Assembly (NCBI GenBank): GCA_049651785.1
Contig: JBASCT010000025.1
Coordinates: 5,563-69,562 of the forward strand
DNA from: Minisyncoccia bacterium
GTDB lineage: Bacteria; Patescibacteriota; Minisyncoccia; Phycocordibacterales; Zambryskibacteraceae
DNA: 64,000 nucleotides
Direction: 5' to 3'
In this document: positions 1 through 64,000 of the stretch, in pieces
Position numbering within the stretch: position 1 is the stretch's first letter
Layout: the number at the start of each line of letters is the position of its first letter
The notes under the pieces: generated by a model
Databases searched by the model: none
What the model saw: the letters and a program-made list of their open reading frames with translations, nothing else
What the model was told of the DNA's origin: nothing
Made by a program: the position numbers and the translations under genes

Positions 1-152
1 CCATCGGCGTTAAGACTTCCCACCTCTCCCTTGAGGACATGGCCTACCTTCTGAAGCGCTGTTCGCAGAGTTCCAACTTTTCCAAGACCTTTTTCGGCAG
101 TCTGAAAGTAAAAAATGGTTCGACCCGCTCACCACAAGATGAAAAAAGGTAA
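1..152 (+). CDS. 3' end of an upstream gene, unknown function, partial at the window edge; it overlaps the def start
   Basis: Open frame from position 3 to TAA at 150-152 with no homolog recognised. Contextual guess only: priA often precedes def-fmt. Confidence 0.25.
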   Translation, partial: IGVKTSHLSLEDMAYLLKRCSQSSNFSKTFFGSLKVKNGSTRSPQDEKR

Positions 153-1413
153 AATTCTCGATAAAGACGCACCCGTTTTAAGAAAGGTTGCGAAAGAAGT
201 TTCTCCTAAAGAAATCGGATTAAAGAAAACCCGAGAGATAATCGAGCGGATGAAAGACGCGCTCTACGGCGAGGAGGACGGAGTCGCCATTGCGGCGCCG
301 CAGCTTGGTGAGAGTTTGCGGATCTTTATGGTCCGGGGCGATGTCCTCTTTTTCGCCAAGGGCAAGAAGCCGCCGCCGGGCGAGAAGGTAGCGGATCTGG
401 TCTTTATAAACCCCGAGATTCTTAACTCCTCCAAGAAGAAGAAAAAAGTTGAAGAGGGCTGTCTCTCCATCCGCTGGCTTTACGGCAAAGTTTCCCGAAG
501 CGAGAAAATAACCATCGGCGCCTATAACAATAAGGGAGTCTGGGTAGAGCGGGGCGCCTCGGGACTTCTCGCCCAGATTTTCCAGCATGAGATAGACCAC
601 CTTGACGGCACCCTTTTCACAGACAAGGCCGAAGGTTTGAGAAACATCCCTCCCGCGAAGGAAGTGAAGTTCGCCTACTTCGGCTCATCGGAATTTTCAA
701 AATATGTCCTTGAAGAGCTTGAGGCTTTGCACTTCTCCCCCGCCTTAAATATTTCTTCGAGCAAGGAGCCCTTGCCGATTGAGGCGTTAAAGAAATTGGA
801 GGCGGACGTCTTCGTCGTCGCCTCCTTCGGGAAAATTCTGCCGAAAGAAATTCTCGAACTGCCAAAGCACGGGGTCATCAATGTCCACCCCTCTCTTCTG
901 CCGAAGCTCCGTGGCGCCTCACCGATCCAGGGCAGTATCCTTGGCGGCGCCGAGCCCGGGGTGACGATTATTAAAATGGACGAGCGAGTTGATCACGGTC
1001 CTATCCTTGCCCAGACCAAGGTCGAGATAGAGCCCTGGCCCGACCACTACGCCGCCGTCGAAGAGAAGCTCGGCCGTGCGGGCGGTCACGTCTTAGGACT
1101 CGTCCTGCCGAAGTGGCTCTCGGGAGAAATAGAGCCGAGAATCCAGAATGACGATAAAGCCACCTTCACAAAACTTATCAAAAAAGAGGACGGCCTTATC
1201 AGACCCGATGAGCCCGCGGAAGAAAGTCTCAGGAAAGTTTTTGCCTACAGCACTTGGCCCGGCGCCTACCTCATTTATAAAAACAAATTCGGCAAAGAAA
1301 TCAGAGTAATCGTGAAAGACGCCGAGATCAAAGAGGGGAAATTCGTGCCACTAAGAGTCGTGCCTGCCGGCAAGCGCGAGATGCTCTGGGTGGAGTTCTT
1401 GCGGGGCAACTAG
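115..1413 (+). CDS. def-fmt: Peptide deformylase fused in frame to methionyl-tRNA formyltransferase (Def-Fmt bifunctional protein)
   Basis: N-terminal ~185 aa carries Def motifs (GVAIAAPQLG, EGCLS, HEIDHLDG). The C-terminal part carries the Fmt N-domain (FGSSEF, VVASFGKILP, NVHPSLLPKLRGASPIQ). The 432 codons are uninterrupted. Confidence 0.8.
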   Translation: MVRPAHHKMKKGKILDKDAPVLRKVAKEVSPKEIGLKKTREIIERMKDALYGEEDGVAIAAPQLGESLRIFMVRGDVLFFAKGKKPPPGEKVADLVFINPEILNSSKKKKKVEEGCLSIRWLYGKVSRSEKITIGAYNNKGVWVERGASGLLAQIFQHEIDHLDGTLFTDKAEGLRNIPPAKEVKFAYFGSSEFSKYVLEELEALHFSPALNISSSKEPLPIEALKKLEADVFVVASFGKILPKEILELPKHGVINVHPSLLPKLRGASPIQGSILGGAEPGVTIIKMDERVDHGPILAQTKVEIEPWPDHYAAVEEKLGRAGGHVLGLVLPKWLSGEIEPRIQNDDKATFTKLIKKEDGLIRPDEPAEESLRKVFAYSTWPGAYLIYKNKFGKEIRVIVKDAEIKEGKFVPLRVVPAGKREMLWVEFLRGN

Positions 1414-1550
1414 TAGCCCGTGTTGGAGAGCGTTACCGTAATCTCTGCCTCAAACTTGACGAGCCAGAGGAGAATTATCGCCGAGAGCATACCACCGGCA
1501 AGAACAGCGAAAGAGACCCAGGGAGCACTCTTTTGTCTTAAATAATTCAT
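1410..1550 (-). CDS. Small hydrophobic protein of 46 aa, translationally coupled to hpf through an ATGA overlap
   Basis: ATG overlaps the hpf stop. One predicted TM helix (WVSFAVLAGGMLSAIILLWLV). No homolog recognised. Confidence 0.3.
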   Translation of the reverse strand: MNYLRQKSAPWVSFAVLAGGMLSAIILLWLVKFEAEITVTLSNTGY

Positions 1551-1969
1551 TCTTTCTTTTTATTAAATTTCAGACGCTCCATACCCCAAGAAAAGCCCTT
1601 GGCGGTACCGTCGGAGAGTCCTTTCATCATATTTTTCATCATCTCGGCGCCCTTCCGCGCAAGCGTCTGCCGCTTACCCTTCAATTGTAACATGTTCTGC
1701 CTAACCTCATCCTTGACCGCATCAATCGAAGCGTATAAATCACCGGTTTCCGTGACGGCATAGACATCAAGACCCGAACCGACCAGGTGCACTTCGGCAC
1801 GGAAGACATCGCCGGATTTGTGATGCTTGGTCGACTTCCCCACCTCAACCATGGCTGTCACATCAGCATTTTTATCAAGGAACTTTTCAAGAGAGGAAAT
1901 CTTTTTATCTACGTAAGCAACGATAGCCGGGGTAAGTTCTATCCCCGTGGCCTTGGTATTTATTTTCAT
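1547..1969 (-). CDS. hpf: Ribosome hibernation promoting factor (HPF/RaiA/YfiA family)
   Basis: MKINTKATGIELTPAI start, typical HPF N-domain, 140 aa. Confidence 0.85.
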   Translation of the reverse strand: MKINTKATGIELTPAIVAYVDKKISSLEKFLDKNADVTAMVEVGKSTKHHKSGDVFRAEVHLVGSGLDVYAVTETGDLYASIDAVKDEVRQNMLQLKGKRQTLARKGAEMMKNMMKGLSDGTAKGFSWGMERLKFNKKKE

Positions 1970-1987
1970 ACCTTAATTATAACAAAG

Positions 1988-2866
1988 CTAGTCAAAGATT
2001 TTGACGAGAAACTTGTTTATCTCCCGCTGGTCCCAGTCGTAGAAATATTTTCCCTCCTCCCTAAGTCTCGTGGCGAGGTCCACGCCAACGAAGCGCCAGT
2101 GCCACGGCTCGTATCGATAATAGCCGTTGTTCGCCGGATACGAGAGGATGAAGCCATATTTGTGCGCGTTGTCTTCGAGCCATTTTAGGGCTTCGCTCGA
2201 GCCGAATTTGGTAAACGAGGCGCCGAGTTCCTTCGTGGTGAAATCAATTGAAGTACCAAGCTGGTGCTCGGAGTAACCCTGATCCGCCGAAAATTGGTTC
2301 GCCGTGCCTTCGCCGTAGGTCACGCGGTACTCGGCCTTGAGCGAAGCTTGGGTATCAAAGGAGCGAAAAGCCGAGACGACCAAAAGGTTTACTCCGTCCT
2401 CAAGCGCTTCGAGGATGAGCTCTTTCAGAAATGGTGCGACCTTATCGTGAATCAAAAGATTGCCGCCGCTCTGATTGAAAGAGAGGTTGTCGTCAATTTC
2501 GGTCAAAGCATCTGGAACATAGTGCTCGTTGAGAAAATAAACCTTGGAATATTTCTGCAAAAGTTCTTTGTCGGTCTTGGCAAGTTTGTCGAGAACCCCA
2601 ACGGTGGAAGAGAGCCCTTCAATCTGCCCGCCGAAGGAGTCGATAATCGCCTGCTGTCCCGTGGAGCGTTCCTCGAGATTCGAATAATTGTTTTTTAAAA
2701 CCCCCAGTTCGTGCTCAAGAACAATATTCTCCTCTGAAAGAAGACGATAGTCTTTGGCTAAAGCCCTGTATTGATAAGCCGCGTAACCCGCGAGCGGTAG
2801 CGCGATAATTATGGCGGCAAGGAGGGCAACCTGCGAGTCGAATTTGAAGTCCTTAAAATCTTTCAC
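1988..2866 (-). CDS. D-alanyl-D-alanine carboxypeptidase, VanY/M15 family, membrane-anchored
   Basis: N-terminal TM segment. M15 motifs SAFRSFDTQ, SEHQLGTSIDF, EPWHWRFVG. Confidence 0.8.
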   Translation of the reverse strand: MKDFKDFKFDSQVALLAAIIIALPLAGYAAYQYRALAKDYRLLSEENIVLEHELGVLKNNYSNLEERSTGQQAIIDSFGGQIEGLSSTVGVLDKLAKTDKELLQKYSKVYFLNEHYVPDALTEIDDNLSFNQSGGNLLIHDKVAPFLKELILEALEDGVNLLVVSAFRSFDTQASLKAEYRVTYGEGTANQFSADQGYSEHQLGTSIDFTTKELGASFTKFGSSEALKWLEDNAHKYGFILSYPANNGYYRYEPWHWRFVGVDLATRLREEGKYFYDWDQREINKFLVKIFD

Positions 2867-2873
2867 TCGGCTA

Positions 2874-3305
2874 TTATAGCAGTTCTAAAAGCCAAAAACT
2901 AAAAATGGTGCCCATAACAATCAGGGTTATAAGATGGTTCGAGGTACGAATGAACCATAACTTCCAAGGCTTTTTGCCAGTGAGAAAGTCACTTATGTTA
3001 AAAGGGATGGTGGCAATCCATCCCAAGAATCCACCTAGAATTCCGGCCACCACTCCTAGAGTTTCAAAACTGAGTATAAAAAATACCATGTAGAAATAAA
3101 AGATGGACGCAACGGTGAGTGAGGCGAGAAATTGAATTGCGTAGGCTTCTCCTATTGTCGTTTCTCTCTTTATCACATTCCTTGGATGGTGCCCCAGGAG
3201 AGCCGTCAATGTTTCCTTAAATAAAACCTCGCACCAGAAAAATCTAACCGCAACACCCGCAAGGGCCGCAACAAGCACTGGCAGAAAAGGTATGTCGAGG
3301 TCCAT
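2874..3305 (-). CDS. Small integral membrane protein, DUF1761-like; paralog of the next gene
   Basis: Four TM helices and an AYAIQFLASL motif. Tandem duplicate of the 3310..3732 gene. Confidence 0.5.
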   Translation of the reverse strand: MDLDIPFLPVLVAALAGVAVRFFWCEVLFKETLTALLGHHPRNVIKRETTIGEAYAIQFLASLTVASIFYFYMVFFILSFETLGVVAGILGGFLGWIATIPFNISDFLTGKKPWKLWFIRTSNHLITLIVMGTIFSFWLLELL

Positions 3306-3309
3306 GTTT

Positions 3310-3732
3310 TTATTTCCAAAGACTCAAGATGATTCCCATCACTATAAGAGATACAAGGTAGTGTGAGGCGTTGATATACCAGAGTTTCCAAGGTTTGTTC
3401 TCCCATAAAACCACGCCGAGACTAACGGGGGCGACAAAGCCGAGCCACATCCAAAAACCAGACGATGCGCCAGAAGTCCAGCCGGAAGAGTTCATATAGG
3501 ATGTTGCGAAGACCAAAACGTGCGAGAGGACGTATGCCATGACAAGAGAAGCGACAAATTGTATTGCGTAGGCTTTATTCGCAGCCATCTTCATTCCAGA
3601 CATAACCTCTGGAGCGTAGCCCATCATCGCCATCCACGGTTTTTTAAACAAAAGACCGTACCAGAGAAACCCCACCGCCATACTAGAGACGGCCGCCACA
3701 AGCACCGCCCAGTAATTTATGCCGATGTCCAT
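3310..3732 (-). CDS. Small integral membrane protein, DUF1761-like
   Basis: MDIGINYWAVLVAAVSSMAVGFLWYGLLFKKPW matches the DUF1761 pattern as I recall it. Confidence 0.5.
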   Translation of the reverse strand: MDIGINYWAVLVAAVSSMAVGFLWYGLLFKKPWMAMMGYAPEVMSGMKMAANKAYAIQFVASLVMAYVLSHVLVFATSYMNSSGWTSGASSGFWMWLGFVAPVSLGVVLWENKPWKLWYINASHYLVSLIVMGIILSLWK

Positions 3733-3778
3733 ATTGTTTGATTAATGTCTAAATTCCCATTATTATTCTAGCACCCAT

Positions 3779-3855
3779 TCCGCGATACCCGCCCGAACGT
3801 ACCGTTCGGTACGGGCGGGGCTCAGTCCCGAAGGGAAGCCTTCGGCTTTGGTAGA
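3779..3855 (+). repeat. Pseudo-copy of the tRNA-Asn 5' half, interrupted by a 32-nt GC-rich palindrome and a second hairpin
   Basis: TCCGCGATA, then the palindrome at 3788-3819, then GCTCAGT, then the CCGAAGG-GAAG-CCTTCGG hairpin, then TTGGTAGA. The non-inserted bases equal tRNA-Asn positions 1-24. Confidence 0.7.
3788..3819. repeat. GC-rich palindromic element, family copy 1
   Basis: CCCGCCCGAACGTACCGTTCGGTACGGGCGGG, 32 nt, near-perfect hairpin. Confidence 0.8.
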
Positions 3856-3882
3856 AAAAGTGTTATCGCGGAATTGAATAAT

Positions 3883-3955
3883 TCCGCGATAGCTCAGTTG
3901 GTAGAGCGCCTCCCTGTTAAGGAGGATGTCCCAGGTTCGAGCCCTGGTCGCGGAG
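3883..3955 (+). tRNA. tRNA-Asn(GUU)
   Basis: Cloverleaf with acceptor TCCGCGA/TCGCGGA, anticodon loop CTGTTAA, T-loop TTCGAGC. CCA is not encoded. Confidence 0.9.
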
Positions 3956-4026
3956 CAAGGTTATTTGCCTACGCCTAGGGCATTGTGCTAGTGTCTTGGC
4001 GGGTTAATTCTTTAGAAAGGAGACGC

Positions 4027-4347
4027 ATGCCATTTCGTGACGGGAAAAAGATTCGTGGTAGCCACACCACGCTTATCGATCTCGCCGCTCGAGTGACAGA
4101 CATCGCAAGGCGCATGGAGAGCGTCACCGGTATATCCCCCGGCTGGATCAAGAGCGGCAAGAACGCGTACGGCGGAGGTGGCCAAAGGGTGAAGTTCGGC
4201 GACTTCAAGGGCGGTCTGGTCCTCGTCGTGCGTCAGTCGCACACGATCCAAGAGCTGCGCGTCTTCAGTACAAATATAGCAAAGACTCGTCTCGCCCTCG
4301 CGCGAGCTCTACGAGACGAAGGTATACCGATTGCCTTCAGACATTAA
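4027..4347 (+). CDS. Hypothetical protein, 106 aa
   Basis: ATG with AAGGAG 4 nt upstream. No homolog recognised. Sits in the somewhat higher-GC islet downstream of tRNA-Asn. Confidence 0.5.
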   Translation: MPFRDGKKIRGSHTTLIDLAARVTDIARRMESVTGISPGWIKSGKNAYGGGGQRVKFGDFKGGLVLVVRQSHTIQELRVFSTNIAKTRLALARALRDEGIPIAFRH

Positions 4348-4348
4348 C

Positions 4349-4389
4349 CGGCGTTGTTAGTCTAAATCCTAACAACGCCGATTTATTTT
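4349..4389 (+). terminator. Rho-independent terminator
   Basis: 12-bp perfect stem CGGCGTTGTTAG / CTAACAACGCCG, 8-nt loop, then ATTTATTTT. Confidence 0.6.
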
Positions 4390-4446
4390 GGCAGTATAGT
4401 TTCATCCTTGTCTTAGAGCTTCGGAGACACTATACTTTTTTAATTA

Positions 4447-5199
4447 ATGAAGCCACTTTCGGACAAAGAGCACCAGAAGGCCTATAGCGACGCCATAGCG
4501 GAAGCGCGCCTGAAAGGTTCCGACACCTTCCAAGGCTGGTTCGACAAAACCGGAAGTGCCGCCGAAGCTCGTGTGCGCGGACACTGGGATTTCGCCTTCC
4601 ACATTCTTAAAAAAAGCGTTTATAAGCACCTGAGTGCTCCGCACGAGAAGACGGCGCTAGAAATCGGCTACGGTGGAGGAAGAATCTTGGGTGCCGCAAG
4701 TAGTTTCTTCAAGCACGTAGTCGGAGTCGATATACATGGAGAGCAGGATGCCGTCAAAGAATTTTTATCGGCACAGGGGAAAAAGAATTTCACCCTCCTT
4801 CGCACCAAGGGGGACACGCTGGAGGTCGGAAGCGAGAGTATCGACTTCGTCTACTCATTCATCGTTCTTCAGCACCTGCCAAGATTTGAGACGCTTGAAA
4901 ATTATGTGAAGGAGGTAGCGCGAGTTTTGAAGAAAGATTGCCTAGCCCAGCTCTATTTCGGGAGACTCCCCGGGCACAACCCGAGTCAGTGGTTTCAATA
5001 TCTCTTCAAAGGATATTGCGAAATCACTGACGCGAAAGTTAATTACCGCAGTCTCGCCGTCACTCCTTGGAGAATGAAAATGCTCTGTAGGAAATACGGC
5101 CTCTCTGTCCTCGAGTCGGGCCCGTCTTATAAGCAGATGCCTGACGGCTATCCCCTTCGCCGCGGCGGTCAGCACTATGTGACGGTTATCAAAACTTGA
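4447..5199 (+). CDS. Class I SAM-dependent methyltransferase, substrate unknown
   Basis: Motif I LEIGYGGGR, VVGVD, post-I acidic residue. No SD before the ATG. Confidence 0.65.
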   Translation: MKPLSDKEHQKAYSDAIAEARLKGSDTFQGWFDKTGSAAEARVRGHWDFAFHILKKSVYKHLSAPHEKTALEIGYGGGRILGAASSFFKHVVGVDIHGEQDAVKEFLSAQGKKNFTLLRTKGDTLEVGSESIDFVYSFIVLQHLPRFETLENYVKEVARVLKKDCLAQLYFGRLPGHNPSQWFQYLFKGYCEITDAKVNYRSLAVTPWRMKMLCRKYGLSVLESGPSYKQMPDGYPLRRGGQHYVTVIKT

Positions 5200-5254
5200 C
5201 GAATCAAATCAGGTGATTAGAGTAAGAGAAAGGTTTGCTCCACAAGGAGAAGTT

Positions 5255-5473
5255 ATGTACATAGGACTCGAGAGAGACTCAAGGGTGAAGGGGGTCGTGA
5301 CTCACGGCGTTCTCAACGGTCGCCCTCTCTGCAAGTTCACCGACCGACTCACTTCCGACTGGGAGATGGGGCACAAGCCCGTACCCTATTTCCGCACTGA
5401 GAACATCAACTGCGTCATCTGCAAGAGAATGGCGAAGGAAATTGATCCACTTGACCTCCATGAGTACCCATAG
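5255..5473 (+). CDS. Hypothetical small protein, 72 aa, Cys-containing
   Basis: ATG with AAGGAG 5 nt upstream. No homolog recognised. Confidence 0.45.
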   Translation: MYIGLERDSRVKGVVTHGVLNGRPLCKFTDRLTSDWEMGHKPVPYFRTENINCVICKRMAKEIDPLDLHEYP

Positions 5474-5481
5474 TGCTCAAA

Positions 5482-5510
5482 GCCGCCCTGTCTCTGGGGC
5501 GGTTTATTTT
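5482..5510 (+). terminator. Rho-independent terminator
   Basis: GCCGCCC...GGGGCGG hairpin followed by TTTATTTT. Confidence 0.5.
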
Positions 5511-5513
5511 AAG

Positions 5514-5541
5514 TTGACAAATAGTTTATATATGATATAAT
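5514..5541 (+). promoter_or_regulatory. Sigma70-type promoter, TTGACA-16-TATAAT
   Basis: Consensus -35 at 5514-5519 and -10 at 5536-5541, upstream of the 5596 gene. Confidence 0.5.
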
Positions 5542-5595
5542 ACAGGGGGTTTTTGGTGCGACATTTGTCGCCCTGTTCTTCAAAAGGAGACTTCG

Positions 5596-6021
5596 ATGAA
5601 CTCAACTCTGCTCCGCGAGGGGCTGCTCAACGCCAAGATTGTCCCCGAGGCTCGCTTCAACGAGTTCGAGGAAGCCGACCGCATCCGTGAAGGACTGCTC
5701 GACCGAGCCTGGTACGACGACCGCCTGCAGAAAGCTGGCCGGCGAGCGTCTCTCGAGACGCTCGTCTCGGCGAAGACCTCGAAGGACTTCGCCAAGGCGG
5801 CTCGTTTCGCCCTCACCCACTGGCCCGACATGATCGCTGAGGTCATTGAGGTGGCGCACGCCTTCAAGCATGAGCGCGGCGGCAAGCAACTCATCTGGCA
5901 GGTTTACCAGGTGAGGGATCACTTGCCGAGCCTCGGTGAGAAGACTCGCGAGAATTTTCTCGCCTGTGCCTTCGGCAGGAACGGTGCGGGCTTCCTCACG
6001 GTGAGGAAACAGAGCCGTTAG
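5596..6021 (+). CDS. Hypothetical protein, 141 aa
   Basis: ATG with AAGGAG 6 nt upstream. No homolog recognised. The overlapping antisense ORF is rejected. Confidence 0.5.
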   Translation: MNSTLLREGLLNAKIVPEARFNEFEEADRIREGLLDRAWYDDRLQKAGRRASLETLVSAKTSKDFAKAARFALTHWPDMIAEVIEVAHAFKHERGGKQLIWQVYQVRDHLPSLGEKTRENFLACAFGRNGAGFLTVRKQSR

Positions 6022-6039
6022 GTCCACACGACCAAACAA

Positions 6040-6070
6040 GTCCCCGGGATATCTCGGGGACTTTTATTAT
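6040..6070. terminator. Bidirectional Rho-independent terminator between convergent genes
   Basis: GTCCCCG-loop-CGGGGAC hairpin with T-runs on both sides (TTTTATTAT on plus). Confidence 0.5.
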
Positions 6071-6071
6071 C

Positions 6072-6623
6072 TTATAGATTCTCGCCGAGAGTGGCGGTGA
6101 TGAGAACGATCGTGATACTACCGGCGATAAGCGCGAGAACGATACGTTTGTAGCGGACCTTGGCAAGGGCAAGGGCAATCATTAAGATATCGTTCGGCAG
6201 AGGCGAGAGACCAACGTAGGCGAAGACGAAAATGCCGAGAAGCCAGTCTGGCACCTTTTCTATGAACCAGAGCATTTTCTGCCGAAACGGACTCTCGCGT
6301 CCAATCAAAATATTTGTGCCGTGGTGCGCGAGGAAGAAAAAGATGCTATCCGAGATAAAGATACCCAAGCCTCCGAGGAGACCGAGAAGTACGGGGTCTG
6401 CTCCTCCGCTCGCAAAAGTAGCCACGGCGGCGAAGAAAGAGGCGCCGGTAATGGTCGAGAGACCGCCGATAGCGGCGAGGAGGAAGGCGACAAGGTAGGT
6501 GTTGTGCACGCCAACTTTTTCAACGAGAATCTCTGTCGGGATAAAAACAAGCGCAATTGCCCAGACTGCAATAAACAATACCGCGGCGGCAAGGATGTGG
6601 TGTTTCTTAATATTGGCTAACAC
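6072..6623 (-). CDS. Polytopic membrane protein, DedA/TVP38-like
   Basis: Six hydrophobic helices and a glycine-rich central segment. Family assignment is tentative. Confidence 0.45.
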   Translation of the reverse strand: MLANIKKHHILAAAVLFIAVWAIALVFIPTEILVEKVGVHNTYLVAFLLAAIGGLSTITGASFFAAVATFASGGADPVLLGLLGGLGIFISDSIFFFLAHHGTNILIGRESPFRQKMLWFIEKVPDWLLGIFVFAYVGLSPLPNDILMIALALAKVRYKRIVLALIAGSITIVLITATLGENL

Positions 6624-6681
6624 GAATTCATTCTCGCATAGAATTATGAAACAGAAAAATACGGCTTCTTTTTGTTAAGAT

Positions 6682-6990
6682 ATGGGAGTGAAGAAAAATC
6701 TGTTCAAAATGAAGTCGGAAGTGCTCCTCTACCCCGGTATGGCGGGCTGGCACTTCATCTACCTGCCGAAAAAGGAGGCGCAAGTTATTAGAAAAAGTTT
6801 TGCCTCGGTCCACCGCGGCTGGGGCTCACTCCCCGTCCTTGTTACTCTCGGCAAAACGAGCTGGCGGACCTCCATCTTTTTCGATAAACGTTCCGACACC
6901 TACATCCTGCCCCTCAAGACGCAAGTGCGAAAAAAGGAAGGTGTCATGGCTAAAGATAAAGTAAATTTCTCGCTGGAGATAAAACCGTAA
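6682..6990 (+). CDS. DUF1905 domain protein
   Basis: GKTSWRTSIFFDKRSDTYILPLKTQVRKKEGV matches the DUF1905 (YdeI-associated) pattern as I recall it. Confidence 0.55.
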   Translation: MGVKKNLFKMKSEVLLYPGMAGWHFIYLPKKEAQVIRKSFASVHRGWGSLPVLVTLGKTSWRTSIFFDKRSDTYILPLKTQVRKKEGVMAKDKVNFSLEIKP

Positions 6991-7069
6991 AAAATTTTGC
7001 TTATTTTTCCTTTAAGGAGTAGTATCTTCGACGGACTTTGGGCTCTTTTCAAGTATAAAAGGAGTGAAC

Positions 7070-7768
7070 ATGGCGAAAACTACTGCGACTGCTTCGCGTA
7101 GGAAAGCCAACCAAGGAGGAAGGGACTACGCGGCGCCGAGAAAAATGGAGCTCGCTTATCAAACCGACGCTCTGATGCAACATGGCGTCTTTCCCAAGGA
7201 GTTTGTCATCTACTACCCCACGCCGCCACACCCCGAGGTTGGTGGAGAGATTGAGGGTAGTGTTGACGAAGGCACCACCCGAACCTTTATAAATGCCATG
7301 ACCCTCCTCGAGAGCTATGGAAAAGAGGGGAGACGTGGATCAACCATCAGAATTATCATGAATTGCCTCGGTGGAGACGAGTACCAAGGGATGGCGGTCT
7401 ACGACACCATCCGGCAGTCGAAATTCGATGTCACAATCGAGGGTCGGGGCGCTGTCATGAGCATGGGAGCTTTCATCATGCAGTCGGCAGATCGTCGCCT
7501 ACTCTCGGCTAATGCCAGAGTCATGGTTCATTCTGGCACTTGGGGCGCAGGGGAACATCACTACGAGAATTACATACGGTTCGCCAAGGAAGCGGAAAAG
7601 CTCAAGGACATATATCTCGAGGTTCTGTGGAAAAAAATTAAAGAGAGAAAACCTAAGTTTACTCGAGAAAAAATGGAGGAACTCTTGAGATTCGACAAAT
7701 TTATGTCAGCGAGAGAGGCGGTAAGTTACGGCCTCGCAGACTATGTCATCAGACCCACTCAGAAATGA
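7070..7768 (+). CDS. ClpP-like serine peptidase (S14 family fold), orphan
   Basis: NCLGGDEYQGMAVYDTI, catalytic Ser in VMSMGAF, His in MVHSG. AAAAGGAG 5 nt upstream of the ATG. No clpX nearby. Confidence 0.6.
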   Translation: MAKTTATASRRKANQGGRDYAAPRKMELAYQTDALMQHGVFPKEFVIYYPTPPHPEVGGEIEGSVDEGTTRTFINAMTLLESYGKEGRRGSTIRIIMNCLGGDEYQGMAVYDTIRQSKFDVTIEGRGAVMSMGAFIMQSADRRLLSANARVMVHSGTWGAGEHHYENYIRFAKEAEKLKDIYLEVLWKKIKERKPKFTREKMEELLRFDKFMSAREAVSYGLADYVIRPTQK

Positions 7769-7784
7769 GTGGGTTTTCTTTTAT
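7754..7784 (+). terminator. Rho-independent terminator; the stop codon lies inside the hairpin
   Basis: CCCACTCA-GAAA-TGAGTGGG followed by TTTTCTTTTAT. A second hairpin at 7792-7814 probably serves the convergent minus-strand gene. Confidence 0.5.
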
Positions 7785-7819
7785 AAAAGAAGGCGCCACC
7801 AAGACAGGTGGCGCGAAAC

Positions 7820-8320
7820 TTAGTGCCATTCAAGGGGCGAAATCTTTGTCGCCTGAAGCTCTTCGGCAAGGAGTTCTGAATTCTTCATTCCGCGAAGAGT
7901 CTTCACCAAGTCGGCGAAGCGCTCGGCGGCGCTTCTTGACGCCTTGGCGTAGCTCGTTCTCCTGCGGGCCTGCCAGTAACCGGCGTGGGCTCTGTAAGCA
8001 CCCACTCCCATTTCGAAAAAGTAGCCGATTCGAACGTTCCTCCGACGGGAAAGCTCCGGGAAAAATCCTGCAATGAGGAGACACCTCCCCGCGACCCTGA
8101 TAAGAGCTTCAGAATCATAGAGGGCGTAGGTCTCGAGGAATTCTCTCGCCACCACCGCGCAAAGCTCGGTATCCTTGAGATAACTCCGCAGAGTCATCGT
8201 CAAGTGTTCCTCGAGCATCGGGCCGAGGGAAATCCCCGCGCGCCTCTCCCCCTCGAGAACCGCGCGGTGCCAGAGTCCTGTTGTATCGTTCTCGGCAAGC
8301 ATCAGTTCTTGAAGAGGCAT
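7820..8320 (-). CDS. Hypothetical protein, 166 aa
   Basis: AAAGGAG upstream. No homolog recognised. Confidence 0.5.
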   Translation of the reverse strand: MPLQELMLAENDTTGLWHRAVLEGERRAGISLGPMLEEHLTMTLRSYLKDTELCAVVAREFLETYALYDSEALIRVAGRCLLIAGFFPELSRRRNVRIGYFFEMGVGAYRAHAGYWQARRRTSYAKASRSAAERFADLVKTLRGMKNSELLAEELQATKISPLEWH

Positions 8321-8447
8321 GGCGCTCTCCTTTTATTGCCTCAAGTAGCCGTCCTTCCTCATTCTGGGGGACTTGCTATCTCAAGTCAACGGAAAGCTTT
8401 TCTTCGAAGGCGGGTTATAAAATATCCTTATTTTTAATGCCAAAACC

Positions 8448-8474
8448 TTGACAGAGTAAGTATTTTATTATAAT
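8448..8474 (+). promoter_or_regulatory. Sigma70-type promoter, TTGACA-15-TATAAT
   Basis: -35 at 8448-8453 and -10 at 8469-8474. The spacer is short at 15 nt. Confidence 0.4.
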
Positions 8475-8506
8475 GTGCACGCGGAAAAGTTACACAGGAG
8501 TAACCA

Positions 8507-9265
8507 ATGTTCATTAAGGAAATACTGCATAACTCTTTGGGAAAGCTCGATTCGGGAAGACTGCTCAACATTGATATGTTCCTCTCTTCTAGTGAGAGAA
8601 GTCATCTCAATAATCTAATTATTGAGAGGGAGCTGGAGCAGTTTGACTTTTTCGGCCCGCCCACGAAGCTCCTAAAGAGTCGGCTTGAAAGGCACCTTGC
8701 AGGACTTGGTGATAACAGTCCCGATACCGTCTCTTCTGTGGCCGGTATCGTTCTCCGTCTTTCTCAGGAAATGCGCTATGGCTTTGGCGGAGAATCCGTT
8801 TGGACCATGGTGCGAGTGCTTCTTCCCACAGACGAGTTTGTTGTCCCGCGTTGGCACCCTGATGGCAAGTACTTTGCTTCAGAAAAAAAGTGCTACAAAC
8901 TTGCAACTACGCTAAAGGGAGCAAGCACGCTTTTCGGCGAGACCAAGAATCCTTTGGAAGTTCAGAAGCTCCTTAGGGAAGAGGTCGCCAATTACCAAGA
9001 AAACTTGAACAATCCCGGCAGGTTCGATGAAGAAGACCTACGAATAAGAAAAGAGCTTTCAAAAATTGTTGAGCCGATGGAAATTGGCGGCCCGGAACAC
9101 GCGGTAATCTACCTCGTTGGAGATGACAATGCCGTGCTTCACTCAGAGCCAGATATCACGGAGCCAAGACTCTTGGTCACGGTACTAACGGGATCAAGAA
9201 AGCAAATCTCCGAGTGGCAGAAGCGACAAAAAAACTTTGAAACCACTTCGTATGTCAAAATGTGA
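8507..9265 (+). CDS. Hypothetical protein, 252 aa
   Basis: No homolog recognised. Confidence 0.5.
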   Translation: MFIKEILHNSLGKLDSGRLLNIDMFLSSSERSHLNNLIIERELEQFDFFGPPTKLLKSRLERHLAGLGDNSPDTVSSVAGIVLRLSQEMRYGFGGESVWTMVRVLLPTDEFVVPRWHPDGKYFASEKKCYKLATTLKGASTLFGETKNPLEVQKLLREEVANYQENLNNPGRFDEEDLRIRKELSKIVEPMEIGGPEHAVIYLVGDDNAVLHSEPDITEPRLLVTVLTGSRKQISEWQKRQKNFETTSYVKM

Positions 9266-9281
9266 AGTGGTTTTTCTTTTT
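9243..9281 (+). terminator. Rho-independent terminator
   Basis: CCACTTC...GAAGTGG hairpin followed by TTTTTCTTTTT. Confidence 0.5.
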
Positions 9282-9348
9282 AAACATTGACGGCAGGCAC
9301 TGTTTGGAGCATAAATAAACAGGGTCTGTTCTACAAAAAGGAGGCGAC

Positions 9349-9657
9349 ATGTTCAGTTACTCAACTGGGCTAGTGATTTCATTCGGAATTCTCGCATACG
9401 GTGTCGCCGTATATCTGTTATCAGCGGTGACGTATATCATCCTTACGAACACCGCCGAAGCAAACATTGCCTATATCGAAAACGATGAAACTATCTTCGG
9501 CTGGGAAGATATCCAGAATGCCAAGGCACACATCAAAGCCCTGAGACACAAACTCAGAGCAATTCAGCTCTCTCTCGTCATCCAGGCGCGCAACAAAGGT
9601 GTTCCTCCGCTTGTCGCGGGGATTCTTCTCATCGTGTGGTTTTCCTCAAAGACCTGA
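9349..9657 (+). CDS. Small membrane protein, 102 aa
   Basis: AAAGGAGG upstream. Two TM helices. No homolog recognised. Confidence 0.5.
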   Translation: MFSYSTGLVISFGILAYGVAVYLLSAVTYIILTNTAEANIAYIENDETIFGWEDIQNAKAHIKALRHKLRAIQLSLVIQARNKGVPPLVAGILLIVWFSSKT

Positions 9658-9681
9658 AGCTCAGCTTCAGGTCTTTTTTAT
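9651..9681. terminator. Bidirectional Rho-independent terminator
   Basis: GACCTGAAGC-TCAG-CTTCAGGTC followed by TTTTTTATT. Sits between convergent genes. Confidence 0.55.
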
Positions 9682-10181
9682 TAGCGAGTTACGCAGATTG
9701 GCGCGGGGTTTGGAACAGCTGTCTCGTTGGCGGCAAGTGGTGCGGCCACGCTTATTCTGCCCGGGGCACTTGTACCAGCGCAGTCTACATCAATACGAAC
9801 GTCATAAAGAATATCTACACCGCTGACCCAGGTTGGATCGGTTGGCAGAGCTGAAATGTAAGTTGGAACTAAGCACTCCAAATTTAACCCAGAACCGCCG
9901 GTATCGCTATCAATATCGTCAGTTACTAGCGTTGGACAAGTATACGGAGTTCCGCCGATAGTAAAAGTTCCAGCAAAAACCCCCTTGTTGTCTGCCATAC
10001 GCTGACCTATGGCGTTGAGAATGGCATTAACGTCGGAAGTGCGCTGAGTGTTGCGAGCTTGGGCGAATTGTTTGGCAGGATTAATAGCGATAATCACGAT
10101 AGCAGCAAGAACGGCGATGATACCGATAACGACCAAAATTTCGATGAGAGTGAAGCCGCCCTGCTTGTTAACCTTTTTCAT
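9681..10181 (-). CDS. Type IV pilin (prepilin with class III signal), candidate major pilin of locus 1
   Basis: MKKVNKQG|FTLIEILVVIGIIAVLAAIV with conserved E5. Confidence 0.8.
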   Translation of the reverse strand: MKKVNKQGGFTLIEILVVIGIIAVLAAIVIIAINPAKQFAQARNTQRTSDVNAILNAIGQRMADNKGVFAGTFTIGGTPYTCPTLVTDDIDSDTGGSGLNLECLVPTYISALPTDPTWVSGVDILYDVRIDVDCAGTSAPGRISVAAPLAANETAVPNPAPICVTR

Positions 10182-10207
10182 AATTTTTAGTTTTTATTAA
10201 CTCCCCG

Positions 10208-10236
10208 ATACTACAACAATAGCCTGTTTTATACAA
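10208..10236 (-). promoter_or_regulatory. Candidate promoter for the pilin gene, TTGTAT-17-TAGTAT on the minus strand
   Basis: Read on the reverse complement. Lies in the 64-nt gap between pilin and vWA genes. Confidence 0.35.
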
Positions 10237-10245
10237 GGACGATTA

Positions 10246-12219
10246 TCACGGAACCTCCTTCCAAGAACCGATGAAAATATTGGGTGGAGGCGGGGGTGGC
10301 GGCGGAGGCGGAGGGGGTGCGGCGGCGCTCGGCGGCGGCGCGGCGGCGGGGCAGGCAATCTTGCCTATGGTGTCGAAGACATTGGCCATAATAGAGGCGC
10401 TTGGCGAGATGAAGAAGTGATCGCTGTCGTTATTTTCGTTGTCATACCCGCTGGGACTATCTGGATAGTTGTCGACAGAACCCGGTTGGTGCCCAAGGTG
10501 CGGCGAAGGCAGGGGCGCGGTGCTCGTCCCAGTCGCCAGAGCAGCGAGAAGCTCATGACCATCGAAGCCGTTGGGGTTTGTGCCGTAAAAAATCGTAAAG
10601 ATTTCTACCCCGCTCAATTTAGCCGTGTCGGCGGCATCTAGCGCCGCTTCTCTTGCTCCGCTATTCGGACTGCCGTTGTTTGGCGGCTCACTCGGAGTGC
10701 CGTCAGAGACCAAAAGAAGAACCTTGCCCTTGCCGGGGATGTGGCGTGGGCCATTGAGTTCGGCCGCGCCGACACTTATCGCGTCGGCCAGATGGGTGTA
10801 GCGATACGCGCCTGTCTGAGTTGTGGCTAAGTCAATCGCCCTATATAGATCGCCGTCATTGGCGATATCATCATCACCGTAGTCGCTCGTGAGCCAGCCC
10901 GCGGGAGAAGTGTATGAGACCGTCAAATAGATATGGGTTATTCTCGCGGTCCCGCCGGAATTTGTTTTTATAACACCGAATCTGGTTGTCCAATTGTTTA
11001 CCTCGTCGAGAGTCCAGGGTAGACCAGTGAAAGGATTGATGACCATGGTTCTCGTGTATGTAATGTAATTAGGGGTTAAGTTTCTGGTTATTGGATCATC
11101 CTGAAAATTGCCAATACCGTTCTCGGCTCTAATACGAAGAGAAGCTTGGCCATCAGTTTCTTTAGCAACAACTCGCACCGCCACCGATTGAATGGTTGAG
11201 CCGACCGGTAGATTCGCGTCCGGGAAGGAGAAGGTTATGGCACTATTTTGCGTCGTGCCGGAGATAAAACTCATATCGCCATTATTTGTTGCCACAGCAG
11301 TAACTTTTGAACCTGTGTTTGCTGGCCATGGACCGTCGTTAGCAACGCTCGAAGGAATAATATTGGGTGAAGTTGTGGCTGAGAAAACAATTTCTGCTTC
11401 CGCCGTGCCGCCATCCACCTCGTCGCCGAAGCGTCCGACACCCACCTGGGGCGGATTGGCGAGTAAATCATAGAGATTAAGAATGCCCTTAGCGGCGACT
11501 CTCTCATTGGTAAGATCGGTTGCCGACATACTCCCCGTCCTGTCGAGCATCATGACGACATCGGCGCAGTCGGGCGGCGGCTGGACCGTCACGGAAGCGG
11601 AGCAGACACTCGTGCCGCCAAGTCCTTCAACCTCGCCGTTATAGGTCGTGCTAACAGTCGGTGAGATAAGTTGTTGCCCACTCGTATTTGGCGAGGGTGC
11701 GATTGTGGAGCCGTCGCTCGTGTTGGTGATGGCGAATGACTGGGCGTTTGTGGAAGTGGCCCAAGAGAGCCAGACCGACTGGCCGGCGTTCGTAACGCTT
11801 GGCGTAATGGAGATTGAGCAGGCGGGCGGCGGCGGCAGGGGCGGCAAGGTCGGGTCCTGAATCACCGCGCTCGTCAGTACGCTCGAGAAGGAGCCGTTAA
11901 CTTCCGCCCAAGTTCTGATGATTCTATTGAGATTGGCGTCGGGCGCCGAAACGCTTTCTATGTAGCAGGCATCGGAGCCGATATCAACTCTCTGGTTCGT
12001 CGGGTTGTAGTGATAATTATCACGAAGATAAAGCAGGGCGACGTTGACACAGGCCTCGGCAAGCGACAGGGCCTGGCGTTTGAACTCATTCTGGAGCGCG
12101 TTGGAGCGGGCGTGGAAACTCGAGGCGCCGGCCGTTACGGTAATCATCAAAATAACTGCCGAGATAACCAAAACGGACATAAGTGCCACGAAACCTCGGC
12201 TGTGTTTATGAGTAATCAT
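10246..12219 (-). CDS. Pilus-associated large protein with a vWA domain and a Pro/Ala-rich C-terminal tail (PilY1/tip-adhesin-like)
   Basis: DCADVVMMLDRTGSM vWA MIDAS motif. Pilin-like hydrophobic N-terminus without E5. C-terminus PPPSAAAPPPPPPPPPPPP. Confidence 0.6.
   Translation of the reverse strand: MITHKHSRGFVALMSVLVISAVILMITVTAGASSFHARSNALQNEFKRQALSLAEACVNVALLYLRDNYHYNPTNQRVDIGSDACYIESVSAPDANLNRIIRTWAEVNGSFSSVLTSAVIQDPTLPPLPPPPACSISITPSVTNAGQSVWLSWATSTNAQSFAITNTSDGSTIAPSPNTSGQQLISPTVSTTYNGEVEGLGGTSVCSASVTVQPPPDCADVVMMLDRTGSMSATDLTNERVAAKGILNLYDLLANPPQVGVGRFGDEVDGGTAEAEIVFSATTSPNIIPSSVANDGPWPANTGSKVTAVATNNGDMSFISGTTQNSAITFSFPDANLPVGSTIQSVAVRVVAKETDGQASLRIRAENGIGNFQDDPITRNLTPNYITYTRTMVINPFTGLPWTLDEVNNWTTRFGVIKTNSGGTARITHIYLTVSYTSPAGWLTSDYGDDDIANDGDLYRAIDLATTQTGAYRYTHLADAISVGAAELNGPRHIPGKGKVLLLVSDGTPSEPPNNGSPNSGAREAALDAADTAKLSGVEIFTIFYGTNPNGFDGHELLAALATGTSTAPLPSPHLGHQPGSVDNYPDSPSGYDNENNDSDHFFISPSASIMANVFDTIGKIACPAAAPPPSAAAPPPPPPPPPPPPNIFIGSWKEVP
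10262..10340. repeat. GGC/GCC-rich low-complexity tract encoding a poly-Pro/Ala tail
   Basis: ggtggaggcgggggtggcggcggaggcggagggggtgcggcggcgctcggcggcggcgcggcggcgggg. Confidence 0.7.
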
Positions 12220-12704
12220 TTCCTTAAATATTTGATGGTGGAAAAGTTTTGAGAAAAAGGCAAGCCGTCACGCGTTCTTGTACTCAAGGTAAAACTTGCC
12301 TCGAGACTCTCGGGATTAATGCCGTCTCCCGTGGCCTCGGTATGGACGAAAGTCAGATTCTCCACGGAGACATTGGTGTTGTTGAGGGCTTGCGGAGGGT
12401 TGAAGTCACGAGCCAGGCGCATCTCGCCGAGAAGCAGGTCTATAACAAAGACATTGCCGTCAAAGCTTATGACAGAAAGCGTGCTCGAAGCGCCCGTAGC
12501 CCCCATGATGTCGCGAGTGTTCGAGAGAATCCAGTCAATTTTCCCCACAAGGAATGTTCCCTCCTCGAGCATCATCGCCTTCGCCTGATTGCGGCTCGAA
12601 GTTTGGCTTATGCTGTAGACGGCGGTAAGAATGCCAGACATAATAACGGCGAAAAGGGCGAGGTAAATCAAAGTTTCTATCAATGTAAAACCTCTTTTTG
12701 TCAT
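12216..12704 (-). CDS. Pseudopilin (minor pilin, prepilin-type N-terminus)
   Basis: Start MTKRG|FTLIETLIYLALFAV. Its ATG overlaps the TGA of the upstream gene (ATGA). The six-frame ORF is longer, but the internal Met fits the leader. Confidence 0.7.
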   Translation of the reverse strand: MTKRGFTLIETLIYLALFAVIMSGILTAVYSISQTSSRNQAKAMMLEEGTFLVGKIDWILSNTRDIMGATGASSTLSVISFDGNVFVIDLLLGEMRLARDFNPPQALNNTNVSVENLTFVHTEATGDGINPESLEASFTLSTRTRDGLPFSQNFSTIKYLRK

Positions 12705-14236
12705 GAGCCGGTGATAACCGTAATGTAACCGTTGCCCGAGGCGTCTGTCGAGCCGACGTAGAGATAATTCCCCTCGCAATCAAGGGTCCGCCCGACACTC
12801 GCGCCCGGTAGGGAAACGGATGAGTATTGCGTGACGCTGGAGAGATTATCGGTGCGCAAAATTTCCAAACTGTCGTTCGTCAGAAGAAAGGAAAGGTAGT
12901 CACGCACCAGAACATCGTTTATGCTCTCGTCGGTGCCGTAGCTTCCCAGCGCGGCGCCAAGGGGTCCGGTCGGGTCAGAAATATTTAAGACGTGAAATTC
13001 ATGATTTGAAGAAAAAACGGTTTCCGTTCTGCCGAGATACAGGAGGTCGCCGACGAGGGCTAAACTTTTGCCGTTGCCGGAATTGTCTCCGGCGTGGAAG
13101 CCGCTCACTCTTGCGGGACTTCTTGGATCAACCACGTTGAGAATGGTCAATTGTTCTTGCGGAGAGTTTGAGCTGTCGGTTGGATGCGCGAGATAGGCGT
13201 AGCCGCCACGGACAAAGAGAGCGTTGACGGGCTGGAGCGAGCTCACGCCGGAAGCGGGCCAAGAGCCGACCCAGAAGGGCGAGAGCGGTGTATGAACATC
13301 TATCACATGGAACTCCGGGCCGCTCGAGGTTCTTGAGAGTCCGAGGTAGACGTAGCCGTCTTTATAAAAAATACTTTTGCCGACGGCGTTGCCGGAGCCG
13401 CCGAAAGCATTAACTCTCCCTTCGGTTGAGGTTGCAAGTTTCAAACTGACAATTGCCGGATTCCAACCGCTCGTAGGAGAGCTCACGTCGATAATTTGAA
13501 GCTGGGAACAGCTTGGTCCGACGGAACAGCTATTAAAATTGGCGTCATGCGCATTGGCAACATAGGCATAGCTACCGGCAACTTTCACGGCATTCAATCC
13601 GCTTCTTGTACTGCCGGCGTTATCGGTGCCCGCCACGTAAACGGGTCGAACCGACTGATTTGTTATGTCAAAGACAAAAAATGTTTTGTCGGTATTCCCC
13701 ACTGTCGGACCAGCGGTAACGTAGAGTTTGCCCCTATGCGCGTCAAGGTCGGTGACAGGATATGTACCTGTCTCGCTTGAAGACAAAAGGTCGCTTGAAT
13801 TCAGAGCGTAGGTCTCTATTTCGGGCACTGTCCAATCACCCGAGAGAGAAGAGTTGCAGGTCGAGCCGCCAGCCGAGCTCCCGAAGTCGGTAACAAGAGT
13901 TTTAAGCTCGACACCCTGTTCAAGTCCTCGCTCGTTGGTCCAGGTCACATCAACTGTAACCTCTTTTGTCGAGAAGTCGGGGCGAAGATTAACCGAAACG
14001 GCATCGGTATAAAAACCGTCGGTGGAAGTCGTGGCGTTTACAAGACTGAAATCCTTGCGGGCAAGGGCCTGCTGTCTTTCTACCAGAGCCTGCGCCCTCT
14101 TGAGCGCCTCGGCGGTAGCCTCACTCCCCGCCAAAGAAATTTGGTTTCCGAAAGAGACAAGGACCACGGCCGAGAGAACAATAACCATGATGGCCATCGC
14201 GATAATCACCTCAAGTGTTGTAAAGCCGCTGCGCAT
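12701..14236 (-). CDS. Large pseudopilin with a beta-propeller-like repeat domain (512 aa)
   Basis: MRSG|FTTLEVIIAMAIMVIV. Repeated YxYV/LG blades. Confidence 0.65.
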   Translation of the reverse strand: MRSGFTTLEVIIAMAIMVIVLSAVVLVSFGNQISLAGSEATAEALKRAQALVERQQALARKDFSLVNATTSTDGFYTDAVSVNLRPDFSTKEVTVDVTWTNERGLEQGVELKTLVTDFGSSAGGSTCNSSLSGDWTVPEIETYALNSSDLLSSSETGTYPVTDLDAHRGKLYVTAGPTVGNTDKTFFVFDITNQSVRPVYVAGTDNAGSTRSGLNAVKVAGSYAYVANAHDANFNSCSVGPSCSQLQIIDVSSPTSGWNPAIVSLKLATSTEGRVNAFGGSGNAVGKSIFYKDGYVYLGLSRTSSGPEFHVIDVHTPLSPFWVGSWPASGVSSLQPVNALFVRGGYAYLAHPTDSSNSPQEQLTILNVVDPRSPARVSGFHAGDNSGNGKSLALVGDLLYLGRTETVFSSNHEFHVLNISDPTGPLGAALGSYGTDESINDVLVRDYLSFLLTNDSLEILRTDNLSSVTQYSSVSLPGASVGRTLDCEGNYLYVGSTDASGNGYITVITGS

Positions 14237-14237
14237 A

Positions 14238-14717
14238 TTATTTGGTCCAGAAAATCTGCCCCTCGACGCCAACGGTCGTGGTTGAAACGGAGCCCAAGGC
14301 GGCAATTACGATGTCGCCGGGCAAGAGGACGGTACCCGAGAGCGGTTGAAAAATAACTTCAGAGGGTCCCGTGAAAATCGCGCCACCCGTTATCTCAACT
14401 ACTTCGTTGTATTCGTCGGCGGGATCGAAAGAATTACCTTGGAAAATAATGAATTGCTCTGGCTCGATTCTGACGCCGTGCGGCAAGCCCGTAGTGCAGG
14501 TTGGGCCGAAACAAGTGTTAGATATGGCCAGCGCCCGTGCCCTCTGAAGAGCGCTTATTAAAAGATCCCTGTCCGAGCGGAAAATCTGTTTTTTGAAACT
14601 ATCGACCCCCATGACCATGGAAAATCCGCCGACAATCGCTACAAGACCGAGAACAACAAGAACCTCGATTAGAGTCATACCTCGGTCCTGTCTCCGGTTT
14701 TTTTTAACGCGCGACAT
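14238..14717 (-). CDS. Pseudopilin (GspH/FimT-like)
   Basis: RG|MTLIEVLVVLGLVAIV. Confidence 0.7.
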   Translation of the reverse strand: MSRVKKNRRQDRGMTLIEVLVVLGLVAIVGGFSMVMGVDSFKKQIFRSDRDLLISALQRARALAISNTCFGPTCTTGLPHGVRIEPEQFIIFQGNSFDPADEYNEVVEITGGAIFTGPSEVIFQPLSGTVLLPGDIVIAALGSVSTTTVGVEGQIFWTK

Positions 14718-14728
14718 TAGGATGGTGA

Positions 14729-15841
14729 TTATCTCTGAAGCCCTTGGGTGATGCTATAAATCGGCGTGATGATGGAGACCGCGACAAAGCCGACCATAAG
14801 ACCCATCACGACCATAAGCACCGGCTCAATCATGTTCGAGAGATTTTTGGTCGAATCCTCCACCTCGCTCTCGTACATGTCGGAGAGGTAGTTGAGAGTT
14901 TCGGAAAGGTTGCCGCTTCTCTCGCCAACCGAGATAATCTGCGAGAGGACATCGGGGAAAAGCTTTCTGTAATTTTTCATATGAGACGAGATTTTTTCAC
15001 CCCTGTTTGCCACCTCGGCTAATTTCTCAAGTTCTCGGCGATAGACAAGATTGGTCGTAGACCTTGAAGTAATCGGTAGGGCCTCGGAGAGCGTCATGCC
15101 GCCGTTTAAGAGGAGCGAGAGGGTGCGGCTGATATTGGCGAGATTGTAGTTCTGAATCATGGGGCCGATAAGCGGAGTCCTCATGGAAAGCCTGTCGAAA
15201 AAAAAGTGAAAATGTCTGTTTTTTTTGATAACGAGGCGAAAGATTATGGCCAGCACAATAAGGCCGAGAAGGAGCCAGAGTCCGTAGGCGCCCAGGAAGT
15301 TACTTAGAGCGATAAGAATTTTCGTCGTTATCGGGAGCTCGACACTAAGAGAGAGGAAAATCGGCATTATCTTCGGAAAGATAAAAACAATTAAGAGGCT
15401 CGTGATGCCGATGGTGGCAAAAGTGATAAATATGGGATAAACCATGGCCCCGACAACCTTTCTTCTCAAGAGCTGACGTTTCTTGAGTTCCTCGGCAAGG
15501 TAGGAGAGGTTGTCGCTTAAGGCACCCGTCTCTTCACCAACCGAGATAATGCTTATGGCGAAGTCGCCGAAAGCGTTCTTGAATCTTTTTAAGCTGTCGG
15601 AGAGCGAGCGGCCGCTTGTGACGTCGGCAATAATTTGTTCAAGAACCCTTCGGTAACTTCTTGAAACCGTTTGCTCTTTAATCATATTGAGCGCTTCCAC
15701 CAAGGAGACGCCGGCATTGATTAGAAACGAGAGACGTTTGGCGAAGAAAGCCTGTTCGGCGATAGAAAGTTTGCCGAATCTAAAATTTCTAAAAAAATTC
15801 TCAAAAAGCCGGGCCCTTTTCTCTGGCTGTGCGGGAGGCAT
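14729..15841 (-). CDS. pilC: Type IV pilus platform protein PilC (GspF family)
   Basis: Two T2SSF repeats (ISVGEETGALSDNL, ISVGERSGNLSETL). Confidence 0.85.
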   Translation of the reverse strand: MPPAQPEKRARLFENFFRNFRFGKLSIAEQAFFAKRLSFLINAGVSLVEALNMIKEQTVSRSYRRVLEQIIADVTSGRSLSDSLKRFKNAFGDFAISIISVGEETGALSDNLSYLAEELKKRQLLRRKVVGAMVYPIFITFATIGITSLLIVFIFPKIMPIFLSLSVELPITTKILIALSNFLGAYGLWLLLGLIVLAIIFRLVIKKNRHFHFFFDRLSMRTPLIGPMIQNYNLANISRTLSLLLNGGMTLSEALPITSRSTTNLVYRRELEKLAEVANRGEKISSHMKNYRKLFPDVLSQIISVGERSGNLSETLNYLSDMYESEVEDSTKNLSNMIEPVLMVVMGLMVGFVAVSIITPIYSITQGLQR

Positions 15842-15842
15842 C

Positions 15843-17060
15843 TTACTCGTGGATTACGCGGAGCACTTCTTCGAGCGTCGTCTCTCCTTTCTGGGCGTGC
15901 TGGAGACCGTCTTCAAGCATTGTGGTCATGCCGTTCTTGACGGCAATTTTTTTAAGTTCGGAAGCGGAAGCTTTGCGCAGGATAGCTTCTCTGATTTCGT
16001 CATCGGCGACAAGAACTTCGTTTATACAAATCCTTCCGGTGTAACCGCTCTCGTTGCACTTCTTGCAACCCCGACCGCGGTAAAGAACACTTCCGGCCTC
16101 GAGAAGATTCAGAAGTTCGGCGTTTTTGAGTCCTTCCCTCATCGCCAGAGTTATAGCGACTTCTTCTTTGCAGTGTTCACAAATTTTTCTCACCAGTCTT
16201 TGGCCGATAATAATATTCACGGTCGAGGCAACGAGATATGACTCTATACCCATATCAAGGAGCCTCGGCAGAGTGGTGGCGGCATCATTGGTGTGAAGGG
16301 TGGAGAGAAGAAGGTGCCCCGTGAGCGCCGTGTTGACGGCAATGTTGGCCGTCTCGGAATCGCGGATTTCCCCCACCATAATTATGTTCGGATCTTGGCG
16401 AAGAATGGAGCGGAGACCGTTGGCGAAAGTGAGGCCCGTTCTCGGATTAACTTGAATCTGCTCCACATCGGGCACGGCGTATTCTATCGGGTCTTCAATG
16501 GTAATAATGGAGACCTCAGGCGAATTGAGCATTTTAACAATGGTATAGAGAGTCGTAGTCTTGCCTGAGCCCGTTGGGCCGGTTGAGAGAATCATGCCGT
16601 TAGGCTTTCTCATAGCGGCAAGAATCTTTTTCCTGTCTGCCTCGGAGAAGCCGAGACTTTTTAGATCAAAATTTTCCGATTTGTCGGCAAGGAGACGAAG
16701 CACCGCATTCTCACCATGATAAGTCGGCACGATTGAAACGCGGATGTCTACGTGATTGTCGCCTGGCAGCCCCTGCCTGAGGCGGCCATCCTGGGTCGCG
16801 TTATGTTCGTCGGTGCGTAGGCGCGAGAGAATTTTTATGCGTGAAATTACTTCGGGGTGAATAGCCTTCGGAAAAGTGTAGACGTCCTGAAGAACTCCGT
16901 CGACGCGAAATCTGACGCGAACCTTGTCCGCCAGAGGATCAATGTGGATATCCGAGGCGCGAACTTCGTGCGCTCTTTCTATAAGGCAATCAAGAAGGCT
17001 GATAATCGAGAGATTTGTACCCCTCGAAAGCTCCTTTTCTACTTTGTTGGCGCTGTGCAT
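15843..17060 (-). CDS. GspE/PilB-family secretion ATPase, short form lacking the N1 domain
   Basis: Walker A GPTGSGKTT, Asp box, His box and C-terminal tetracysteine CEHC...CKKC. Confidence 0.8.
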   Translation of the reverse strand: MHSANKVEKELSRGTNLSIISLLDCLIERAHEVRASDIHIDPLADKVRVRFRVDGVLQDVYTFPKAIHPEVISRIKILSRLRTDEHNATQDGRLRQGLPGDNHVDIRVSIVPTYHGENAVLRLLADKSENFDLKSLGFSEADRKKILAAMRKPNGMILSTGPTGSGKTTTLYTIVKMLNSPEVSIITIEDPIEYAVPDVEQIQVNPRTGLTFANGLRSILRQDPNIIMVGEIRDSETANIAVNTALTGHLLLSTLHTNDAATTLPRLLDMGIESYLVASTVNIIIGQRLVRKICEHCKEEVAITLAMREGLKNAELLNLLEAGSVLYRGRGCKKCNESGYTGRICINEVLVADDEIREAILRKASASELKKIAVKNGMTTMLEDGLQHAQKGETTLEEVLRVIHE

Positions 17061-17206
17061 GTGGGGTCGCTTTTACAGATGAGAACTATACTACAAATAG
17101 CGAGAATAACAAGGTTTCCGGGCTCAATTGTCCTGAATAAAAGAAAAGCCGTCAGCACGAGGAGCTGGGCGGCTTTTCACCTTGAAAACTTGAAGAACGC
17201 CTCTTA

Positions 17207-17737
17207 CTATCTCACGTTCTTGACTTCAGCCTGAAGTCGCTTGAGTTGTTCGAGAAGGACTTGAATCTGCCTCTCAAGATCAGCAATTCGAGAAGAAGTC
17301 TGGGACTCGTCTCTGATGTGGAGCGCCGTAATCGTGCCGGCCGACTCGTTGATCTGGCCTTTACCGGAAAGAACGTCCCCCGCCTTCATGTCGGCGAGAC
17401 TCGAGACACCTACAAGCTGGGTGCTCGAACTGGTAACAAGAGTAAGCGGCAGGCCGTAGATAGTCACCGCAACGTTGGCACCGGAAAGCGAGACAAATTT
17501 TGCCCCGCCGAACTGAACCGCGCCCGAGGGGTTTATAGAAAACCCGACTTTAGAAACTTCGGAGGAGCTGCGATTTTCCGACTTATACTTAACTTCATAC
17601 TCCGTTTTAACCTTGACGGGTTCCGTATCGCTAGGGCTGTTTTCGGCAAAAGCTAGTCTTGCCGAGAAGAGAATGGCTAGAGCCAGGCTGATAACAAGCA
17701 ACAAAGAAACATCTTTTTTGAGCGTAAATGTATTCAT
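17207..17737 (-). CDS. Secreted protein with Sec signal peptide, unknown function
   Basis: Signal peptide ...ARLAFA|EN and a C-terminal coiled coil. Confidence 0.5.
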   Translation of the reverse strand: MNTFTLKKDVSLLLVISLALAILFSARLAFAENSPSDTEPVKVKTEYEVKYKSENRSSSEVSKVGFSINPSGAVQFGGAKFVSLSGANVAVTIYGLPLTLVTSSSTQLVGVSSLADMKAGDVLSGKGQINESAGTITALHIRDESQTSSRIADLERQIQVLLEQLKRLQAEVKNVR

Positions 17738-17877
17738 TTTTCCTAATTATTACTAACTCTTTTATTTTAGCACATAGTTATACCCTTCTTGCCCACAGGA
17801 TATTCACTTACTTTTCAAGATATCCCGCTTGACATAAGTGAAAAGCTCTCGGCAGCGCTTGTGTTAGAATTGGATAA

Positions 17878-18435
17878 ATGAAGAAAAAAGTAACATTCAC
17901 TCTGATTGTCCTGCTCGTTCTCGGTCTTATCGGTTACCTGTTTTTGCGCGATAAAGATTCCAATGTAAGTGTCGGGGAACCGGTCGTCGACGAGGGGGGT
18001 GTCCCCAGGCAAGATCCTTCCAATGCTACGTTTACGATAGACGGTGAGGCGATAAAATTGACAGACGGGAAAAATGAAACGAGCGTCGCGCCCGGGAGTT
18101 CTTTTGTGGAAGAGACTTCTATTTTGGAAAACCGGGCTTACGGCGACATAAATGCCGACGGTAAAGAAGACACGGTACTCTTCCTTGTAAGATACGGTGC
18201 CGGTTCGGGCACCTTCGTCTATCTGGCGGCCTTTGTCTCTGGTCCTGTAACCTATCGCGGTTCTAATGCGATATTTCTCGGCGATAGAATCTCGCCAGAA
18301 TCCATCGCGATAAGCGGAGAAATCATTACGGCCGAATATCTTGATAGAAAGCCTGATGAGCCCATGGCGTCGGAACCGACTATCCCTGTCACAAAGCAGT
18401 TCATATACAGAAACGGCGAACTGCGGGAAAGGTAA
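17878..18435 (+). CDS. Membrane-anchored hypothetical protein
   Basis: N-terminal TM. No SD. TGnTAGAAT extended -10 lies 7 nt before the ATG, so it may be leaderless. Confidence 0.5.
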   Translation: MKKKVTFTLIVLLVLGLIGYLFLRDKDSNVSVGEPVVDEGGVPRQDPSNATFTIDGEAIKLTDGKNETSVAPGSSFVEETSILENRAYGDINADGKEDTVLFLVRYGAGSGTFVYLAAFVSGPVTYRGSNAIFLGDRISPESIAISGEIITAEYLDRKPDEPMASEPTIPVTKQFIYRNGELRER

Positions 18436-18508
18436 TAACTTCTCTCTGGTTTTTGGTTAAGTTTTGTGTTTTAATATCCCCTTCCCGCCCCGTCGGCGGG
18501 GTTTAATT

Positions 18509-20308
18509 ATGGAGATAAGAAATATCGCTATTATCGCTCACGTCGACCACGGCAAAACTACTTTGACGGACGCCTTGATGAGACAGACCGGCGTTGCGGA
18601 CGAAAACGTTTCCATGGACTCAAACGCACTCGAGCTCGAGCGCGGTATTACCATTTATTCCAAAAATACCTCGGTCTTTTTCAAAAATACCAAAATTAAT
18701 ATTGTGGACACGCCCGGGCACTCCGACTTCGGCTCCGAGGTTGAGCGCGTCTTACGCTCTATAGACACGGTACTCCTCGTCGTCGATGCCCAAGAAGGCC
18801 CGATGCCTCAGACACGTTTCGTTCTGAAAAAATCCTTGGAGCTTGGACTCAAGCCCATCGTGGTAATAAATAAGATAGATAAGCCTGCCGCCAGACCCGA
18901 AGCTGTGCATGAGGAGGTTCTCGAGCTTTTTATAGAACTTGGCGCCAATAATGAACAAGTTGACTTCCCGACCGTTTACGCTATCGGCCGGCAGGGCCTT
19001 GCTAAGAAAAAACTGGCTGACGAGTCGAAGGATTTGACTCCCCTTTTGGAAACCGTCCTCGAGCACGTGCCACCCGCTTCTAAAGACGGGGTGGAACAAA
19101 ATCCGGAAAGTCTTTCGGCCCAGCCCTTTAACCTCGCTTACGACAATTTCCTCGGTCGTCTGGCTATCGCGCGAATTTACGACGGTCTGGTAAAAGTCGG
19201 GCAGAAAGTTTTCGTAAAAAAACCTGACGGAAAAACTCTCGAGAGCAAAATTACGAAACTTTATACCTTCGAGGGACTGACAAGAAAAGAGGTCGGGGAA
19301 GCTGTTACGGGCGATATTGCTATGATCGCCGGCCTGTCCGATATTTATATCGGTGACACGATTACGGGAAGCGCGGACACCCTCGCCATGCCGGCCATCC
19401 TCGTCGACGAGCCGACGATTTCGCTAAACTTTCTCGTGAACGACTCCCCCTTCGCCGGGCGCTCGGGCAAATTTGTAACAGGCAGGCAGATTCGCGAGCG
19501 CCTCGAGCGCGAGCTCGAAGTCAACGTGGGGCTTCGGGTAAATTTCGAGGCGGGAGAGGTTATGAGAGTCTCCGGCCGCGGCGAGCTCCACATCGCGATT
19601 CTTCTCGAGAACATGCGCCGAGAAGGCTTCGAACTCCAGGTCTCACAACCCAAAGTTCTTGAGAAAACGGAAAACGAAAAGAGACTGGAGCCGTATGAAG
19701 AAGTGGTGATCGATGTGCCGAGTGACATGGCAAGTGCCATCATCTCTCGGCTCTCGGAGCGCCGAGGCATCATGCTTGATATGAAAGCCCACGAAAACCA
19801 GAACCGAATTATTTTCGAAATTCCGACCAGGGGTCTCCTCGGCTACCGAAACCAGTTTGTCGTCGATACTAAGGGACTCGGCATTCTCTCCTCAAGGTTC
19901 ACGGGCTTCAAGCCCTATGCCGGCGAGATGAAACATGAAAAAAGCGGCGCCATGATCTCCATGGAGAACGGTAAGGCTCTCGCCTTTGCCCTGGACAACC
20001 TCCAGGACAGAGGGGTGCTCTACATCGGGCCGAGCAACGAGGTTTACGAAGGCCAGGTTATCGGCAACACTTCCAAAGGAGAAGACCTCTATGTAAATCC
20101 GACCAAAGGAAAACAGTTGACCAACATGCGCGCCTCCGGTTCCGATGAAGGAATATTTCTTACTCCCGCTTATAAGCTCGATATTGAGCGTGCTATGGAG
20201 ATCATGAACGATGACGAATATATAGAAATCACGCCTGAAGCCGTACGCTTGAGAAAAATTTACTTAACCAAAGAAGCCCGTACCAAAGCGATGCGGAAAG
20301 CGGTATAA
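18509..20308 (+). CDS. typA: Translational GTPase TypA/BipA
   Basis: [20 protein letters not shown]-like domains. Start placed at [17 protein letters not shown]. The longer six-frame ORF reads through an upstream GC hairpin. Confidence 0.9.
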
Positions 20309-20315
20309 TAGCGCC

Positions 20316-21083
20316 ATGAGCGGACTCGATACTTCATCCTACAAGGGAGTGAGAGACTTTTACCCCGAGGATATGAAGGTTCAAAATTATATCTTCGACA
20401 CTTGGCGCAAGGTCGCCGAGAAATTCGGCTACGCGGAGTATGGCGCCTCAATCTTAGAGCCGACCGAGCTCTATACGGAAAAATCGGGGGCTGAAATCAT
20501 TAATGAACAGACCTTTACCTTCACGGACCGCGGCGACCGCTCGGTAACGCTTCGCCCAGAGATGACCCCAACCTTGGCCCGAATGGTCGCCGCGCGCCGC
20601 CGTAACCTCAAATTTCCTCTAAGATGGTACTCAATACCGAACCTTTTTAGATACGAGCGCCCCCAGCGCGGCAGAAAGCGAGAGCACTGGCAACTGAATT
20701 GCGACCTCTTGGACGTCGAGGGCTTTGAGGGAGACAAAGAAGTGATTAAACTTGCCTGTGCGGTACTCAAAGAGTTCGGCGCTAAGGATTCCGATTTTGA
20801 AGTAAGGGTAAATAATGCCGACATTGAAAAATTCCTCGATATCGGGCCGAATTTTGTCCATGACCCGACGCTTTCGCGAGGCCAAACGTATTATACGGGA
20901 ACGGTTTTCGAAATCTTTGATACCAATAAAGAAAATTCTAGAGCCGTCGCCGGAGGCGGCAGGTACGATAACCTGCTCGAGCTCTTCGATGTCGCCCCCG
21001 TGCCGGCCGCCGGTTTCGGCATGGGCGATATTACTCTGCGCGACTTTCTTGAGACGCATGGGCTAGCCTTATGCGCAAAATAG
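20316..21083 (+). CDS. hisS: Histidyl-tRNA synthetase-like class II core with no anticodon-binding domain (255 aa)
   Basis: HisRS motifs GVRDFYPEDM, LRPEMTPTLAR, RYERPQRGRKREHWQ, GGGRYDNL, PAAGFGMG. The ORF ends 12 nt after motif 3 and overlaps the next gene. Confidence 0.7.
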   Translation: MSGLDTSSYKGVRDFYPEDMKVQNYIFDTWRKVAEKFGYAEYGASILEPTELYTEKSGAEIINEQTFTFTDRGDRSVTLRPEMTPTLARMVAARRRNLKFPLRWYSIPNLFRYERPQRGRKREHWQLNCDLLDVEGFEGDKEVIKLACAVLKEFGAKDSDFEVRVNNADIEKFLDIGPNFVHDPTLSRGQTYYTGTVFEIFDTNKENSRAVAGGGRYDNLLELFDVAPVPAAGFGMGDITLRDFLETHGLALCAK

Positions 21084-21646
21084 TTTTTGACATAGAGACG
21101 AAAAACTTTTTCTCGGATGTCGGCGGTAACGATCCGGCCCTTTTGGATCTCGCCCTCGTGGCCATTTACGACTCCGAAACAGACTCCTACCACTCGTTTC
21201 TCGAAAACGAGCTCGCGCGACTCTGGCCTTTCTTGGAACGAGCCGATATGCTTGTCGGCTTTAACTCCGACCACTTCGACATCCCCGTCTTGAACAAGTA
21301 CTACTCCGGCGACCTTTCCAAGATAAAAAGCCTCGATATCCTCAAGGAGATAAAAAACTCCTACGGACGCAGGATGCGCCTTGACCAGCTCGCCGAAGGA
21401 ACGCTTGGCAAGAATAAGTCCGGCGGGGGCGCTGACGCCATAAACTGGTGGCGCGCCGGAGATATTGAACGCGTGCGCGCCTACTGCATAGACGACGTAA
21501 AAATAACTCGAGAAATCTACGAGTATGCTCTGAAAAATAGTAAGCTCATTTTCAAAGAAGGTGGAGCTCTGAACGAAATCAAACTCGACGTCTCAGAGTG
21601 GGAGAAATCGAACGGGCATAAACTCACCTTTTCCCTCCCATTTTAA
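21071..21646 (+). CDS. DEDD-type 3'-5' exonuclease (PolB-exonuclease-like, COG3298-like)
   Basis: FDIET, LVGFNSDHFDIPVL, YCIDDV motifs. Confidence 0.6.
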   Translation: MRKIVFDIETKNFFSDVGGNDPALLDLALVAIYDSETDSYHSFLENELARLWPFLERADMLVGFNSDHFDIPVLNKYYSGDLSKIKSLDILKEIKNSYGRRMRLDQLAEGTLGKNKSGGGADAINWWRAGDIERVRAYCIDDVKITREIYEYALKNSKLIFKEGGALNEIKLDVSEWEKSNGHKLTFSLPF

Positions 21647-21687
21647 CTCTAGTATAATTATCCGCATAAACATTTAACAAAAAATCA

Positions 21688-22404
21688 ATGGATCCGAACC
21701 AATATCCGAACGAGAATCCGATGAATAAAAATGTGGTGCCGTTCGCGATTGTTGTCGCTGGTGCCTTAATCGCCTTGGCGGTCTACTTTGGCAGCAGTGA
21801 TTCGACCCTTCGCTCGATAACCGAGACCTCAGAGAAACCCGCGGCGGCGAAAGCCGAGGTCGCTCCCGTAACCGCCAAGGACCACATCCTCGGTAATATA
21901 AACGCAGAGGTAATCGTTATCGAATATTCCGATACCGAGTGCCCGTTCTGCAAAGTTTTCCAGACGACGATGCGTCAGGTTGTCGACGGGTATCAGGGGA
22001 AAGTGGCTTGGGTTTATCGACACTTCCCGATTGCTCAACTTCACCCCAAGGCGGCTAAGGAAGCCGAGGCGACGGAATGCGCCGCGGAGCTCGGCGGTAA
22101 CCAGGTCTTCTGGAGATATATTGACAGACTTTTTGAAATCACGCCTTCGAACGACGGTCTCGATCCGGCGGAATTACCCAAGATCGCAGCCGCAGTAGGC
22201 CTAAACCAGACCACATTCAACGAATGCCTCTCGAGTGGTAGATATACACAGTTCGTGACTCAAAGCGTTGAAGCCGCTGTGAAAGCTGGCGCGCGCGGTA
22301 CTCCCTACTCGATAATACTAGCAAAGGACGGCAGACAAGTTGTGGTAAATGGCGCCGAACCTCTGGCCACGGTCAAGGCCAAGATCGATTCTCTCCTTAA
22401 GTAA
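21688..22404 (+). CDS. Membrane-anchored thiol:disulfide oxidoreductase, DsbA/BdbD-like
   Basis: Thioredoxin fold with CPFC active site and an N-terminal TM. Confidence 0.75.
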   Translation: MDPNQYPNENPMNKNVVPFAIVVAGALIALAVYFGSSDSTLRSITETSEKPAAAKAEVAPVTAKDHILGNINAEVIVIEYSDTECPFCKVFQTTMRQVVDGYQGKVAWVYRHFPIAQLHPKAAKEAEATECAAELGGNQVFWRYIDRLFEITPSNDGLDPAELPKIAAAVGLNQTTFNECLSSGRYTQFVTQSVEAAVKAGARGTPYSIILAKDGRQVVVNGAEPLATVKAKIDSLLK

Positions 22405-22405
22405 T

Positions 22406-23914
22406 TTAAGAAACTTTCTCTTTCAGGTATCTGAAAATCGCGTACATAGCGTAGGTGTCGAGGTTGCAATACTCACGAAGATCCGCCATTATTTTTTCCT
22501 TATCTTTGGCGTTCTTACCCTTAAGAACAGTCTCCATCCAAACCCTCTGGGCTTGTCCGCCACCTGATATATTCAAATTCTTATAGCTAAAACTTGGCAG
22601 AAGCGCCGGCAAGACCGACTTGATGGATGCTCTGCCGAAGAAATCTTTATCCACAAACCAGCCCTTGGAGAAGGGCACCATAAGATCAACCATCCTGTCG
22701 TTAAGATTGTCCAGAAACTTTTTGTACTCAGGACACCTCTCGCCCATCTCTTTGTTGCGTCCTTTTTCGAACGGCATGTACCAGGAAATGACAGAGCCCG
22801 AGCCGGAAAAATCTTCTTGAAGACGCTTCAGGAGATGCGGAACAGGGTCGGTATTTTCGGTGTGGAGATATTCTTTAAGTGTCGGTTCTTCGTTTGGTTC
22901 CTCGAGAATGTGGAGTGAATATTGAAAAGGAATCTGCTGGTACGGGCGGTAGCCGTCAAAGGCGGGAATGACCCCCGCCATAGTTTCGTAGTCCAAGAAA
23001 TAAAGCGGATACTTGAGATCGCCGAGAAAGACCCTTACTTCCTCGGTATTGATATGTTGCTCCCCTGATTTCATCGCCTCGACCTGGCGCAACTGCTTTT
23101 CGGTGAGCGGTCCGTCGAGCGGGATGTCGTTTAAAAGTTCAATCCCGTTGTCCTCGAGCCAAGCGATAGTTTTTGAATCGGGAGTGGCGAGCTTATAAAT
23201 ACTATAGTCTGGAAACTTGCCCCTTATAAGCTGGATAATTTTGAGCCATTCCTCAAAAGTTTCCCCGCCCTGGCTAAGATGGCGCGGAGAAATGTCGGGC
23301 ATAGTTTTCAATTCGAGGACCTTAAAGGCGCGCTTGATGTTTTCTCTCGTCTCCGCTATCGCCTCGCGGACTTTCACCGTGACATCGGTTTTTACCGTAA
23401 TAGCTTTGGGGTCAATTTCACCCTTGCGGACATATTTATTATTGACATGGAGGACGGCTAGGTTCCTTACTTTGAAGCCGGAATCTTCCAAAACTATAGT
23501 TTGGAACGCGAGGTCCACGAGGTGCTCGGGCTTAACGCTCGTCGAAGATTTAATTTCCGAGAGGTCAAAAGTATTTTTCCCAGCGTTCTCCAAAACGTCG
23601 AAAATTGCCGTGATATTATTGACTTCTATCCGGCCCTGAAGAATCACTTTAGTCCCCTTTTCGATCTCTTTAAGAGTTAGTTCCGGCAGGGCGTAATACT
23701 TGGTGCCGCTGAATTCGTTACCCTCCTTTTTGTAGCCGAGGCGTACGGCCTTTGGGAAAAGTTTCTCGGCATAGCTTTCAAACAAGGTGCCCTCATCGAA
23801 CAGGGCTTGCAAATCTTCGTCAGGCAGGGGCAGTTTGTTCTTGTCGTATTTTTTAAGCCAGAGCCAAGCGGGGTGTTTGAGAAAGAGGAGAAATTCTGAC
23901 TTGGAGATGGTCAT
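22406..23914 (-). CDS. DUF2779-like protein with a C-terminal RNase-H-like exonuclease domain
   Basis: YFLDYET...YQQIPFQYSLH...YCNLDTYAMYAIF. Family name recalled from memory and not verified. Confidence 0.4.
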   Translation of the reverse strand: MTISKSEFLLFLKHPAWLWLKKYDKNKLPLPDEDLQALFDEGTLFESYAEKLFPKAVRLGYKKEGNEFSGTKYYALPELTLKEIEKGTKVILQGRIEVNNITAIFDVLENAGKNTFDLSEIKSSTSVKPEHLVDLAFQTIVLEDSGFKVRNLAVLHVNNKYVRKGEIDPKAITVKTDVTVKVREAIAETRENIKRAFKVLELKTMPDISPRHLSQGGETFEEWLKIIQLIRGKFPDYSIYKLATPDSKTIAWLEDNGIELLNDIPLDGPLTEKQLRQVEAMKSGEQHINTEEVRVFLGDLKYPLYFLDYETMAGVIPAFDGYRPYQQIPFQYSLHILEEPNEEPTLKEYLHTENTDPVPHLLKRLQEDFSGSGSVISWYMPFEKGRNKEMGERCPEYKKFLDNLNDRMVDLMVPFSKGWFVDKDFFGRASIKSVLPALLPSFSYKNLNISGGGQAQRVWMETVLKGKNAKDKEKIMADLREYCNLDTYAMYAIFRYLKEKVS

Positions 23915-23919
23915 TTTAA

Positions 23920-25140
23920 CTAATAGCCGCGGAGTCTGTTTATCTTTTCGTGTTGGCGGATTTTTTCGTGCGCCTTGGCCTCAATCTGCCTGATACGTTC
24001 GCGGGTAACGCCGAAAACTTTCCCCACTTCTTCGAGCGTATGCGTGTAGCCATCGGTGAGACCGTGACGCATTTCAAGAATCTTTCTCTCTTTTGGAGGC
24101 AAGTCTCCGAGAATTTCTTTTACCTGATCGGAGACAATTCGGCGGGAGGAATCTTGGTCGGGCGAGAGCACCTTGTCGTCGGCGAGGAAGTCGCCCAATT
24201 TCGATTTGCCGTCGTCGCCGTCGTCGCCTACCGGGCTCTCAAGCGAGACCGTCGACTGGTCGATTTTTTCAATATGGTAAATTTTTTCCACATCCATATT
24301 CATCTCAAGGGCGATTTCTTCCTGAAGCGGTTCGCGGCCCAGGTCCTGCGTCAGGCGTCTCACCACTTGCTTGTACTTGGCAATAGTCTCAACCATGTGC
24401 ACGGGCACGCGAATGGTGCGGGATTGGTCGGCAAGGGCACGGGTAATGGCTTGCCTAATCCACCAAGTGGCGTAGGTCGAGAACTTGAAGCCCTTGGTCC
24501 AATCGAACTTTTCCACCGCCTTATGAAGCCCCAAATTGCCTTCCTGGATGAGGTCGAGAAGCGTTAGATCGGGACTGCGGTTAGCATACTTTTTGGCGAT
24601 AGAGACCACGAGGCGGAGGTTTGCCTTCATCAGAAGATTTTTGGCGTCCATGTCGCCGGCTTCAATTCTTTTTGCCAACTCTTTTTCCATCGAACCTGCG
24701 ATAAGCGGGTATTGGCCGATTTCGCGCAAATACATCTGGATAGAGTCGTAAGAAGAGTCGCCGCGCGAATAGACGTATTGCTTCCCTGTTTTTTCTTCCG
24801 GCATCTCTAAGAGTCCCCCGCCCTCCAGAACATCAATGCCGAGGGTGGAGAATTTCTCGTAGAGCTCGTCGAGCAGGGCGATGTCCGTTTCGATGTTCGG
24901 GAATTCTTTGAGAATCTCGTCATAAGTGACGAAACCGCGTTCTTTGCCGCGAGTGACAAGATGCTCGATTTTTAAGGCCTCGCTGATTCTCTGCTTTATC
25001 GGTTTTTTTGATTCTGCCTTCGAAAGTTGTACTTTAGAGACTTTTTTTGCCCCCTTGTGACCGTGCTTGATAGCTTTTTTCAATCGCTTTTTGGCGACTT
25101 TTTTGGTCTTATATTTAGTTTTTCGGGTGGGTTTTTTCAC
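23920..25140 (-). CDS. rpoD: RNA polymerase primary sigma factor RpoD with a Lys-rich N-terminus
   Basis: Region 2 [39 protein letters not shown]. Regions 3 and 4 present. Confidence 0.9.
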
Positions 25141-26737
25141 AAAGTATTTATATCTTACAACACTTTTTTCTTCTCCTCGAGGAGGTACATTTCGGCGTGG
25201 ACCCTCTGAATGTCTGATGCGAAACCTTTCGCCAGCTCTTCGTCTCTCGCGGCTTCGGCCCGCGAAAGCTCGAGAGAGAGCCGCGCGAGCTCGTCTCTCA
25301 AATCGAGCTCCTTAAGATTGTTCTCAAGTTCAAATTCTTCCTTGCGAAGTGTCTCCACTTCCGGATTTCTCTCGGGGAGCTCTTTGAGCCACTCTCGCAC
25401 TTCCGTCAAGCGCTCTTCAATTTGTCCCCTTCTTGGAACGTGTTTGGCGCTCTTCTCTTTCTCCGGAATCGGCACTGATTCTTCACGGAGAGCGGGGGGT
25501 TCCGGTGCCCGAGCTTTTTTAAGGTCGGCCCAGATTATTTCCTCTTTCATCCCGGTCCGCTTGGCAAGCATCGAGACAAAGTGCGACTGCTCCATAGCGC
25601 TCCCGACAAGCTTAATCATCGGCAAAATTTTCTTCTCAATGAGCTTGCCGAGCTTCCTCGAATCTTTCTCCCTCTTTTCCAACTTGCCGAAGAAAAATTC
25701 CACCGCCGGTAAAGAATTCTTCAGCGCCTCTTTCCAGACTTTTTGGTCTTTAAGAATTGTATCGGCGGGGTCCGAACCTTCCGGCAAATCCGCCACCTTG
25801 ACCTCAAGCCCCATTGAGAGTGCCTGCTCCGAGGCTCTCTCCGCCGCCTTCTCACCCGCCAGGTCGCCGTCGAAAGCAAGAATGATACGGTTTGAGAGTC
25901 TCTTGAGACGCTCAAGGTGCTCGCGGGTAAAAGCGGTACCAGAGGCGGCAACAGCGTTATCCACTCCCGCTTGGTGAGAGAGGAGAAGGTCTAGCTGCCC
26001 TTCAACGAGGATGGAATAGTCTTTTTTCCTGATACTGCCCTTGGCACGGTCGAGACCGTAGAGCGATTCGGTTTTCGAGAAAACAGGCGTGGTCGGACTG
26101 TTTAAGTACTTCGGCGCGTTCTCCTTGTCGAGGGCTCTGCCGGAAAACGCGATAACCCTGCCGTTCACGTCAAAGAGCGGAAAGGTAACCCTGTGCCTGA
26201 AAACATCGTAAGGACCCTGAGAAGCATTTTCTTCATTGACCTTCGCAAGACCCGCTTTTATAAGTGTGTCCTTGTCGTAGCCGAGACTCTGCAGGTAGTT
26301 ATAGAGTGAGCGCCATTCATTCGGAGCATATCCGAGGCGCCAGCTTCCGAGTGTTTCTTGCGAGAGCCCTCTGGAGACAAGGTAGTCCAGAGCGAGCTTT
26401 GCGTCGGAGAGATTTTTTTCAAAGAACTTGGTTGCTTCTTCAAGAGCATTGAAGATTTTATCCTTCTCGGCCTTTGATTTATCCGAAGCGCGGTATTCGA
26501 CCTCCACACCGGCTCGTTCCGCGAGAACCTTCAGGGCACCCTTGAAATCGAGCCCGTCCATCTGTTCCACGAAGGTGAAGATGTCACCCTTGGCGCCGCA
26601 ACCGAAGCAGTAGAAGCTCTGGCGTTCGGGGGAGACAAAAAACGACGGCGTCTTCTCCTTATGGAACGGACAATTTGCTTTAAAGCTCCGGCCAGCTTTC
26701 TGGAGCTTGAGGTAGCCGGAGATGAGCTCGGCTATAT

Positions 26738-30380
<3,643 letters not shown>

Positions 30381-30388
<8 letters not shown>

Positions 30389-33300
30389 TGTTTTGGGAGT
30401 TATCTGGCTTCCCGCCCGAACGACCGAAATCATTCGGTCGGGCGGGCTTCTTCAAATCGACATCAAGGGAAAGGCCGCGCAAGTTGTTCAAAAGGACGTT
30501 GAAAGAAGCCGGCAGGTGCGGATCGGGAATTTTTTCACCCTTAACTATGGCGTCGAAGGCGGCCGAGCGGCCGATGATGTCGTCAGATTTAATCGTGAGC
30601 ATTTCGCGGAGGGTGTGGCTTACGCCGTGACCCAAAAGCGCCCAGACTTCCATCTCGCCGAAGCGCTGACCGCCGTTCTGCGCCTTGCCGCCCAAGGGCT
30701 GCTGGGTGATGAGAGAATACGGTCCGATAGAGCGCATGTGGATTTTGTCCTCGACCATGTGGTGAAGTTTGAGGACATACATGTAACCGACGGCAATATC
30801 TTGTTCGAACTCTTCTCCGGTGCGACCGTCAAAGAGTTTCACCTTGCCGTTTTTCTTAAAGCCGGCCTTGGTGAGCTCCTCCTGTATTTCTTCTTCCGAG
30901 GCGCCGGCGAAGGGCGGCACGATGGCCTGATAGTTGAGCGTGTGGGCGGCGAGACCCAAATGCATTTCAAGAATTTGCCCGAGATTCATACGTGAAGGCA
31001 CGCCGAGAGGTGTCAGGATAATATCGATCGGCGTGCCGTCCGCCATGTAAGGCATTTCCTCAACCGGCAGAATTTTTGAAATGACTCCTTTGTTGCCGTG
31101 GCGTCCCGCGAGCTTGTCGCCTACGGAAACATTGCGGAGCTGGGCCACCTGAATATGAATTTGTTTCAAAATGCCCGACTCAAGTTTGTCCCCCTTCTCA
31201 CGGCTGAAGATTTGAACCGAGATAACGCGGCCGCGCTTACCCCCTTCCATGCGCTTTGAAGTATCTTTGACATCGCGCGCTTTCTCGCCGAAAAGCGAGC
31301 GAAGCAGGCGCTCCTCTGGGGTAAGTTGCGACTCGCCCTTCGGCGTAATCTTGCCGACAAGAATATCGCCGGGGCGCACCTCGGCGCCGACGCGGATAAT
31401 GCCGTCCTCGGCCAGATTTTTAAGCTTTGACTCTCCGACATTCGGGATGTCACAGGTAGTCATCTCCGGGCCGAGTTTCGTATCGCGGACATTGACCGTG
31501 AATTCTTCGACGTGAATCGAAGTAAATTTGCTCTTCTCGACCAGGCGCTCGGAAATGATGATGGCGTCTTCGTAATTGGCACCCGACCAGGACATGAAGG
31601 CGACAAGAGCATTTTGTCCCACGGCCATCTGTCCGCCGGCGGAAGATGAGGTGTCGGCGAGGACCTTGCCCTTCTTAACCTTTTGTCCGACTTCAACCGA
31701 GGGTCTCTGGTGGAAGGTCGTGAAGCCGTTCGTCATTGAAAAATTGACCAAAGGAAACTTGTGCGTATTGCCCTTGTTATCCTTGACCTGAATCATCTTG
31801 CCGTCGACATACGAGACTGCGCCGTCAACGGTCGAGACGACCATACGTCCGGTGTCGCGAATAGCCGCCTCCTCGATACCTGTGGCGACAAGCGGCACTT
31901 CGGGCACGATGCAGGGTGTTGCCTGTTTCTGCATGTTCGAACCCATGAGCGCGCGGTTGGCGTCGTCGTGGTTGAGGAAGGGAATCATCGAGGTGGCGAC
32001 GGAAAAAGCCTGATTTGTAGCCACATCCATAAACTGTACCTCTCCCTTAGGGATGAGCTGGGGTCTACCACCAAGGCGAACCTCGACCATGTCGGAGACA
32101 ATCTTGTCCTCCTCCATCACCGTGGCGGCATGGGAGATACTCGAATTTTCTTCCTCCAAGGCGTTCAGGAATTTTATTTCGCCCGTAATTTTTCCGTCCT
32201 TAACTACAGCGTAAGGGGTCTCTATCATGCCGAAGTCGTTGATTCTCGCGTAGCAAGAAAGGCGCAAAATAAGACCGATGTTCGGACCTTCGGGGGTCTG
32301 AATCGGACAGAGTCTGCCGTAGTGCGAAGGATGAACGTCGCGGACTTCGTACCCGGCGCGCGCGCGGTTGAGACCGCCGGGACCGAGAGCCGAGACGGTG
32401 CGCAGATGCTCAAGCTCGGCGAGCGTATTTTCCTGCTGGGCAAATTGGGACAATTGGTTCGTGGTGAAAAATTCTTTGATTCTTGCCTGCAGGGGTTTGG
32501 GCGAGATAAAGTGGACCGGCAGCGTAACGTCGGTGTCGATTGTCGACATTCTGTTCTGGATATTGCGCTTAATCTGCGCCATACCTACGCGGATTTTCTG
32601 TTGGAAAAGCTCACCCACGAGGCGCACCCTCCTTGAGCCGAGGTGGTCTATGTCGTCGGGTTGGGCATCGGGCACTGCGTTCAGGCGCGCCATGTGCGAG
32701 ATAATCGTGACGAAATCGGCAAGCGAGAGCGTGCGGCGATCAATCTCCTTGGCGGAATCCTTGCCGCCGAAACGATTGTTGAATCGGAAGCGTCCGACGC
32801 GGGAGAGATCGTAGCGGTCTTTGCTGAAAATGGAGAGCACGAATTCACGGGCATTGTCGGCCGCGGCGAGATCTCCATCGCGAAGTCGCTTGTGTATCTC
32901 GATTGCTGCCTCGTCGACGGTCGTCGTGTGGTCCTTGGCCAGAGTTTTTTCTAGGTGGCGCTTGGTTTCGGGAACGTTTTCGAACAGAGCAAGAATCTTT
33001 TCATTCGAGATGACGTGGTTTGTGTTGCCCGCCATAAGGAACCGCAAGAGCGTTGTAACCGGGAATTTTCTTTTTCGGTCGATTCTGACGTAGAGAGTGC
33101 CGTCGAGATCGGTCTCAAGCTCGATCCAAGCGCCGCGACCGGGGATGATTTTGGCGCCAAAAGTCTTTTTGCCCCTGAGTTCCTGAGTGGTGAAAGAAAT
33201 ACCGGTTGAGCGGGCAAGCTGAGGAACAATCACCCGCTCAATGCCGGAGATGATGAAGGTGCCGTGGGAAGTCATGAGAGGAAAGTCGGCCATGAAGATT

Positions 33301-33644
33301 TCCTGCTCTTTCTCCGTGCCGGTAATCATATTCTTGAGACGCACCTTCACCTTGAGCGGTGCCTCGTAGGAAAGCTTCTTTTCCTTGGCGGTATATTCGT
33401 CTATTTTCGCCTCGGCGAGTTCGAAGCCGATAAAATCGAGTTTAAATTTCTTTTCGGAAAAATCTTTGATAGACGAAAACTCCTCAAAGACTTCTTTGAG
33501 ACCTTTTTCGATAAGCCATTTGAAAGACTCTATTTGAGAAACGACAAGATTCGGTATCTCGGTTAAGGGCTCCCTGAAGCGCCCGAAATATTTCTTCTCT
33601 CGTTCGATTGAGCTCGTGTGTTTGGGTGAGGTAGCCGGATTCAT
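30381..33644 (-). CDS. rpoB: RNA polymerase beta subunit
   Basis: Full-length RpoB motifs. Confidence 0.95.
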
Positions 33645-33759
33645 AGAAACAAAAAAACGAATGGCGCGGTTTCCACCGTGCCTGTCTTTACCTAAGCTGA
33701 ACCTTCTCGTATCAAAACCCTTCGTTGCGGCCGTAACTCAATCGAGTCGAAGTCCGAAC

Positions 33760-33788
33760 ATCTTATACATAACCTGTTTTTCTGTCAA
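33760..33788 (-). promoter_or_regulatory. Candidate promoter TTGACA-17-TAAGAT upstream of rpoB, about a 115-nt 5' UTR
   Basis: Read on the reverse strand, directly after the trmD stop. Confidence 0.35.
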
Positions 33789-33791
33789 GGG

Positions 33792-34430
33792 CTAACGTCT
33801 AGACCCTTTCCACTTCTCTATCCGAGCATGATCACCGGAGAGCAGAACCTTGGGGGCACGGTAGGTTTTACCCTTATATTTAAAGACTTCCGGCCTTGTA
33901 TAAACGTCCTTTGAAGCCACTCGGCGCTCCTCCAGAGAGTCGGGATTGCCGAGCACTCCGGGTAAGCGCCTCGAGATTAGGTCTATAAGAATCATCGCCC
34001 CAAGCTCACCGCCGGTGAGAACATATGGTCCGACAGAAATTTCTTCGGTTTTGAAAACTTTTCTCACCCGCGCATCGATACCTTCGTAGCGACCGCAAAT
34101 AATGATGACGTCCTTCGTCTTCTTGGTAAGTGTTTCGGCGTAGCTGTTCGTTGCCTGTTTCCCCGATGGAGAAAGGAAAATTATTTTCGGCTTCTTCGCG
34201 CGCCTAAGGGCGGCCTCGACGGCGCGGATAACGGGCAGAGCTTCTATCACCATGCCCGGTCCCCCGGCGTAAGGCGGACGATCAATGCGTCGCCACTTAT
34301 CCTCGGCATAGTCACGCGGGTTATAGAAGAGAACGCGGATTTTTTTGTCTTCTCTGGCGCGCTTTAAAATCGACTCCCCTAGATACGAGTCAAAGGCCTT
34401 GGGAAAAAGGGTGACAATATGAAAATTCAT
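33792..34430 (-). CDS. trmD: tRNA (guanine37-N1)-methyltransferase TrmD
   Basis: MNFHIVTLFP...PPYAGGPGMV. Confidence 0.9.
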   Translation of the reverse strand: MNFHIVTLFPKAFDSYLGESILKRAREDKKIRVLFYNPRDYAEDKWRRIDRPPYAGGPGMVIEALPVIRAVEAALRRAKKPKIIFLSPSGKQATNSYAETLTKKTKDVIIICGRYEGIDARVRKVFKTEEISVGPYVLTGGELGAMILIDLISRRLPGVLGNPDSLEERRVASKDVYTRPEVFKYKGKTYRAPKVLLSGDHARIEKWKGSRR

Positions 34431-34439
34431 TTACTGGGA

Positions 34440-34766
34440 CTACAAATCGAGGTCTTCCATCGCCTGCTCCAAAGTTTTTGAATTCGGCACGGCCGGCTCT
34501 CTCCTGGGAGGCATTGAGCTGTTGGCGGGCTCGTTAATTTTAAGATTAATACGAGAATTATTCTTCATCCCGACCACGCGGAGAAGAATTCTTATTGCCT
34601 TGGCCGTGTTGCCCGAACGACCTATCACCTTGCCCATGTCGTCGGGGTGCACGTCGAGCACCATTAAGACACCCATCTCGTCAACGGTTCTCTTTATCTT
34701 CACATCCTCGGGATGGTTTACCAGTCCCTTTACTATGTATTCAAGGAATCCAACGTCATCTATCAT
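34440..34766 (-). CDS. KH-domain RNA-binding protein (YlqC/UPF0109-like)
   Basis: GKVIGRSGNTAKAIR KH motif. Confidence 0.7.
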   Translation of the reverse strand: MIDDVGFLEYIVKGLVNHPEDVKIKRTVDEMGVLMVLDVHPDDMGKVIGRSGNTAKAIRILLRVVGMKNNSRINLKINEPANSSMPPRREPAVPNSKTLEQAMEDLDL

Positions 34767-34787
34767 CGGTCGCTTGGGTTAGGTTAA

Positions 34788-35171
34788 TCAGACAGCCGCC
34801 TTCTCTTCCGTCTTCTCAATTGTATCACTCGCGGGGGAAACTTCCTCTATTTTGGCTTCTTTGGACGCCTCACCGGCTCTCGGCGCCTCGGTCTTCGGCT
34901 TCTTCGAGACGCTTGAAACATTGATTTTCTTGCCTCTGATAACGCCGTGCTTGACGAGGAGGTTGTTGACCGTCGGCGTGAAGGTTACACCGCGTGAGAG
35001 CCAGTACTGGATGCGGTCGGCGTAGAGGAGGTCGCGACTTTTCCTCGGGTCATAGGAGCCGAGAATCTCTTTGACTCTGCCGCTCTTGGTGCTGTTTTTG
35101 GCATCGGTCAAAACGAGCCTGAAAGACGGCTCGTGCACTCTGCCCACCCTCTGCAATCTGATTTTTAGCAT
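34788..35171 (-). CDS. rpsP: 30S ribosomal protein S16 with a C-terminal extension
   Basis: MLKIRLQRVGRVHEPSFRLV. Confidence 0.9.
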   Translation of the reverse strand: MLKIRLQRVGRVHEPSFRLVLTDAKNSTKSGRVKEILGSYDPRKSRDLLYADRIQYWLSRGVTFTPTVNNLLVKHGVIRGKKINVSSVSKKPKTEAPRAGEASKEAKIEEVSPASDTIEKTEEKAAV

Positions 35172-35208
35172 TCCGAAAGAGTAACAAAAAAAGGAGTTCT
35201 AGTCAAAG

Positions 35209-36105
35209 TTAGAGCGCTTTCTCGGCTTCGATGAATTCATCGAGGCCGCCCTGGAGCACTTTCTCGACATCCCGAATTTCCACATCGGTGCGATGGTCCT
35301 TTACCATCTTGTAAGGGTGAAGAACATAGGAGCGAATTTGGTTCCCCCATTCTATCTGAGTGGTCTTCGAGATATACATGCCTTTTTCTTTCGCCTTGCG
35401 TTCATCCTCTAACTTTCTGTAGAGCTTAGCTTCCAAGAGACGCAGGGCTTTCTCTCTGTTCTGGGCCTGCGAGCGCTCGGACTCGACATGCGCCGAAAGA
35501 TTAGTCGGAAGGTGGACGAGGCGCACCGCCGTCTCGCGTTTATTGACATTCTGGCCGCCCGGGCCGCTTGAGCGCGAGTACTCGGTCTTTAGCTCCTCCG
35601 GCGGGATTTTAACCTCTTCCTGTTTTTCAAATTTCGGAATTACTTCCACCATGGAAAAAGAGGTGTGGCGAAGTGCTTTGGCATTAAAGGGCGAGATGCG
35701 CACCAAGCGGTGAACCCCGGATTCGTTTTTAAGCGTGCCATAGACACCTGCCTGCGCAGGCGGGCTTTTGCCGCTAATTTCCAAAGTGATATTGCGGTAC
35801 CCGCCGTGGTCATTTTCGTTTTTATGGATAACAGAGTAGCGCCACTTATTTTTTTCGAAGAATTTCATATACATCTCAAGGAGAATGCGGGAGAAATCCT
35901 CGGCGTCGTCGCCGCCCGCGCCGGAAAATATTGTCATAACGGCGTCGCCCGGGTCGAATTTCCCTAAGCCCGCTAGCTCTCCCTTGAGCGACTCGTACTC
36001 GCGAAGAGTCGCCTGGGCACGAGTTTTGTCCGCCCAAAATTCTGCAGAAGACATCTCTGTCTCAAGCTCTTCAATCTTTTTCTCTAAGTCTTTTTTATTA
36101 GACAT
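35209..36105 (-). CDS. prfB: Peptide chain release factor 2, uninterrupted with no programmed frameshift
   Basis: SPF and GGQ motifs present. Confidence 0.85.
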   Translation of the reverse strand: MSNKKDLEKKIEELETEMSSAEFWADKTRAQATLREYESLKGELAGLGKFDPGDAVMTIFSGAGGDDAEDFSRILLEMYMKFFEKNKWRYSVIHKNENDHGGYRNITLEISGKSPPAQAGVYGTLKNESGVHRLVRISPFNAKALRHTSFSMVEVIPKFEKQEEVKIPPEELKTEYSRSSGPGGQNVNKRETAVRLVHLPTNLSAHVESERSQAQNREKALRLLEAKLYRKLEDERKAKEKGMYISKTTQIEWGNQIRSYVLHPYKMVKDHRTDVEIRDVEKVLQGGLDEFIEAEKAL

Positions 36106-36106
36106 G

Positions 36107-36179
36107 AGCCGGAGGCGAGAGTCGAACTCGCGACTTACCCCTTACGAAGGGGTTACTCTACCAACTGAGTTACTCCGGC
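36107..36179 (-). tRNA. tRNA-Thr(CGU)
   Basis: GCCGGAG acceptor, anticodon loop TTCGTAA, T-loop TTCGACT. Confidence 0.85.
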
Positions 36180-36182
36180 TTA

Positions 36183-36279
36183 GTGCTCCCCGCCCGTACC
36201 GAACGTCCGCCCGGACGAATACCCATTCGGACGGGTATTCGGTACGTTCGGGCGGGTACCAACTGAGCTAAGGTGGCGC
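36183..36279 (-). repeat. Pseudo-copy of a tRNA 5' half with a 68-nt composite GC-rich palindrome inserted between D-arm positions 21 and 22
   Basis: On the minus strand: GCGCCACCTTAGCTCAGTTGGTA, then the insert at 36189-36256, then GAGCACTAA, then directly tRNA-Thr(CGU). The D-arm is identical to that of the tRNA-Thr(GGU) gene. Confidence 0.65.
36189..36256. repeat. GC-rich palindromic element, composite copy
   Basis: CCCGCCCGAACGTACCG...CGGTACGGGCGGG with an inner TCCGCCCGGACGAATACCC/GGGTATTCG hairpin. Confidence 0.75.
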
Positions 36280-36335
36280 AAGTTAAGATAAGCTCAAGTG
36301 AACTTTAGCAAAAATGAGGGCTTAAGAAAAGATTG

Positions 36336-36656
36336 TCAGGCGAGGCGCTCTTTGAAAAAAGAGAACGTGAAAACGGTTGCGTTCTTGACGAAAAGAAGGG
36401 CGGTGATGAGGGCGAGGATAAAAATGCTTTTAACCAAAATATCAGTGTGCGAGAAGGCCATGACAAGATAGCTGTAAAAGTCTCCCGAGGCGAGCATGTT
36501 GGCCACGACGCTCGGCACGGAGACGAAGAAAAGAAGAATGACCGCAAAAATAAGAAAGAGCACCACCTCGGCGATAAGGGGACTTCTGAACTTGCGCGTA
36601 AGATACGCGAGGTAGACGCCGAACATTATTCTACTTTTCATATTTATTAGTTTCAT
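36336..36656 (-). CDS. Small membrane protein, candidate anti-sigma factor (inference from context)
   Basis: Three TM helices. ATGA overlap with the ECF sigma gene upstream. Confidence 0.4.
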   Translation of the reverse strand: MKLINMKSRIMFGVYLAYLTRKFRSPLIAEVVLFLIFAVILLFFVSVPSVVANMLASGDFYSYLVMAFSHTDILVKSIFILALITALLFVKNATVFTFSFFKERLA

Positions 36657-37204
36657 GCCATCTGGAGCGCCACCACTCTAAACTGTTTCTTCGCCCTATG
36701 AAGCCCGGAGCGAACGGCCGAGAGGGACAGCCTCTCTATTTCCGCGATTTCTTCATAACTTTTCTCCTCGAAGAAGTATAGAGAAAGAAGGCGCGCCAAG
36801 TTCTCCGGCAGGCGCGAGAGGACCGACTGAACAAACGAGAGCTGTTCCCTGTCGCGTATTACTTCCGAGCCGATAAGATCCAGTTCGGCGAAGTCTATGG
36901 CCTTAACACGGCTCGCCTCTCGGGTCTTCTTGGAAGAGTGCGTGTAGCAGGTGTTGACGAGAATCCTGTACGCCCAGGAACGGAAGCTTGCCCCCTTTCG
37001 TTCGGAGAACTTGTGGGAATACTTGTAGATCTTGATAAAAGTCTCCTGGACCGCGTCCTCGGCGGCGTCACGAGAATGAAGAATGCTCTCGCCCTTCCTT
37101 AAGAAAGCTTCCTGGTGCCTTTCAACAAGAATGCCGAACATCCAAGGTGCTTCTTGCGATTTTTGGAGTACATTCGCGTCTGAAAGTTCTGGATCTCTTA
37201 CCAT
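36653..37204 (-). CDS. ECF-type RNA polymerase sigma factor (sigma-70 family group 4)
   Basis: Region 2 AVQETFIKIYKYSHKF and region 4 YEEIAEIERLSLSAVRSGLHRAKK. Confidence 0.8.
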   Translation of the reverse strand: MVRDPELSDANVLQKSQEAPWMFGILVERHQEAFLRKGESILHSRDAAEDAVQETFIKIYKYSHKFSERKGASFRSWAYRILVNTCYTHSSKKTREASRVKAIDFAELDLIGSEVIRDREQLSFVQSVLSRLPENLARLLSLYFFEEKSYEEIAEIERLSLSAVRSGLHRAKKQFRVVALQMA

Positions 37205-37310
37205 AGATAAGGGAACGGAGCGCGCTTAGGTGACGCTCCAGGTTACTTTTAAAAATGTTCCCTTCATCCATTATAACTCTTTTGGAACCAAAAAAGTTGC
37301 ACGACTTCGG

Positions 37311-37566
37311 AGCCAAGATCGGGGATCGAACCCGAGACCTCATCCTTCGCTTACACCTCTTTTTCTTTTTATAAGAGGGCTAGACTGTATCTTCCACTCA
37401 CCGGCTAAGGTGAGTAGCTCTTGTCAGTCGTTCGGGCGCTTAGCGCCACGGTCTGAACCTGTTAGGGCCTTTAACCGTTATTCGAGATTCACTCAAAAAT
37501 TACTTTCTAAGTGGGCAGGATTAGCGATCCACCATGGATGTGCTCTACCAACTGAGCTATCTTGGC
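37311..37566 (-). tRNA. tRNA-Thr(GGU) split by a 183-nt intervening sequence between nucleotides 36 and 37
   Basis: Exon 1 is GCCAAGATAGCTCAGTTGGTAGAGCACATCCATGGT. Exon 2 is AAGGATGAGGTCTCGGGTTCGATCCCCGATCTTGGCT. Joined, they give a canonical Thr(GGU) cloverleaf. Confidence 0.7.
37348..37530 (-). other. Intervening sequence, candidate group I-type self-splicing intron
   Basis: The 5' exon ends in U and the intron ends in G. R-like GGTTCAGACC and S-like AAGATACAGTCTAG elements are present. Contains GCGCCCGAACGACTG, which is shared with the palindromic repeat family. Confidence 0.5.
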
Positions 37567-37590
37567 GCTTATTGGTACCACAAAATAATA

Positions 37591-38184
37591 TTACAATGAG
37601 GGAAAGTTTTCAATCAGACTATCAAACATTTTTTTAAGTTTAGTGTTATTAAAATAAACAGTTAAAACGCCATATTGATTTTTATTCCTATAACTTCCTG
37701 TCCCGCGAGACGGTGTAATTATAATCTTCTGAAATTGTGATTTTCTTACGCCAAGCTTATTCATCCAAAATCTCTGAGCTGCCACAGGAGAAATGTCAGA
37801 AAATATTTGGAGTCCAAATTTTAACTTATCTTTATCTATTCCATATATTTTATTTAAAAACGTCATATAGGCCATTATGAGTCTCGGATCAACATTGCCT
37901 AATCTTATTGAGTTTTTGTTTCTTTTGTTCCCTTCTCCCCAGAATAAGCCTATACCTAGCCCAAAAAGTTGCCATTCATCCTTAGTTTTTGGTGGTTTGA
38001 AAATAAAGGGATCGCCTTTTGGATTATATCTAAGGTATGTGGCGTCTGATATAGATCTTTTGGGGATTTTGTATTTAGAAATCCAATAATTTATTTTGTT
38101 TTGAGAAACTCCTGTTTTCCTAGCTATTTCTGCAACAGACAACTGTTTTTTTAAATACCATCTCCTTAGCTTACTTTCATTCAT
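37591..38184 (-). CDS. Putative freestanding homing endonuclease (LAGLIDADG-like GLFWGEGN motif) with an N-terminal HTH
   Basis: About 33% GC against about 50% for the genome. HTH LSVAEIARKTGVSQ. Immediately upstream of the intron-containing tRNA. Confidence 0.4.
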   Translation of the reverse strand: MNESKLRRWYLKKQLSVAEIARKTGVSQNKINYWISKYKIPKRSISDATYLRYNPKGDPFIFKPPKTKDEWQLFGLGIGLFWGEGNKRNKNSIRLGNVDPRLIMAYMTFLNKIYGIDKDKLKFGLQIFSDISPVAAQRFWMNKLGVRKSQFQKIIITPSRGTGSYRNKNQYGVLTVYFNNTKLKKMFDSLIENFPSL

Positions 38185-38229
38185 TAGTAGAATTATACCA
38201 TATAAGTATATTACTCTACCGATAGAGTT

Positions 38230-38649
38230 CTAAGCCCTTTTGGCAAAATAATTTTTGAGCGTCTCCGTAATCCTATGGCCCCCGGGTGGCAGGTCGCGCA
38301 GATCTTTTTCACCAACCCAGCGGAAAGAGTTGTGCTCGCTACTTAAAACTACCTCCCCCGACTTGTATCGGGCGAGGTAAACTATCATAAAAATCTTTTT
38401 GTCGGCATTTCGGTGCTCCTTGGCGAAGCTCGATATCCAGGAAGCTACCGGCCCACCCGCCTCAATTTCAAGACCCGTTTCCTCTCTCACCTCTCTCTTG
38501 AGGGCCTCTATATGGTCGGTCTCCCCCGCCTGCACCTTGCCACCGGGTAAGTCGAGGAGCCCTCCGCCCGAGCGCGTTAAAACCAGCACCTTGCCGTCTC
38601 TTTCTATGAGTGCCTTCTGTCCGACAAAAAATACTTCGTCGTTGTTCAT
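38230..38649 (-). CDS. NUDIX hydrolase
   Basis: Nudix box GGKVQAGETDHIEALKREVREETGL. Confidence 0.8.
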   Translation of the reverse strand: MNNDEVFFVGQKALIERDGKVLVLTRSGGGLLDLPGGKVQAGETDHIEALKREVREETGLEIEAGGPVASWISSFAKEHRNADKKIFMIVYLARYKSGEVVLSSEHNSFRWVGEKDLRDLPPGGHRITETLKNYFAKRA

Positions 38650-38654
38650 TCGAG

Positions 38655-38728
38655 CGCGGCCAACCGGACTTGAACCGGCAACCTCTCCCGTGACAGGGGA
38701 GTGCTCTAACCAGTTGAGCTATGACCGC
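38655..38728 (-). tRNA. tRNA-Asp(GUC)
   Basis: GCGGTCA acceptor, anticodon loop CTGTCAC, T-loop TTCAAGT. Confidence 0.85.
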
Positions 38729-38958
38729 AATTTTAATTTTAGATATCTTCTTCCAGCGGCGCTTTTTAAATACAATTCTCGCTTGCGCGCCACCTCAAAG
38801 GTATCATGTTTTTCGGTATAAACAAGACGAATACCGGACATTTTAGAAGTGGTCAGAGTCTTGCCTCCCCCATGCTCATTAAGACGCCTTGCAAGATTGT
38901 TGGTAAGTCCTTTATATAACTTACCTTTATTGTCCCGTAATACGTAAACGACGTACAT
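38719..38958 (-). CDS. GIY-YIG nuclease family small protein (YhbQ/YazA-like), 79 aa
   Basis: YVVYVLRDNKGKLYKGLTNNLARRLNEH. The 3' end overlaps tRNA-Asp by 10 nt. Confidence 0.7.
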   Translation of the reverse strand: MYVVYVLRDNKGKLYKGLTNNLARRLNEHGGGKTLTTSKMSGIRLVYTEKHDTFEVARKRELYLKSAAGRRYLKLKLRS

Positions 38959-38970
38959 AAATAAGTGCTC

Positions 38971-38998
38971 CCCGCCCGACTGAAGTCGTTCGGGCAGG
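38971..38998. repeat. GC-rich palindromic element copy, CCTGCCCGAACGACTTCAGTCGGGCGGG
   Basis: 28 nt. Shares GCCCGAACGACT with the tRNA intron and with the pilin-leader copy. Confidence 0.75.
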
Positions 38999-39011
38999 TA
39001 ACCAGTTGAGC

Positions 39012-39043
39012 CCCGCCCGTACCGAACGGTACGTTCGGGCGGG
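39012..39043. repeat. GC-rich palindromic element copy, identical to the tRNA-Asn copy
   Basis: CCCGCCCGAACGTACCGTTCGGTACGGGCGGG. Confidence 0.8.
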
Positions 39044-39095
39044 TATGACCGCAGTGCACTACAAAGTACCAGATTTTTTGGGCTTTATCAATTTG

Positions 39096-39166
39096 TGCCG
39101 GCAAATGGAATCGGACCATTGTTTGAGGCTTATGAGTCCTCCGTTCTACCATTGAACTATGCCGGC
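39096..39166 (-). tRNA. tRNA with CAU anticodon, elongator Met or Ile2 (lysidine), with an atypical T-loop
   Basis: GCCGGCA acceptor, loop CTCATAA, G1-C72 paired, T-loop TCCGATT (C55 in place of U), 31-39 A/G mismatch. Confidence 0.55.
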
Positions 39167-39178
39167 AAGTGACCATAA

Positions 39179-39207
39179 ACTATATTATGAAATCTTGATT
39201 TTCTCAA
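39179..39207 (-). promoter_or_regulatory. Promoter TTGAGA-17-TATAGT for the minus-strand CAU tRNA
   Basis: Back-to-back with the plus-strand promoter. The -35 boxes are 1 nt apart. Confidence 0.4.
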
Positions 39208-39223
39208 GAAATGCGAGTACAAT
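39195..39223 (+). promoter_or_regulatory. Promoter TTGATT-17-TACAAT for the plus-strand initiator-like tRNA
   Basis: tRNA 5' end lies 9 nt after the -10. Confidence 0.45.
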
Positions 39224-39231
39224 CTGCGAAC

Positions 39232-39305
39232 AGCGGGTTGGAGGAGTAGTACCTCGACAGGCTCATAACCTGTAGGCATCCGTGCAAATCGGATACCCGC
39301 AACCA
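39232..39305 (+). tRNA. Initiator-like tRNA-fMet(CAU)
   Basis: A1/A72 mismatch, A11:U24, U8, loop CTCATAA, CCA encoded, unusual T-loop TGCAAAT. Confidence 0.5.
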
Positions 39306-39325
39306 TTCGACAAGCTCATGGCGAG

Positions 39326-39997
39326 CTAGATTGCTCCGAATTCTCTGAAAACTTCTTCGAAAAGCGCGATGACGCGCTTGGTTTCGCGCTCGGTAATCTG
39401 GAAGTCGCTGCCGGAGTGCACCAGAGTATTCCTTACCTTATGCGCTTCCCAGGCGGCGTCAATCGAAGAAAACTGGTTTTTATCGACCGATTTCAAGATC
39501 TCCCCCACCGAGTCGCCCCGGTAGCCGAGAGTCTCAAGCAGCTCCTCAAGCATCACGTCGGCTTCTATCACGGCCATACGGCGGTCTGAAGGATTTTCCG
39601 AATTGGCAAGAGCCAAAATCTTTTCCCACTTGGTATTTTTCTCGGCCGAAAGGTCGCCCCCGGTAACCGCGACGGCTCCGGGAGGTGGTCCGGGGTTAAA
39701 GATTGCAAGCTCCGCGAGACTCAAGGCGCGGAGCTTCCAAGCGTTGCTGATAGTGCCGACAAAAAGTCCCGCGCAAAAAAAGATTGCAATCATTTTCCAC
39801 TTCGGCCAGATGTTATTGAGAAAATAATCCGCGATTCTGCCGAAAATAGAGCCTTCGAGGGAGAGGTTCCCGAAATTATTAATAAAAGCCGTAACCAGGG
39901 CCCCGAGAAGAGCCAAGCCAAAGAGAAGGAAAACTATTTCTTCAAAAGCTTTTTTGTCGAGCTCGGTACCGGTAATTTCTTTCTTTTTCTCGGCCAT
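39326..39997 (-). CDS. Membrane protein with a C-terminal soluble domain, unknown function (possible HEPN-like Rx4H motif)
   Basis: Two TM helices. C-terminal HKVRNTLVH. Confidence 0.45.
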   Translation of the reverse strand: MAEKKKEITGTELDKKAFEEIVFLLFGLALLGALVTAFINNFGNLSLEGSIFGRIADYFLNNIWPKWKMIAIFFCAGLFVGTISNAWKLRALSLAELAIFNPGPPPGAVAVTGGDLSAEKNTKWEKILALANSENPSDRRMAVIEADVMLEELLETLGYRGDSVGEILKSVDKNQFSSIDAAWEAHKVRNTLVHSGSDFQITERETKRVIALFEEVFREFGAI

Positions 39998-40006
39998 ACT
40001 TATATT

Positions 40007-41419
40007 TTATTCTCCCAAAAATTCTTTGCCAGCAAGGAACAAGTCGTCTTCCCTGCCGAGCGCGGCGGTAAGTTCTATCCCTAGAGGCAGGACGCCGGCA
40101 AGGCCTGAGGGCAGAGAAATTGAAGGCAGTCCCGCGATATTGGCCGGTACGGTAAAGATATCGGCGAGGTACATCGAGAGCGGGTCTTTTGTCTTCTCTC
40201 CCAGTTTGAAGGCGGGCGTGGGTGTCGTTGGAGTGAGTATCAAATCGACTTTCTCGAAAGCTTCGGCGAGCTCCTCACTGATTAATTTCTTCATCTCGAG
40301 AGCGCTCCCGTAATATTCGTCATAGTAGCCCGAGGAAAGGACATAAGTGCCGAGGATTATGCGCCGCTTCGGCTCGGGGCCGAAACCGGCGCCCCGAGTT
40401 TCGAAGTAATCTTCTATGACATCTTTGCCCGCTTTGTGAAATCCGTATTTAACGCCGTCGAAACGCGCCAGGTTCGAAGAAGCTTCGGCGGGCATGATGA
40501 TGTAGTAGACGGCCAAAGAGTATTTGAGATGCGGGAGCTTAAGGTCTTTAATCTTATAGCCGAGAGCGCGGAATTTTTCCACGGCTTCCTCGAAGTTTTT
40601 TTTAACACTCTCGTCTATGCCGTCGATTTCGATAAATTCGCGCGGGATGCCGATGGTTTTAGAAAATTTCCTTTTTCTTGGAAAGCTCTCGTCGGAGACG
40701 GTCGTGCTGTCCAAGGGGTCCCGACCGGCGATTACTTTATAGACGAGTTCGGCGTCGGCGACACTTCTCGTGAAGGGCCCTATCTGGTCGAGAGACGAGG
40801 CGAGGGCGATGAGCCCCGAGCGGGAAACTCTGCCGTATGAGGGTTTCAGCCCGACGACACCAGAGAAGGCGGCGGGCTGCCTTATTGAGCCGCCCGTATC
40901 CGAGCCGAGGGCGACGGGCACGAAGCCCGCCGCCACGGCGACAGCCGAGCCGCCGGAAGAGCCGCCCGGTACGCGAGTCGGGTCGTGAGGATTTTTGGTC
41001 GGACCATAGACAGAGTTCTCGGTGGAGCTGCCCATGGCGAATTCGTCCATGTTCGTGCGTCCAACGATGACGGCCCCGGCATCTTTGAGCCTCTTTACGA
41101 CCGTCGCGTCGTAGGGCGAGATGAAACCCTCAAGAATTTTTGAGGCGGCGGTGGCGCGCTTGCCCGAGACAAGGATGTTGTCCTTGAGCGCGATTGGCAC
41201 GCCGAGAAGTGGTGAATCTTTCCCTTTTTTCAAGTTTTTGTCCGCCTCGCGAGCGGCATCCGGCGCCTCGTCAAAGACTTCCAAGAAAGCGTCGGTTTTG
41301 CCCGCGTCATTTTTCTTGATGAGCTCAATGAGATTCTTCGTGATATCAAGGCTCGAAAATTTTTTGTCGGCGAAAGCTTTTTTTATTTCACCTATGGAAA
41401 GTTTTGAGAAATCGGCCAT
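40007..41419 (-). CDS. gatA: Glutamyl/aspartyl-tRNA amidotransferase subunit A
   Basis: Amidase signature GGSSGGSAVAVAAG. Confidence 0.9.
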   Translation of the reverse strand: MADFSKLSIGEIKKAFADKKFSSLDITKNLIELIKKNDAGKTDAFLEVFDEAPDAAREADKNLKKGKDSPLLGVPIALKDNILVSGKRATAASKILEGFISPYDATVVKRLKDAGAVIVGRTNMDEFAMGSSTENSVYGPTKNPHDPTRVPGGSSGGSAVAVAAGFVPVALGSDTGGSIRQPAAFSGVVGLKPSYGRVSRSGLIALASSLDQIGPFTRSVADAELVYKVIAGRDPLDSTTVSDESFPRKRKFSKTIGIPREFIEIDGIDESVKKNFEEAVEKFRALGYKIKDLKLPHLKYSLAVYYIIMPAEASSNLARFDGVKYGFHKAGKDVIEDYFETRGAGFGPEPKRRIILGTYVLSSGYYDEYYGSALEMKKLISEELAEAFEKVDLILTPTTPTPAFKLGEKTKDPLSMYLADIFTVPANIAGLPSISLPSGLAGVLPLGIELTAALGREDDLFLAGKEFLGE

Positions 41420-41712
41420 TAAAGAATTTTTTTAACCTTAATGTAATTTTTCTCGCGTGAAGGCGCTTGTCCCAGAAGAGCTTCGGTAAAAATACCTTTT
41501 TCGTGCGGCGGGCCGTCAGAGCGCAGGACATTTCTCGGCAGGAACTCGTCGGCGCTCCTTTTTTCTCGCTTGGCGGATTTCTTGACGGCGCCCTTAACCT
41601 CGCTTACATAGGCAAGAATCTTGTCGAACTCGTTGGAAAGCTTTTCGGCATCACCATCTCCCAGCCTGATGCGGCTCAGGTTGGCGAGTTTAATAATCTT
41701 CTCCTTATCCAT
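41419..41712 (-). CDS. gatC: Glutamyl/aspartyl-tRNA amidotransferase subunit C
   Basis: MDKEKIIKLANLSRIRL... GatC pattern, immediately upstream of gatA. Confidence 0.8.
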   Translation of the reverse strand: MDKEKIIKLANLSRIRLGDGDAEKLSNEFDKILAYVSEVKGAVKKSAKREKRSADEFLPRNVLRSDGPPHEKGIFTEALLGQAPSREKNYIKVKKIL

Positions 41713-41718
41713 ACTCTG

Positions 41719-43731
<2,013 letters not shown>

Positions 43732-43750
43732 TTATAGTGAGCCTGTCGAA

Positions 43751-44305
43751 CTAGTATGTGGCTCTAACGGCGCGCTCAACCCTCCTCGGGTTTGAGACAC
43801 TGCAGGTGTTATAGCCTTTTGATTCGATTTTTGTTCTTAGAGTACGTGGAGCCGAAATGGTGTACCACTTGGCGATACTTACCGTTACGCAGTAAGAATC
43901 CGTCGGGGTGAAATCGAAAGTTATCGTGGTTGTGCCGAAGCCCGTCCCGCCATTTACGACGGGAGCAACATTAATAACTTTGCCGTTGCAGTTTATGGGG
44001 TTCGTCGGAGTCGAGGTCGAAAAGGCGCTAAGGCCGCTCGGGTTTCTAACATCCCAGTAGAGAGCGCACTCCATCCCCGAGTCGGCGGCGTAGAAGGCGT
44101 GTTGCGAGGCTTCGCCGGCATTCGCGATAACCAAGTGTCTCACGGCGAGATTTATCACACCGGCCGCCACGAGACTGATTGTCCCGACAATAATAACTGC
44201 GACAAAAATTGTAAAACCTGCGGTTTTGCTTTTGCTTCGCTCAGTCTCTGTGGAAGATTTCTTCCACATTCTTTCGCTGCCAAAAGTGAAGCCTCGGTTT
44301 TTCAT
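43751..44305 (-). CDS. Pilus-associated hypothetical protein with a non-canonical pilin-like N-terminus
   Basis: KTAGFTIFVAVIIVGTISLVAAGV, lacking E5. Confidence 0.45.
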   Translation of the reverse strand: MKNRGFTFGSERMWKKSSTETERSKSKTAGFTIFVAVIIVGTISLVAAGVINLAVRHLVIANAGEASQHAFYAADSGMECALYWDVRNPSGLSAFSTSTPTNPINCNGKVINVAPVVNGGTGFGTTTITFDFTPTDSYCVTVSIAKWYTISAPRTLRTKIESKGYNTCSVSNPRRVERAVRATY

Positions 44306-44871
44306 GGCCAGTTTAAAATATTTTCCCGCGCCTGGAACTCTTGGTTTGTAGAGCCGTGCATCCAGTTAATGGTGACCAGAACGGAAATTTCTTTGGCATC
44401 AACTTGAGTGATAATAATTTCGCGTCGAAATTTCGTCTCGCTCCAAGCCCCGTTGTGTCCATAGAAAAGATTGGTGGCGTCCTGACGAAGCAAGGGGCAA
44501 GACTCGATGGCGCTGCAACGCGTCGGCACAGTCGAGTTTATCGGGTCAACAATGCAGGCATTACCGAACCAGCAGGGGTCATTAATGTTTGAGGCAATGC
44601 CCGTAAGCCAGTTCCTGTTATTGAGCGCGTTCTCGTCGCGCATGTTTCGGATAAATTCGAACCCCTCTTGAGCAAGGTAAAATGCGGTTATCTGGTCGCG
44701 TGAAAAAGTGTAGGACGAAATCGCGGTCCTAACAGCGCTTGAAACTCCTGTAATGGCCGTGATGAGAATCACGATAGCGACTAGGCTTTCGACGAGAGAG
44801 AATCCCCGCCCGAACGACTTTCGTCGTTCTGTCGGGCGGGCGTTTTGCTTTGTGTGTGTTTCTTTTGTCAT
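44302..44871 (-). CDS. Pseudopilin (PilV/GspI-like) with an unusually long 29-aa leader containing a palindromic-element insertion
   Basis: ...RRKSFGRG|FSLVESLVAIVILIT. Start placed at the internal Met (MTKETH), ATGA-coupled to the upstream gene. Confidence 0.6.
   Translation of the reverse strand: MTKETHTKQNARPTERRKSFGRGFSLVESLVAIVILITAITGVSSAVRTAISSYTFSRDQITAFYLAQEGFEFIRNMRDENALNNRNWLTGIASNINDPCWFGNACIVDPINSTVPTRCSAIESCPLLRQDATNLFYGHNGAWSETKFRREIIITQVDAKEISVLVTINWMHGSTNQEFQARENILNWP
44805..44840. repeat. GC-rich palindromic element copy, 36 nt, in frame within the prepilin leader coding region
   Basis: CCCGCCCGAACGACTTTCGTCGTTCTGTCGGGCGGG. It encodes ARPTERRKSFGR. Confidence 0.75.
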
Positions 44872-44872
44872 A

Positions 44873-45427
44873 TTATCTGTCCACGGCGCGCTGGGAGACA
44901 AGGGTCTGGATGGCAAACCTCGTTGTCCCCTTGGCACCCGTTGCGCCCACCCTACCCCTCACGATAATAACCGTCTTCGGCTGAAAGGCGTCGGCTGCAA
45001 TGGCGCCCAGCGTATAGAAAGTGAGGCTCTCAATCGCTATTTCCGCCCCTGTCACGGCAATCCAAGAGGCCGAGGCGCCGTCCTGTTTTTCAACCACGGT
45101 GCCATTGAGGCGATAAGCTATTTGGTCTCCGCTACTTGAAAGGAAGGTAAAGAACGAGTTGCCGGTAGGACAATTCTGGGGCACGGTCAAGGTACCAGTT
45201 GAGCCGCAATGATAGACTCTGCCGAAACGGATTTCACGCGACATGCTCTCGAGAGCGATATTGAGATTGGAGAGGGCCGCTTTCGTGTTCTTGGCCTTGG
45301 TGTTGGAGTTAAAGGTGCTGAAGATGGCGCCCATGGCGATAGTCATAACCGTGATGAAGACCGTTATCGCCACGATGAGCTCAATTATCGTGAAGCCCTT
45401 ATTGAGTTTTTTATTTCTCACTCCCAT
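44873..45427 (-). CDS. Pseudopilin (GspG/PilE-like)
   Basis: NKG|FTIIELIVAITVFITV. Confidence 0.7.
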   Translation of the reverse strand: MGVRNKKLNKGFTIIELIVAITVFITVMTIAMGAIFSTFNSNTKAKNTKAALSNLNIALESMSREIRFGRVYHCGSTGTLTVPQNCPTGNSFFTFLSSSGDQIAYRLNGTVVEKQDGASASWIAVTGAEIAIESLTFYTLGAIAADAFQPKTVIIVRGRVGATGAKGTTRFAIQTLVSQRAVDR

Positions 45428-46072
45428 TTACTTTGTCGAAATTTGACCCGTGGTGTAGACGGTGACCCCACTCGTCGCGGTCGTATTGGGGCTCCTGAAA
45501 ATAATTCTTGCCCCTACCATATTCGGATTGGTGACTTGACCCCCGCTTGAGTTGAAAAAGATGAGCTGGGCCTCGGTATTCGGGCGATTGAAGGTAATGT
45601 CGACTCTTCTCGGGGAGTTGGGCGGACCGCACTCGCTTGTGGCGGGAGCGATAATCATGCAAACCGCTTCGATATAAACTCCGCGTAAAATGTTTATCCG
45701 TTCGAGACACTCGTTGGCACCTCCTATGACACACGTCCAGTCACCATTGTAGAAATCATTATTATTGCGATCCGCAAAGTATAGATAGGCTGTAGGAGAA
45801 CCATCATCATCGTCATTAATCAGGCTGAAGGTAAGACCATAGGAAGCGGAGAATTCACCCGAGCCCGTGGAGAATTCTCTGACCCCAGAGCCGTACGCCT
45901 GAGCTTGAGCAATCCTGAGGCTCGTGTCTTCGGCAAGATTGTTGAGCACAAGTCTGTCGTTATACTTCGACTGATTCAAAAGAAGAACGGTGAGAATCAC
46001 GGTCGTGATAGTAATGGTCACCATCAGTTCCGTAAAGGTGAATCCTTTATTTTTCTCAGATAGGAAGGACAT
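45428..46072 (-). CDS. Pseudopilin (GspH/FimT-like)
   Basis: NKG|FTFTELMVTITITTV. Confidence 0.7.
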   Translation of the reverse strand: MSFLSEKNKGFTFTELMVTITITTVILTVLLLNQSKYNDRLVLNNLAEDTSLRIAQAQAYGSGVREFSTGSGEFSASYGLTFSLINDDDDGSPTAYLYFADRNNNDFYNGDWTCVIGGANECLERINILRGVYIEAVCMIIAPATSECGPPNSPRRVDITFNRPNTEAQLIFFNSSGGQVTNPNMVGARIIFRSPNTTATSGVTVYTTGQISTK

Positions 46073-46859
46073 GGTTGAAGTTGAGGTGGAAGAAGAGTGC
46101 GAGCCAGGCGCCTAAGACTATCGCGGGGCCGAAGGGCACTTCAGACTTCATTGTAAGGCCTTTATCGCTCTTTATAAAGCCTGCCTGCGCAGGCAGGCCG
46201 AGTTTTACAACAAAAAAGAGAATGAGCGCCGCCAGAGCGCCAAGCCAGAAGGCAAAGATTATGGCCGAGAAACCTTTTGCCGCGCCGAGAAGTAGACCCA
46301 CGGAGAGTCCGAGTTTCGCGTCGCCGAAACCCATCGCCCGACCGCGCGAAAAGAGCCAGATGGAGCCGAAAAAGACGAAAATGATCGGTCCCGCGAGAAG
46401 GTCCAAGAAGTAAGGCGTAGGAAGTGAGAAGTAAGAATACATACGATACCCAAGAGCGAGTAAAATGCAGGTATAGACGAGCGTGTCGGGAATGATTTTA
46501 TGGCGTATATCATAAATAGTAATGACAATGTAGAGAGAAAAAACCGCAACCAGAACAAGATAATTCAGAAATGACAAAAGATTTAACGGATCAATAATGT
46601 AGAAAAGGGAGGCAAAGATAAGTCCTGTCCAAATTTCAATTATCGGATACTGCCAGGAAATCGGTGCCTGACAGCCGGAACACTTTCTTTTTAAGAGAAA
46701 AAAGCTCAAAACCGGGATAAGTTCGTGCCAAGAAAGTGTCTTGGCGCAATTTGGACAGGCCGAGCGACCGCCAAAGTTTTTTGAATCCCAACGAAGCCCG
46801 ATGACATTCAAGAAACTCCCGACAATGGTACCCAAAACAAAAAGGATGACTAAGGTCAT
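46056..46859 (-). CDS. pilD: Prepilin peptidase PilD (A24 family)
   Basis: N-terminal CPNC...CSGC zinc motif, eight TM helices, GFGDAKL. Confidence 0.85.
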   Translation of the reverse strand: MTLVILFVLGTIVGSFLNVIGLRWDSKNFGGRSACPNCAKTLSWHELIPVLSFFLLKRKCSGCQAPISWQYPIIEIWTGLIFASLFYIIDPLNLLSFLNYLVLVAVFSLYIVITIYDIRHKIIPDTLVYTCILLALGYRMYSYFSLPTPYFLDLLAGPIIFVFFGSIWLFSRGRAMGFGDAKLGLSVGLLLGAAKGFSAIIFAFWLGALAALILFFVVKLGLPAQAGFIKSDKGLTMKSEVPFGPAIVLGAWLALFFHLNFNHVLPI

Positions 46860-46908
46860 CCTTTAAGTATAACAAACCTGTCTGCGCAGGCGGGCGGCGG
46901 GTGATTGA

Positions 46909-47346
46909 TTACGGACAAACCACTTCTCCGATACCAAGATTCGCCGGAATCTCTCTTGAGGCGCCGGAGCTGTCAACGCACCAAGCGGTGGTAGTGGAAA
47001 TGAGAAGCGCGGAAACGGCATAGGCAGACGTGTCGGTGCGGCAGGAAAGAGTGGCGCCTGTCGGATAATTTGTCGACAGCGTGGCCTGATACATACCGGA
47101 TGCCGCGTCCTCAAAGAAGTCATCAACAACGTCATCACAGAGATCAGTTGCGACGGTGCCGTAGTTGCCGTTCGTGTCGAAGTAAACCTCGGCGGCACTT
47201 TTCAGACCCGCGAGTTGCGCCTTAACTTTTGCGTCATTGCCTTTGGCGCGAGCGGTATTGAGAGAGGCCAAGACAACCGATGAGAGAATACCGATGATGG
47301 CGATGACCACCAGGAGTTCGATTAGGGTAAATCCTTTGTTTTTCAT
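46909..47346 (-). CDS. Type IV pilin paralog A
   Basis: MKNKG|FTLIELLVVIAIIGILSSVVLASLNTARAKGNDAKVKAQL. Confidence 0.8.
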   Translation of the reverse strand: MKNKGFTLIELLVVIAIIGILSSVVLASLNTARAKGNDAKVKAQLAGLKSAAEVYFDTNGNYGTVATDLCDDVVDDFFEDAASGMYQATLSTNYPTGATLSCRTDTSAYAVSALLISTTTAWCVDSSGASREIPANLGIGEVVCP

Positions 47347-47372
47347 TTTATTGTTAGCTTTTGGCTATTGTA

Positions 47373-47855
47373 CTAGGGTCCGCACACAGCGTCTCCAGCC
47401 ACGATCGTAACACCTCCATATCCCTTAGAGGCCCCCGTGCTATCGATACACCAACTATTCGTACCGCCTAGTCCGGGGAGAGTAACGCTCACGGCATAGG
47501 CATTGGCCGCTCCGCCACCAACCGCTGTTGCGACACAGGTTGGATTGGCGCCCACGGGAAACGCTGCGCCCGGGTTCGGTGGCAGCGGGACAAAGTACGA
47601 AGACATGCCTGAAGGTGCATTAATGAACATGGGCATGCCACAACCTGTGCCAGAAGAGGGTCCGTAGTTACTGTAGCTGTCATAGTAAATCTCCGCCGCC
47701 CTTCTCACACCCGAGAGCAGAGCCTTAACTTTAGCGTCATTGCTCTTGCCGCGAGCGCTGCTCAAGTAAGCCAAGATAACAGTTGAGAGAAGGCCAACGA
47801 TTGCAATAGCCACCAGAAGCTCTATGAGGGTAAACCCCCTCACTCCCTTCGTCAT
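47373..47855 (-). CDS. Type IV pilin paralog B
   Basis: VRG|FTLIELLVAIAIVGLLSTVILAYLSSARGKSNDAKVKALL. Confidence 0.8.
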   Translation of the reverse strand: MTKGVRGFTLIELLVAIAIVGLLSTVILAYLSSARGKSNDAKVKALLSGVRRAAEIYYDSYSNYGPSSGTGCGMPMFINAPSGMSSYFVPLPPNPGAAFPVGANPTCVATAVGGGAANAYAVSVTLPGLGGTNSWCIDSTGASKGYGGVTIVAGDAVCGP

Positions 47856-47883
47856 GCGTGAGATTTTGGCCCTAATTAAGATT

Positions 47884-48327
47884 CTACGGGCAGACGTTTA
47901 CCGAAGCTCCAATAGCGTTATTAATTTGTTTAGAAGCACCCATGCTGTCAACACACCAATATGCCGCAACCCCACCGTTGTTGAGAGTCGCTTTTACGGC
48001 ATAGGCCGTACCGCTTGAACCGCAAACAATTGTGGTTCCTGCAGGCCAATAGGTCCCTGGTGCTCCAAGGAAATAAGAGCCCATTCCAGATCCGGCATCA
48101 GTGAACATGTTGTTACATACTGCCGTTGCGGCGCCGTAGTTGTTATTGGTGTCATAGTAGACCTCGGCGGCGGCACGAACTCCGGAGAGCTGGGCCTTAA
48201 CCTTGGCGTCATTGCCCTTACCGCGGGCGGTATTGAGGGAGGCCAAGACAACCGATGAGAGAATGCCGATGATGGCGATAACCACCAGGAGTTCAATCAA
48301 CGTAAAACCTTTTGTTCTAGTACTCAT
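47884..48327 (-). CDS. Type IV pilin paralog C
   Basis: TKG|FTLIELLVVIAIIGILSSVVLASLNTARGKGNDAKVKAQL. The first 60 codons are about 85% nt-identical to paralog A. Confidence 0.8.
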   Translation of the reverse strand: MSTRTKGFTLIELLVVIAIIGILSSVVLASLNTARGKGNDAKVKAQLSGVRAAAEVYYDTNNNYGAATAVCNNMFTDAGSGMGSYFLGAPGTYWPAGTTIVCGSSGTAYAVKATLNNGGVAAYWCVDSMGASKQINNAIGASVNVCP

Positions 48328-48403
48328 AATTTAATGATTTTCCTAATTTTTGGCTTATTTTATAAATCACCTTTAGAGTGAATACAGACATTATACTCTA
48401 CAT

Positions 48404-49606
48404 TTAGGCGGCATTCGCAATATCGTATATGGGGATAAGTACGGAGGCCAAAAGAATACCGACGCCAAGGCCTAAAATCACTATCATAACGGGCTCTATC
48501 AAGCTCACCAGAGTATCGACCGCGTTTATAACCTCCCGCTGGTAAAAGTGCGCCATGGTGCCTAAAATTGAGCCTAATTCTCCCGACTCCTCACCTACCC
48601 GTATCATCTGGATGAGCATACCTGGTATTTCCTCATACTGCGATAGGGACTGGGAGAAGGAGCTGCCCCCTCGGACGGCGATGACGCTTTCCTCAAGGAT
48701 TTTCCTGTAAACTTCGTTGCCAACGACCGTTGAGGTCACCTCTATGGCATTCGCCATGGGAATACCCGAGAGAATCATGGTGCTCATGTTGTCCGCGATA
48801 AGCGAGAGATAGAGCTTTTTATAGAGATCACCGATATAGGGAACCTTGAGCTTAAAGCGGGCCAGGGCCGACTTGCCGTCAGGCGTCTTCGCGTAGCGCA
48901 CCAAGAGAAAGGCGCCGATAATAACGGCCGCGAGAAGAAGGAACCCGTAATTGACGAAAAAGTCGGAGACGGCAAAGACTATTTTTGTGTAGAGAGGTAT
49001 GGCCTGGCCGGACTCGATAATAATAAGGCTGATTTTTGGAATAATCGTTGTAAACATAAGAACCATCACGGCGATAAAGACCGTAATGACGAAAGCGGGA
49101 TAAATCAGGGCATTGCGCGCCTTAGAGACTACTTCGTAGTTGCGGTCGAGGTAGTCGGCGAGGTGGTTGAAGGTGTCGTTCAATTTACCAGTCTCCTCTC
49201 CGGAGCGCACCATGTTCACGTAAAAGTCGGAGAAAACTTTCGGATGCTTAGCGAGAGCCTTCGAGATAGAACTCCCGCCCTGAAGATCGTCGGCGATTTG
49301 AGTCAGACTTCTCCTTAAAACAACATTCTCCATCTCACTTGAGAGGAGGGTGAAGATTTTGAGGGCCGAGACTTGCGCTTCGAAAAGAGTTGCCATCTGG
49401 CGCGAGAGGATGACGACATCCTTGTTCGAGACGCCCGAGCCGAAGTGGAGATTATTAAACCAGGGCTCCTTCTCCGCCGACTCGATGTCGACAATCATGA
49501 GTCCGCGCTTCTGCAAGGAGCTCACGGCCACGTCGAGCGAGACCGCCTCTATCTGGCCGCTCGTTTCTTTGCCGGAGTTTTCAAGGGCTTTGTATTTAAA
49601 AAGCAT
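48404..49606 (-). CDS. pilC: Type IV pilus platform protein PilC (second copy)
   Basis: GspF-family repeats. Confidence 0.85.
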   Translation of the reverse strand: MLFKYKALENSGKETSGQIEAVSLDVAVSSLQKRGLMIVDIESAEKEPWFNNLHFGSGVSNKDVVILSRQMATLFEAQVSALKIFTLLSSEMENVVLRRSLTQIADDLQGGSSISKALAKHPKVFSDFYVNMVRSGEETGKLNDTFNHLADYLDRNYEVVSKARNALIYPAFVITVFIAVMVLMFTTIIPKISLIIIESGQAIPLYTKIVFAVSDFFVNYGFLLLAAVIIGAFLLVRYAKTPDGKSALARFKLKVPYIGDLYKKLYLSLIADNMSTMILSGIPMANAIEVTSTVVGNEVYRKILEESVIAVRGGSSFSQSLSQYEEIPGMLIQMIRVGEESGELGSILGTMAHFYQREVINAVDTLVSLIEPVMIVILGLGVGILLASVLIPIYDIANAA

Positions 49607-49635
49607 CTGGATTATTTATAGTGAGCATGATCGAA

Positions 49636-50703
49636 CTAGATCATCCGCTCCAAAGTTTTCCTGTTGGTCGCGAACTGCATCGCATTCTCGACCGTCACCT
49701 CGCCGGTTCGGACGAGCTCCGCGAGCGAGCGGTTGAGGTTTATCATCCCCTCTTCCGAGCTTGTCTCAATGACCGAGTTGAGTTCGTGCGTTCTCTTTTC
49801 GCGGATAAGGTTGGCGACGGCGTTGTTGTTTATCAAGAGCTCAAAAGCGGGAATAAGTCCGCCCGAGATTCTCGGCAAGAGGCGCTGGGAGAAAATGCCG
49901 AGAAGGGAACCCGCGAGCTGGAGCCTGATTTGCGTCTGCTGGTCGGCCGGGAACGAGTCGATGATACGGTCGACGGTCTGCCCCGCGGCGTTGGTGTGAA
50001 GGGTGGATAAAACGAGGTGCCCCGTTTCGGCCGCGGTCACCGCGGTCGAAATGGTTTCTAAGTCGCGCATCTCCCCGATCATCAAGATGTCGGCGTCTTG
50101 TCGGAAAACGCCGTTGAGCGCTGTGCGGAAGTCGGGGGTGTCTAGTTTGACCTCGCGCTGGTTGATAATGGATTTCTTCGGCTCGAAAATATATTCAATC
50201 GGGTCTTCAATCGTGACGATATGCTCGAGACGCTCCATGTTTATCGTCTCAATCATGGTGGCGAGTGTTGTAGATTTGCCGACACCAACCGGGCCGACGA
50301 CGAGGAAGAAGCCCTGCTGGCGCTTGGCGAAGCTCTCGAGAATCGGCGGCAGACGCAATTCCTCGAAGGTCTTGATGCGCGAAGGGATGAGGCGCATAGC
50401 GATACTGATTTTGCCGAGCGAGAGATAGGCGTTGCAGCGGAAACGCTTGTTCCCCGTGTGAGTGTAGGCGAAGTTCGTCTCCTTATTCTTCCCAAACTCT
50501 TCTTTATTCATCTCCGTGAAAAGAATGTGGAGGAATCCTTCCATCTCTTCGCGCTTCAAGGGGGCGAGTTTCGCGAGGGGCAGGAGAAAGTTCGAGACTC
50601 TAATCGTCGGGAGTTTGCCCTCCGAGAGGTGGAGGTCGGAAGCGTCTTCCTTGACGACAATGTCCACCAGTTCGCTTAAAAGTTTTTCGTGGGTGCCTGT
50701 CAT
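49636..50703 (-). CDS. pilT: Twitching-motility retraction ATPase PilT
   Basis: 355 aa, GPVGVGKSTT Walker A, PilT size, no tetracysteine. Confidence 0.85.
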   Translation of the reverse strand: MTGTHEKLLSELVDIVVKEDASDLHLSEGKLPTIRVSNFLLPLAKLAPLKREEMEGFLHILFTEMNKEEFGKNKETNFAYTHTGNKRFRCNAYLSLGKISIAMRLIPSRIKTFEELRLPPILESFAKRQQGFFLVVGPVGVGKSTTLATMIETINMERLEHIVTIEDPIEYIFEPKKSIINQREVKLDTPDFRTALNGVFRQDADILMIGEMRDLETISTAVTAAETGHLVLSTLHTNAAGQTVDRIIDSFPADQQTQIRLQLAGSLLGIFSQRLLPRISGGLIPAFELLINNNAVANLIREKRTHELNSVIETSSEEGMINLNRSLAELVRTGEVTVENAMQFATNRKTLERMI

Positions 50704-50709
50704 TGGGTT

Positions 50710-51090
50710 TTAAATTTTGGCAATCTTTTTTATCTCTTCGACCACCTCGCTCGGGACACTGGTCGCCTTGACGATGTAGCCCTGAATGTCGAATTTTTTG
50801 GCCCGATCTATCATCTCGCGGTTGTTTTCGTTCGTGAGCATGACGACGATGGCGTCGGAGCAAAGCTTTTCCTTGCGAATCGTGCCGAGAAGCTCCACCC
50901 CGTCCATCCCCGGCATAATGATGTCGAGGACGAGGACGTTCGGCTTCGAGCCCCCGCGAAGCTTGTTGAGGGCATCTTGCGGGCCAACAGCCACTTCGAC
51001 CGTGGCACCATCACCCTCGAACTTTTTCTTATACATGTCGAGGAGAAACTTGTCGTCGTCAACTATGAAGACGGTGTAATTTTTGCTCAT
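50710..51090 (-). CDS. Single-domain response regulator (CheY/PilH-like receiver)
   Basis: FIVDDD, phospho-acceptor D in VLVLDIIMP, K in VMLT. Confidence 0.75.
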   Translation of the reverse strand: MSKNYTVFIVDDDKFLLDMYKKKFEGDGATVEVAVGPQDALNKLRGGSKPNVLVLDIIMPGMDGVELLGTIRKEKLCSDAIVVMLTNENNREMIDRAKKFDIQGYIVKATSVPSEVVEEIKKIAKI

Positions 51091-51097
51091 ATGTTTA

Positions 51098-52687
51098 TTA
51101 TAGCGTATTTACTTCCTCAAATGGGATAATGCGCTGGGTCGCCTTGAGGATGGCGTCCTCTTTCATCGAGAGCATACCTTTGATGCGCACCACTTTGTAA
51201 AGCTCAATCTCGGATGGGTCTTTCAAGATTACCGACTCAATATCTTTGTCCATCTCGAAGACTTCCATAACAGCGACCCGGCCCGAGGTGCCGTTGAGGC
51301 AGTCGGGCGTCGGCATAATCTCGTAGACTTCGTTACCGAGTTTCAATTGGCGCTTGAATTCGACGGGCAGGTCGTTGAACTGTTTGTCTATCATCAGGCG
51401 GAGCGAGCCCTCAACCGGCTTGGGCTTCCCGCCACCCGGGCAGAGCTTTCTCACCAGTCTTTGCGCCATGGTGAGAACAAGGGTCGGCGCGATTAGGTAC
51501 GGGTCGACACCCATGTCGATGAGGCGCGGGATGGCGCCGACGGCGTTGTTGGTGTGGAGGGTTGAAAAGACCAAGTGGCCGGTGAGCGCGGCTTGGATCG
51601 CGAGCTGCGCCGTCTCCTTGTCTCTGATCTCGCCGACCATGATAACGTCGGGGTCTTGGCGCAGGGTCGTCCTTAATCCTGTGGCGAAGGTGTAGTCGAT
51701 CTCGGGGTGAATTTGCGATTGCGAGACGCCGTCTATAGAGTACTCGACCGGGTCTTCGAGCGAGAGGACGTTCTGGTGGTCCTTGTCGACTTCGTTGAGC
51801 ATCGCGTAGAGGGTCGTTGACTTACCGGAACCCGTCGGGCCCGTGATGAGGATAAGGCCGTAGGGGCGTTTTAAGGCCTTTCGGATAAGAGCGATGTTGG
51901 TCGGCGTGAGCTCGAGGTCGTCGAGAGTTTTCACTCCCTGCGACTGGTCGAGGATACGCATCACGACCTTCTCGCCGTAATAGGTCGGGAAGGTCGAGAC
52001 ACGGAAGTCCACTTTTCTCGATTCAATCGTCGCCGAGAAGCGGCCGTCTTGAGGTTTGCGCTTTTCGTCGAGGCGCATGTTGGAGACGATTTTTATACGG
52101 GCGACGACGGCCGAGTGGACTTTAAGCGGCAGGAGGAGCGAGGTGTTGAGCTCACCGTCGACACGGAAGCGCACGCGGACATTGTCGCGCGTCGGCTCGA
52201 TGTGGACGTCGGAAGCCTTGCCTTCGGAGGCATAGTTGAGGATATTGGCGACAATTTTCGTCACGGGCGCGTCTTCGACAATCTTGGTATCTATGGGCTC
52301 GTCGGCTTTTTCTTTTTCCAGCGTGACGTCTTTGGCCACTTTGGTCGAGAGTTCCGATTCGAGTTCCGAGAGCGCTTTGGTGACCTCACCCGAGAGTCCT
52401 TTGTAACGGTCGAGAGTCGCCGCGAAGTCTTCTTGGCTTATGAGATAGAGCTTGTAGGGCATGCCGACGCGCGAGGAGATGAAGTTTAAGGCGTCGCGGG
52501 TCTCAAGGTCCGTGGGATCGAGCGCGCCGACTTCGAGCACGCCGTCTTTTATCCCTATCGGCACTATCCTGTAGTGCTCAGCCGATTCTTGCGAGATATA
52601 TTCGAGCGTTTTGTCGGAGACCTTGAAGTCCTTGAGATTCTTGGTCGGAATCGCGGGCGCCGACTTTTTGCTTCCTTGTTGAGCCAT
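51098..52687 (-). CDS. pilB: Type IV pilus assembly ATPase PilB, full length with N-terminal GSPII_E_N domain
   Basis: [10 protein letters not shown], Asp and His boxes. Confidence 0.85.
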
Positions 52688-52691
52688 CGTT

Positions 52692-52988
52692 TTAGTCTCT
52701 CCCGATATTAGCGAAGGGGTTCACTCTGCCGACGGGCAGATCCGGTATCGCGATACTGAAATCAATGAGACCCAGGTAGCCAGGCGAGGCGAAAAGAGAC
52801 TGGTCGAAGTTTACCTTCTCGAGATCGTTCTTGAGGTTGATGATATCGGTGCCGATATTGGCGGCGACACTTTCGTCTGGGATAAGCGTGTCGTCGGGAC
52901 GAAAGAGAATCTTATAGAGCACCATGACGAGAATGAAGATGATTATCACCGCGAGAATGCCTTTGTTTGCCGAAAGTTTTTCTTTCAT
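52692..52988 (-). CDS. Small bitopic membrane protein in the pilMNO operon (PilP-like position)
   Basis: MKEKLSANKGILAVIIIFILVMVLY. Start taken at the internal Met of the longer six-frame ORF. Confidence 0.45.
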   Translation of the reverse strand: MKEKLSANKGILAVIIIFILVMVLYKILFRPDDTLIPDESVAANIGTDIINLKNDLEKVNFDQSLFASPGYLGLIDFSIAIPDLPVGRVNPFANIGRD

Positions 52989-52989
52989 A

Positions 52990-53541
52990 TTATTTGAGCC
53001 AATAGATATCGGCTGTAATTTTAAATTCGTAGAGGGTTGCATCCGTGTTGGCGGTGAAAGTAATTTCCCTGATATCCATAAGACGCAGGCCCTGCTCGAT
53101 GTCGTTGAGAATGTTGCGGAAATTCTCATAACTTGAGACGAAGACGAAGGTCACCGAGCTCTTGCCGTACGGGGGCTGGTTTTCGGGTAGGACGATGAGC
53201 GAGGGGTCGATGTACTCTTGGGGCGAAGTTACGAGAACGCTTTTTAAGGAGACGCCATAGCGCGAGGTAATGCCGTCGAGGTCGAGGGCCAATTGCGTTG
53301 TGTCGACGTTGTCGGGCAGAGCTTTGTTGAGACGCTCAATCTCGGCGCGCGGGATAGAAGCGTAGTTTGACTGGAGGGCATCGCGGAGGTCGAATATTTG
53401 CGTGGCGTTGTCGAGAACATTTTTATATTCCGCCGCCTCGGCGCGCAGGTCTTTCACTTCTTGGTACTGGACGCTCGTGAAGGTGTAGTAAAGACCGGTA
53501 GAGAGGAGGATAAATATTATCGCTGTGTTGTTAGACATCAT
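52990..53541 (-). CDS. pilO: Type IV pilus assembly protein PilO
   Basis: TM, coiled coil and ferredoxin-like architecture. Operon position. Confidence 0.65.
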   Translation of the reverse strand: MMSNNTAIIFILLSTGLYYTFTSVQYQEVKDLRAEAAEYKNVLDNATQIFDLRDALQSNYASIPRAEIERLNKALPDNVDTTQLALDLDGITSRYGVSLKSVLVTSPQEYIDPSLIVLPENQPPYGKSSVTFVFVSSYENFRNILNDIEQGLRLMDIREITFTANTDATLYEFKITADIYWLK

Positions 53542-54194
53542 ATGGTATCAAGACCGGGCACGGGCTCAGGCACCGAAGGCAGAGTCGGCAGGACGGCGCC
53601 CGACTCGACAAGTTTCGCGTAGGAAATGAGGCCGGGATCAAGAATGCCGCGGAAGGAGAAGGTGACGTCGCCCCGTTCGTTGAGAAGCAGGTTCGAGAAA
53701 GCGGGGTTCCTGAAGTATTTGCTCTGGTCGAAGATGTTTGCCTGGAGGGCAAGGGCGCCGTAGCCGCGCGACTCGCCGCGGAGATTGACCTCTACCCCCT
53801 CGGCGCTCGTTCGGTACATAAGTTCGCTGAAGCGGACGAGTCTTGGCGACGACGTTTCCAAGAATTCGAAGAAGGGCGAGAGGACGACGTGCTTCGAGAT
53901 AAGCTCACGAATCGTGACGATGCGGTTGTGGAGATAGGTGAGCTCCTTTATTTCTTCCGCGTTCAGGGCCGCGCGCACCTCCTCGAGGTCGGCCTGCATG
54001 GCTTCGATATTGCTCTTTAGATAGTACTTGTAGCCGAAGACGCCCCCGGCGGCGAGAACCGAGACGACGAAGAGAATGAGTCCAAAGAGGCCCAAGATAC
54101 TTCTCTCTCCGGGACGTCGAGCGAGATTCGGTCCTGTGGTGGTGGCGGCTAAGGGGCCTTTAGGAATGAAAGATGATTGGAATTTCGGTTCCAT
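53538..54194 (-). CDS. pilN: Type IV pilus assembly protein PilN
   Basis: Single TM after about 35 residues, coiled coil. Overlaps the pilO start. Confidence 0.65.
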   Translation of the reverse strand: MEPKFQSSFIPKGPLAATTTGPNLARRPGERSILGLFGLILFVVSVLAAGGVFGYKYYLKSNIEAMQADLEEVRAALNAEEIKELTYLHNRIVTIRELISKHVVLSPFFEFLETSSPRLVRFSELMYRTSAEGVEVNLRGESRGYGALALQANIFDQSKYFRNPAFSNLLLNERGDVTFSFRGILDPGLISYAKLVESGAVLPTLPSVPEPVPGLDTI

Positions 54195-54249
54195 TTCTCT
54201 AAATTATACAACAAAAAGGAGCTTCTTTGAGGCGGGGCGGTGTTTATAA

Positions 54250-55368
54250 CTACTTCTCTTCGGCGAGACGGCGGAGAGCGAGTCCGATAGCGACGGCGAA
54301 CTCGGGCCCAGTCTCCTTCAGCACATTTTCGAGGAATGCGGGTGTCGCGACTTTGCTGAAGGGGTTGGCGGAGACCACTTCGGTTTTGAAATTGGCCTTC
54401 GCCGCCGCCGAGAGACCCTTGAGGGCCGAGCCGCCGCCGACCATGACGATTTTGGAAATAGTTTTATTGTACTTTTTCTCGAAAGTCAGGAGCACCGTGT
54501 TCGCCTCGGCGAAGATGAAGTCGAGAGTAAGAGAGATAACCTCGGCGACAGTCTTGTCCTCGCCCGACATCCCGAGCTGGCGCTTCAGAATCTCGGCTTT
54601 CTCGGGCGGGATACCGAGTGACTTCGAGAGCGCCGTGGTGATGTCCTGCGAGCCGCGGTTTATCGTGTGGGACGCTCTGACAATCCCCCGCTCGACGACA
54701 TAGAGCTTCGTCGTCGAGGAGCCGATGTCCATGAGCATGACGGGGCGGAGGGTGTCGTCGAGGACGGCGCGCATGGTGCTGAAGATTTCTATTTCAAAGA
54801 AGCTCGCGTCGAGTCCGCTCTTCTCGACAATCTCTTTGTAGCGCGCGATAGTCTCGTTGTGGATCGCGACTATAAGGACATCAGTCCGCGCGGGCCCCGT
54901 CGGCGGCTTCACCTCGGCGTTGTCATCCTCGGGGCGCGTCTCACTTTTGGGGATGACGGACCAGTCGAGCATTACTTCCGAGACGGGCACGGGAATATAT
55001 TTCCTCGCCTCAAGCGGCACCATGACGGAGAGCTGCTTGTCGCTCACCTCTGGCATCTCGATGACGGCCATGAGGGAGGAGGCGAAAGGTATCGAGAGCC
55101 CGCACTTCTTCGTGGTGATGTTGACCTCCTTCTCGCGCATGAGGTCAATGAGGGCCTGGGCAATTTTGTCGGGCGGAAGAACGGCGGAGGCGCCGACGGG
55201 GAGTCCGGCGTAGGGACCGAGGGCGAGTTCGCCGTAAGTCTCGAGGACGGCCTGGCTGTTTTTCTTCTTAATTTGGACGATTTTTATGGCGGAGGAGCCG
55301 ATATCAATCCCCAGAGCCGAGGGAGAGTCGTCGAGCTTCATGTTGAGAAATTTCGAAAAGAGTTCCAT
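54250..55368 (-). CDS. pilM: Type IV pilus assembly protein PilM (actin-like ATPase fold)
   Basis: GIDIGSSAIKIVQI, DIGSSTTKLYVV. Confidence 0.8.
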   Translation of the reverse strand: MELFSKFLNMKLDDSPSALGIDIGSSAIKIVQIKKKNSQAVLETYGELALGPYAGLPVGASAVLPPDKIAQALIDLMREKEVNITTKKCGLSIPFASSLMAVIEMPEVSDKQLSVMVPLEARKYIPVPVSEVMLDWSVIPKSETRPEDDNAEVKPPTGPARTDVLIVAIHNETIARYKEIVEKSGLDASFFEIEIFSTMRAVLDDTLRPVMLMDIGSSTTKLYVVERGIVRASHTINRGSQDITTALSKSLGIPPEKAEILKRQLGMSGEDKTVAEVISLTLDFIFAEANTVLLTFEKKYNKTISKIVMVGGGSALKGLSAAAKANFKTEVVSANPFSKVATPAFLENVLKETGPEFAVAIGLALRRLAEEK

Positions 55369-55395
55369 CCATTCTATAATATCACAGCCCCTTAT

Positions 55396-56055
55396 ATGGA
55401 ACTCTTTTCAAACATCCGTGAGACCGTCACCGACTTCCTCTTCCCGAAGTCGAAGCGCGTTTTGGAATTGGAAGCCCTCTCCGCGCCAGAACTTTTGAAG
55501 ACCTTGCCCGGAGCCGATAAGCCAGAGCGAGGAAACGTTTGGGCAATCTTTAGCTACGAGAACACGCTGGTAAAAGAGCTCGTCTGGGAGCTCAAGTATT
55601 CGGGCAACAAAGTCATTGCCGCGAAACTTGGCGAGATCCTTTTCGACTTTTTGAAAAATAAATTGGCGGAGGAGAAAATTTTTGACACATATCCCCGCCC
55701 GCTTGTCGTGCCCATCCCGATCCCGGGCAAGCGCCTCTTCGAGCGGGGCTGGAATCAGGCGGAGCTTCTGGTCGCCGAATTAAAAAAGCGCGACCCGGAG
55801 CACGTCTTCAAGTATCTCTCGGGACAGCTCGTGAAGGCGCGTTATACGGAGAGTCAGACCAAAACTTCGACACGCGCGGAGCGGGCGAAAAATCTCAAGG
55901 ACAGCATGAGAATTTTAAACCCAGCCTCGGTCGCGGGGTCATGTGTCGCGGTAATTGATGATGTGACCACGACGGGCTCAACTTTCGCCGAGGCGGAGCG
56001 CGCGCTCAAAGCGGCGGGGGCGAAAAAAGTTCTCGGTATTGCTATTGCCCATTAG
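55396..56055 (+). CDS. comFC: ComF/ComFC-family phosphoribosyltransferase-like competence protein
   Basis: PRTase motif VAVIDDVTTTGSTF. Divergent from pilM. The six-frame ORF 54667..56055 is over-extended. Confidence 0.7.
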   Translation: MELFSNIRETVTDFLFPKSKRVLELEALSAPELLKTLPGADKPERGNVWAIFSYENTLVKELVWELKYSGNKVIAAKLGEILFDFLKNKLAEEKIFDTYPRPLVVPIPIPGKRLFERGWNQAELLVAELKKRDPEHVFKYLSGQLVKARYTESQTKTSTRAERAKNLKDSMRILNPASVAGSCVAVIDDVTTTGSTFAEAERALKAAGAKKVLGIAIAH

Positions 56056-56086
56056 GCCCTAGAGACCTTCGTTTTGGTCTGTCATT

Positions 56087-56488
56087 TTATCTTGTTCTTA
56101 AAAGTGTGTTCACCATTATCACCCCCGCGACGTTGAAGTCCTCCCACTCGGGCGCGGGCTTCTCGGAGACGAGGCGCATCCTGCCCGTGACGGCGATAGT
56201 GTCTTCCACCTTAAGGTCGGTATTGGCATCCTGAATTCTCGAGATATCGAGAGCGTAGAAGAGGCCGTCGCGGGACTTAACGCCCAGAGTGCAGGCGGCG
56301 TCTTCGTTCGGCTCCTTGAGAGGCAGACAGCTGAAAGAGCCCGTGATAGTGACCATGTCGTCTATCTCGTCGTTCACCACCTTATCCCAGCCCTTGAAGA
56401 GGATGGCGCCGAGAACGAGGAGCGCGAAAAGGACCACGAGCCAGACGGCATTTTTCCTAACAGGTCCCTTGTTTTCGTAGTCGTCCAT
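56087..56488 (-). CDS. Membrane-anchored hypothetical protein
   Basis: N-terminal TM. No homolog recognised. Confidence 0.45.
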   Translation of the reverse strand: MDDYENKGPVRKNAVWLVVLFALLVLGAILFKGWDKVVNDEIDDMVTITGSFSCLPLKEPNEDAACTLGVKSRDGLFYALDISRIQDANTDLKVEDTIAVTGRMRLVSEKPAPEWEDFNVAGVIMVNTLLRTR

Positions 56489-56610
56489 ATTTAGCGAGCG
56501 CTCCCTTCCCTCATATTTCCCTTATTATACCCCTTCTAGACGCCCGAGCAAGCTGGGACTTACAGATTGAGCATGGGATCTATAGTATCGAGCTCGTGTT
56601 TCTGGCTCGT

Positions 56611-57483
56611 TCATATTCCTATTTTCCAAACTCCCTTCTCGAGAAAAGCTTCAATGGTCTGCCTAGTTGCTTTATTGATAAGATTTGAGTGGGATGTCTT
56701 TTGAGATTTTGCATAATCAACTAAAGTCACAATTTTCTTCCCTTCCAAGTACGCCAAACGTTTGTGATAACTATTGGTCAGAGCTTTCGCGACTATCTCT
56801 TCCATTATTTCTGTTTTACCCTTTTCATCAAATTCCTTAAAAGCATCGTAGTACTTCGCTCGGTCGATGAATTTAATATTGATTGGCACAAAACCTTCTC
56901 TGATTAAAAGATAGTTATTGAGCACACGACCAATGCGTCCGTTACCGTCTATAAATGGGTGGGTGTATTCAAACGCGAGGTGCAGTTTTGCAATCCTCTT
57001 CACAACACTCTTATGATTACTTGCGTTATATTCCGCAAGCATTGTCTCTAGTCGCCCTACAACTTCTCGCGCATGAGGCGCAATGTGGCTACCGACACGT
57101 ACTCGCTCATCCCCCTCACGAAATCGTCCTGCGATATCGTCACGGATATTTGAGATGAGCATTTTATGAAGCGAAAGCATGACGTCGAGTGTCAATTCTT
57201 GTTCTTTCGCTCGTTTATCAATATATGAAACAACTTTTGCAAGGTTTTTTGCTTCAAAAATTTCTCGTTGGTTGATAAACCGATCGAGGTCAATCTGAAG
57301 TAATATCTTTTCCGTTTCTTCTAGTGTGAGCGTGCTGTTTTCGATTGCGTTTGAGTTGTACACCTGCTCTGGTATCTCTGCCTCGTTGACAAGCTTAATA
57401 ACCGCCTCTTTTCCCATAGAAGCTTTGTAGTAACGCTCACGAAGAGTATTGATTTTGCTAAATACTGCCGGTGTCTTTGCCAT
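56611..57483 (-). CDS. Fic/Doc family protein
   Basis: Fic motif HPFIDGNGRIGR. Confidence 0.85.
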   Translation of the reverse strand: MAKTPAVFSKINTLRERYYKASMGKEAVIKLVNEAEIPEQVYNSNAIENSTLTLEETEKILLQIDLDRFINQREIFEAKNLAKVVSYIDKRAKEQELTLDVMLSLHKMLISNIRDDIAGRFREGDERVRVGSHIAPHAREVVGRLETMLAEYNASNHKSVVKRIAKLHLAFEYTHPFIDGNGRIGRVLNNYLLIREGFVPINIKFIDRAKYYDAFKEFDEKGKTEIMEEIVAKALTNSYHKRLAYLEGKKIVTLVDYAKSQKTSHSNLINKATRQTIEAFLEKGVWKIGI

Positions 57484-57491
57484 ATATCATA

Positions 57492-57519
57492 AGTATAGCT
57501 ATTTTCACGCTTTTGTCAA
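57492..57519 (-). promoter_or_regulatory. Promoter TTGACA-16-TATACT for fic. The -10 lies about 8 nt before the ATG, so the mRNA is probably leaderless
   Basis: Read on the reverse strand. Overlaps a 14-bp direct-repeat copy. Confidence 0.4.
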
Positions 57520-57565
57520 CATAATCGTGAAAATCACTGAAAAATCTCGCTTTTTCACGCTTTTG
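57502..57565. repeat. Two 14-bp direct repeats TTTTCACGCTTTTG (57502-57515 and 57552-57565) plus an inverted half-site CGTGAAAA (57526-57533)
   Basis: Exact copies 50 bp apart in the fic upstream region. Operator-like. Confidence 0.6.
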
Positions 57566-57825
57566 ACTATAATTCCCCCTTAGGCATTCTTCAGCGCCTC
57601 AATATCGATCTTCTTCATACTAAGCAGTTTCTCCCACGCCTTTGGTTTGAGTATGAGCTTTTCAATATTTTCCGGATTAATTTGCCACGAGAGACCGTAC
57701 TTATCCTTGCACCAGCCACACTTTTCCCTTAAACCATAAGTTCGGTGTTATTTTTTGCATAAGGATATTTTACTACTTTTAAAGCCGAGAGACCTTTCTT
57801 ATATAGAGAAAAGGTTGAATTTGTG

Positions 57826-58233
57826 TTAGTTTTTATCTCTAAGAAGTTTTTTTCCAAGATTTACTAGCTTATTTGTAAGTCCTGTGCCTTCCAAAATTTG
57901 TTTTTTTAATGCATTAATGTCTGTTGGGTTCAAACTTCCAGTTATAGGAAAGTTTTCCCATTTTTCTACGTGTTTATCGGAGTTGTGCAGATGGGCTGCA
58001 AGTCCTTCAAAATCACGACTTGTTAGTATCACATAGGCAAGTACGGGCGCATTAATGTCATCGGTGTGAAGCTTTTTTTCGTATTTTTTAGTAAGGTTTC
58101 TAACAATATTTGTTGCATCTTCATTAAGAATCTTTGCAACATGATATTCATCATTTTCTACGTCTGAAAACAACCAAACATACGGGTTTCCTTTAAACAA
58201 GAATACTTGTCCGAAGGTTATAAGCGGACCCAT
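57826..58233 (-). CDS. Hypothetical 135-aa protein, candidate toxin partner of the Panacea-domain gene
   Basis: Starts 3 nt after the Panacea gene stop. About 33% GC. No homolog recognised. Confidence 0.45.
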   Translation of the reverse strand: MGPLITFGQVFLFKGNPYVWLFSDVENDEYHVAKILNEDATNIVRNLTKKYEKKLHTDDINAPVLAYVILTSRDFEGLAAHLHNSDKHVEKWENFPITGSLNPTDINALKKQILEGTGLTNKLVNLGKKLLRDKN

Positions 58234-58236
58234 ATC

Positions 58237-58779
58237 TTACACAGCTATTTTTAACGCGGCTTCAATGTCTTCCTTTTCAACAAAGCTGTCCTTGTCATCA
58301 GCACCAAGTTCGTATGGTATAAACTCACCAAGTTTTGTTTTTAGCCACGCCGATTCATTGTGAGACGCTTCTTCGATTTGCTTTCCAGTACTATCTCTAA
58401 AAATCTCACAAACCTCTTCCATTACTTTGAGTTCGCTTTTAGTAAAGTATTCTGCATCTTTTGGAGTGAATTTTCTCTTGACTAGTATTTTTTTCATTTT
58501 GCTATCCTCTCTTTCAACCACTGAAATCGTGTCACCCAAAACTGAGTTATCAATATCAGTTTCCACAGAATTAACCAAATTCATGATTGCAGAAGGAACT
58601 GGCCCGTGCTCCAAATTCACGTAGTTATCACTTGTTATGGGTGTTAAATATTTTTTTACGTGCCGAAAATCCGCAAAGTAAAAGAGCTTCATGAGCTTTG
58701 TTTTCCCCATCAAATTTGGGTCTGTGTAAGTAGCGAAGTAAAGAATCATCTTTTTTACCTTCGCTTGTGATATTTTCAT
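58237..58779 (-). CDS. Panacea (DUF4065, SocA-like) domain protein, candidate antitoxin
   Basis: KLMKLFYFADF...LEHGPV motif typical of DUF4065 as I recall it. Confidence 0.55.
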   Translation of the reverse strand: MKISQAKVKKMILYFATYTDPNLMGKTKLMKLFYFADFRHVKKYLTPITSDNYVNLEHGPVPSAIMNLVNSVETDIDNSVLGDTISVVEREDSKMKKILVKRKFTPKDAEYFTKSELKVMEEVCEIFRDSTGKQIEEASHNESAWLKTKLGEFIPYELGADDKDSFVEKEDIEAALKIAV

Positions 58780-58973
58780 CTATAAATTGCCTTGCGCTCG
58801 ATGCGCTTATTATAACATTAACGAGTCAAAGTGGGTTGTCCACAATACAGATTTTTGTTGAAAAGTCAAGCCATCTACGAATGGATTTTGCCGCCAAGGA
58901 TCATAAGTGGACAAAACGCACAAATAGTAAGTAGCCGCCGAACTTTTCCTGCTAGCATTTCAGGGGATTTATA

Positions 58974-61313
58974 TTAGAACTTCAGCTCTTCCCAATCACT
59001 CCAATCGTTTCGCTCGCACCTGCCCCAATCGTACTTATCTTTCTGATTTATTTTCCACCTTCCATTTTTCTCTATCGCAATACCGCCAAAAAGTTTTTTG
59101 CCTTTCTTATTTTGCTCTTTGATATATTCCTGCAATTTTTCGGCTTTTGCTTTTGTGTATGTCGTTCCGTCGCGATCTCCGGCAGCCTTCGTTTCAAACA
59201 TTCCAATCTGTCCGTTGGCAAATTGCACGAGATAATCGGGGTAAAAAGTATGTATCACGCCTTCGGGATATTCATACTTTATACCAAAATAATCTTTCTT
59301 GTTTTCGCCGTTCTTCCACCACCAAACTATTTTCCCCGGATTCTCGTTCAAAAACTTTTCAAACTGCCTCTCTGGGTCTAGCCGGGTCGCGCTCAAATAA
59401 CATGGTTCATAAACATACTTTTTACCCTCCGCGATCTCATCCGCGTATTTGTTGAAAAAACTTTCCGGCGCAACATCAAATTCATACCATTGTTCGCTTT
59501 CCTCAACTCGTTTTTTTATCTCTTTTTCGCGAATTGTTTTATATGCTTCAATCGCGTCAGTCAAAATCGCCTCAAACTGCTTTCTGTTTCCATTGTGCAG
59601 GAAAATCATCTGCACGAGAATTGCTTCCTCCGGCCATTCTTTTGCGCCGAGATACTTCCTAAACCACGAATAAATCGCTGTCTTTACTTTCGGCACTGAT
59701 CGCTTAATGTTTTTGAATGAGCCAAGATTGTTTTTGATAGTTTGCTCAAACAATGCCTGTAAGTCGTTGCCTGCGATTGTAAGGCGGGCAAAATCTGCGG
59801 AGCTGATCTTTCCCTCAATTTCATCAAAACTTTTTCCCTCAATTTTAGCGTTAGCGATTATATCTTGCTGATATTTTGTGATATCAAGCACCATGCCCGC
59901 GCGCTCCATTTTTTCCGTATTTTGCGCAAACAAAGTGTGGTCTCCTTTCAAATCAAAATGTATGCAAGCCGTTCTCTCAAACACTGGAGTAAAACTTGAT
60001 GTAATGTCGCCGTAATCAGCGCGCGCCTTATAGTACGACACAAGTTTAATCGGCTTATACGCCGCCACACGGCCACTCTTGAGGTGTTTGATGATGTTAG
60101 GGTTATATTCTTCCTTTTTAACGATAATGCTTTGGACATTGGTATAGATATAGCCGACATTCAAAGGTTCGTTCGCATAGTGTTTCTGTTCGGGCATGCG
60201 CAAAATACGTCCGACGGTTTGGATTTCAAATGTCTCGCTGTGCGATTCGCGGAATTTCACCAAAATATGCGCGCGCGGACAATCCCAGCCGGTATCAATC
60301 GCTTGCTTGAAAATAAGAAACTCAATCTCATTGTCTAAATCTCTGACCCATTCATTTTTTGGGCCCAAGGCGGCCGACTTGTCGTCCGCCAGCCAAATCG
60401 CGAGCTTGCCATTTTTTTTGGTTATACCTTTGCGCGCCAAAAATTCCTTTACGGCTTTTATTTTGTCCTCTCCTGCTTCTGCTGTCGGTATTTGCACCAG
60501 CGCGAGCGGATTGACAATTGATTTCTCGGCTTCAAAAAGTTTCTTCAACTCCTTTCGTTTCTGATAAGCGGCTTCCAAAACCACTTCCTGCGAGTCGTTT
60601 TCGTCATCACTAATCTTGTCAATCCTATCGTTGATAACTAATTCTTTCTTTATCATGCCCTCGTCAATTACCTCTTTCGGCTCAATGAAAATAAATCCCG
60701 CCATACCGCGCGCCAAATCGCGCGGATCGGGTTGAATTTTTGGCGTCGCGCTCATTTCCAAAATAACATCGGCATTTATTTCCTCTCGTAATTCGTTAGT
60801 GCGTTCTGCTGTTGCTCCGATATGGCTTTCGTCAATAATCAAAATAACTTTTCGCTGTTCTCTCGTTTTCGCCATTACATCGCGAAAGTTTATTTTCTCG
60901 CCGTCCTTCATCAAAACATTTTTCCATTCGCCAGTTTCGCGGTCTTTACTTCGCAATTTTTCCCAATTTGCCACCACAACCTCGTTTCTGACAATTCGCT
61001 CCCGCCCGCCTGTAAATTCTTCCTCAACAAGCGAAACTCGCGGCGCGCCGCCAAAAAGTTCTTCCAAACTCCGCTTGCTTTGTAAATGCAAATCTCCCTT
61101 GCCGATACTTACCCACACAAAACATAAATCCTCATCAATCAGTTCTTTGATAATTTCTTCAATAAACTTGGCGGTCATTATCGTTTTACCACTTCCGGTA
61201 GGAGCTTGAAAAACGCAAACTTTTTTATTCCCTTCTTTTTTAAGCAAGGTTTTGACTGCGGCGATAAGTTCGCCAACCGCTGTTTCCTGATATTGTTTTA
61301 AGTTAATATTCAT
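58974..61313 (-). CDS. res: Type III restriction enzyme Res subunit (SF2 helicase/endonuclease)
   Basis: Walker A QAPTGSGKT, motif II IIDESH, helicase C region. Confidence 0.8.
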   Translation of the reverse strand: MNINLKQYQETAVGELIAAVKTLLKKEGNKKVCVFQAPTGSGKTIMTAKFIEEIIKELIDEDLCFVWVSIGKGDLHLQSKRSLEELFGGAPRVSLVEEEFTGGRERIVRNEVVVANWEKLRSKDRETGEWKNVLMKDGEKINFRDVMAKTREQRKVILIIDESHIGATAERTNELREEINADVILEMSATPKIQPDPRDLARGMAGFIFIEPKEVIDEGMIKKELVINDRIDKISDDENDSQEVVLEAAYQKRKELKKLFEAEKSIVNPLALVQIPTAEAGEDKIKAVKEFLARKGITKKNGKLAIWLADDKSAALGPKNEWVRDLDNEIEFLIFKQAIDTGWDCPRAHILVKFRESHSETFEIQTVGRILRMPEQKHYANEPLNVGYIYTNVQSIIVKKEEYNPNIIKHLKSGRVAAYKPIKLVSYYKARADYGDITSSFTPVFERTACIHFDLKGDHTLFAQNTEKMERAGMVLDITKYQQDIIANAKIEGKSFDEIEGKISSADFARLTIAGNDLQALFEQTIKNNLGSFKNIKRSVPKVKTAIYSWFRKYLGAKEWPEEAILVQMIFLHNGNRKQFEAILTDAIEAYKTIREKEIKKRVEESEQWYEFDVAPESFFNKYADEIAEGKKYVYEPCYLSATRLDPERQFEKFLNENPGKIVWWWKNGENKKDYFGIKYEYPEGVIHTFYPDYLVQFANGQIGMFETKAAGDRDGTTYTKAKAEKLQEYIKEQNKKGKKLFGGIAIEKNGRWKINQKDKYDWGRCERNDWSDWEELKF

Positions 61314-64000: not shown

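Follow-up and report, generated by a model that had tools for sequence, protein, structure and literature searches.

Fusion of peptide deformylase (Def) to Met-tRNA formyltransferase (Fmt) has already been published as a kind of gene arrangement for Exiguobacterium, where the fusion is functional and complements an E. coli def-fmt deletion, and where a second deformylase (PDF) is reported to be present (PMC12690207). The protein of these Bacillales (for example WP_021067074.1, 461 aa, the 'Multifunctional fusion protein' of UniRef) is encoded by one CDS with Def at the N-terminus and Fmt at the C-terminus, has its modules joined by a short linker that follows the HExxH helix of Def, and holds all Def motifs together with the Fmt catalytic residues. 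Its Fmt half is canonical, full-length and of Bacillus type (residues 6-314 match 4iqf at 415 bits). In E. coli Fmt, an insertion loop of 16 residues, with Arg42 as its conserved Arg, fits onto the initiator tRNA at the 1x72 mismatch, and this Arg is important for the enzyme (PMC13234167).

Here we report a def-fmt fusion in the window, by which we mean the whole 64-kb stretch of DNA that was analysed. With a probability of roughly 0.8, we regard it as a conserved fusion of Zambryskibacteria-like Paceibacteria (Patescibacteria/CPR), with a polypeptide of about 424 aa that would combine a deformylase with a minimal Met-tRNA(fMet) formyltransferase. The window protein has the module order, short linker, Def motifs and Fmt catalytic residues of the Exiguobacterium fusion, but the two are just 34% identical and of separate origin: common descent is contradicted by this low identity, by the Bacillus-type Fmt half of the Exiguobacterium protein and by the existence of unfused Paceibacteria intermediates. 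No description of a Patescibacteria def-fmt fusion was found in the literature; the Exiguobacterium paper was the only related account that turned up. The main curiosity of the fused gene is its Fmt half, which is without the usual tRNA-reading loop; the Exiguobacterium half, unlike it, still has the loop (SQPDKPVGRKRELKPTPVK) and a complete C-terminal domain.

One reading frame for deformylase and formyltransferase

The open reading frame at 115..1413 (+ strand) runs through 432 codons without a break, its stop being counted within the coordinates, and an upstream in-frame ATG at 115 opens this longest form of 432 aa. Translation likely starts from the ATG at 139 and yields 424 aa, since an identical NCBI protein has this length and most homologues align from there (98% coverage of the 432-aa query). 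The gene and its first module are laid out as follows.

139..1413, + strand: def-fmt fused CDS, 424 aa plus stop
139..669, + strand: peptide deformylase module, including the C-terminal tail DKAEGLRNIPP and the true linker AKEVK
280..303, + strand: Def motif 1, GVAIAAPQ, corresponding to the canonical G-phi-G-phi-AAxQ with Ala as third residue
454..468, + strand: Def motif 2, EGCLS, whose Cys is a metal ligand; invariant in the 120 homologues listed
583..609, + strand: Def motif 3, QHEIDHLDG, which supplies the catalytic Glu and two His that bind the metal

A complete Def comes first in this single CDS and Fmt second. Three Pfam domains lie in the one frame, namely Pep_deformylase (aa 13-175, E 8.5e-39), Formyl_trans_N (aa 216-327, E 1.7e-29) and Formyl_trans_C (aa 355-406, E 5e-5), and the single fused polypeptide of 432 codons claimed in the original prediction is thereby borne out. 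To judge from these domain matches, the presence of Def and Fmt in one frame cannot be put down to chance. A tblastn search of the 64-kb window found no second def or fmt. A + strand frame that enters from the left edge and ends at nt 150 is probably non-coding; in a related genome (L001), the 300 nt upstream of the fused gene are intergenic and the next genes, mreB and tgt, lie on the opposite strand. The host is a Patescibacteria bacterium with a tiny genome.

The Def module scores 133.1 bits against PF01327 (cutoff 22.8) and 115.1 bits against TIGR00079, over its cutoff of 103.95. All three catalytic motifs, as defined for the family (G-phi-G-phi-AAxQ, EGCxS and QHExDHLxG; PMC12690207), are found in the fused protein, motif 1 with Ala in place of the second Gly. 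This Ala is typical of the lineage: it occurs in 70 of 76 classified Paceibacteria Defs, fused or unfused, the others being one Gly and five off-pattern. In an alignment of 30 sequences G48, A50, A52 and P54 are invariant, the last three of them also across 120 sequences, and H150, E151, D153 and H154 of motif 3 do not vary in the 120 homologues listed.

In sequence and structure the module is matched best by PDF1A-like enzymes and bacterial PDFs, with PDF1A-type and bacterial entries among its PDB sequence matches. It has the fold and the three motifs in common with Arabidopsis PDF1A (1zxz), human mitochondrial PDF (3g5k) and the bacterial 1lme and 6caz; unlike all of these, its C-terminus runs on into Fmt and its motif 1 carries Ala. 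Fold matches include 1zxz (E 2.6e-15, target TM 0.77), 1lme (target TM 0.91) and 4je6. The AF2 model of the whole fused protein has a mean pLDDT of 90.8, with a pTM of 0.65 that leaves the mutual orientation of the Def and Fmt modules undefined.

The junction and its history in Paceibacteria

The Def/Fmt junction spans NIPPAKEVKFAYFGSSEFSK. The linker originally proposed, DKAEGLRNIPPAKEVK, is present at nt 622-669, but most of it is conserved Def C-terminal tail, and only about five residues, AKEVK, form a true linker between the modules. The tail pattern 'DKAxxxxxxPP' is also conserved in the unfused Defs of relatives.

Errors of sequencing or assembly that drop a stop codon or shift the frame where two separate genes meet could in principle mimic such a fusion. 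The source is a metagenome-assembled genome, and in two close relatives (L044 and L059) def and fmt are separate but overlap, such that an error of 1 nt could make a fused ORF. This explanation is effectively refuted by the relatives. The NCBI protein MGB3922105.1 is identical to the 424-aa product, and a 95%-identical variant from another, independent assembly is of equal length and has the same junction (418/424 positives); the junction error once envisaged is thus contradicted. Looking up the protein's contigs by exact sequence returned no entry. All 120 of the 120 homologues listed (60-84% identity, from many studies) are fused with the frame unbroken, as are the genes of nine GTDB species (L001-L009), each a single ORF at the DNA level, and their linkers vary in length by whole codons only. 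Relatives therefore share the fusion. It had also been considered that separate genes in relatives might expose this one as a one-off artefact; the two genes are indeed separate in relatives farther off, yet the fusion is conserved across its whole clade.

A further alternative accepts the fused ORF but has it yield two proteins, either because translation also starts internally close to the junction or because a protease cuts the linker; the fusion would then exist at the level of the gene only. A GTG (Val176, nt 664-666) does stand right before the first Fmt strand (beta1), beside an AAGGAA, and the linker is short and Pro-rich. A Shine-Dalgarno sequence must, however, keep a minimum spacing from its start codon, and the distance of about 1 nt between AAGGAA and GTG is too short. 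Fused orthologues read VLK, DTK, NIK, LSF and so on at this place, with Met, Val or Leu not conserved, and in the nine species, too, neither Met nor Val is conserved where Fmt begins. An internal start at GTG 664 was ruled out on these two grounds, the unconserved position and the unusable spacing. There is no sign of a cleavage site, and the Exiguobacterium fusion works as a single CDS (PMC12690207). We consider the production of two separate proteins highly improbable and favor one continuous polypeptide.

Other Paceibacteria (e.g., L010, L014, L019 and L080) have separate def and fmt genes that are orthologous to the fused gene and in the same order. These unfused pairs have in common with it the Def tail 'DKAxxxxxxPP', the Ala of motif 1 and a short Fmt C-terminal half; they differ in having a stop codon (mostly TAA) and an ATG of their own for fmt, and most keep a PDKPxGR loop. 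Within or beside the fused clade, three genomes (L044, L059 and L080) have separate def and fmt overlapping by 11-17 nt in different frames, while in more distant Paceibacteria the separate genes often meet as 'TAA ATG' with no spacer. Where genes abut or overlap in this manner, one small mutation can fuse them. Def and fmt were found in the same frame, one stop apart, at 64 of 68 unfused loci, these being drawn from the top 80 of 514. Programmed read-through at such loci is disfavored, as every fmt begins with an ATG of its own and def ends in TAA in most cases; the same-frame excess would be explained more simply by ranking bias, since a tblastn match can cross a single stop, which lifts such loci in the ranking.

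In a neighbor-joining tree the fused clade adjoins an unfused, loop-bearing relative (L080) and lies inside the Paceibacteria def-fmt pairs. Further fusions occur elsewhere (L015/L021 and L032), and the 150 best representatives at 50% identity include 39 fused ones. On this distribution, the fusion is read as having arisen at least three times in Paceibacteria, independently in Exiguobacterium, and in other Bacillota as well. Its origin was most likely neutral, in a compact genome in which def and fmt already overlapped or abutted, and the fusing change may have been an indel of 1-2 nt or the loss of a stop codon. Obligatory 1:1 co-expression may be the reason for which the fusion is maintained. 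The locus offers a clear example of the repeated fusion of overlapping or abutting genes in streamlined genomes.

A reduced formyltransferase module

The second module and its elements are listed below.

670..1410, + strand: Met-tRNA formyltransferase module, about 247 aa, with a reduced N-terminal catalytic domain and a short C-terminal domain
760..777, + strand: SKEPLP (aa 208-213), site of the loss of about 32 residues relative to unfused relatives
880..903, + strand: catalytic motif of Fmt, NVHPSLLP, in which Asn248 aligns with E. coli Asn108 and His250 with His110 (alignment to 1fmt)
991..993, + strand: catalytic Asp285, corresponding to E. coli Asp146 (alignment to 1fmt)
1171..1410, + strand: Fmt linker (KLIKKED) and shortened C-terminal tRNA-binding domain, a partial match to PF02911

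An Fmt part of only about 245 aa had been predicted, in close agreement with the measured length (nt 670-1410). Canonical bacterial Fmt is its best match in both sequence and structure: PDB sequence matches are the Fmts 4iqf and 1fmt, and Foldseek returns 4iqf (E 8e-22) as well as 1fmt and 2fmt. Like E. coli Fmt (1fmt/2fmt; TIGR00460), the module has the catalytic Asn-His-Asp, the SLLP, a Rossmann-like N-domain, a basic linker and a C-terminal domain, which the AF2 model builds from three strands plus helices. It differs from the E. coli enzyme in having about 32 residues fewer, including the loop, in a C-terminal half about 30 residues shorter, and in being tethered to Def. The short C-terminal half is common to all Paceibacteria: from the NxH motif to the stop there are about 177 residues in fused and unfused forms alike, versus about 208 in E. 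coli Fmt (counted from 1fmt numbering).

These reductions may be viewed differently, namely as marks of a module that is inactive or repurposed, be it a decaying remnant or a formyltransferase for some other acceptor, with Def alone functional. Consistent with this, about 32 residues are gone, including the insertion loop; the module's TIGR00460 equivalog score is 160.6 bits, under the cutoff of 201.5; and the Pfam matches are partial, PF00551 being covered at profile positions 66-177 of 181 only (103.3 bits, cutoff 26.1) and PF02911, the C-terminal domain, across only half of the model, at positions 2-48 of 100 (23.8 bits, cutoff 21.1). Some bacteria can, as stated in PMC4745127, dispense with formylation.

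Nevertheless, we judge loss of Fmt function unlikely. The catalytic Asn248, His250 and Asp285 are invariant in the 120 homologues listed, as are P251, S252, L254 and P255 of the SLLP stretch and many more positions, in sequences that differ by up to 40%, and this invariance argues against decay. Judged by its position directly after def and by a tree in which it clusters with bona fide fmt, the module is orthologous to the fmt of relatives, among them the loop-bearing Fmts of sister lineages. Its best matches are true Fmts and not sugar or GAR formyltransferases, and the basic inter-domain linker and C-terminal domain are retained. In addition, the polypeptide retains a conserved Def, which would serve no purpose if Met were not formylated, and the window holds a probable initiator tRNA with Fmt determinants (see below).

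The fusion is thus probably bifunctional, with both activities retained; we infer this retention, like the route of origin described above. The Fmt module would formylate Met on the initiator tRNA with 10-formyl-tetrahydrofolate and the metal-dependent Def module would strip the formyl group from nascent chains, with no substrate channelling expected because the ribosome separates the two reactions. The NCBI name of the identical protein is only "peptide deformylase", probably as a result of the Fmt half falling under the equivalog cutoff, and metabolic reconstructions of these CPR bacteria may wrongly score fmt, and hence N-formylation of the initiator Met, as absent. Def is an antibiotic target, and a naturally tethered Def-Fmt could serve as a compact reagent for studies of the formylation cycle.

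The missing insertion loop and the initiator tRNA

What shortens the Fmt part is the absence of about 32 residues, among them the insertion loop of 16 residues with which E. coli Fmt reads the acceptor stem of the initiator tRNA. Alignment of Fmt N-termini with MAFFT places the lost segment at the loop (PDKPxGR...), the helix that follows and one strand. Residue offsets relative to 1fmt and 4iqf are 41-42, and secondary structure in the AF2 model reads beta1-alpha1-beta2-alpha-beta with no loop element between. By all three, alignment, offsets and model, the loop and the equivalent of Arg42 are absent.

A candidate substrate lies elsewhere in the window.

39232..39305, + strand: probable initiator tRNA with anticodon CAU, outside the def-fmt gene; presumed Fmt substrate

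This tRNA has an unpaired A1 x A72, followed by G2:C71, C3:G70 and G4:C69, together with A73 and A11:U24, and an anticodon stem with A29:U41, G30:C40 and G31:C39. It carries the known Fmt determinants of initiator tRNA, namely a 1x72 mismatch, G2:C71, C3:G70 and A73 (PMC13234167). Covariation between the loop and positions 1:72 was sought among relatives, and no CAU tRNA was found within 3 kb of def-fmt in L001-L060, where the only conserved tRNA nearby is tRNA-Asn.

Tentatively, and with the odds against it, we suggest that the cell may have no formyltransferase besides this module or, in several other Patescibacteria lineages, besides a loop-less Fmt, and that these enzymes may read the initiator tRNA without loop or Arg. 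Such recognition could rest on the unusual A1 x A72 mismatch, purine against purine, in the local initiator tRNA, or on the C-terminal domain alone; in fused forms, the tethered Def domain could also serve it. If true, this would be a different, minimal mode of recognition, without the hallmark loop and Arg of Fmt. No description of a loop-less Fmt was found in the literature. Recurrent loss of the loop in CPR lineages may provide natural minimal Fmts, which could test how essential the loop is for initiator tRNA recognition.

That the fusion caused or compensated the loss of the loop was ruled out, as loop-less unfused genes (L013, L016, L044 and L059) and loop-bearing fused ones (L015, L021, L032 and Exiguobacterium) both exist. 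Loop loss, being seen also in unfused relatives, is an event separate from fusion; among the best 150 representatives, a short N-part was found in 7 of 39 fused versus 11 of 93 Fmt-only proteins (Fisher p = 0.41).

One reading frame for deformylase and formyltransferase

In the ORF listing of the window DNA, a stop-free frame of 432 aa runs across 115..1413 (+), and a Pfam search placed all three domains of its protein in that one frame. The original prediction of a single polypeptide joining peptide deformylase (Def) to Met-tRNA formyltransferase (Fmt) was thus correct.

Features of the fused ORF (aa positions in the 432-aa ORF)
aa 13-175, + strand: Pep_deformylase (Pfam, E 8.5e-39)
aa 216-327, + strand: Formyl_trans_N (Pfam, E 1.7e-29), profile positions 66-177 of 181 only
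aa 355-406, + strand: Formyl_trans_C (Pfam, E 5e-5), profile positions 2-48 of 100 only
nt 139-669, + strand: Def module, from motifs and profile matches
nt 670-1410, + strand: Fmt module, about 247 aa

Among NCBIfam models, TIGR00079 (peptide deformylase) was passed at 115.1 bits (cutoff 103.95), while TIGR00460 (fmt), although the top formyltransferase model, scored 160.6 bits, below its cutoff of 201.5. Translation probably starts at the ATG at 139 rather than at 115, since the identical NCBI protein (MGB3922105.1, “MAG: peptide deformylase [Minisyncoccia bacterium]”, from an 82.7-kb contig) is 424 aa long and the alignments of most homologues span 98% of the 432-aa query; motifs and catalytic sites are numbered here on the 424-aa form.

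That the fused ORF is an assembly artefact is extremely improbable, because independent assemblies and clade-wide conservation both speak against it. A sequencing error at the junction had been named as what would overturn the prediction; instead, a second assembly holds a 95%-identical variant of equal length with the same junction (positives 418/424). Relatives do share the fusion: among the matches listed, drawn from many NCBI, ENA, JGI and Logan assemblies, 120/120 homologues (60-84% identity, 387-463 aa) carry both domains, and def and fmt form one stop-free ORF in the DNA of nine GTDB species (L001-L009, 59-77% identity), whose linkers differ in length always by whole codons. Both halves are conserved across the 120 listed homologues, with invariant positions that include EGCLS and HExDH in Def and N248, H250, PSxLP and D285 in Fmt. 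On this comparison of sequences, the fusion is not an artefact.

It is also highly unlikely that one ORF yields two products, as there is neither a conserved start codon nor a cleavage signal. At the Fmt boundary, L001-L009 share no conserved Met or Val, and Fmt can therefore only arise as part of the fusion.

The “linker” originally proposed, DKAEGLRNIPPAKEVK, holds only in part: about 5 residues (AKEVK) truly link the modules, and most of the segment is the C-terminal tail of Def. Relatives’ unfused Defs carry the conserved pattern “DKAxxxxxxPP” at their C-terminus (e.g., “FIDKAKSLEELPP...”), the tail forms a strand in the AF2 model (E165-169), and AKEVK is all that parts it from Fmt strand beta1 (FAYF, 178-181). 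Def motif 1 reads GVAIAAPQ, with Ala replacing the second Gly, as in 70/76 Paceibacteria Defs classified; motifs 2 and 3 are EGCLS and QHEIDHLDG. Among solved structures, the module comes closest to PDF1A-type enzymes of plants and human mitochondria and to several bacterial PDFs.

The missing Fmt loop and the initiator-like tRNA

The Fmt part had been estimated at about 245 aa, close to the 247 or so found, and it is short because the loop region is missing and the C-terminal half is short. Alignment with unfused relatives shows about 32 residues absent after beta2, where those relatives carry “PDKPKGRKLxLTPxxxKxWAxxxxIPVxQP”; the absent segment includes the 16-residue insertion loop with its conserved Arg (E. 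coli Arg42). In E. coli Fmt, this loop and Arg42 dock on the C1xA72 end of initiator tRNA (PMC13234167). Three independent lines back the gap as predicted from sequence and model: offsets of 41-42 residues against the solved Fmt structures 1fmt (E. coli) and 4iqf, partial Pfam and TIGR profile coverage, and AF2 secondary structure (beta1, alpha1, beta2, alpha, beta, no element between; mean pLDDT 90.8, pTM 0.65). In all Paceibacteria, with or without the fusion, about 177 residues separate the NxH motif from the stop, compared with about 208 in E. coli, and this shortness is therefore a lineage trait.

The remaining anatomy is that of Fmt. In sequence alignment to 1fmt, NVHPSLLP and Asp285 match E. 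coli Asn108, His110 and Asp146, and the basic linker KLIKKED and C-terminal PAGKREM motif also align with E. coli Fmt. The missing loop and the score below the TIGR00460 threshold would suit an inactive or repurposed module, which we nonetheless regard as unlikely given its strong conservation, its orthology and the retention of Def.

CAU tRNA genes of the window
39232-39305, + strand: initiator-like tRNA, anticodon CAU, with encoded CCA end
39095-39166, - strand: second CAU tRNA gene, divergent to the first

The initiator-like tRNA has an unpaired A1 x A72, G2:C71, C3:G70, G4:C69, A73 and A11:U24, and its anticodon stem has just two G:C pairs where three are usual. Its acceptor-stem features are the Fmt determinants described in PMC13234167, except that position 1 is A instead of C. 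Both CAU tRNAs have non-canonical T loops (UCCGAUU and UGCAAAU), with C or G instead of U at position 55; the window's remaining four tRNAs have the usual GUUCGA or GUUCAA.

The Def-Fmt fusion of the window is real and conserved, and its product is probably a bifunctional enzyme, whose Fmt module would formylate Met on initiator tRNA and whose Def module would strip the formyl group from nascent chains. The conserved Def, the invariant Fmt catalytic residues and the presence of an initiator-like tRNA lend indirect support to continued formylation. Recognition of the tRNA without the loop is the one unusual aspect of the protein, and a loop-independent mode of recognition by the minimal Fmt is a tentative, rather doubtful proposal. 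Channelling is not expected, because formylation and deformylation bracket translation initiation. Fusion guarantees equimolar co-expression; its simplest explanation is as a side effect of overlapping genes in a streamlined genome.

Repeated fusion and loop loss among relatives

Among the best 80 of 514 related def-fmt loci (L001-L080), 12 carry the fusion and the other 68 keep def and fmt as separate genes. A neighbour-joining tree built on Def plus Fmt groups the window and L001-L009 in a single loop-less clade, with the loop-less, unfused L044 and L059 nested in or beside it and, as sister, the unfused L080, where the genes overlap and the loop is still present. In L044 and L059 the fmt ATG falls, in a different frame, within the 3' end of def; the overlap is 11-17 nt across these three loci, and an indel of 1-2 nt within it would give exactly the fused frame of the window.

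Separate fusions that kept the loop occur in L015 (ORF of 458 aa) and L021, and in L032 (446 aa), in whose sisters L023, L037 and L038 the ATG of fmt comes no more than a few codons after a stop. Loop loss is likewise separate in the unfused L013 and L016. Exhaustive HMMER search over 1.84 billion representatives, with the 150 top-ranked clusters (50% identity) classified, gave 39 fused proteins (Fmt N-part full-length in 32, short in 7), 100 Fmt-only (11 with short N-part) and 9 Def-only; the ranking favours fused proteins, so these counts show existence, not frequency. Fusion and loop loss were not associated among the best 150 representatives (Fisher p = 0.41).

Loop-region loss and fusion have each occurred several independent times in Patescibacteria (L013, L016; L015, L021, L032; representatives P0134, P0139, P0141, P0168, P0177, P0234). 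In some fused representatives the Fmt N-part is shorter still, with 56-57 residues between beta1 and the NxH motif. In 64/68 unfused relatives among the best 80 loci (most of L010-L078), def and fmt share a frame, often separated by nothing but the def stop codon (e.g., TAA ATG in L010, L028, L030, L033, L038). Bias in how the tblastn-based locus finder ranks its matches probably accounts for this excess; the excess may also be real enrichment, or reflect occasional read-through.

Known fusions, annotation and gene neighbourhood

A 2025 PDF survey described a def-fmt fusion from Exiguobacterium and showed it to complement deletion of def-fmt in E. coli (PMC12690207). That protein is P0251 in our HMMER search (WP_021067074.1; UniRef “Multifunctional fusion protein”) and shares 34% identity with the window protein in an alignment that is gapped precisely at the loop and within the C-domain. 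The Fmt half of the Exiguobacterium protein is of the canonical Bacillus type (415 bits against 4iqf, residues 6-314), and the window protein is distinguished from it by its minimal Fmt. By sequence, the two are the same kind of protein with independent origins; the window fusion adds an independently evolved case to an already published kind.

Full-text literature searches turned up no account of Patescibacteria def-fmt fusions or loop-less Fmts; the fused sequences are already public, with precomputed Pfam domains. MGB3922105.1 and most listed homologues are named ‘peptide deformylase’ only, and the Exiguobacterium fusion ‘methionyl-tRNA formyltransferase’ only, so that product names hide one of two functions in both groups alike. 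Def-fmt fusion is widespread yet under-annotated in Patescibacteria.

The window is ordinary chromosome, with rpoB/rpoC, sigma-70, dnaG, bipA, ligA, a hibernation factor, VanY and ClpP. Downstream of the fusion, HPF, VanY, two DUF1761 genes and tRNA-Asn are syntenic with L001.

Other window genes
2874-3305 and 3310-3732, - strand: tandem DUF1761 membrane-protein paralogues, downstream of HPF and VanY, arrangement kept in L001
58974-63000, - strand: genes for a ResIII/SNF2-type helicase (779 aa) and, next to it, an N6/N4 DNA methylase (565 aa), resembling a type III restriction-modification pair

Upstream of the separate fusions in L015 (1095-2978) and L032 (1024-2958) lies a gene whose product, 627-644 aa long and bearing Cys-rich zinc-finger motifs, by eye resembles primosomal protein PriA. 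The gene order priA-def-fmt is known from Firmicutes, and a PriA-like gene at this position would match it. In the window clade, by contrast, mreB and tgt lie upstream, on the opposite strand.

Follow-up and report, generated by a model that had tools for sequence, protein, structure and literature searches.

A hairpin-split copy of the tRNA-Asn 5′ end in a Patescibacteria genome, probably the scar of a tRNA-invading GIY-YIG nuclease cassette

The sequence at 3779-3882, immediately upstream of an intact tRNA-Asn gene in a 64-kb window of Patescibacteria DNA (the window being the whole stretch of 64,000 nt that was analysed), is probably, to judge from sequence comparisons, the ORF-less scar of a GIY-YIG nuclease cassette that invades tRNA genes, subsequently or simultaneously colonised by mobile hairpins. 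It would represent a non-functional copy of the tRNA-Asn 5′ part left upstream of the working gene by the mobile cassette, its interruption by hairpins dating either from the arrival of the cassette or from a later time. The intact form of the cassette is found at tRNA-Asp in the same window and at tRNA-Asn in a sister genome. The interest lies less in the Asn locus than in the family that it exposed.

Results

An interrupted copy of the 5′ part of tRNA-Asn

Read directly, positions 1-23 of tRNA-Asn recur on the forward strand at 3779-3855 as three pieces with two inserts between them. The first piece, TCCGCGATA (3779-3787, +), equals tRNA bases 1-9 and is followed, at the 9|10 junction, by the 32-mer CCCGCCCGAACGTACCGTTCGGTACGGGCGGG (3788-3819, +), which belongs to a family of bulged GC hairpins and is referred to here as P32. 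The second piece, GCTCAGT (bases 10-16; 3820-3826, +), is followed by a 22-nt insert containing the hairpin CCGAAGG-GAAG-CCTTCGG (3827-3848, +), and the third, TGGTAGA (3849-3855, +), corresponds to bases 17-23. AAAAGTGT then leads to the left arm of a perfect 12-bp inverted repeat, TATCGCGGAATT / GAAT loop / AATTCCGCGATA (3864-3891, +), and the intact tRNA-Asn(GTT) occupies 3883-3956 on the same strand. A first-pass annotation of the window had described a copy of tRNA-Asn bases 1-24; the upstream copy is real, but it extends only from base 1 to base 23. Scored collinearly, the match reaches 32, whereas the reversed sequence of this locus, used as a control, reaches 17; of 74 such controls, 2 attained the cut-off of 26.

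A promoter-like site, TTGATT-17-TATTAT (3738-3766, +; consensus scan only), ends 12 nt before the pseudo-half, where the native tRNA promoter would be, and the same scan found no second such site before tRNA-Asn, the interval between pseudo-half and tRNA included. Searched against Rfam at both gathering and permissive thresholds, 3700-3970 returned the downstream tRNA only, other matches lying far below threshold. The second hairpin, CCGAAGG..CCTTCGG, did not emerge as a repeat family, there being no other copy in the 1.13 Mb searched. Both a T-box-like leader and a tRNA that is split or permuted were dismissed on anatomical grounds.

An intact cassette at tRNA-Asp

On the reverse strand of the same window the 5′ part of a pseudo-tRNA-Asp (38965-39052, −) consists of bases 1-9, GCGGTCATA (39052-39044, −), then P32 (39043-39012, −), bases 10-22, GCTCAACTGGTTA (39011-38999, −), a 28-nt hairpin, CCTGCCCGAACGACTTCAGTCGGGCGGG (38998-38971, −), and a GAGCAC piece (38970-38965, −). 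Eight nucleotides separate GAGCAC from an intact 79-codon ORF (38719-38958, −) whose 79-aa product was recognised by its Pfam profile as a GIY-YIG nuclease. The 3′ codons of this ORF, ...TTG CGG TCA TAG, are at the same time bases 1-10 of the intact tRNA-Asp(GTC) (38654-38728, −), with the stop TAG being U8-A9-G10. The proposal that the Asn and Asp upstream regions are of one architecture was thus upheld, the pseudo-half layout being the same and P32 identical; the 32-nt element, which had been called a palindrome, is the same at both loci, but it is an imperfect palindrome, its reverse complement being a different sequence. The first-pass annotation made no mention of the nuclease ORF upstream of tRNA-Asp, the key to the structure.

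This ORF is the only GIY-YIG ORF in the 64-kb window. Its product is 100% identical to an NCBI protein entry under the name Minisyncoccia, the window being part of a metagenome-assembled contig. It matched Pfam PF01541 with an E value of 7.5e-13 (49 bits against a cut-off of 22.6), and residues Y5, Y15, R24/R25, H29 and E61, which we take to be catalytic by analogy with I-TevI, are invariant across 29 sequences including that of the window. Proteins of the family are 77-86 aa long, with a catalytic domain that spans the full length and no DNA-binding domain, and relatives with E below 1e-10 make up 1,239 clusters at 50% identity. The nearest structures were those of the UPF0213 proteins PDB 1YWL and 1ZG2 (E 1.5e-7 and 2.8e-6), and the protein is closest to UPF0213 and Slx1. 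Because the nuclease is UPF0213/Slx1-like and has no DNA-binding domain, there is a real possibility that it cuts in a structure-specific rather than a sequence-specific manner. PHROGs gave no match for the nuclease of the window or of its sister genome (below), and NCBIfam gave none for the window ORF and, for the sister ORF, only a sub-threshold match to group I intron endonucleases (25 bits against a cut-off of 56).

Integration at an attachment site is another conceivable source of a partial tRNA copy, since tRNA genes are classic integration sites, and a prophage or an integrase-type integrative element leaves part of the tRNA in duplicate when it integrates. At the Asn locus, however, it is the 5′ end that is duplicated, only 100 nt separate the repeats, with no ORF in that interval, and the ORFs beside the locus, which are DUF1761 and DUF2103 genes, include no integrase; in the intact form nothing but the 240-nt nuclease ORF intervenes. 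Attachment-site duplication is hardly credible as the origin of this structure.

The tRNA-Asn site in sister and other genomes

The DUF2103 protein encoded downstream of tRNA-Asn has an 86%-identical homologue in a sister genome (L081), in which the gene order is the same as in the window (S30AE, VanY and two DUF1761 genes). The sister sequence reads TCCGCGA, a 39-nt hairpin, TAGCTCAGTTGGT, TGT, ATG and then an 80-codon GIY-YIG ORF (Pfam GIY-YIG E 2.9e-18) that ends ...ATT CCG CGA TAG inside tRNA-Asn. A Kaiserbacteria MAG (L208) and a further genome (L209) have a like layout at tRNA-Asn; in all three Asn-linked cassettes the hairpin lies at 7|8, and the tRNA-Asn of L209 also has an intron at 35/36. 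In L082 an ORF-less pseudo-Asn (bases 1-14) is located 31 nt upstream of tRNA-Asn. Thus L081, L208 and L209 have the ORF at tRNA-Asn, the window and L082 lack it, and the pseudo-half upstream of tRNA-Asn recurs with or without it. Conservation of the pseudo-half in sister genomes, an issue raised by the first-pass annotation, extends to a pseudo-Asn in these four other genomes but not to its details, inserts and positions being different and P32 and the 12-bp leader hairpin absent from all four. The window's second hairpin does not recur at the other Asn loci.

Six-frame searches with profiles and single sequences detected no remnant of a GIY-YIG ORF at the Asn pseudo-half of the window, or at its Thr and Ser pseudo-halves (below), and loss of the ORF from the window's Asn locus is for this reason something that we infer. 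Since the window has its inserts at 9|10 and 16|17 and not at 7|8, its scar is no simple deletion derivative of an L081-type cassette. The scar may stem from a different invasion, or may have been copied out of the Asp locus; as P32 is identical at an identical position in the Asp locus, the sequences suggest that P32 spread within this genome.

Survey of nuclease loci

Homologues of the nuclease (58-75% identity) were collected at 80 loci in species-representative genomes, almost all of them Patescibacteria. The ORF abuts a tRNA on the same strand at 77 of the 80, and two of the three other loci are cut off by a contig end. The tRNA starts 226-387 nt past the ORF start, and within 226-260 nt of it at 74 of the 77. 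The stop codon falls on tRNA bases 8-10 in 45 loci, on 13-15 in six and on 21-23 in another six, and most of the ORFs at the remaining loci end 3-19 nt before the tRNA. The linked tRNAs are those for Asp, Ala, Thr, Val, Phe, Ile, Met, Lys and His, most having a D arm of the common TAGCTCAGTTGGTAGAGC type. Fragments of the 5′ part of the same tRNA are found no more than 300 nt upstream of the ORF at 74 of the 77 loci; by gapped chaining alignment these displaced copies begin at base 1 and extend to base 15-44, and at a few loci the ATG of the ORF itself lies within tRNA anticodon-arm sequence. Scores of at least 28 were obtained for 63 loci, with 55 GC-hairpin inserts, clustered after base 8-11 (n = 13), after base 13 (n = 3) and after base 20-23 at the end of the D loop (n = 38).

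Pseudo-copy and adjacent tRNA have the same acceptor at 42 or more of the 77 loci, while in at least nine the pseudo-acceptor is different but tRNA-like. At two loci (L044 and L080) the 3′ acceptor strand matching the pseudo-copy was found downstream of the intact tRNA, so that here the ORF, along with a whole isoacceptor gene of foreign origin, has been inserted into a resident tRNA and has split it. The polarity is reversed at L011, where the intact tRNA comes first and the ORF is followed by a hairpin-bearing copy whose 5′ strand is ruined, and at L040 a full-length hairpin-bearing copy adjoins the intact gene. Relatedness of the proteins follows tRNA type only in part: of 77 nearest-neighbour pairs, 38 were linked to tRNAs for the same amino acid, where 13 were expected. 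This implies that the cassette is inherited faithfully, or homes, at a given site and has moved repeatedly from one tRNA species to another.

A complete Cyclobacteriaceae genome (L211/L212) carries a related ORF downstream of tRNA-Leu(CAA), in three tandem units. Each reads terminator copy - ORF - CCGGTTC / CCTGCCCGACTGACATCGGTCAGGCGGG / GATTCCGGCCTTAGGTACA, the parts being a carried 3′ end with its terminator, the ORF, a hairpin in the T loop and the displaced 3′ end. The hairpin is of the same family as those in the Patescibacteria pseudo-halves, and a different terminator, presumably the native one, follows the last unit. This Bacteroidota locus is a mirror image, in which the tRNA 3′ end is carried and the redundant T arm is split by the hairpin. 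In the 5′ and 3′ versions alike, the hairpin is found where a second intact conserved tRNA arm would otherwise stand.

A dispersed family of bulged GC hairpins

P32 folds into an 8-bp GC stem with a bulged inner stem. There are exactly two copies in the window, at 3788-3819 (+) and 39012-39043 (−), where shuffled sequences lead one to expect none, and both have the same orientation relative to the tRNA and occupy the same site, after base 9. The wider search for the 32-mer, which the first-pass annotation had anticipated, added at least 120 metagenome stretches with exact P32 and produced no match in viral contigs; there is therefore no sign of a phage origin. Exact P32 also occurs in Phe, Thr, Ala, Lys, Met and Val pseudo-halves of other genomes. 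In 80 fetched metagenome loci it occurred 87 times, about 20 of these with tRNA D-arm-like flanks and the rest without, and a GIY-YIG ORF was directly beside it in 12-14 of the 80.

The consensus of the family is CCCGCCCG, a 4-base bulge (AACG in 62 of 80), a 5-bp inner stem, a loop and CGGGCGGG, with inner stems of few types (TACCG/CGGTA, ACTGA/TCAGT); hairpins are present in both orientations and at several insertion sites. There were 85 candidates in 368 kb of sequence from the loci and the window, and seven family members in the 64-kb window. An ORF-less pseudo-tRNA-Thr 5′ part (36183-36277, −) comprises GCCACCTTAGCTCAGTTGGTA, nested hairpins (36256-36189) and GAGCAC, and lies 3 nt 5′ of tRNA-Thr(CGT), its acceptor being unlike that of this tRNA. 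An ORF-less pseudo-tRNA-Ser 5′ fragment (63285-63347, −) comprises GGAGA, a hairpin (63342-63306) and CGTGGCTGA, and is followed by an inverted copy, with tRNA-Ser about 40 nt downstream. Two more copies, at 30411-30446 (+) and 44805-44840 (+), have no tRNA context, the latter being followed by a T-rich tract. Hairpins nested in the loops of earlier hairpins were found in the window (36189-36256) and at L004, L044, L052, L060 and L063. At tRNA sites, excision of the insert restores the exact tRNA sequence, so that there is no target-site duplication; flanking repeats at some non-tRNA sites fall in tandem-repeat DNA and are ambiguous.

The nested insertions, the two orientations, the copies outside tRNAs and the 120 or more P32 stretches argue that the hairpins are mobile in their own right, as a dispersed repeat. 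Dead tRNA copies are strongly enriched for the hairpin, which is also in physical linkage with a nuclease gene, the GIY-YIG ORF being the only nuclease seen in this linkage. Since most P32 copies are outside tRNAs, the hairpins could also be unrelated passengers.

A simpler history would be one in which a tRNA gene was duplicated in tandem, the copy decayed and an unrelated REP-like palindrome arrived afterwards, the GIY-YIG gene playing no part at the Asn locus. In agreement with this, roughly three quarters of the P32 copies are outside tRNAs, ORF-less pseudo-halves occur upstream of about 10-12 of 74 other tRNAs, three of the window's four pseudo-halves have no ORF, and TCGCGGA in the tRNA-Asn leader resembles the 3′ acceptor strand of a decayed tRNA copy. 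Plain duplication nevertheless has to contend with an ORF at exactly this site in the sister and two further genomes, with the joint presence of ORF and pseudo-half at 74 of 77 loci, with a hairpin family that accompanies the ORF even in Bacteroidota, and with a P32 that is identical, and at the same position, in the ORF-bearing Asp locus. We consider it rather unlikely.

It could also be asked whether the hairpins are removable mini-introns, so that the interrupted copies are, or once were, working or split tRNA genes. The insert sites are loop-stem borders, as in archaeal non-canonical introns, full-length tRNA copies with a D-loop hairpin only do exist (L040 and the downstream copy of L061), and Patescibacteria are rich in tRNA introns (PMC13011429). 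Yet the copy in the window ends at base 23, bases 24-76 being absent, an intact tRNA always adjoins the interrupted copy, a group I intron would need far more than 32 nt and Rfam gave no match, and the hairpins occur in both orientations and outside tRNAs, all of which makes mini-introns very improbable.

The leader of tRNA-Asn

The right arm of the 12-bp inverted repeat consists of the last three leader bases and tRNA bases 1-9. As first reported, TATCGCGGAATT at 3864-3875 is the exact reverse complement of AATTCCGCGATA at 3880-3891; the loop between them is 4 nt. The repeat is far beyond chance (z −5.5), and thermodynamic prediction for 3856-3956 has the 12-bp hairpin forming in place of the acceptor stem, in keeping with the earlier suggestion that the precursor 5′ end folds back. 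The leader can indeed pair with tRNA bases 1-9, but the comparison lends no support to a conserved device that acts on the precursor, the hairpin being absent from the other Asn loci. The 7-nt leader core TCGCGGA may derive from a full tRNA copy that decayed, as its 3′ acceptor strand, although five further complementary bases would not be accounted for in this way. The idea of a general tRNA feature was rejected, an inverted copy of the tRNA 5′ end being found in the leaders of only 4 of 224 tRNAs, two of the four trivial. The 12-bp leader hairpin is read here as a local inverted duplication or repair scar that is specific to the locus, and not as a conserved part of the structure.

If the pseudo-half, palindrome and anti-acceptor hairpin instead made up a functional leader controlling RNase P processing or maturation of tRNA-Asn, the promoter-like site 5′ of the pseudo-half with none after it, the advantage of the 12-bp hairpin over the acceptor stem in the predicted fold and the statistical weight of the perfect inverted repeat would all be in order. 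Against it stand the absence of both leader hairpin and P32 from the sister and other Asn loci, the rarity of inverted 5′-end copies, the variable positions and orientations of the inserts, the heterologous pseudo-acceptors in at least nine loci and the absence of a matching Rfam family. A dedicated processing leader is accordingly judged improbable. A regulatory side-effect of the leader hairpin on processing is nonetheless conceivable. Because the sole promoter-like site is 5′ of the pseudo-half, co-transcription of the pseudo-half with tRNA-Asn is plausible, and since no such site follows the pseudo-half, tRNA-Asn is probably made with a structured leader of about 105-110 nt that would be removed by RNase P.

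Discussion

In the cassette reading, which we favour, the intact cassette opens with the native promoter and the tRNA 5′ part that has been displaced, which bears one or more hairpins at its D-arm borders; the nuclease ORF follows and then the working tRNA, whose first bases encode the last codons and the stop of the ORF. The nuclease would break a tRNA gene at a conserved arm, and in the recombinational repair that follows the ORF would be copied in, accompanied either by a whole tRNA or by a substitute for the tRNA 5′ part, and the host would thereby retain a working tRNA gene. The resident 5′ part would be pushed upstream together with the native promoter, and its redundant D arm would be split by a hairpin, which may be part of the element's end or an insertion that is tolerated, or favoured against recutting, only in the dead copy. 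The scar at the window's Asn locus would be what remains where the ORF was lost, or did not come along in the transfer. Cutting of a co-transcript by RNase P would deprive the ORF of its stop codon, which belongs to the tRNA, and could, speculatively, hold nuclease expression low.

Several observations run counter to the cassette reading. The window's Asn locus has no detectable ORF remnant, its inserts are not at the 7|8 junction of the other Asn-linked cassettes, and the bulk of the P32 copies fall outside tRNAs. The D arm of the working tRNA is intact, and self-immunity is not accounted for. The nuclease is a bare catalytic domain, whereas proven GIY-YIG homing enzymes have a DNA-binding domain.

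A more far-reaching reading, put forward tentatively as possible rather than probable, is that the UPF0213/Slx1-like nuclease and the bulged GC hairpin constitute an unrecognised two-part mobile element that targets tRNA-gene loops. In Patescibacteria the target would be the D arm, in Bacteroidota the T arm, and the replacement tRNA part would spare the host gene. The hairpin would be the terminus of the element or a plug by which the redundant target copy is protected from cutting, and solitary hairpins would be non-autonomous derivatives of the element that a structure-specific nuclease mobilises in trans. The chance that the two make up a new type of element is substantial.

For the Asn locus itself the consequence is modest, namely a tRNA-Asn probably made with an unusually long structured leader. 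If the broader interpretation is true, the tRNA genes of ultra-small bacteria would be a battleground for a compact selfish element with about 240 nt of coding sequence and a stop codon borrowed from the tRNA. The widespread and uncharacterised UPF0213-type GIY-YIG proteins would gain a function and a testable substrate, the pseudo-tRNA fragments and GC hairpins that confuse the annotation of these genomes would be explained, and the nuclease-driven duplication of gene ends by SegB and by mitochondrial mobile ORFs (mORFs) would have a bacterial chromosomal counterpart. No description of the GIY-YIG, pseudo-half and hairpin architecture was found in the searchable full-text literature, a search that most subscription journals lie outside, and the element is widespread and apparently undescribed. 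It is classed here as a combination of known kinds, a mobile endonuclease ORF that is free-standing and brings a gene end with it, and REP-like palindromes.

SegB of phages T4 and T6 is a free-standing GIY-YIG homing endonuclease encoded in a tRNA gene cluster; it recognises a motif in the T arm that is conserved among tRNAs, the tRNA genes of its own genome are not fully immune, and its nuclease activity drives tandem tRNA-segB duplication via short homologies (PMC2330249, PMC13096335). A 28-aa C-terminal truncation of SegB in an amplified repeat shows that the protein extends well past a bare catalytic domain (PMC13096335). The cassette likewise has a GIY-YIG nuclease gene beside tRNA genes, but SegB is a longer, phage-borne protein with a 27-bp recognition site, and it has neither a hairpin-bearing pseudo-half nor an overlap of ORF and tRNA. 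As with Seg-type genes, the ORF is polymorphic for presence and absence, here at tRNA-Asn, but no joined DNA-binding domain was found. No sequence relationship of the nuclease to SegB was found beyond the GIY-YIG fold, and PHROGs gave no match.

REP/BIME sequences, Rickettsia palindromic elements and the GC clusters of yeast mitochondria are short, GC-rich imperfect palindromes in many copies, which can be nested, lie in both orientations and are intergenic or occasionally inside genes. The hairpins described here resemble them as multi-copy dispersed imperfect palindromes. They differ from REP-type sequences in forming a sequence family of their own (CCCGCCCG-AACG-...-CGGGCGGG), in being enriched at the D-arm borders of dead tRNAs, in having a GIY-YIG ORF, and not a RAYT-type transposase, as the only nuclease seen linked to them, and in showing no target duplication at tRNA sites.

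UPF0213/Slx1-like proteins have the same size as the nuclease and, like it, consist of a catalytic domain only (PMC1564403); UPF0213 proteins have no established function, and the structural paper describes no linkage of them to tRNAs (PMC1564403). Group I introns are hosted by tRNA genes of Patescibacteria, those for Asn and Asp included, and a survey of these tRNA introns makes no mention of GIY-YIG (PMC13011429). They are comparable to the cassette as selfish inserts in tRNA genes of the same phylum and the same tRNAs (Asn and Asp; PMC13011429), and L209 carries both an intron and a cassette, while the window has an intron-bearing tRNA-Thr. Such introns, however, interrupt a working gene and are spliced out, whereas here the working gene is whole and the inserts are in a dead duplicate.

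Fungal mitochondrial mORFs bring a replacement gene end and displace the native end, as in atp6 of Allomyces macrogynus and atp6, atp9, cox2 and nad3 of Glomus (PMC3630166). Like the cassette, they combine a free-standing endonuclease ORF, in some cases of the GIY-YIG type, with a copied gene end, so that the gene stays intact and the native end becomes a pseudo-fragment, and copies of different origin point to horizontal transfer (PMC3630166). The present loci share these traits: two gene-end copies flank the ORF at 74 of 77 loci, at the Asp locus and, for the 3′ end, in L212, and the carried and displaced copies differ in origin at no fewer than nine loci, with a split resident tRNA at L044 and L080. 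Compared with the mORFs, the host genes here are bacterial tRNAs, and the duplicated end is the 5′ end in Patescibacteria, with a 3′ version in one Bacteroidota genome; the ORF encodes about 80 aa without a DNA-binding domain and has its stop inside the tRNA, and the displaced copy contains a conserved GC hairpin.

Pseudo-tRNA fragments and hairpins in the window

Dead copies of a tRNA 5′ part (pseudo-halves) are also found beside tRNA-Thr and tRNA-Ser genes of the window. The pseudo-tRNA-Thr 5′ part (36183-36277, minus strand) lies 3 nt upstream of tRNA-Thr(CGT) and carries two hairpins, one nested in the other. Since its acceptor sequence, GCCACCT, is unlike that of either Thr tRNA of the window, the copy probably originated elsewhere. 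The pseudo-tRNA-Ser fragment (63285-63347, minus strand) reads GGAGA, a 37-nt hairpin and then CGTGGCTGA; after it, tRNA-Ser bases 7-16 recur in inverted orientation. The fragment is the second pseudo-half of the window that has no ORF and adjoins an inverted tRNA 5′ segment.

Copies of the same family of mobile, bulged GC-rich hairpins also occur without tRNA context at 30411-30446 and 44805-44840, both apparently intergenic. A T-rich tract follows the latter, which may therefore act as a terminator.

An interrupted tRNA-Thr and its neighboring ORF

An unannotated tRNA-Thr(GGT) at 37311-37566 (minus strand; GCCAAGATAGCTCAGTTGGTAGAGCACATCC...GGATGAGGTCTCGGGTTCGATCCCCGATCTTGGCT), whose anticodon loop is split by an insert of ∼215 nt, was detected neither by ARAGORN nor by Rfam at the gathering threshold. 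The match to Intron_gpI is weak (15 bits, E 0.18), and the insert fits the group I introns known from Patescibacteria tRNAs (PMC13011429). Within the intron lies GCGCCCGAACGACTGA, which is similar to the hairpin family. Immediately upstream of this tRNA, a 197-aa ORF (37591-38184, minus strand) has an N-terminal helix-turn-helix, for which all Pfam matches are sub-threshold, and a motif, LGLGIGLFWGEG, that recalls LAGLIDADG endonucleases; it may be a further mobile endonuclease.

GIY-YIG cassettes and P32 in comparison loci

Downstream of tRNA-Leu(CAA) in a Cyclobacteriaceae locus (L212, CP058703.1), three tandem units of ∼324 nt each (5885-6940) consist of a GIY-YIG nuclease ORF, a tRNA 3′-end copy whose T loop is split by a hairpin of the family found in the window, and a terminator copy; the start of a fourth ORF lies 2.5 kb distant. 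The association of GIY-YIG ORF, hairpin and duplicated tRNA end is thus not limited to Patescibacteria. A tRNA-Asn in L209 (about 1243-1420), where ARAGORN called no tRNA, has a GIY-YIG cassette with a pseudo-half upstream and also, following anticodon position 35, an insert that resembles the group I introns described at 35/36 in PMC13011429.

In three sets of loci, the exact 32-nt imperfect palindrome (P32), one member of the hairpin family, has highly conserved flanks (for example ...GGAGGCACGACTGAGG/P32/GATCTCC...) that recur within one contig or across contigs of different samples: L116 (five exact copies) and L163 (three); L091, L097, L120, L134 and L146; and L092, L131 and L162. Such recurrence suggests that P32 has inserted into genes that are repeated or highly conserved, possibly those of structured RNAs.

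In-frame insertions of palindromic elements in protein genes are known from Rickettsia. Eleven of the 87 P32 copies in the fetched loci lie within reading frames that stay open for 150 codons or more (L088, L105, L127, L133, L139 and others); these may likewise be in-frame insertions in protein genes.

Follow-up and report, generated by a model that had tools for sequence, protein, structure and literature searches.

The stretch of DNA analysed here (the window, 64,000 nucleotides in length) carries, at 20316..21083 of the forward strand, an ATG-initiated gene for a 255-aa protein that corresponds to the catalytic core of histidyl-tRNA synthetase (HisRS) and includes neither the insertion domain nor the anticodon-binding domain (ABD) of that enzyme. 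The protein is deposited at NCBI as MGB3922131.1, from a Minisyncoccia (Parcubacteria/Paceibacteria, Patescibacteria) MAG, under the name “ATP phosphoribosyltransferase regulatory subunit”; the host is a tiny groundwater bacterium. Immediately upstream, separated by 7 nt, lies a gene for the translational GTPase TypA/BipA (18464..20308, forward strand), which is a conserved upstream neighbour of hisS in the genomes that carry the short form. Downstream, a gene for a 191-aa DEDD/RNase_H_2 exonuclease (21071..21646, forward strand), akin by both Pfam and PHROGs to the PolB (family B polymerase) exonuclease domain, begins inside the 3′ end of hisS, with an overlap of 13 nt (ATGCGCAAAATAG). The 255-aa frame and the 13-nt overlap had been described in an earlier note on this DNA, and both agree with the ORF coordinates and the sequence. 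A Pfam scan of the 53 ORFs of at least 150 aa in the window found no second HisRS, no stand-alone ABD and no HisG; no tRNA-His gene was found in the 64-kb window or in 97 loci, and extending the contig by about 6 kb brought in no relevant gene and no tRNA-His.

The earlier note had also recognised the three class II motifs and the HisRS-specific motifs, all of which could be located by alignment to HisRS structures. The motif 1 region, which forms the class II dimer interface, occupies 20436..20483 on the forward strand (residues 41–56, EYGASILEPTELYTEK) and contains P49, conserved in at least 90% of sequences. It is followed at 20526..20570 (forward strand) by a DRGDR loop (residues 71–75) and TLRPEMTP (residues 78–85), the loop being the counterpart of the cross-subunit pocket that receives G-1 in the Thermus thermophilus enzyme (70′DRG72′/G72′G73′). 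Motif 2 and its loop span 20640..20705 on the forward strand (residues 109–130, NLFRYERPQRGRKREHWQLNCD), the HisA motif RGQTYYTG lies at 20877..20900 and the HisB motif GGGRYDN at 20952..20972, both on the forward strand. Motif 3 (AAGFGMGDITLRDFLE) ends the series at 21006..21053 of the forward strand, after which there is only a tail of nine residues and the stop codon. That the ORF ends shortly past motif 3 therefore stands, while the 12 residues originally counted become 9 by the present delimitation, a trivial difference.

What is missing from this protein is more extensive than its 3′ end alone would indicate. Pfam recognises tRNA-synt_His (E = 2.4e-37) as two separate stretches and finds no match to HGTP_anticodon (PF03129). 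The best matches among solved structures, judged by sequence, are the HisRS of Thermoplasma acidophilum (1wu7, E = 8e-60) and trypanosome HisRS; query residues 5–172 correspond to residues 5–169 of 1wu7 and query residues 178–246 to its residues 255–322, an alignment in two blocks which indicates that the insertion domain (~85 aa) is gone as well as the ~100-aa C-terminal ABD. The deleted insertion domain, some 75–85 aa that normally lie between motif 2 and HisA, constitutes a second deletion, absent from the earlier note. A 21-residue linker (NNADIEKFLDIGPNFVHDPTL; 20811..20873, forward strand) stands where relatives have an insertion domain of 75–110 aa, such that the spacing between motif 2 and HisA is 61 residues here versus 110–200 in relatives. 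The NCBIfam hisS model scores 248.7 bits, again over two stretches, and falls below its equivalog cut-off of 286.75, a shortfall that matches the two missing domains. PF03129 is present in 1 of the 142 aligned members of the family. For each of the two missing domains a profile HMM was built from 83 full-length relatives, and neither gave a match in a six-frame translation of the 64-kb window (all E > 0.8, filters off), which bears out the earlier statement that no ABD is encoded in any nearby frame.

A gene this short naturally raises the suspicion of a frameshift, a misassembly or a recent truncation, and the first of these, hiding a downstream domain, had been put forward as an alternative. 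Beyond the unusual length itself there is nothing to recommend such an artefact or pseudogene, and its probability is close to negligible. When 5.8 billion proteins were searched, more than 120 clusters of 253–258 aa emerged that have the same architecture at 75–97% identity; they are drawn from independent NCBI, JGI, ENA and Logan assemblies and share not only the length but also the position of the stop codon, which refutes the frameshift alternative. A hidden 3′ domain was likewise rejected, since no frame carries a signal of the ABD or the insertion domain and the stop is conserved. All 123 of the doubly deleted proteins recovered in protein searches have precisely 61 residues separating motif 2 from HisA, and in the same 123 the tail past HisB measures 36–44 residues. 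The exonuclease gene that starts inside the 3′ end of hisS is intact and conserved. Comparison of the window gene with seven GTDB relatives and one metagenome homolog gave a pS of 0.81–0.95, which is saturated, against a pN of only 0.14–0.26, a combination that implies strong purifying selection on hisS and thus also speaks against a decaying gene. Nor is the loss of the ABD confined to the doubly deleted forms: a second large search found more than 115 clusters of proteins of 296–348 aa that lack the ABD and contain the insertion, widespread in Taylorbacteria, Paceibacterota, Pacebacteria and others, and at 90% identity the ABD-less architectures comprise more than 240 clusters.

The name attached to the protein by NCBI/PGAP embodies a different reading, according to which it is HisZ, the regulatory subunit of ATP phosphoribosyltransferase, and a HisZ-like paralog was one of the two possibilities raised at the outset. 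The resemblance is real in that HisZ is a known HisRS paralog, indeed the only one given in recent reviews (PMC9437257), and like the 255-aa protein it is derived from HisRS and consists of a HisRS-like core with no ABD. Moreover, the same name has been given to most ABD-less relatives, and the protein does match the hisZ model TIGR00443 at 156.5 bits. This score, however, lies well short of the hisZ cut-off of 271.65 and also below the 248.7 bits obtained with hisS; that both scores fall beneath their cut-offs is to be expected with two domains missing. [quoted passage not shown] The gene sits at the hisS locus as the positional ortholog of hisS, and the Pfam scan of 53 window ORFs, each 150 aa or longer, showed neither hisG nor any other his gene. 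On these grounds the HisZ-like paralog can be set aside, and we regard HisZ function as very improbable.

Although the enzyme is reduced to its core, that core is complete. The class II motifs and fold, HisA and HisB and the histidine- and ATP-binding residues are all present, as are the residues that contact the acceptor stem and G-1, with the second glycine of the G-1 pocket variable. The tRNA contacts were assigned by mapping those of the T. thermophilus HisRS–tRNA-His complex (PMC4357726) through a phmmer alignment to 4rdx. In the motif-2 loop the numbering is identical to that of the Thermus enzyme, and E114, R115, Q117, R118 (K118 in T. thermophilus), R120 and R122 are kept; R112 and Q126 are also retained in the motif 2 region, and K10, the counterpart of Thermus R7, is conserved at 94–100%. 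R188-G189 and Y192-Y193 belong to the HisA motif and G213–D218 to the HisB motif. In a sample of 35 short, 51 ABD-less and 101 full-length sequences, R80, E82, T84, R112, E114, Q117, R120, R122 and Q126 are found in 100% of the short and ABD-less sets, as are R188, G189, Y192, Y193 and G213–R216, and position 115 is R or K in every one of these sequences. In T. thermophilus, R7, R115, Q117 and R122 contact tRNA rather than the adenylate, and E114 is essential for aminoacylation (PMC4357726). Because several of the invariant residues thus touch the acceptor stem or A76 and not the adenylate, the substrate is arguably still the acceptor end of a tRNA.

Some positions distinguish the ABD-less forms from their full-length relatives. 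Position 121, in the motif-2 loop, is always K or R in ABD-less forms (100%), whereas 68% of full-length ones have L; position 99 is K in 100% versus 20%, and position 95 is R in 98% versus 21%. Positions 95 and 99 fall within the segment that matches the Gly94′–Pro99′ contact with the D-stem in the Thermus complex (PMC4357726). It may be that K/R121, K99 and R95 partially compensate for the RNA-binding surface that has been lost. A general gain of positive charge after loss of the ABD was considered and rejected, the net charge of the core being −6.0 in short forms and −1.3 in full-length ones. The second glycine of the G-1 pocket (G73 in T. thermophilus) is Asp in 54–71% of ABD-less forms; the resulting G-D dipeptide also occurs in 20% of the full-length relatives and is therefore hardly informative in either direction. 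The HisA motif reads RGFDYYTG in forms that keep the insertion and RGQ(T/A)YY wherever both domains are gone. An AlphaFold2 model built from the 142-sequence alignment reached a pLDDT of 88.1 and a pTM of 0.88, and was used in place of a poorer model from a shallow alignment (pLDDT 70.8). Foldseek comparison of this model with HisRS catalytic domains gave TMq values of 0.84–0.87 (0.86 to 1wu7/3hri).

In genomes with the short form the gene order is BipA, hisS (254/255 aa), exonuclease, DsbA, DUF2779, sigma-70, DnaG, RpoC and RpoB. Among cluster representatives at 50% identity, those nearest to the 255-aa protein are HisRS of full length (~430 aa) with 55–65% identity; three of them, all with HGTP_anticodon (P0125, 435 aa; P0272, 427 aa; P0387, 415 aa), are encoded directly upstream of an exonuclease of 191–195 aa, with DsbA one or two genes further on. 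Two proteins of 323–329 aa that keep the insertion and have no ABD (P0121, P0285) occupy the same position directly before the exonuclease, again with DsbA close by. The 255-aa gene is therefore the positional ortholog of the full-length hisS of related Parcubacteria, which at this locus encodes proteins of 410–435 aa. Four architectures share the one locus: full, ABD-less, insertion-less and doubly deleted.

Of the best 80 loci from a scan of GTDB species genomes with the peptide patterns GGGRYDNLL and LRPEMTP[TS]L, 68 were classifiable. Among these best 80, the full form with both ABD and insertion accounts for 46 of the 68 classified loci and has the exonuclease adjacent in 25 of the 46; forms that keep the insertion and have lost the ABD number 13, a few of them cut by contig ends (exonuclease adjacent in 9 of 13); doubly deleted forms number seven, each next to the exonuclease (7/7); and the remaining two, L027 and L029, have kept the ABD without the insertion, both likewise beside the exonuclease (2/2). 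The L027 locus lies on a complete chromosome of 681,747 bp (OY970290.1), and an insertion-less, ABD-keeping HisRS at the same locus there implies that the core tolerates loss of the insertion domain. In short forms the overlap between the exonuclease gene and hisS amounts to 8–13 nt, and in all four architectures the exonuclease is the partner conserved downstream of hisS. As it also adjoins full-length HisRS, the partnership is older than the domain losses.

In a tree based on 217 shared core columns, the 11 doubly deleted sequences in the sample all fall into a single clade (98% bootstrap), which is nested among Parcubacteria HisRS and includes the more divergent forms of 266–271 aa (L021–L023). 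This clade groups with the ABD-less, insertion-containing forms at a bootstrap of only 54%, and forms with an ABD and no insertion are placed elsewhere in the tree with weak support. On the other hand, L021–L023 and L027/L029 all still have a single short helix from the insertion region, and L027/L029 share with the short forms of 266–271 aa the BipA-hisS-exonuclease arrangement and a similar deletion boundary. Under either order of losses, at least one of the two domains has been lost more than once. The core shows 66–71% identity to the nearest full-length and to the nearest ABD-less forms alike. The idea that the ABD of the nearest full-length relatives shows additional relaxation was also considered and rejected, since ABD-to-ABD identity is 20–25% everywhere in the family.

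Another reading is that the enzyme is split, with an ABD or another tRNA-binding module supplied in trans and the translationally coupled exonuclease as a possible helper. Split synthetase genes occur in other reduced genomes, and the 8–13-nt overlap in short forms together with adjacency in all architectures counts in favour of this reading. We nevertheless consider a split enzyme improbable. No ABD-like ORF was detected in the 64-kb window or within 10 kb on either side of hisS at 16 ABD-less GTDB loci, although family ABDs are only 20–25% identical and a distant stand-alone copy could easily be overlooked; the pairing of hisS with the exonuclease is older than the domain losses; and long homologs include no fusion of HisRS with the exonuclease. 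A more specific version, in which the HisRS core and the DEDD exonuclease make up a two-protein tRNA-His module and the exonuclease stands in for the lost domains, whether by providing tRNA binding or by end-processing and proofreading, is a doubtful proposition as well; if true, it would represent a new kind of split, trans-assisted synthetase.

A further possibility is that hisS has been retired from its original task, a second and complete HisRS elsewhere in the genome charging tRNA-His, while the remaining core forms His-AMP for some other acceptor or has a regulatory role, in the manner of PoxA/EpmA, YadB or the amino acid:carrier-protein ligases. Synthetase paralogs that are truncated, lack an ABD and act outside translation form a recognised pattern (PMC9437257), and the GTDB scan was limited to the best 80 loci and to family-specific patterns. 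We judge this outcome unlikely, in part because the gene corresponds by position to the one HisRS that sister lineages show at this locus, and in part because the residues that contact the acceptor stem of tRNA are invariant in addition to those that serve the adenylate. The core, equally close to full-length and ABD-less relatives, also gives no sign of accelerated divergence. Among the best 80 GTDB loci no genome carries two family members, a result that holds for this family, given that a bacterial-type HisRS would escape the patterns used, and redundant synthetases would be expected to be rare in genomes so strongly reduced.

Of the two readings offered by the earlier note, the best-supported is thus the one in which tRNA-His would be charged without anticodon recognition. 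Judging from the conserved residues and the locus, we think it probable that the gene represents the hisS of the organism itself, pared down at its original location to the class II core and encoding a working enzyme that ignores the anticodon; that the stripped form is strongly conserved across relatives suggests that it probably charges tRNA-His via the acceptor end alone. According to this model, the 255-aa HisRS would dimerise through motif 1, form histidyl-adenylate and then transfer histidine to A76 of tRNA-His. The tRNA would be selected through its acceptor end only, the features read being the extra G-1 together with the discriminator base opposite it, the 5′ phosphate and the initial base pairs, with contacts made by the arginines of the motif-2 loop, by the N-terminal K10 and by the DRG loop of the partner subunit, and the anticodon would be left unread. 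What is known of histidine identity is compatible with such a scheme: HisRS relies chiefly on the G-1:N73 pair and the 5′ phosphate as determinants and only weakly on the anticodon, micro- and minihelices with G-1:C73 are good substrates, and single mutants of insertion-domain contacts retain at least half of the activity (PMC4357726). It is important to stress, however, that in the T. thermophilus complex the ABD provides much of the buried surface and the insertion domain clamps the acceptor stem (PMC4357726), so that losing both should cost much affinity, which counts against the proposal.

Full-text literature searches found no description of a naturally ABD-less HisRS in CPR/Patescibacteria. 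Among the closest known systems is the canonical class IIa HisRS of the archaeal/eukaryote-like type (1WU7; Trypanosoma brucei 3HRI; TIGR00442, PF13393 + PF03129), with which the 255-aa protein shares the core fold (TMq 0.86), motifs 1–3, HisA, HisB and all of the adenylation and acceptor-stem residues. It differs in being 255 rather than 410–435 aa long, the ~85-aa insertion and the ~100-aa HGTP_anticodon domain being gone, and consequently it cannot contact the anticodon. Catalytic cores of HisRS have also been obtained in the laboratory, and the N-terminal fragment of the E. coli enzyme reportedly keeps the insertion domain and is said to be much less efficient. As cited in a later paper (PMC7373986), this catalytic fragment (Augustine & Francklyn 1997) was reported to be active, and HisRS urzymes, which comprise the catalytic domain only, activate histidine (Li et al. 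2011). By that secondary account the core alone is sufficient in principle, and the fragment also charges tRNA; whereas the E. coli fragment is a laboratory construct, the protein described here is natural, smaller and conserved over hundreds of lineages. YadB/Glu-Q-RS, PoxA/EpmA and the amino acid:carrier-protein ligases are likewise truncated synthetase cores that keep amino-acid activation, but they are extra copies that exist beside a complete synthetase and serve new acceptors, while the 255-aa HisRS holds the housekeeping locus and keeps the acceptor-stem contact residues. The HisRS of Caulobacter crescentus offers a parallel in that recognition of tRNA-His has been rewired in a lineage-specific manner, but in the opposite direction: there G-1 recognition has been lost and the enzyme leans on the anticodon (PMC3064791, PMC4357726), whereas here it is anticodon reading that is lost.

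Several consequences follow for the family and its study. Very probably, hundreds of Patescibacteria entries named “ATP phosphoribosyltransferase regulatory subunit” are mis-named hisS genes, and such naming distorts metabolic reconstructions by adding a spurious gene of histidine biosynthesis and apparently removing hisS. The four architectures at one locus provide a natural deletion series for biochemistry, and the doubly deleted form, a candidate for the smallest natural HisRS, would, if it is the only HisRS in its cells, be a natural test object for ideas about urzymes, about anticodon-binding domains as late additions and about whether G-1:C73 suffices. A 254-aa HisRS that is blind to the anticodon, if that is what it proves to be, would in addition offer a compact basis for developing orthogonal pairs. 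Overall, if the reduced protein is the sole HisRS in the cell, it would be a natural synthetase that works in vivo with the class II core alone, and the histidine code of these organisms would be enforced solely by the “operational RNA code” of the acceptor end.

Immediately 3′ of hisS in the window, on the same (+) strand, lies a gene for a DEDD exonuclease of 191 aa that resembles the PolB exonuclease (21071..21646), and this 191-aa exonuclease is found directly 3′ of hisS in lineages whose HisRS is full-length, lacks the anticodon-binding domain (ABD), lacks the insertion domain, or lacks both (hisS loci L001-L016 and L017-L096). In the short, doubly deleted forms, the exonuclease gene overlaps hisS by 8-13 nt.

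Loss of the insertion domain with retention of the ABD is seen in two of these loci, L027 (10001..11065; OY970290.1, a complete chromosome of 681,747 bp) and L029, where a HisRS of 361-364 aa occupies the same BipA-hisS-exonuclease locus. The same combination occurs in P0199, a GC-rich protein of 322 aa from an unrelated soil metagenome.

The ABD-less HisRS proteins of Patescibacteria are named “ATP phosphoribosyltransferase regulatory subunit” (HisZ) by the NCBI pipeline (e.g., database entries P0019, P0022, P0029, P0044, P0077, P0278, P0279, P0317, P0320, P0324, and others), and histidyl-tRNA synthetase by JGI. The HisZ name is likely a systematic mis-annotation.

A large share of the window is taken up by two separate type IV pilus/T2SS-like clusters (9681..17060 and 43751..55368), which contain several prepilin-type N-methyl proteins, T2SSE, T2SSF, PilM, and an A24 prepilin peptidase. 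Between 56000 and 64000 the GC content is 0.39-0.44, down from ~0.50-0.55. This stretch encodes Fic (56611..57483), a SocA/Panacea antitoxin (58237..58779), a ResIII helicase (58974..61313), and an N6/N4 DNA methylase (61303..63000), and at its end lies tRNA-Ser(GCT) (63168..63255); it resembles a defence island that has integrated at a tRNA locus.

Among the other translation genes, peptide deformylase (residues 13-175) and Met-tRNA formyltransferase (residues 216-406) are fused in a single 432-aa ORF (115..1413, +), and the related contigs L004 and L006 carry a called gene of 432 aa with the same Pfam domains. Two tRNA-Met(CAT) genes stand head to head on opposite strands, 66 nt apart (39095..39305). 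The peptide chain release factor (35209..36105, −) has only 298 aa, and its N-terminal part appears shortened, because the PCRF match starts at profile position 88 of 194; it is a further reduced translation factor.

Follow-up and report, generated by a model that had tools for sequence, protein, structure and literature searches.

In the 64,000-nt stretch of DNA analysed here (hereafter the window), the segment at 36183-36279 is probably the scar of an overwritten tRNA-Thr(CGU) gene. The resident gene would have been replaced by a cassette carrying another tRNA allele, the open reading frame (ORF) of this cassette would have been lost later, and the 5' stump left behind holds a mobile palindrome. 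The fragment comprises nt 1-27 of the resident tRNA-Thr(CGU), still attached to the native flank, and it belongs to the same isoacceptor as the intact gene that now follows it. The positions of the features at this locus, and at the three other loci of the window where a tRNA gene is preceded by such a stump, are collected in Table 1.

Table 1. Features of the tRNA-Thr(CGU) locus and of the related tRNA loci of the window (nt, nucleotides of the gene named; contigs used for comparison are denoted by L and a number)
Feature	Position	Strand	Remarks
Native upstream flank	36280..36340	-	Flank of the resident tRNA-Thr(CGU) gene, now 5' of the stump; equal to L122 over 60 nt
Stump, part 1	36257..36279	-	Leader GC and nt 1-21 of the ancestral resident tRNA-Thr(CGU), GCCACCTTAGCTCAGTTGGTA; matches the genes of L122, L125, L123, L124 and L171
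Palindrome	36189..36256	-	68 nt, GC-rich, composite; between tRNA nt 21 and 22, without target duplication
32-mer core halves	36256-36240 (17 nt) and 36203-36189 (15 nt)	-	CCCGCCCGAACGTACCG and TTCGGTACGGGCGGG
Nested 36-nt double hairpin	36239-36204	-	Inside the loop of the 32-mer
Stump, part 2	36183..36188	-	GAGCAC, nt 22-27 of the ancestral tRNA-Thr(CGU); end of the stump
TAA junction	36180..36182	-	Between the stump end and the intact tRNA; read as the leftover stop codon of an ORF
Intact tRNA-Thr(CGU)	36106..36179	-	Foreign allele, GCCGGAGTAACTC...CTCCGGCTC; ARAGORN; Rfam tRNA, 67.8 bits
prfB nt 1-87	36019..36105	-	Imported along with the replacement tRNA; right-hand junction within prfB
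tRNA-Asp 5' stump	38962..39052	-	GCGGTCATA, 32-mer (39043-39012), GCTCAACTGGTTA, 28-mer (38998-38971), GAGCACT; on the native upstream flank
GIY-YIG ORF, 79 aa	38719..38958	-	Between the Asp stump and the intact tRNA-Asp (38728-38654); Pfam PF01541, E = 7.5e-13
tRNA-Asn 5' stump	3778..3873	+	TTCCGCGATA, 32-mer (3788-3819), GCTCAGT, 22-nt hairpin, TGGTAGA, then the inverted copy TATCGCGGAA; intact tRNA-Asn at 3883-3956
tRNA-Ser 5' stump	63286..63347	-	GGAGAC, 36-nt palindrome (63341-63306), CGTGGCTGA, then the fold-back aacTCAGCCAC; intact tRNA-Ser at 63255-63168

The tRNA nucleotides 1-21 of the stump correspond to 36277-36257 of the minus strand. The stump is fused head-to-tail to the intact tRNA-Thr(CGU), which it does not match (20 of 27 positions identical, 7 differing), and the ATG of prfB (36105) comes immediately 3' of this tRNA. 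The junctions were read straight from the sequences, since MAFFT misaligned the stump with the intact tRNA. An earlier note on this DNA had described the 5' fragment, the palindrome placed exactly between nt 21 and 22, its composite structure and the head-to-tail fusion, and the sequence agrees with it on these points. No tRNA was called by ARAGORN at 36183-36279, and Rfam gave no match to the stump at the gathering threshold or at E ≤ 1. As no Rfam family was found at that level, the stump is not a complete tRNA; it consists of nt 1-27 alone and has no complete cloverleaf.

A simple consensus scan of 36050-36420 gave no sigma-70 site, and no intrinsic terminator was found by scanning the same interval. 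The 68-nt hairpin was considered as a terminator and rejected, as no T run comes after it. The native flank probably holds the promoter of the resident tRNA-Thr(CGU) gene, and the stump today probably has no role beyond forming part of the 5' leader in the transcript of the replacement tRNA.

To judge from the source names of its prfB and GIY-YIG homologues, the organism is a Patescibacterium (Minisyncoccia/Parcubacteria, near Zambryskibacteria). The origin of the stump was established by comparison with the contigs that carry the closest prfB proteins (93% identity for L122 and L172, 87% for L171, 86% for L125, 84% for L123 and L124). As far as they reach, these contigs are syntenic with the window, with genes for a sigma factor, a small membrane protein, tRNA-Thr(CGT), prfB, rpsP, a KH protein, trmD and rpoB. 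In the relatives, the tRNA-Thr(CGT) gene before prfB is ordinary and uninterrupted, of the GCCACCT type and starting with GCCACCTTAGCTCAGTTGGTAGAGCA, and has neither stump nor palindrome (the L172 contig holds only the 3' part of this gene). When the palindrome is left out, 29 of 29 positions of the stump agree with the tRNA-Thr(CGT) gene of L122, among them two leader bases and the acceptor strand GCCACCT; across the position of the stump end, L122 reads GGTAGAGCAC followed by GGCTTTCG. Furthermore, the 60 nt upstream of the stump, which end in ...cttatcttaactt, are identical to L122, and a block of this flank, TTTTTGCTAAAGT..CTTGAGCTTAT, is partly kept in L125 and L123. Because of the full match and the native flank, the fragment was identified as the stump of the resident tRNA-Thr(CGU) gene. 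Thus, the likeness extends beyond the generic D-arm consensus, to which the earlier note had feared that it might be limited. The stump cassette is absent from L122, L172, L171, L125, L123 and L124, and present in the window, L164 and L165.

The allele of the intact tRNA-Thr(CGU) is absent from the five closest relatives, and the first nucleotides of prfB are foreign as well. Over prfB nt 1-87, the window and L122 agree at 53 of 87 positions (61%), against 91.9% in the rest of the gene, and a maximum chi-square scan placed the breakpoint at prfB nt 87 (binomial P = 2e-15). No comparable identity step is seen in prfB between L122 and L172, and on both sides of the locus the window shares about 93-94% DNA identity with L122. 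In this tract, the highest identity (80.5%) is with L123, a more distant relative. What was replaced runs from tRNA nt 28 through prfB nt 87, with a right junction formed by homologous recombination in prfB and a left junction at tRNA nt 27/28 formed without homology; the incoming DNA came from another Patescibacterium. The involvement of recombination, suspected in the earlier note, is borne out by the different tRNA allele together with the foreign start of prfB.

When metagenomes were scanned with the incoming tRNA's 5' half, 14 contigs were returned, in most of which this allele is identical at 72-74 of 74 positions (74/74 in L156; 72-73/74 in L152, L157, L162, L164 and L165). None of the 14 has an identical prfB start; the best agrees at 60 of 87 positions (69%), and its tRNA at 74 of 74. 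In L152, L157, L162 and L163, the incoming tRNA allele lies immediately 5' of prfB, and no additional gene is present.

In L164 and L165, the cassette is found with its ORF. Downstream of genes for a sigma factor and a membrane protein, L165 presents GCCACCCTA, a palindrome, GCTCAGTTGGTA, a second palindrome, GAGCAC, 15 nt, a GIY-YIG ORF of 77 aa, the tRNA and prfB, and the arrangement in L164 is the same as far as the tRNA. In both contigs the palindromes lie at tRNA nt 9/10 and 21/22, the GIY-YIG ORF has 77-78 aa and the tRNA allele is that of the window. The stump terminates at the identical base (GAGCAC) in the window, L164 and L165. The ORF of L164 ends with ..agtTAA/GCCGGAG, and the window reads GAGCAC/TAA/GCCGGAG (slashes mark the junctions). 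In L153, L156 and L160, an HNH-like ORF ending with ..TAA/GCCGGAG abuts the same tRNA allele, and contigs in which no ORF abuts the tRNA have other bases at the TAA position (ctg, aag, ctt).

At the Thr locus of the window there is no endonuclease ORF, only the TAA. Since the stump end is shared and the TAA matches the stop codon of L164, the locus was read as the cassette minus its ORF. It would thus be a GIY-YIG cassette whose ORF has been deleted, and the TAA would be the stop codon that remained; this reading rests on 3 nt and the common stump end, and the 3 nt are supportive, not decisive. Most likely, what came in was a cassette such as those of L164, of L165 and of the tRNA-Asp gene of the window.

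Within the 64-kb window, a palindrome-interrupted tRNA 5' fragment precedes four of the seven tRNA genes (Asn, Thr(CGU), Asp and Ser). The earlier note had spoken of a third tRNA pseudo-half at the Thr locus; the fragment is genuine, but the window holds four and not three. The Asp cassette, 2.8 kb from the Thr locus, is intact, and the stop codon TAG of its GIY-YIG ORF is formed by nt 8-10 of the intact tRNA-Asp. In L123 and L125, a plain tRNA-Asp occupies this site. The stumps of tRNA-Asn and tRNA-Ser have no ORF. At Asn, Asp and Ser, no sequence difference separates the stump from the adjacent tRNA. Nor does the intact tRNA-Asp differ from the naive alleles of the relatives, so that no immunity is visible, which is a difficulty for the homing model. 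No recombinase ORF was found between 33.5 and 40.5 kb, and the part of the tRNA retained is the 5' one, so that the locus does not have the features of an integrase attachment scar. A possible fifth stump, the D-arm-like sequence AACTCTATCGGTAGAGTAA at 38211-38229, was discarded: its first 8 nt are native spacer common to L123, and the remainder belongs to an inserted ORF197 element.

For the GIY-YIG protein of the window, at least 109 homologues were counted, about 79 aa long and with 60-76% identity, all from Patescibacteria-type sources. Five homologue contigs, chosen for length only (L166-L170), were inspected, and all five contained a stump with palindrome, a spacer of 15-35 nt, the ORF and an intact tRNA (Asp, Phe, Ile, Lys and Phe). 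Their palindromes are of the CCCGCCCG type and lie at tRNA nt 9/10, 13/14 or 21/22; in each of the five, tRNA nt 8-10 supply the stop codon of the ORF. In addition, L169 contains an ORF-less stump before a tRNA-Ile of different sequence, which is the same state as that of the Thr locus in the window. Acceptor positions differ between stump and intact tRNA in L034, L168, L169 (Ile), L164, L165 and at the Thr locus of the window, which indicates that the cassette brings its own tRNA allele. The stump-ORF-tRNA architecture is the rule for the GIY-YIG family here, and the same architecture is found in Bdellovibrionales, Ignavibacteriales, Bacteroidota and one gammaproteobacterial MAG.

The GIY-YIG protein looks functional, to judge from its invariant residues, a confident structural model and its fold relatives. 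Residues Y5, Y15, R24, H29 and E61, typical of GIY-YIG catalysis, are invariant in 38 homologues, and the AlphaFold model has a pLDDT of 91.8. The best matches among solved folds were the UPF0213 proteins BH0048 and EF2693 (1zg2, 1ywl) and Slx1 on branched DNA (6seh_C, TM 0.67), followed by the GIY-YIG domain of UvrC. With a GIY-YIG fold, the Tyr, Tyr, Arg, His and Glu residues, and no accessory or DNA-binding domain, the protein is a member of the minimal Slx1-like (Slx1/UPF0213) clade and not of the Seg/I-TevI homing-endonuclease type. Prokaryotic Slx1-like proteins are minimal stand-alone domains, one of them being fused to a tRNA Gm18 methyltransferase (PMC1564403). NCBIfam had no model for the GIY-YIG ORF.

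The 68-nt insert of the Thr stump consists of a 32-mer core split by a 36-nt double hairpin, which is nested in the loop of the core. The uninterrupted 32-mer is also present at 3788-3819 and 39012-39043. Folded as DNA, the insert forms a long nested hairpin (-23.2 kcal/mol, z = -3.5, 0 of 200 shuffles as good), and a z value of -4.2 was obtained for the 191-nt region folded as RNA. The nesting of palindrome copies in loops recurs in L013, L075, L099, L119 and L169, with the same construction as the 68-mer. In total, the palindrome family has seven copies in the 64 kb, five of them within the four stumps, and empty sites are found at Thr and Asp in the relatives, as for multicopy elements of the REP or MITE type. 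In-frame palindromes were observed in the window at the 3' end of rpoB and in a pilin-like leader.

A scan with the palindrome ends, using one genome per species, gave at least 120 loci. Among the matches listed, the low-GC loci contain 97 palindrome copies, many with an identical 32-mer, and the sources listed are several Patescibacteria classes, Bacteroidota, Bdellovibrionales, Ignavibacteriales and one gammaproteobacterial MAG; cultured Bacteroidota isolates with the palindrome are Pseudozobellia, Zeaxanthinibacter, Luteirhabdus and Agriterribacter. At least 14 of the 97 listed low-GC copies lie in partial tRNA copies beside an intact tRNA. A GIY-YIG ORF is located between the partial and the intact tRNA in L034, L037, L038, L062, L068 and L020, and 3'-part stumps were seen downstream of the tRNA in L039, L062, L068 and L084. 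The palindromes are inserted in both orientations, exactly and without target duplication; they favour TA^GCTC (nt 9/10) and TA^GAGC (nt 21/22), and they are also found in anticodon loops, T loops and the loops of other copies. Their only recurrent neighbour is the GIY-YIG gene. The 68-nt insert is to all appearances a separate small mobile palindrome, which enters loops including those of its own kind. Among 2.9 million viral contigs, the palindrome pattern was detected in 24, most of which are high-GC chance matches, L130 and L144 looking genuine; a search of viral contigs for relatives of the GIY-YIG protein gave none. Phages as a vector are unsupported, given the few viral palindrome matches and the lack of a viral GIY-YIG relative.

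For the replacement at the Thr locus, the following mechanism is proposed. The cassette, composed of the stump, the palindrome, the gene of a ~79-aa Slx1-like GIY-YIG nuclease and a complete tRNA, would propagate in the manner of a free-standing homing endonuclease. Its nuclease would break a naive tRNA gene at about nt 22-30. In many unrelated loci, all of them adjoining GIY-YIG genes, the stump ends are clustered within nt 22-30, and some other stumps stop at nt 45-48; both ranges are near the cloverleaf junction, which suits a structure-selective enzyme of the Slx1 type. Repair from the invaded chromosome would then copy the nuclease gene together with the linked tRNA allele, and the surviving 5' part of the resident gene would become the stump, which would then provide the left homology arm in later rounds of spread. 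The nuclease ORF of the Thr locus would have been deleted afterwards, with the TAA left in place. Palindromes may last in stumps because their insertion in the working tRNA copy would inactivate it, which would be lethal; another possible effect is a more stable cassette, through the interruption of a direct repeat otherwise able to delete it.

A broader proposal, which we put forward as speculative and rather doubtful, is that of a self-propagating system acting across phyla. In such a system, the ~80-aa Slx1-like nuclease would target tRNA genes by DNA structure (a cloverleaf or cruciform junction at about nt 26), by the palindromes or by both, would overwrite alleles and would mobilise the palindromes as non-autonomous partners, in the manner proposed for RAYT transposases and REP elements. 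Its dose would be limited, as cutting of the co-transcript by RNase P would remove the only stop codon of the ORF.

The same scar could be produced without a nuclease, by one-sided homology-facilitated illegitimate recombination after DNA uptake. Such a replacement, relying on homology in prfB and an illegitimate join in the tRNA, with a palindrome inserted later by chance, agrees with the mosaic prfB, the non-homologous left junction and the lack of a nuclease ORF at the locus. We consider it unlikely: the end base of the stump is shared with L164 and L165, where a GIY-YIG ORF follows, the clustering of stump ends at nt 22-30 concerns unrelated loci that all lie beside GIY-YIG genes, and the TAA junction fits a lost ORF. 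A local tandem duplication of tRNA-Thr(CGU), the upstream copy of which decayed by palindrome insertion and deletion, would be in line with the identity of stump and neighbouring tRNA at Asn, Asp and Ser. However, the two Thr copies represent distinct alleles, the beginning of prfB is foreign as well, and an allele difference is seen in L034, L168 and L169 too, which makes this explanation very improbable. The idea of an assembly artefact or a chimeric contig comes from the fact that assemblers can be misled by palindromes; its probability is negligible, as the Logan contig L001 (SRR28011868), which was assembled separately, shows 100% identity along 6 kb and the same architecture occurs in the independent samples L164 and L165.

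In the earlier note, the fragment was taken for the remnant of a lost or recombined Thr isoacceptor akin to the intron-containing tRNA-Thr(GGU), on the ground that its D-arm resembled this gene and not the adjacent Thr(CGU). It is true that the stump shares its D-arm and two leader bases with Thr(GGU) and that it agrees better with this gene (26 of 29) than with the adjacent tRNA (20 of 27), but the acceptor strand differs (GCCACCT in the stump, GCCAAGA in Thr(GGU)), and the best match is the orthologous Thr(CGT) gene of the relatives, with its identical flank. The comparison of tRNA-Thr loci suggested in the note also contradicts a Thr(GGU)-like origin, the syntenic relatives having a plain Thr(CGT) at this site. 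In the relatives, the region holds a single Thr(CGT) and a single Thr(GGT), so that nothing is missing there. The proposal is in our opinion hardly tenable: no isoacceptor was lost, and the resident Thr(CGU) was overwritten by another Thr(CGU) allele. A functional RNA, that is a split-tRNA half, a tRNA interrupted by a D-loop intron or a regulatory leader that mimics a tRNA, would be compatible with a probable transcription from the native tRNA promoter and with the very stable fold. Yet the stump is devoid of anticodon arm, T arm and 3' acceptor strand and has no Rfam match at E ≤ 1, the feature is missing in five close relatives, and the orientation and position of the palindrome vary across loci, so that no RNA structure is conserved; we give almost no credence to this possibility.

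The preferred reading, namely cassette replacement followed by loss of the ORF, has a parallel in the free-standing homing endonucleases of T-even phages, which perform 'intronless homing' and of which T4 SegB, a GIY-YIG enzyme, is encoded in a tRNA gene cluster (PMC2330249; review PMC2988022). In both cases a GIY-YIG gene lies beside tRNA genes, its presence or absence varies among close relatives, and flanking markers are co-converted, here the tRNA allele and 87 nt of prfB. In contrast with SegB, the host is a cellular chromosome and not a phage. The candidate nuclease is a 79-aa minimal domain of the Slx1/UPF0213 type and has no DNA-binding domain of the Seg/I-TevI type. Moreover, a 5' stump of the target is left, the stop codon is borrowed from the tRNA, and the stump contains palindromes.

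Genomic islands carrying an integrase, and prophages, use tRNA genes as integration sites and bring a replacement segment of the tRNA with them. The cassette resembles them in having a partial tRNA copy at one end of the insert and in keeping an intact tRNA gene. However, no integrase is present here, the duplicated part is the 5' and not the 3' one, the insert measures about 240 nt (3 nt at the Thr locus), and the replacement can extend to the entire tRNA allele.

Short mobile palindromes include the REP/BIME sequences with their RAYT transposases, the palindromic elements of Rickettsia, the Correia elements of Neisseria and the GC clusters of yeast mitochondria (review PMC3184786). Like them, the present palindromes are short GC-rich hairpins with many copies, sometimes nested and sometimes in frame in genes. 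They differ by an identical 32-mer across phyla and by their concentration in tRNA stumps at TA^GCTC and TA^GAGC, and target duplication was not seen here. Split tRNA genes and non-canonical tRNA introns are known in archaea. A tRNA 'half' and a D-arm insertion are common to both situations, but the organism studied here is a bacterium, the stump has no partner 3' half, no bulge-helix-bulge is evident by eye, and the feature is absent from close relatives.

A literature search on the palindrome sequence, on GIY-YIG proteins with tRNA, on UPF0213/YhbQ and on GC-rich mobile palindromes gave no description of the cassette, the stumps or the palindrome, and the cassette, which is widespread, is apparently undescribed. 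If the reading given above is correct, horizontal transfer is overwriting one tRNA allele after another in Patescibacteria, and apparently also in Bacteroidota, Bdellovibrionales and Ignavibacteriales. Phylogenies based on tRNA would be affected, and odd 'pseudo-tRNA' calls, as well as genes missed in such genomes, would be explained. The ~80-aa UPF0213-like GIY-YIG family would gain a concrete candidate role and a candidate substrate, and if the nuclease recognises the structure of tRNA genes, it would be an unusually small targeting nuclease. The 32-nt palindrome, identical across phyla, inserted exactly and often in frame, represents a very small mobile DNA.

Finally, the tRNA-Thr(GGU) gene, located 1.3 kb from the Thr(CGU) stump, contains a group I intron, to which Rfam gave no match at the gathering threshold or at E ≤ 1. 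Group I introns occur in tRNA genes of Patescibacteria (PMC13011429), and they share with the cassette the character of selfish insertions in tRNA genes of the same phylum. They are, however, spliced, situated in the anticodon loop and found in working genes, whereas the stump is a dead 5' fragment without splicing. The known group I introns explain the neighbouring Thr(GGU) intron and not the stump.

The incoming tRNA-Thr(CGT) allele is also found in other contigs. In three of these (L153, L156 and L160), an HNH-like ORF (..NLRLICPNCDSLLPTFSALNKGRGRE..), ending with TAA, lies directly upstream of the very allele that replaced the resident gene of the window, the L156 copy being identical to that of the window at 74/74 positions. 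As this ORF abuts the same tRNA allele, two nuclease classes are found at the same position. In L155, L158 and L161, the allele occupies a hairpin loop (GCCCCGTTAGA, tRNA, ACGGGGT), and the hairpin in turn interrupts a further tRNA-like stump (GCCGATGTAGCTCAGCTT..GAAGTAGAGTAA).

In L045 (Kerfeldbacteria, CP181398), an intact tRNA-Val(GAC) adjoins a tRNA-Val(CAC)-like copy that is close to full length and bears palindromes within its D-loop. In L068 (Peribacter), an intact tRNA is followed by a GIY-YIG ORF, and a 3' stump, derived from a different tRNA-Thr(CGT) allele and carrying a palindrome in its anticodon loop, lies downstream of the intact tRNA.

The GIY-YIG ORF of the window (overlapping the tRNA at 38719-38728) and those of L166-L170 carry no stop codon themselves and terminate instead at nucleotides 8-10 of the tRNA (TAG, or TAA in L165). 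Cleavage of the ORF-tRNA co-transcript by RNase P would yield a non-stop mRNA, and the amount of nuclease could thereby be limited.

Positions of the additional features in the window
Feature	Position	Strand	Remark
Inverted copies at stump ends	3778-3787 / 3864-3873 (Asn); 63304-63286 (Ser)		fold-back
Palindrome copies in coding sequence	30411-30446 and 44805-44840		
prfB low-identity patch	about 35806-35746 (prfB nt 300-360)	-	comparison with L122
tRNA-Thr(GGU) with intron	37566-37311 (intron 37530-37348)	-	
197-aa ORF	37591-38184	-	between NUDIX gene and tRNA-Thr(GGU)

The tRNA-Thr(GGU) gene contains a 183-nt intron located after anticodon nucleotide 36, which is absent from this gene in the syntenic relatives L123 and L125. 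A clearly related intron was detected in the tRNA-Thr(GGT) of L034 (at about 3410-3780), and nothing in Rfam matched the window intron, even with E <= 1. 'Divergent group I introns' have been mentioned in tRNA-Thr of Patescibacteria (PMC13011429), and the present intron is probably one of them. It also has GCCCGAACGACTGA in common with one palindrome variant. The neighbouring 197-aa ORF is likewise an insertion with respect to L123 and L125. Its matches were restricted to an N-terminal helix-turn-helix, no PDB sequence match was obtained, and its GLGIGLFWGEGN motif is LAGLIDADG-like in appearance; this ORF may be another free-standing homing endonuclease adjoining a tRNA gene.

In prfB, a second low-identity patch showed 67% identity to the closest relative, L122, against about 95% around it, and could be another small recombination tract. 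At the Asn stump, TTCCGCGATA ... TATCGCGGAA forms a perfect 10-nt inverted repeat, longer than the acceptor-stem pairing, and the end of the Ser stump reads GTGGCTGA-aac-TCAGCCAC. These inverted copies may have been left by the repair of a break through a hairpin or fold-back.

Finally, two free copies of the palindrome are inserted in frame within coding sequence, which recalls the Rickettsia palindromic elements: one within the final 22 codons of rpoB (..PARPNDFGRSGG..), the other in a type-IV-pilin-like ORF, immediately ahead of the GFSLVE prepilin motif (..ARPTERRKSFGRG..).

Follow-up and report, generated by a model that had tools for sequence, protein, structure and literature searches.

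The closest described relatives of the locus reported here come from a survey of group I introns in bacterial tRNA genes (n=333, 184-894 bp), Table 1 of which lists three tRNA-Thr(GGU) genes of Patescibacteria with introns between nucleotides 36 and 37, in a set of 95 complete genomes (Nakagawa et al. 2026, PMC13011429). The carriers are GCA_001029635.1, GCA_016700375.1 and GCA_030583745.1, and in its passage on these Thr introns the survey credits the term 'divergent group I introns' to Castelle et al. 2018. [quoted passage not shown] In the same study, splicing was assayed for the Asn and Asp 35/36 introns only, while endonuclease genes were sought only within introns and mobility was judged limited. 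The 36/37 position, which the preliminary description of our locus took to be unusual, is in fact a classical site, used by the introns of tRNA-Arg(CCU) and tRNA-Ile2(CAU) (classes Arg.5Ug and Ile2.5Ug; Williams 2020, bioRxiv 10.1101/2020.01.27.920355; PMC13011429 section 8). The novelty implied by that description likewise gives way to the three Patescibacteria genes already in Table 1, and the intron studied here is one more instance of a published kind.

The window, by which we mean the whole stretch of 64,000 nucleotides that was analysed, is a bacterial chromosome segment carrying rpoB, trmD, prfB, gatA, ligA, a NUDIX gene and a gene for an ECF sigma factor. Its host belongs to the Patescibacteria, as seen both from this bacterial gene content and from the protein encoded upstream of the tRNA, which has an exact counterpart at NCBI, from a Minisyncoccia bacterium MAG; Minisyncoccia lies within Minisyncoccota, the Patescibacteria/CPR phylum. 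A phage origin was considered and rejected, as the phage collection gave no match and the neighbours are bacterial housekeeping genes. We are confident that a compact group I intron interrupts the tRNA-Thr(GGU) gene of this Patescibacteria (class Minisyncoccia) genome, and the parts of the gene are as follows:

37566-37311, minus strand: interrupted tRNA-Thr(GGU) gene, with a 73-nt mature body and CCA not encoded (ARAGORN on the joined exons)
37531-37566, minus strand: 5' exon, tRNA nucleotides 1-36 (36 nt; ...CAUCC-AUGGU), ending in anticodon G34 G35 U36, whose U36 serves as U-1 at the 5' splice site
37530-37348, minus strand: group I intron of 183 nt (GGAUCGC...GUGUAAGCG), identified by the family covariance model R1 and covariation, with just 15.1 bits from RF00028
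37347-37311, minus strand: 3' exon, tRNA nucleotides 37-73 (37 nt; AAGGAUG...GGCU)
37585-37613, minus strand: promoter-like site (TTGAAA-17-TATTAT) some 19 nt ahead of the 5' end of the tRNA, a consensus match alone (10/12 positions) and not evidence of function

Read on the minus strand from 37566 to 37311, the locus runs GCCAAGAUAGCUCAGUUGGUAGAGCACAUCCAUGGU, then 183 nt, then AAGGAUGAGGUCUCGGGUUCGAUCCCCGAUCUUGGCU. As first described, a 183-nt group I-like insert splits the gene at 36/37, and taking out 37348-37530 does restore tRNA-Thr(GGU): ARAGORN folds the joined exons into a textbook cloverleaf with anticodon loop AUGGUAA, variable loop AGGUC and T-loop UUCGAUC, each as had been claimed. 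The interrupted gene is missed by ARAGORN in default mode and by the Rfam tRNA model. With intron search switched on, ARAGORN does find a split gene, with boundaries 2 nt off, and reports it as tRNA-Arg(GCG) with an intron at 34/35.

Relatives were collected from representative genomes, one for each species, with a search pattern confined to exon letters (the D-arm, then seven free positions, then UGGU and a base other than A). At least 120 loci matched, and about 110 of the 120 listed share both the interruption and its site, which is far beyond chance; 99 of the listed interrupted loci were completely parsed and used for alignment. Their inserts measure 176-230 nt (median 192) and all end in G, and over the family as a whole sizes range from 170 to 230 nt. 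Members shorter than our 183 nt include two of 170 nt (L125 and L126), one of 173 nt (L121) and two of 176 nt (L012 and L044), so that this intron and the 170-176-nt members stand at or below the published minimum of 184 bp. The early remark that 183 nt is among the smallest sizes for a group I intron thus holds. Some introns begin with A or U in place of G; since the genome scan excluded introns starting with A, the family must be larger than counted. A second set of loci came from metagenome contigs and was retrieved via the neighbouring protein rather than via the intron; in these 80 loci, R1 identified 61 introns.

The structure of the window intron was derived from the family alignment, and its elements, all on the minus strand, are these:

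37514-37533, minus strand: P1 hairpin, in which exon G34 G35 U36 pairs with the internal guide G15 C16 C17 (37516-37514), with a U-1•G15 wobble
37490-37513, minus strand: P2, a 10-bp stem with a GUAA tetraloop (37503-37500); 10/10 pairs change on both sides
37484-37486, minus strand: P3 5' strand CUC, followed by J3/4 GAAUA (37483-37479); it pairs with GAG at 37420-37418, with 99.7% of cells paired
37448-37478, minus strand: P4 (ACGGU 37478-37474 with ACCGU 37452-37448), invariant in 99/99, enclosing a short P5 hairpin (37469-37456)
37435-37447, minus strand: P6 hairpin (GGCGC-UAA-GCGCC); 4/5 pairs change on both sides, with 95.8% of cells paired
37418-37434, minus strand: core 'R' segment, made of J6/7 CGAAC, P7 5' strand GACUG (37429-37425), J7/3 ACAA and P3 3' strand GAG; near-invariant in the family
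37394-37417, minus strand: P8 hairpin of 9 bp, whose 7 basal pairs all change on both sides
37380-37393, minus strand: core 'S' segment, made of J8/7 AAGAUA and P7 3' strand CAGUC (37387-37383), then UAG; invariant in the family
37348-37380, minus strand: P9.0 (GC 37380-37379 with GC 37350-37349), P9 hairpin (37378-37356) and terminal omega G (37348)

These helices succeed one another as is canonical for group I, P3 and P7 forming a pseudoknot and P4-P6 a stack, and the other hallmarks of the class are also in place: a U•G pair at the 5' splice site, the omega G, and the joining segments J6/7-P7-J7/3 and J8/7-P7'. The U at the end of the exon and the G at the end of the insert had been noticed at the outset, and both prove invariant in 99/99 sequences, as do the P1 U•G and its two G-C pairs; the U•G recurs in 51/52 sequences of the replicate set described below. 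The extension of P1 is formed by GGAU and AUCC with U14 bulged, and it too shows compensatory changes. Similarly, P3 is CCC/GGG in the family, and the U-A pair of the window (CUC/GAG) is a compensatory change. Loop L2 is a GNRA tetraloop in 98/99 sequences, and L9 is GNRA in many members. The P4-P6 domain is very reduced (P5 of 4 bp, of which 3 change on both sides, and P6 of 5 bp). In P9, 5/6 pairs are changed on both sides. P9.0 appears as GC/GC, AC/GU, GU/AC and AU/AU, with 24-26 of the 99 sequences changed on both sides, and because this covarying helix lies directly before the terminal G, it fixes the 3' splice site.

Two core elements had been proposed from the letters alone, and only one of them keeps its place. 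The S-like element AAGAUACAGUCUAG (37393-37380) is indeed J8/7 with the 3' strand of P7, whereas the R-like element GGTTCAGACC turns out to be J5/4 with the 3' strand of P4. As a P7 5' strand GGTTCAGACC had to be rejected, because it overlaps the invariant P4 3' strand and would place P7 before P6, far from the covariation-supported P3 3' strand. The true R-type segment is CGAACGACUGACAAG (37434-37420), and with GACUG/CAGUC as P7 the helix order is canonical. Compared by eye, the core R segment AACGACUGACAAG resembles the RF00028 consensus AAAGACUAAAcGg, and RF00028 itself, at a high posterior probability, places GAAGAUACAGUCUAG of the window on its J8/7-P7 consensus GAAGAUAUAGUCuaa. G102-C148, judged by its expected position, would be the guanosine-binding pair. 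J7/3 has just 4 nt (ACAA), leaving no P7.1 or P7.2, and the GNRA loops L2 and L9 resemble those of IC3. A P10 of 5 bp can be drawn in the window (AUCCU with AGGAU). As a conserved family pairing P10 was rejected, with 3 bp or more in 46/99 sequences and 0-1 bp in 47/99. The anticodon stem of the exons may align them in its place, by analogy with Anabaena as cited in PMC13011429 (its ref. 29).

The fold is borne out by covariation across the 99 sequences: 90.1% of cells form standard pairs, compared with 31-44% when partners are slid by 1-3 columns, and the covariation score of 0.433 (0.146 in shuffles) was reached by 0/500 shuffles. Changes on both sides occur in 38/56 pairs, and P2, P3, P5, P6, P8, P9.0 and P9 all covary. 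Helices of the catalytic core are often invariant, and P4 and P7 are so here, hence uninformative for covariation. The replicate set of 52 distinct metagenome sequences, in an alignment fitted to the model, gave 91.8% paired and a covariation score of 0.516 compared with 0.179.

The covariance-model search called for by the preliminary description had a split outcome, negative for the Rfam group I model and positive for our own. R1, built from 98 family sequences with the window left out, matches 37341-37535 on the minus strand at 193.8 bits (E = 5e-57) over model positions 1-205/205; it matches nothing else in the window, which thus holds no second intron copy. RF00028 gives the window 15.1 bits (E = 0.22 in a 501-nt search), below its gathering threshold of 50, with just J8/7-P7 aligned convincingly. 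That threshold was reached by 0/18 relatives, and a relaxed scan matched just 1/20, at 24.4 bits. Under the refuting condition set in the preliminary description, this score would speak against the intron. We nonetheless rejected RF00028 as a decisive test, since it fails for the entire family and cannot refute the group I reading; its failure is the model's known insensitivity to this intron family rather than an absent fold.

How such an intron would leave its transcript can be outlined from the model. The pre-tRNA would be transcribed with the intron, which would fold into P1-P9, with the GNRA loops L2 and, in many members, L9 likely clamping the small core. The last exon nucleotides, G34-G35-U36, would pair with the internal guide GCC and form the U36•G wobble, and exogenous guanosine would cleave after U36. 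The terminal G (37348), placed by the 2-bp P9.0, would then enter the guanosine site of P7, and U36 would be joined to A37 to give the anticodon loop AUGGUAA. Our data establish where exons and intron meet, the fold (through covariation), the place of the intron in a large family and the occurrence of intronless alleles; catalysis and autonomous splicing are inferred. A protein helper could be needed, given the very reduced P4-P6 domain.

Nearly all carriers among the listed scan loci are Patescibacteria MAGs. One member of the family lies on a 300-kb contig of the Niastella populi isolate, a cultured member of the Bacteroidota (L027:5227-5419, NZ_LWBP01000002.1), which looks like genuine presence across phyla. 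Other members carry the labels of Gammaproteobacteria MAGs (L035, L046, L096 and L117) or of a Bdellovibrionales MAG (L048). As the intron sequence of L048 is that of L077, which is labelled Saccharibacteria, some of these labels are probably due to mis-binning. Another contig (L004) has two matches to the exon-1 pattern 259 nt apart (5195-5222 and 5454-5481), suggesting that a second interrupted tRNA-Thr(GGU) lies in tandem and is truncated where the contig stops. The complete Wolfebacteria genome CP011209.1 (L025) is also a member and may be one of the three published carriers.

Intron presence varies among related lineages. In 15 of the loci retrieved via the neighbouring protein, synteny places an intronless tRNA-Thr(GGU) exactly where the others have the interrupted gene; a rough tree of the protein scatters the intronless loci over 7 or more separate places. 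These uninterrupted genes read ...UGGUAA..., which confirms the splice junction independently, and they are 66-85% identical to the spliced sequence of the window. A cluster of them encodes the 3' CCA (L180, L185, L187, L190, L196, L198 and L200); the window gene (GGCU-CCG, 37308-37311) does not. Recent horizontal transfer among the protein-anchored loci was rejected, with no pair combining an intron identity above 85% with a protein identity below 55%. Intron identity rises weakly with protein identity (Mantel rho = 0.18, p = 0.002), in keeping with an intron and a neighbouring protein that were inherited together, mostly by vertical descent.

The neighbouring protein is encoded by the following gene:

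37591-38184, minus strand: 197-aa ORF with an N-terminal helix-turn-helix (HTH) and a LAGLIDADG-fold domain, ending 25 nt upstream of the tRNA (AlphaFold2 model, pLDDT 85)

Its family is unannotated, and the NCBI name is 'helix-turn-helix transcriptional regulator'. The predicted structure shows the alpha/beta fold of LAGLIDADG proteins, in which the motif helix closes with an acidic residue. The protein has 710 homologues, and its family is marked by an invariant GLxWGEG. A Pfam search matched HTH families only, even at E <= 10, with LAGLIDADG models unmatched, and a sequence search of the PDB with this protein found nothing. In 31 of the 94 genome loci anchored on the intron, tblastn places a homologue immediately upstream of the interrupted tRNA and in the same orientation. 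Conversely, the 80 metagenome loci anchored on the protein comprise 61 with the intron, 15 intronless and 4 too short to tell, and in 76/76 informative ones tRNA-Thr(GGU) lies directly downstream of the protein gene. As the protein adjoins tRNA-Thr(GGU) both with and without the intron, its link is with the tRNA gene and not strictly with the intron; a strict link to the intron was rejected, given the 15 intronless loci that carry the protein and the 63/94 intron loci without its gene upstream. The protein may act as a homing endonuclease encoded on its own, assist in splicing or have become a domesticated regulator.

This pairing raises the idea that the intron and the upstream gene form a two-part module, in which the protein would be either a homing endonuclease acting at tRNA-Thr(GGU), with the intron protecting the site or hitch-hiking, or a trans-acting maturase. 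The candidate endonuclease does have an invariant glutamate of catalytic type. Nevertheless, we consider such a module unlikely.

A related alternative, which we hold to be distinctly improbable, is that the intron, though of group I descent, has lost autonomous splicing and depends on a protein, for instance on the LAGLIDADG-fold protein as its maturase. LAGLIDADG maturases are known for organellar group I introns, and such a dependence would suit the minimal P4-P6 domain, the conserved LAGLIDADG-fold protein encoded directly upstream, and the intron present at about 80% of the protein-anchored loci. The same survey of neighbourhoods speaks against it, however, as most intron-bearing genome loci (the 63 above) do without such a gene and the protein also accompanies intronless tRNAs. 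Moreover, small self-splicing introns such as that of Azoarcus usually have GNRA loops L2 and L9 and a complete core, and this usual equipment is what the present family possesses.

The interrupted gene itself appears to be needed. Across eight Pfam-supported ORFs of the window, ACC and ACU account for 83/152 Thr codons, which calls for a tRNA-Thr(GGU), and the 64-kb window has no other; the interrupted gene is thus probably the sole copy of the genome. The three published carriers have 2 tRNA-Thr genes by tRNAscan where 3 is usual (Table S2 of PMC13011429). The common ACC and ACU codons, the single copy in the 64 kb of genome seen and the published carriers being one tRNA-Thr short together make a decaying spare copy very unlikely. 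The same verdict, at most a slim chance, applies to a tRNA pseudogene disrupted by an unrelated insertion. Such a reading would explain why standard annotation tools leave the gene uncalled, yet both exons are intact, more than 170 loci retain this very interruption while their inserts show compensatory changes, and the window offers no substitute for reading its frequent ACY codons.

Two further features of the window may be recorded here. ARAGORN places one tRNA-Met(CAT) gene on each strand (39232-39305, plus strand, and 39095-39166, minus strand), with 66 nt between them, and at its gathering threshold the Rfam tRNA model reports just the one on the minus strand. The ORF for RF2 (prfB; 35209-36105, minus strand) has just 298 aa, and its relatives align from residue 18 on. 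The gene usually has a programmed +1 frameshift, and its N-terminal part may lie in another frame.

What remains is the register of the splice sites, and here several lines agree on 36/37. No other register gives an exon ending in U together with an insert ending in G, and the comparative data fix both splice sites. Moreover, G1-C72, C2-G71, U73 and U20 are identical to those of the tRNA-Thr(CGU) of the window (36106-36179), and Arg identity requires A20, where this tRNA has U. A gene for tRNA-Arg(GCG) with splice sites shifted by 2 nt and an intron at 34/35, which is what ARAGORN with intron search calls here and also miscalls in Table 1 of PMC13011429, is almost certainly wrong, since the exon would end in G instead of U, the invariant P1 U•G and the covarying P9.0 both indicate 36/37, position 20 and the acceptor-end nucleotides are of the Thr type, and the uninterrupted syntenic homologues are tRNA-Thr(GGU).

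Overall, the compact group I intron in tRNA-Thr(GGU) is a correct rediscovery, in which a reading of the sequence alone caught a tRNA gene that escapes ARAGORN in default mode as well as the Rfam models for tRNA and for group I introns. Interrupted genes of this sort make CPR genomes seem to be without tRNA-Thr(GGU) and so distort estimates of completeness, and three published cases greatly understate how common the intron family is. At 170-230 nt, its members are candidate self-splicing ribozymes of group I that would be the smallest in nature. The LAGLIDADG-fold gene linked to the tRNA is the sole element here that may be new biology; should the maturase reading be true, it would encode a trans-acting helper for one of the smallest natural group I ribozymes (170-183 nt).

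Among known systems, the neighbouring gene invites comparison with 'collaborative homing', in which the free-standing homing endonuclease F-CphI sits beside an ORF-less psbA intron in cyanophages. Both systems place an endonuclease-fold gene beside a gene carrying a group I intron with no ORF of its own. Unlike F-CphI, however, the 197-aa protein is 45-55% identical across many lineages and also adjoins intronless tRNA-Thr(GGU) (at the 15 loci), and its endonuclease role is a matter of predicted fold. As for the intron, that of Azoarcus measures about 205 nt. The IC3 introns of Azoarcus tRNA-Ile2(CAU) and Agrobacterium tRNA-Arg(CCU), as cited in PMC13011429 (Reinhold-Hurek and Shub 1992, its ref. 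28), share with ours the insertion after the third anticodon nucleotide, U-1, the omega G, small size, GNRA-capped P2 and P9 and the lack of an internal ORF; the Thr intron differs in its tRNA host, in a core too divergent for RF00028 and in a shorter P4-P6 domain. The tRNA-Asn and tRNA-Asp 35/36 introns of Patescibacteria, reported as phylogenetically nearest, come from the same phylum, also interrupt the anticodon loop and self-splice in vitro, whereas they are inserted one nucleotide upstream, are detectable with RF00028, are longer and in some cases carry HNH endonuclease genes (PMC13011429). Finally, when likened by description to the published Patescibacteria Thr introns, the present one has the same tRNA, the same 36/37 site and the same phylum, contains no homing-endonuclease ORF and elicits the same behaviour from the tools (RF00028 misses it and ARAGORN reports Arg(GCG) 34/35), so that nothing substantive differs. 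To those three cases, our analysis adds at least about 110 in species representatives and 61 in metagenome contigs, together with a full P1-P9 model backed by covariation and members as short as 170 nt.
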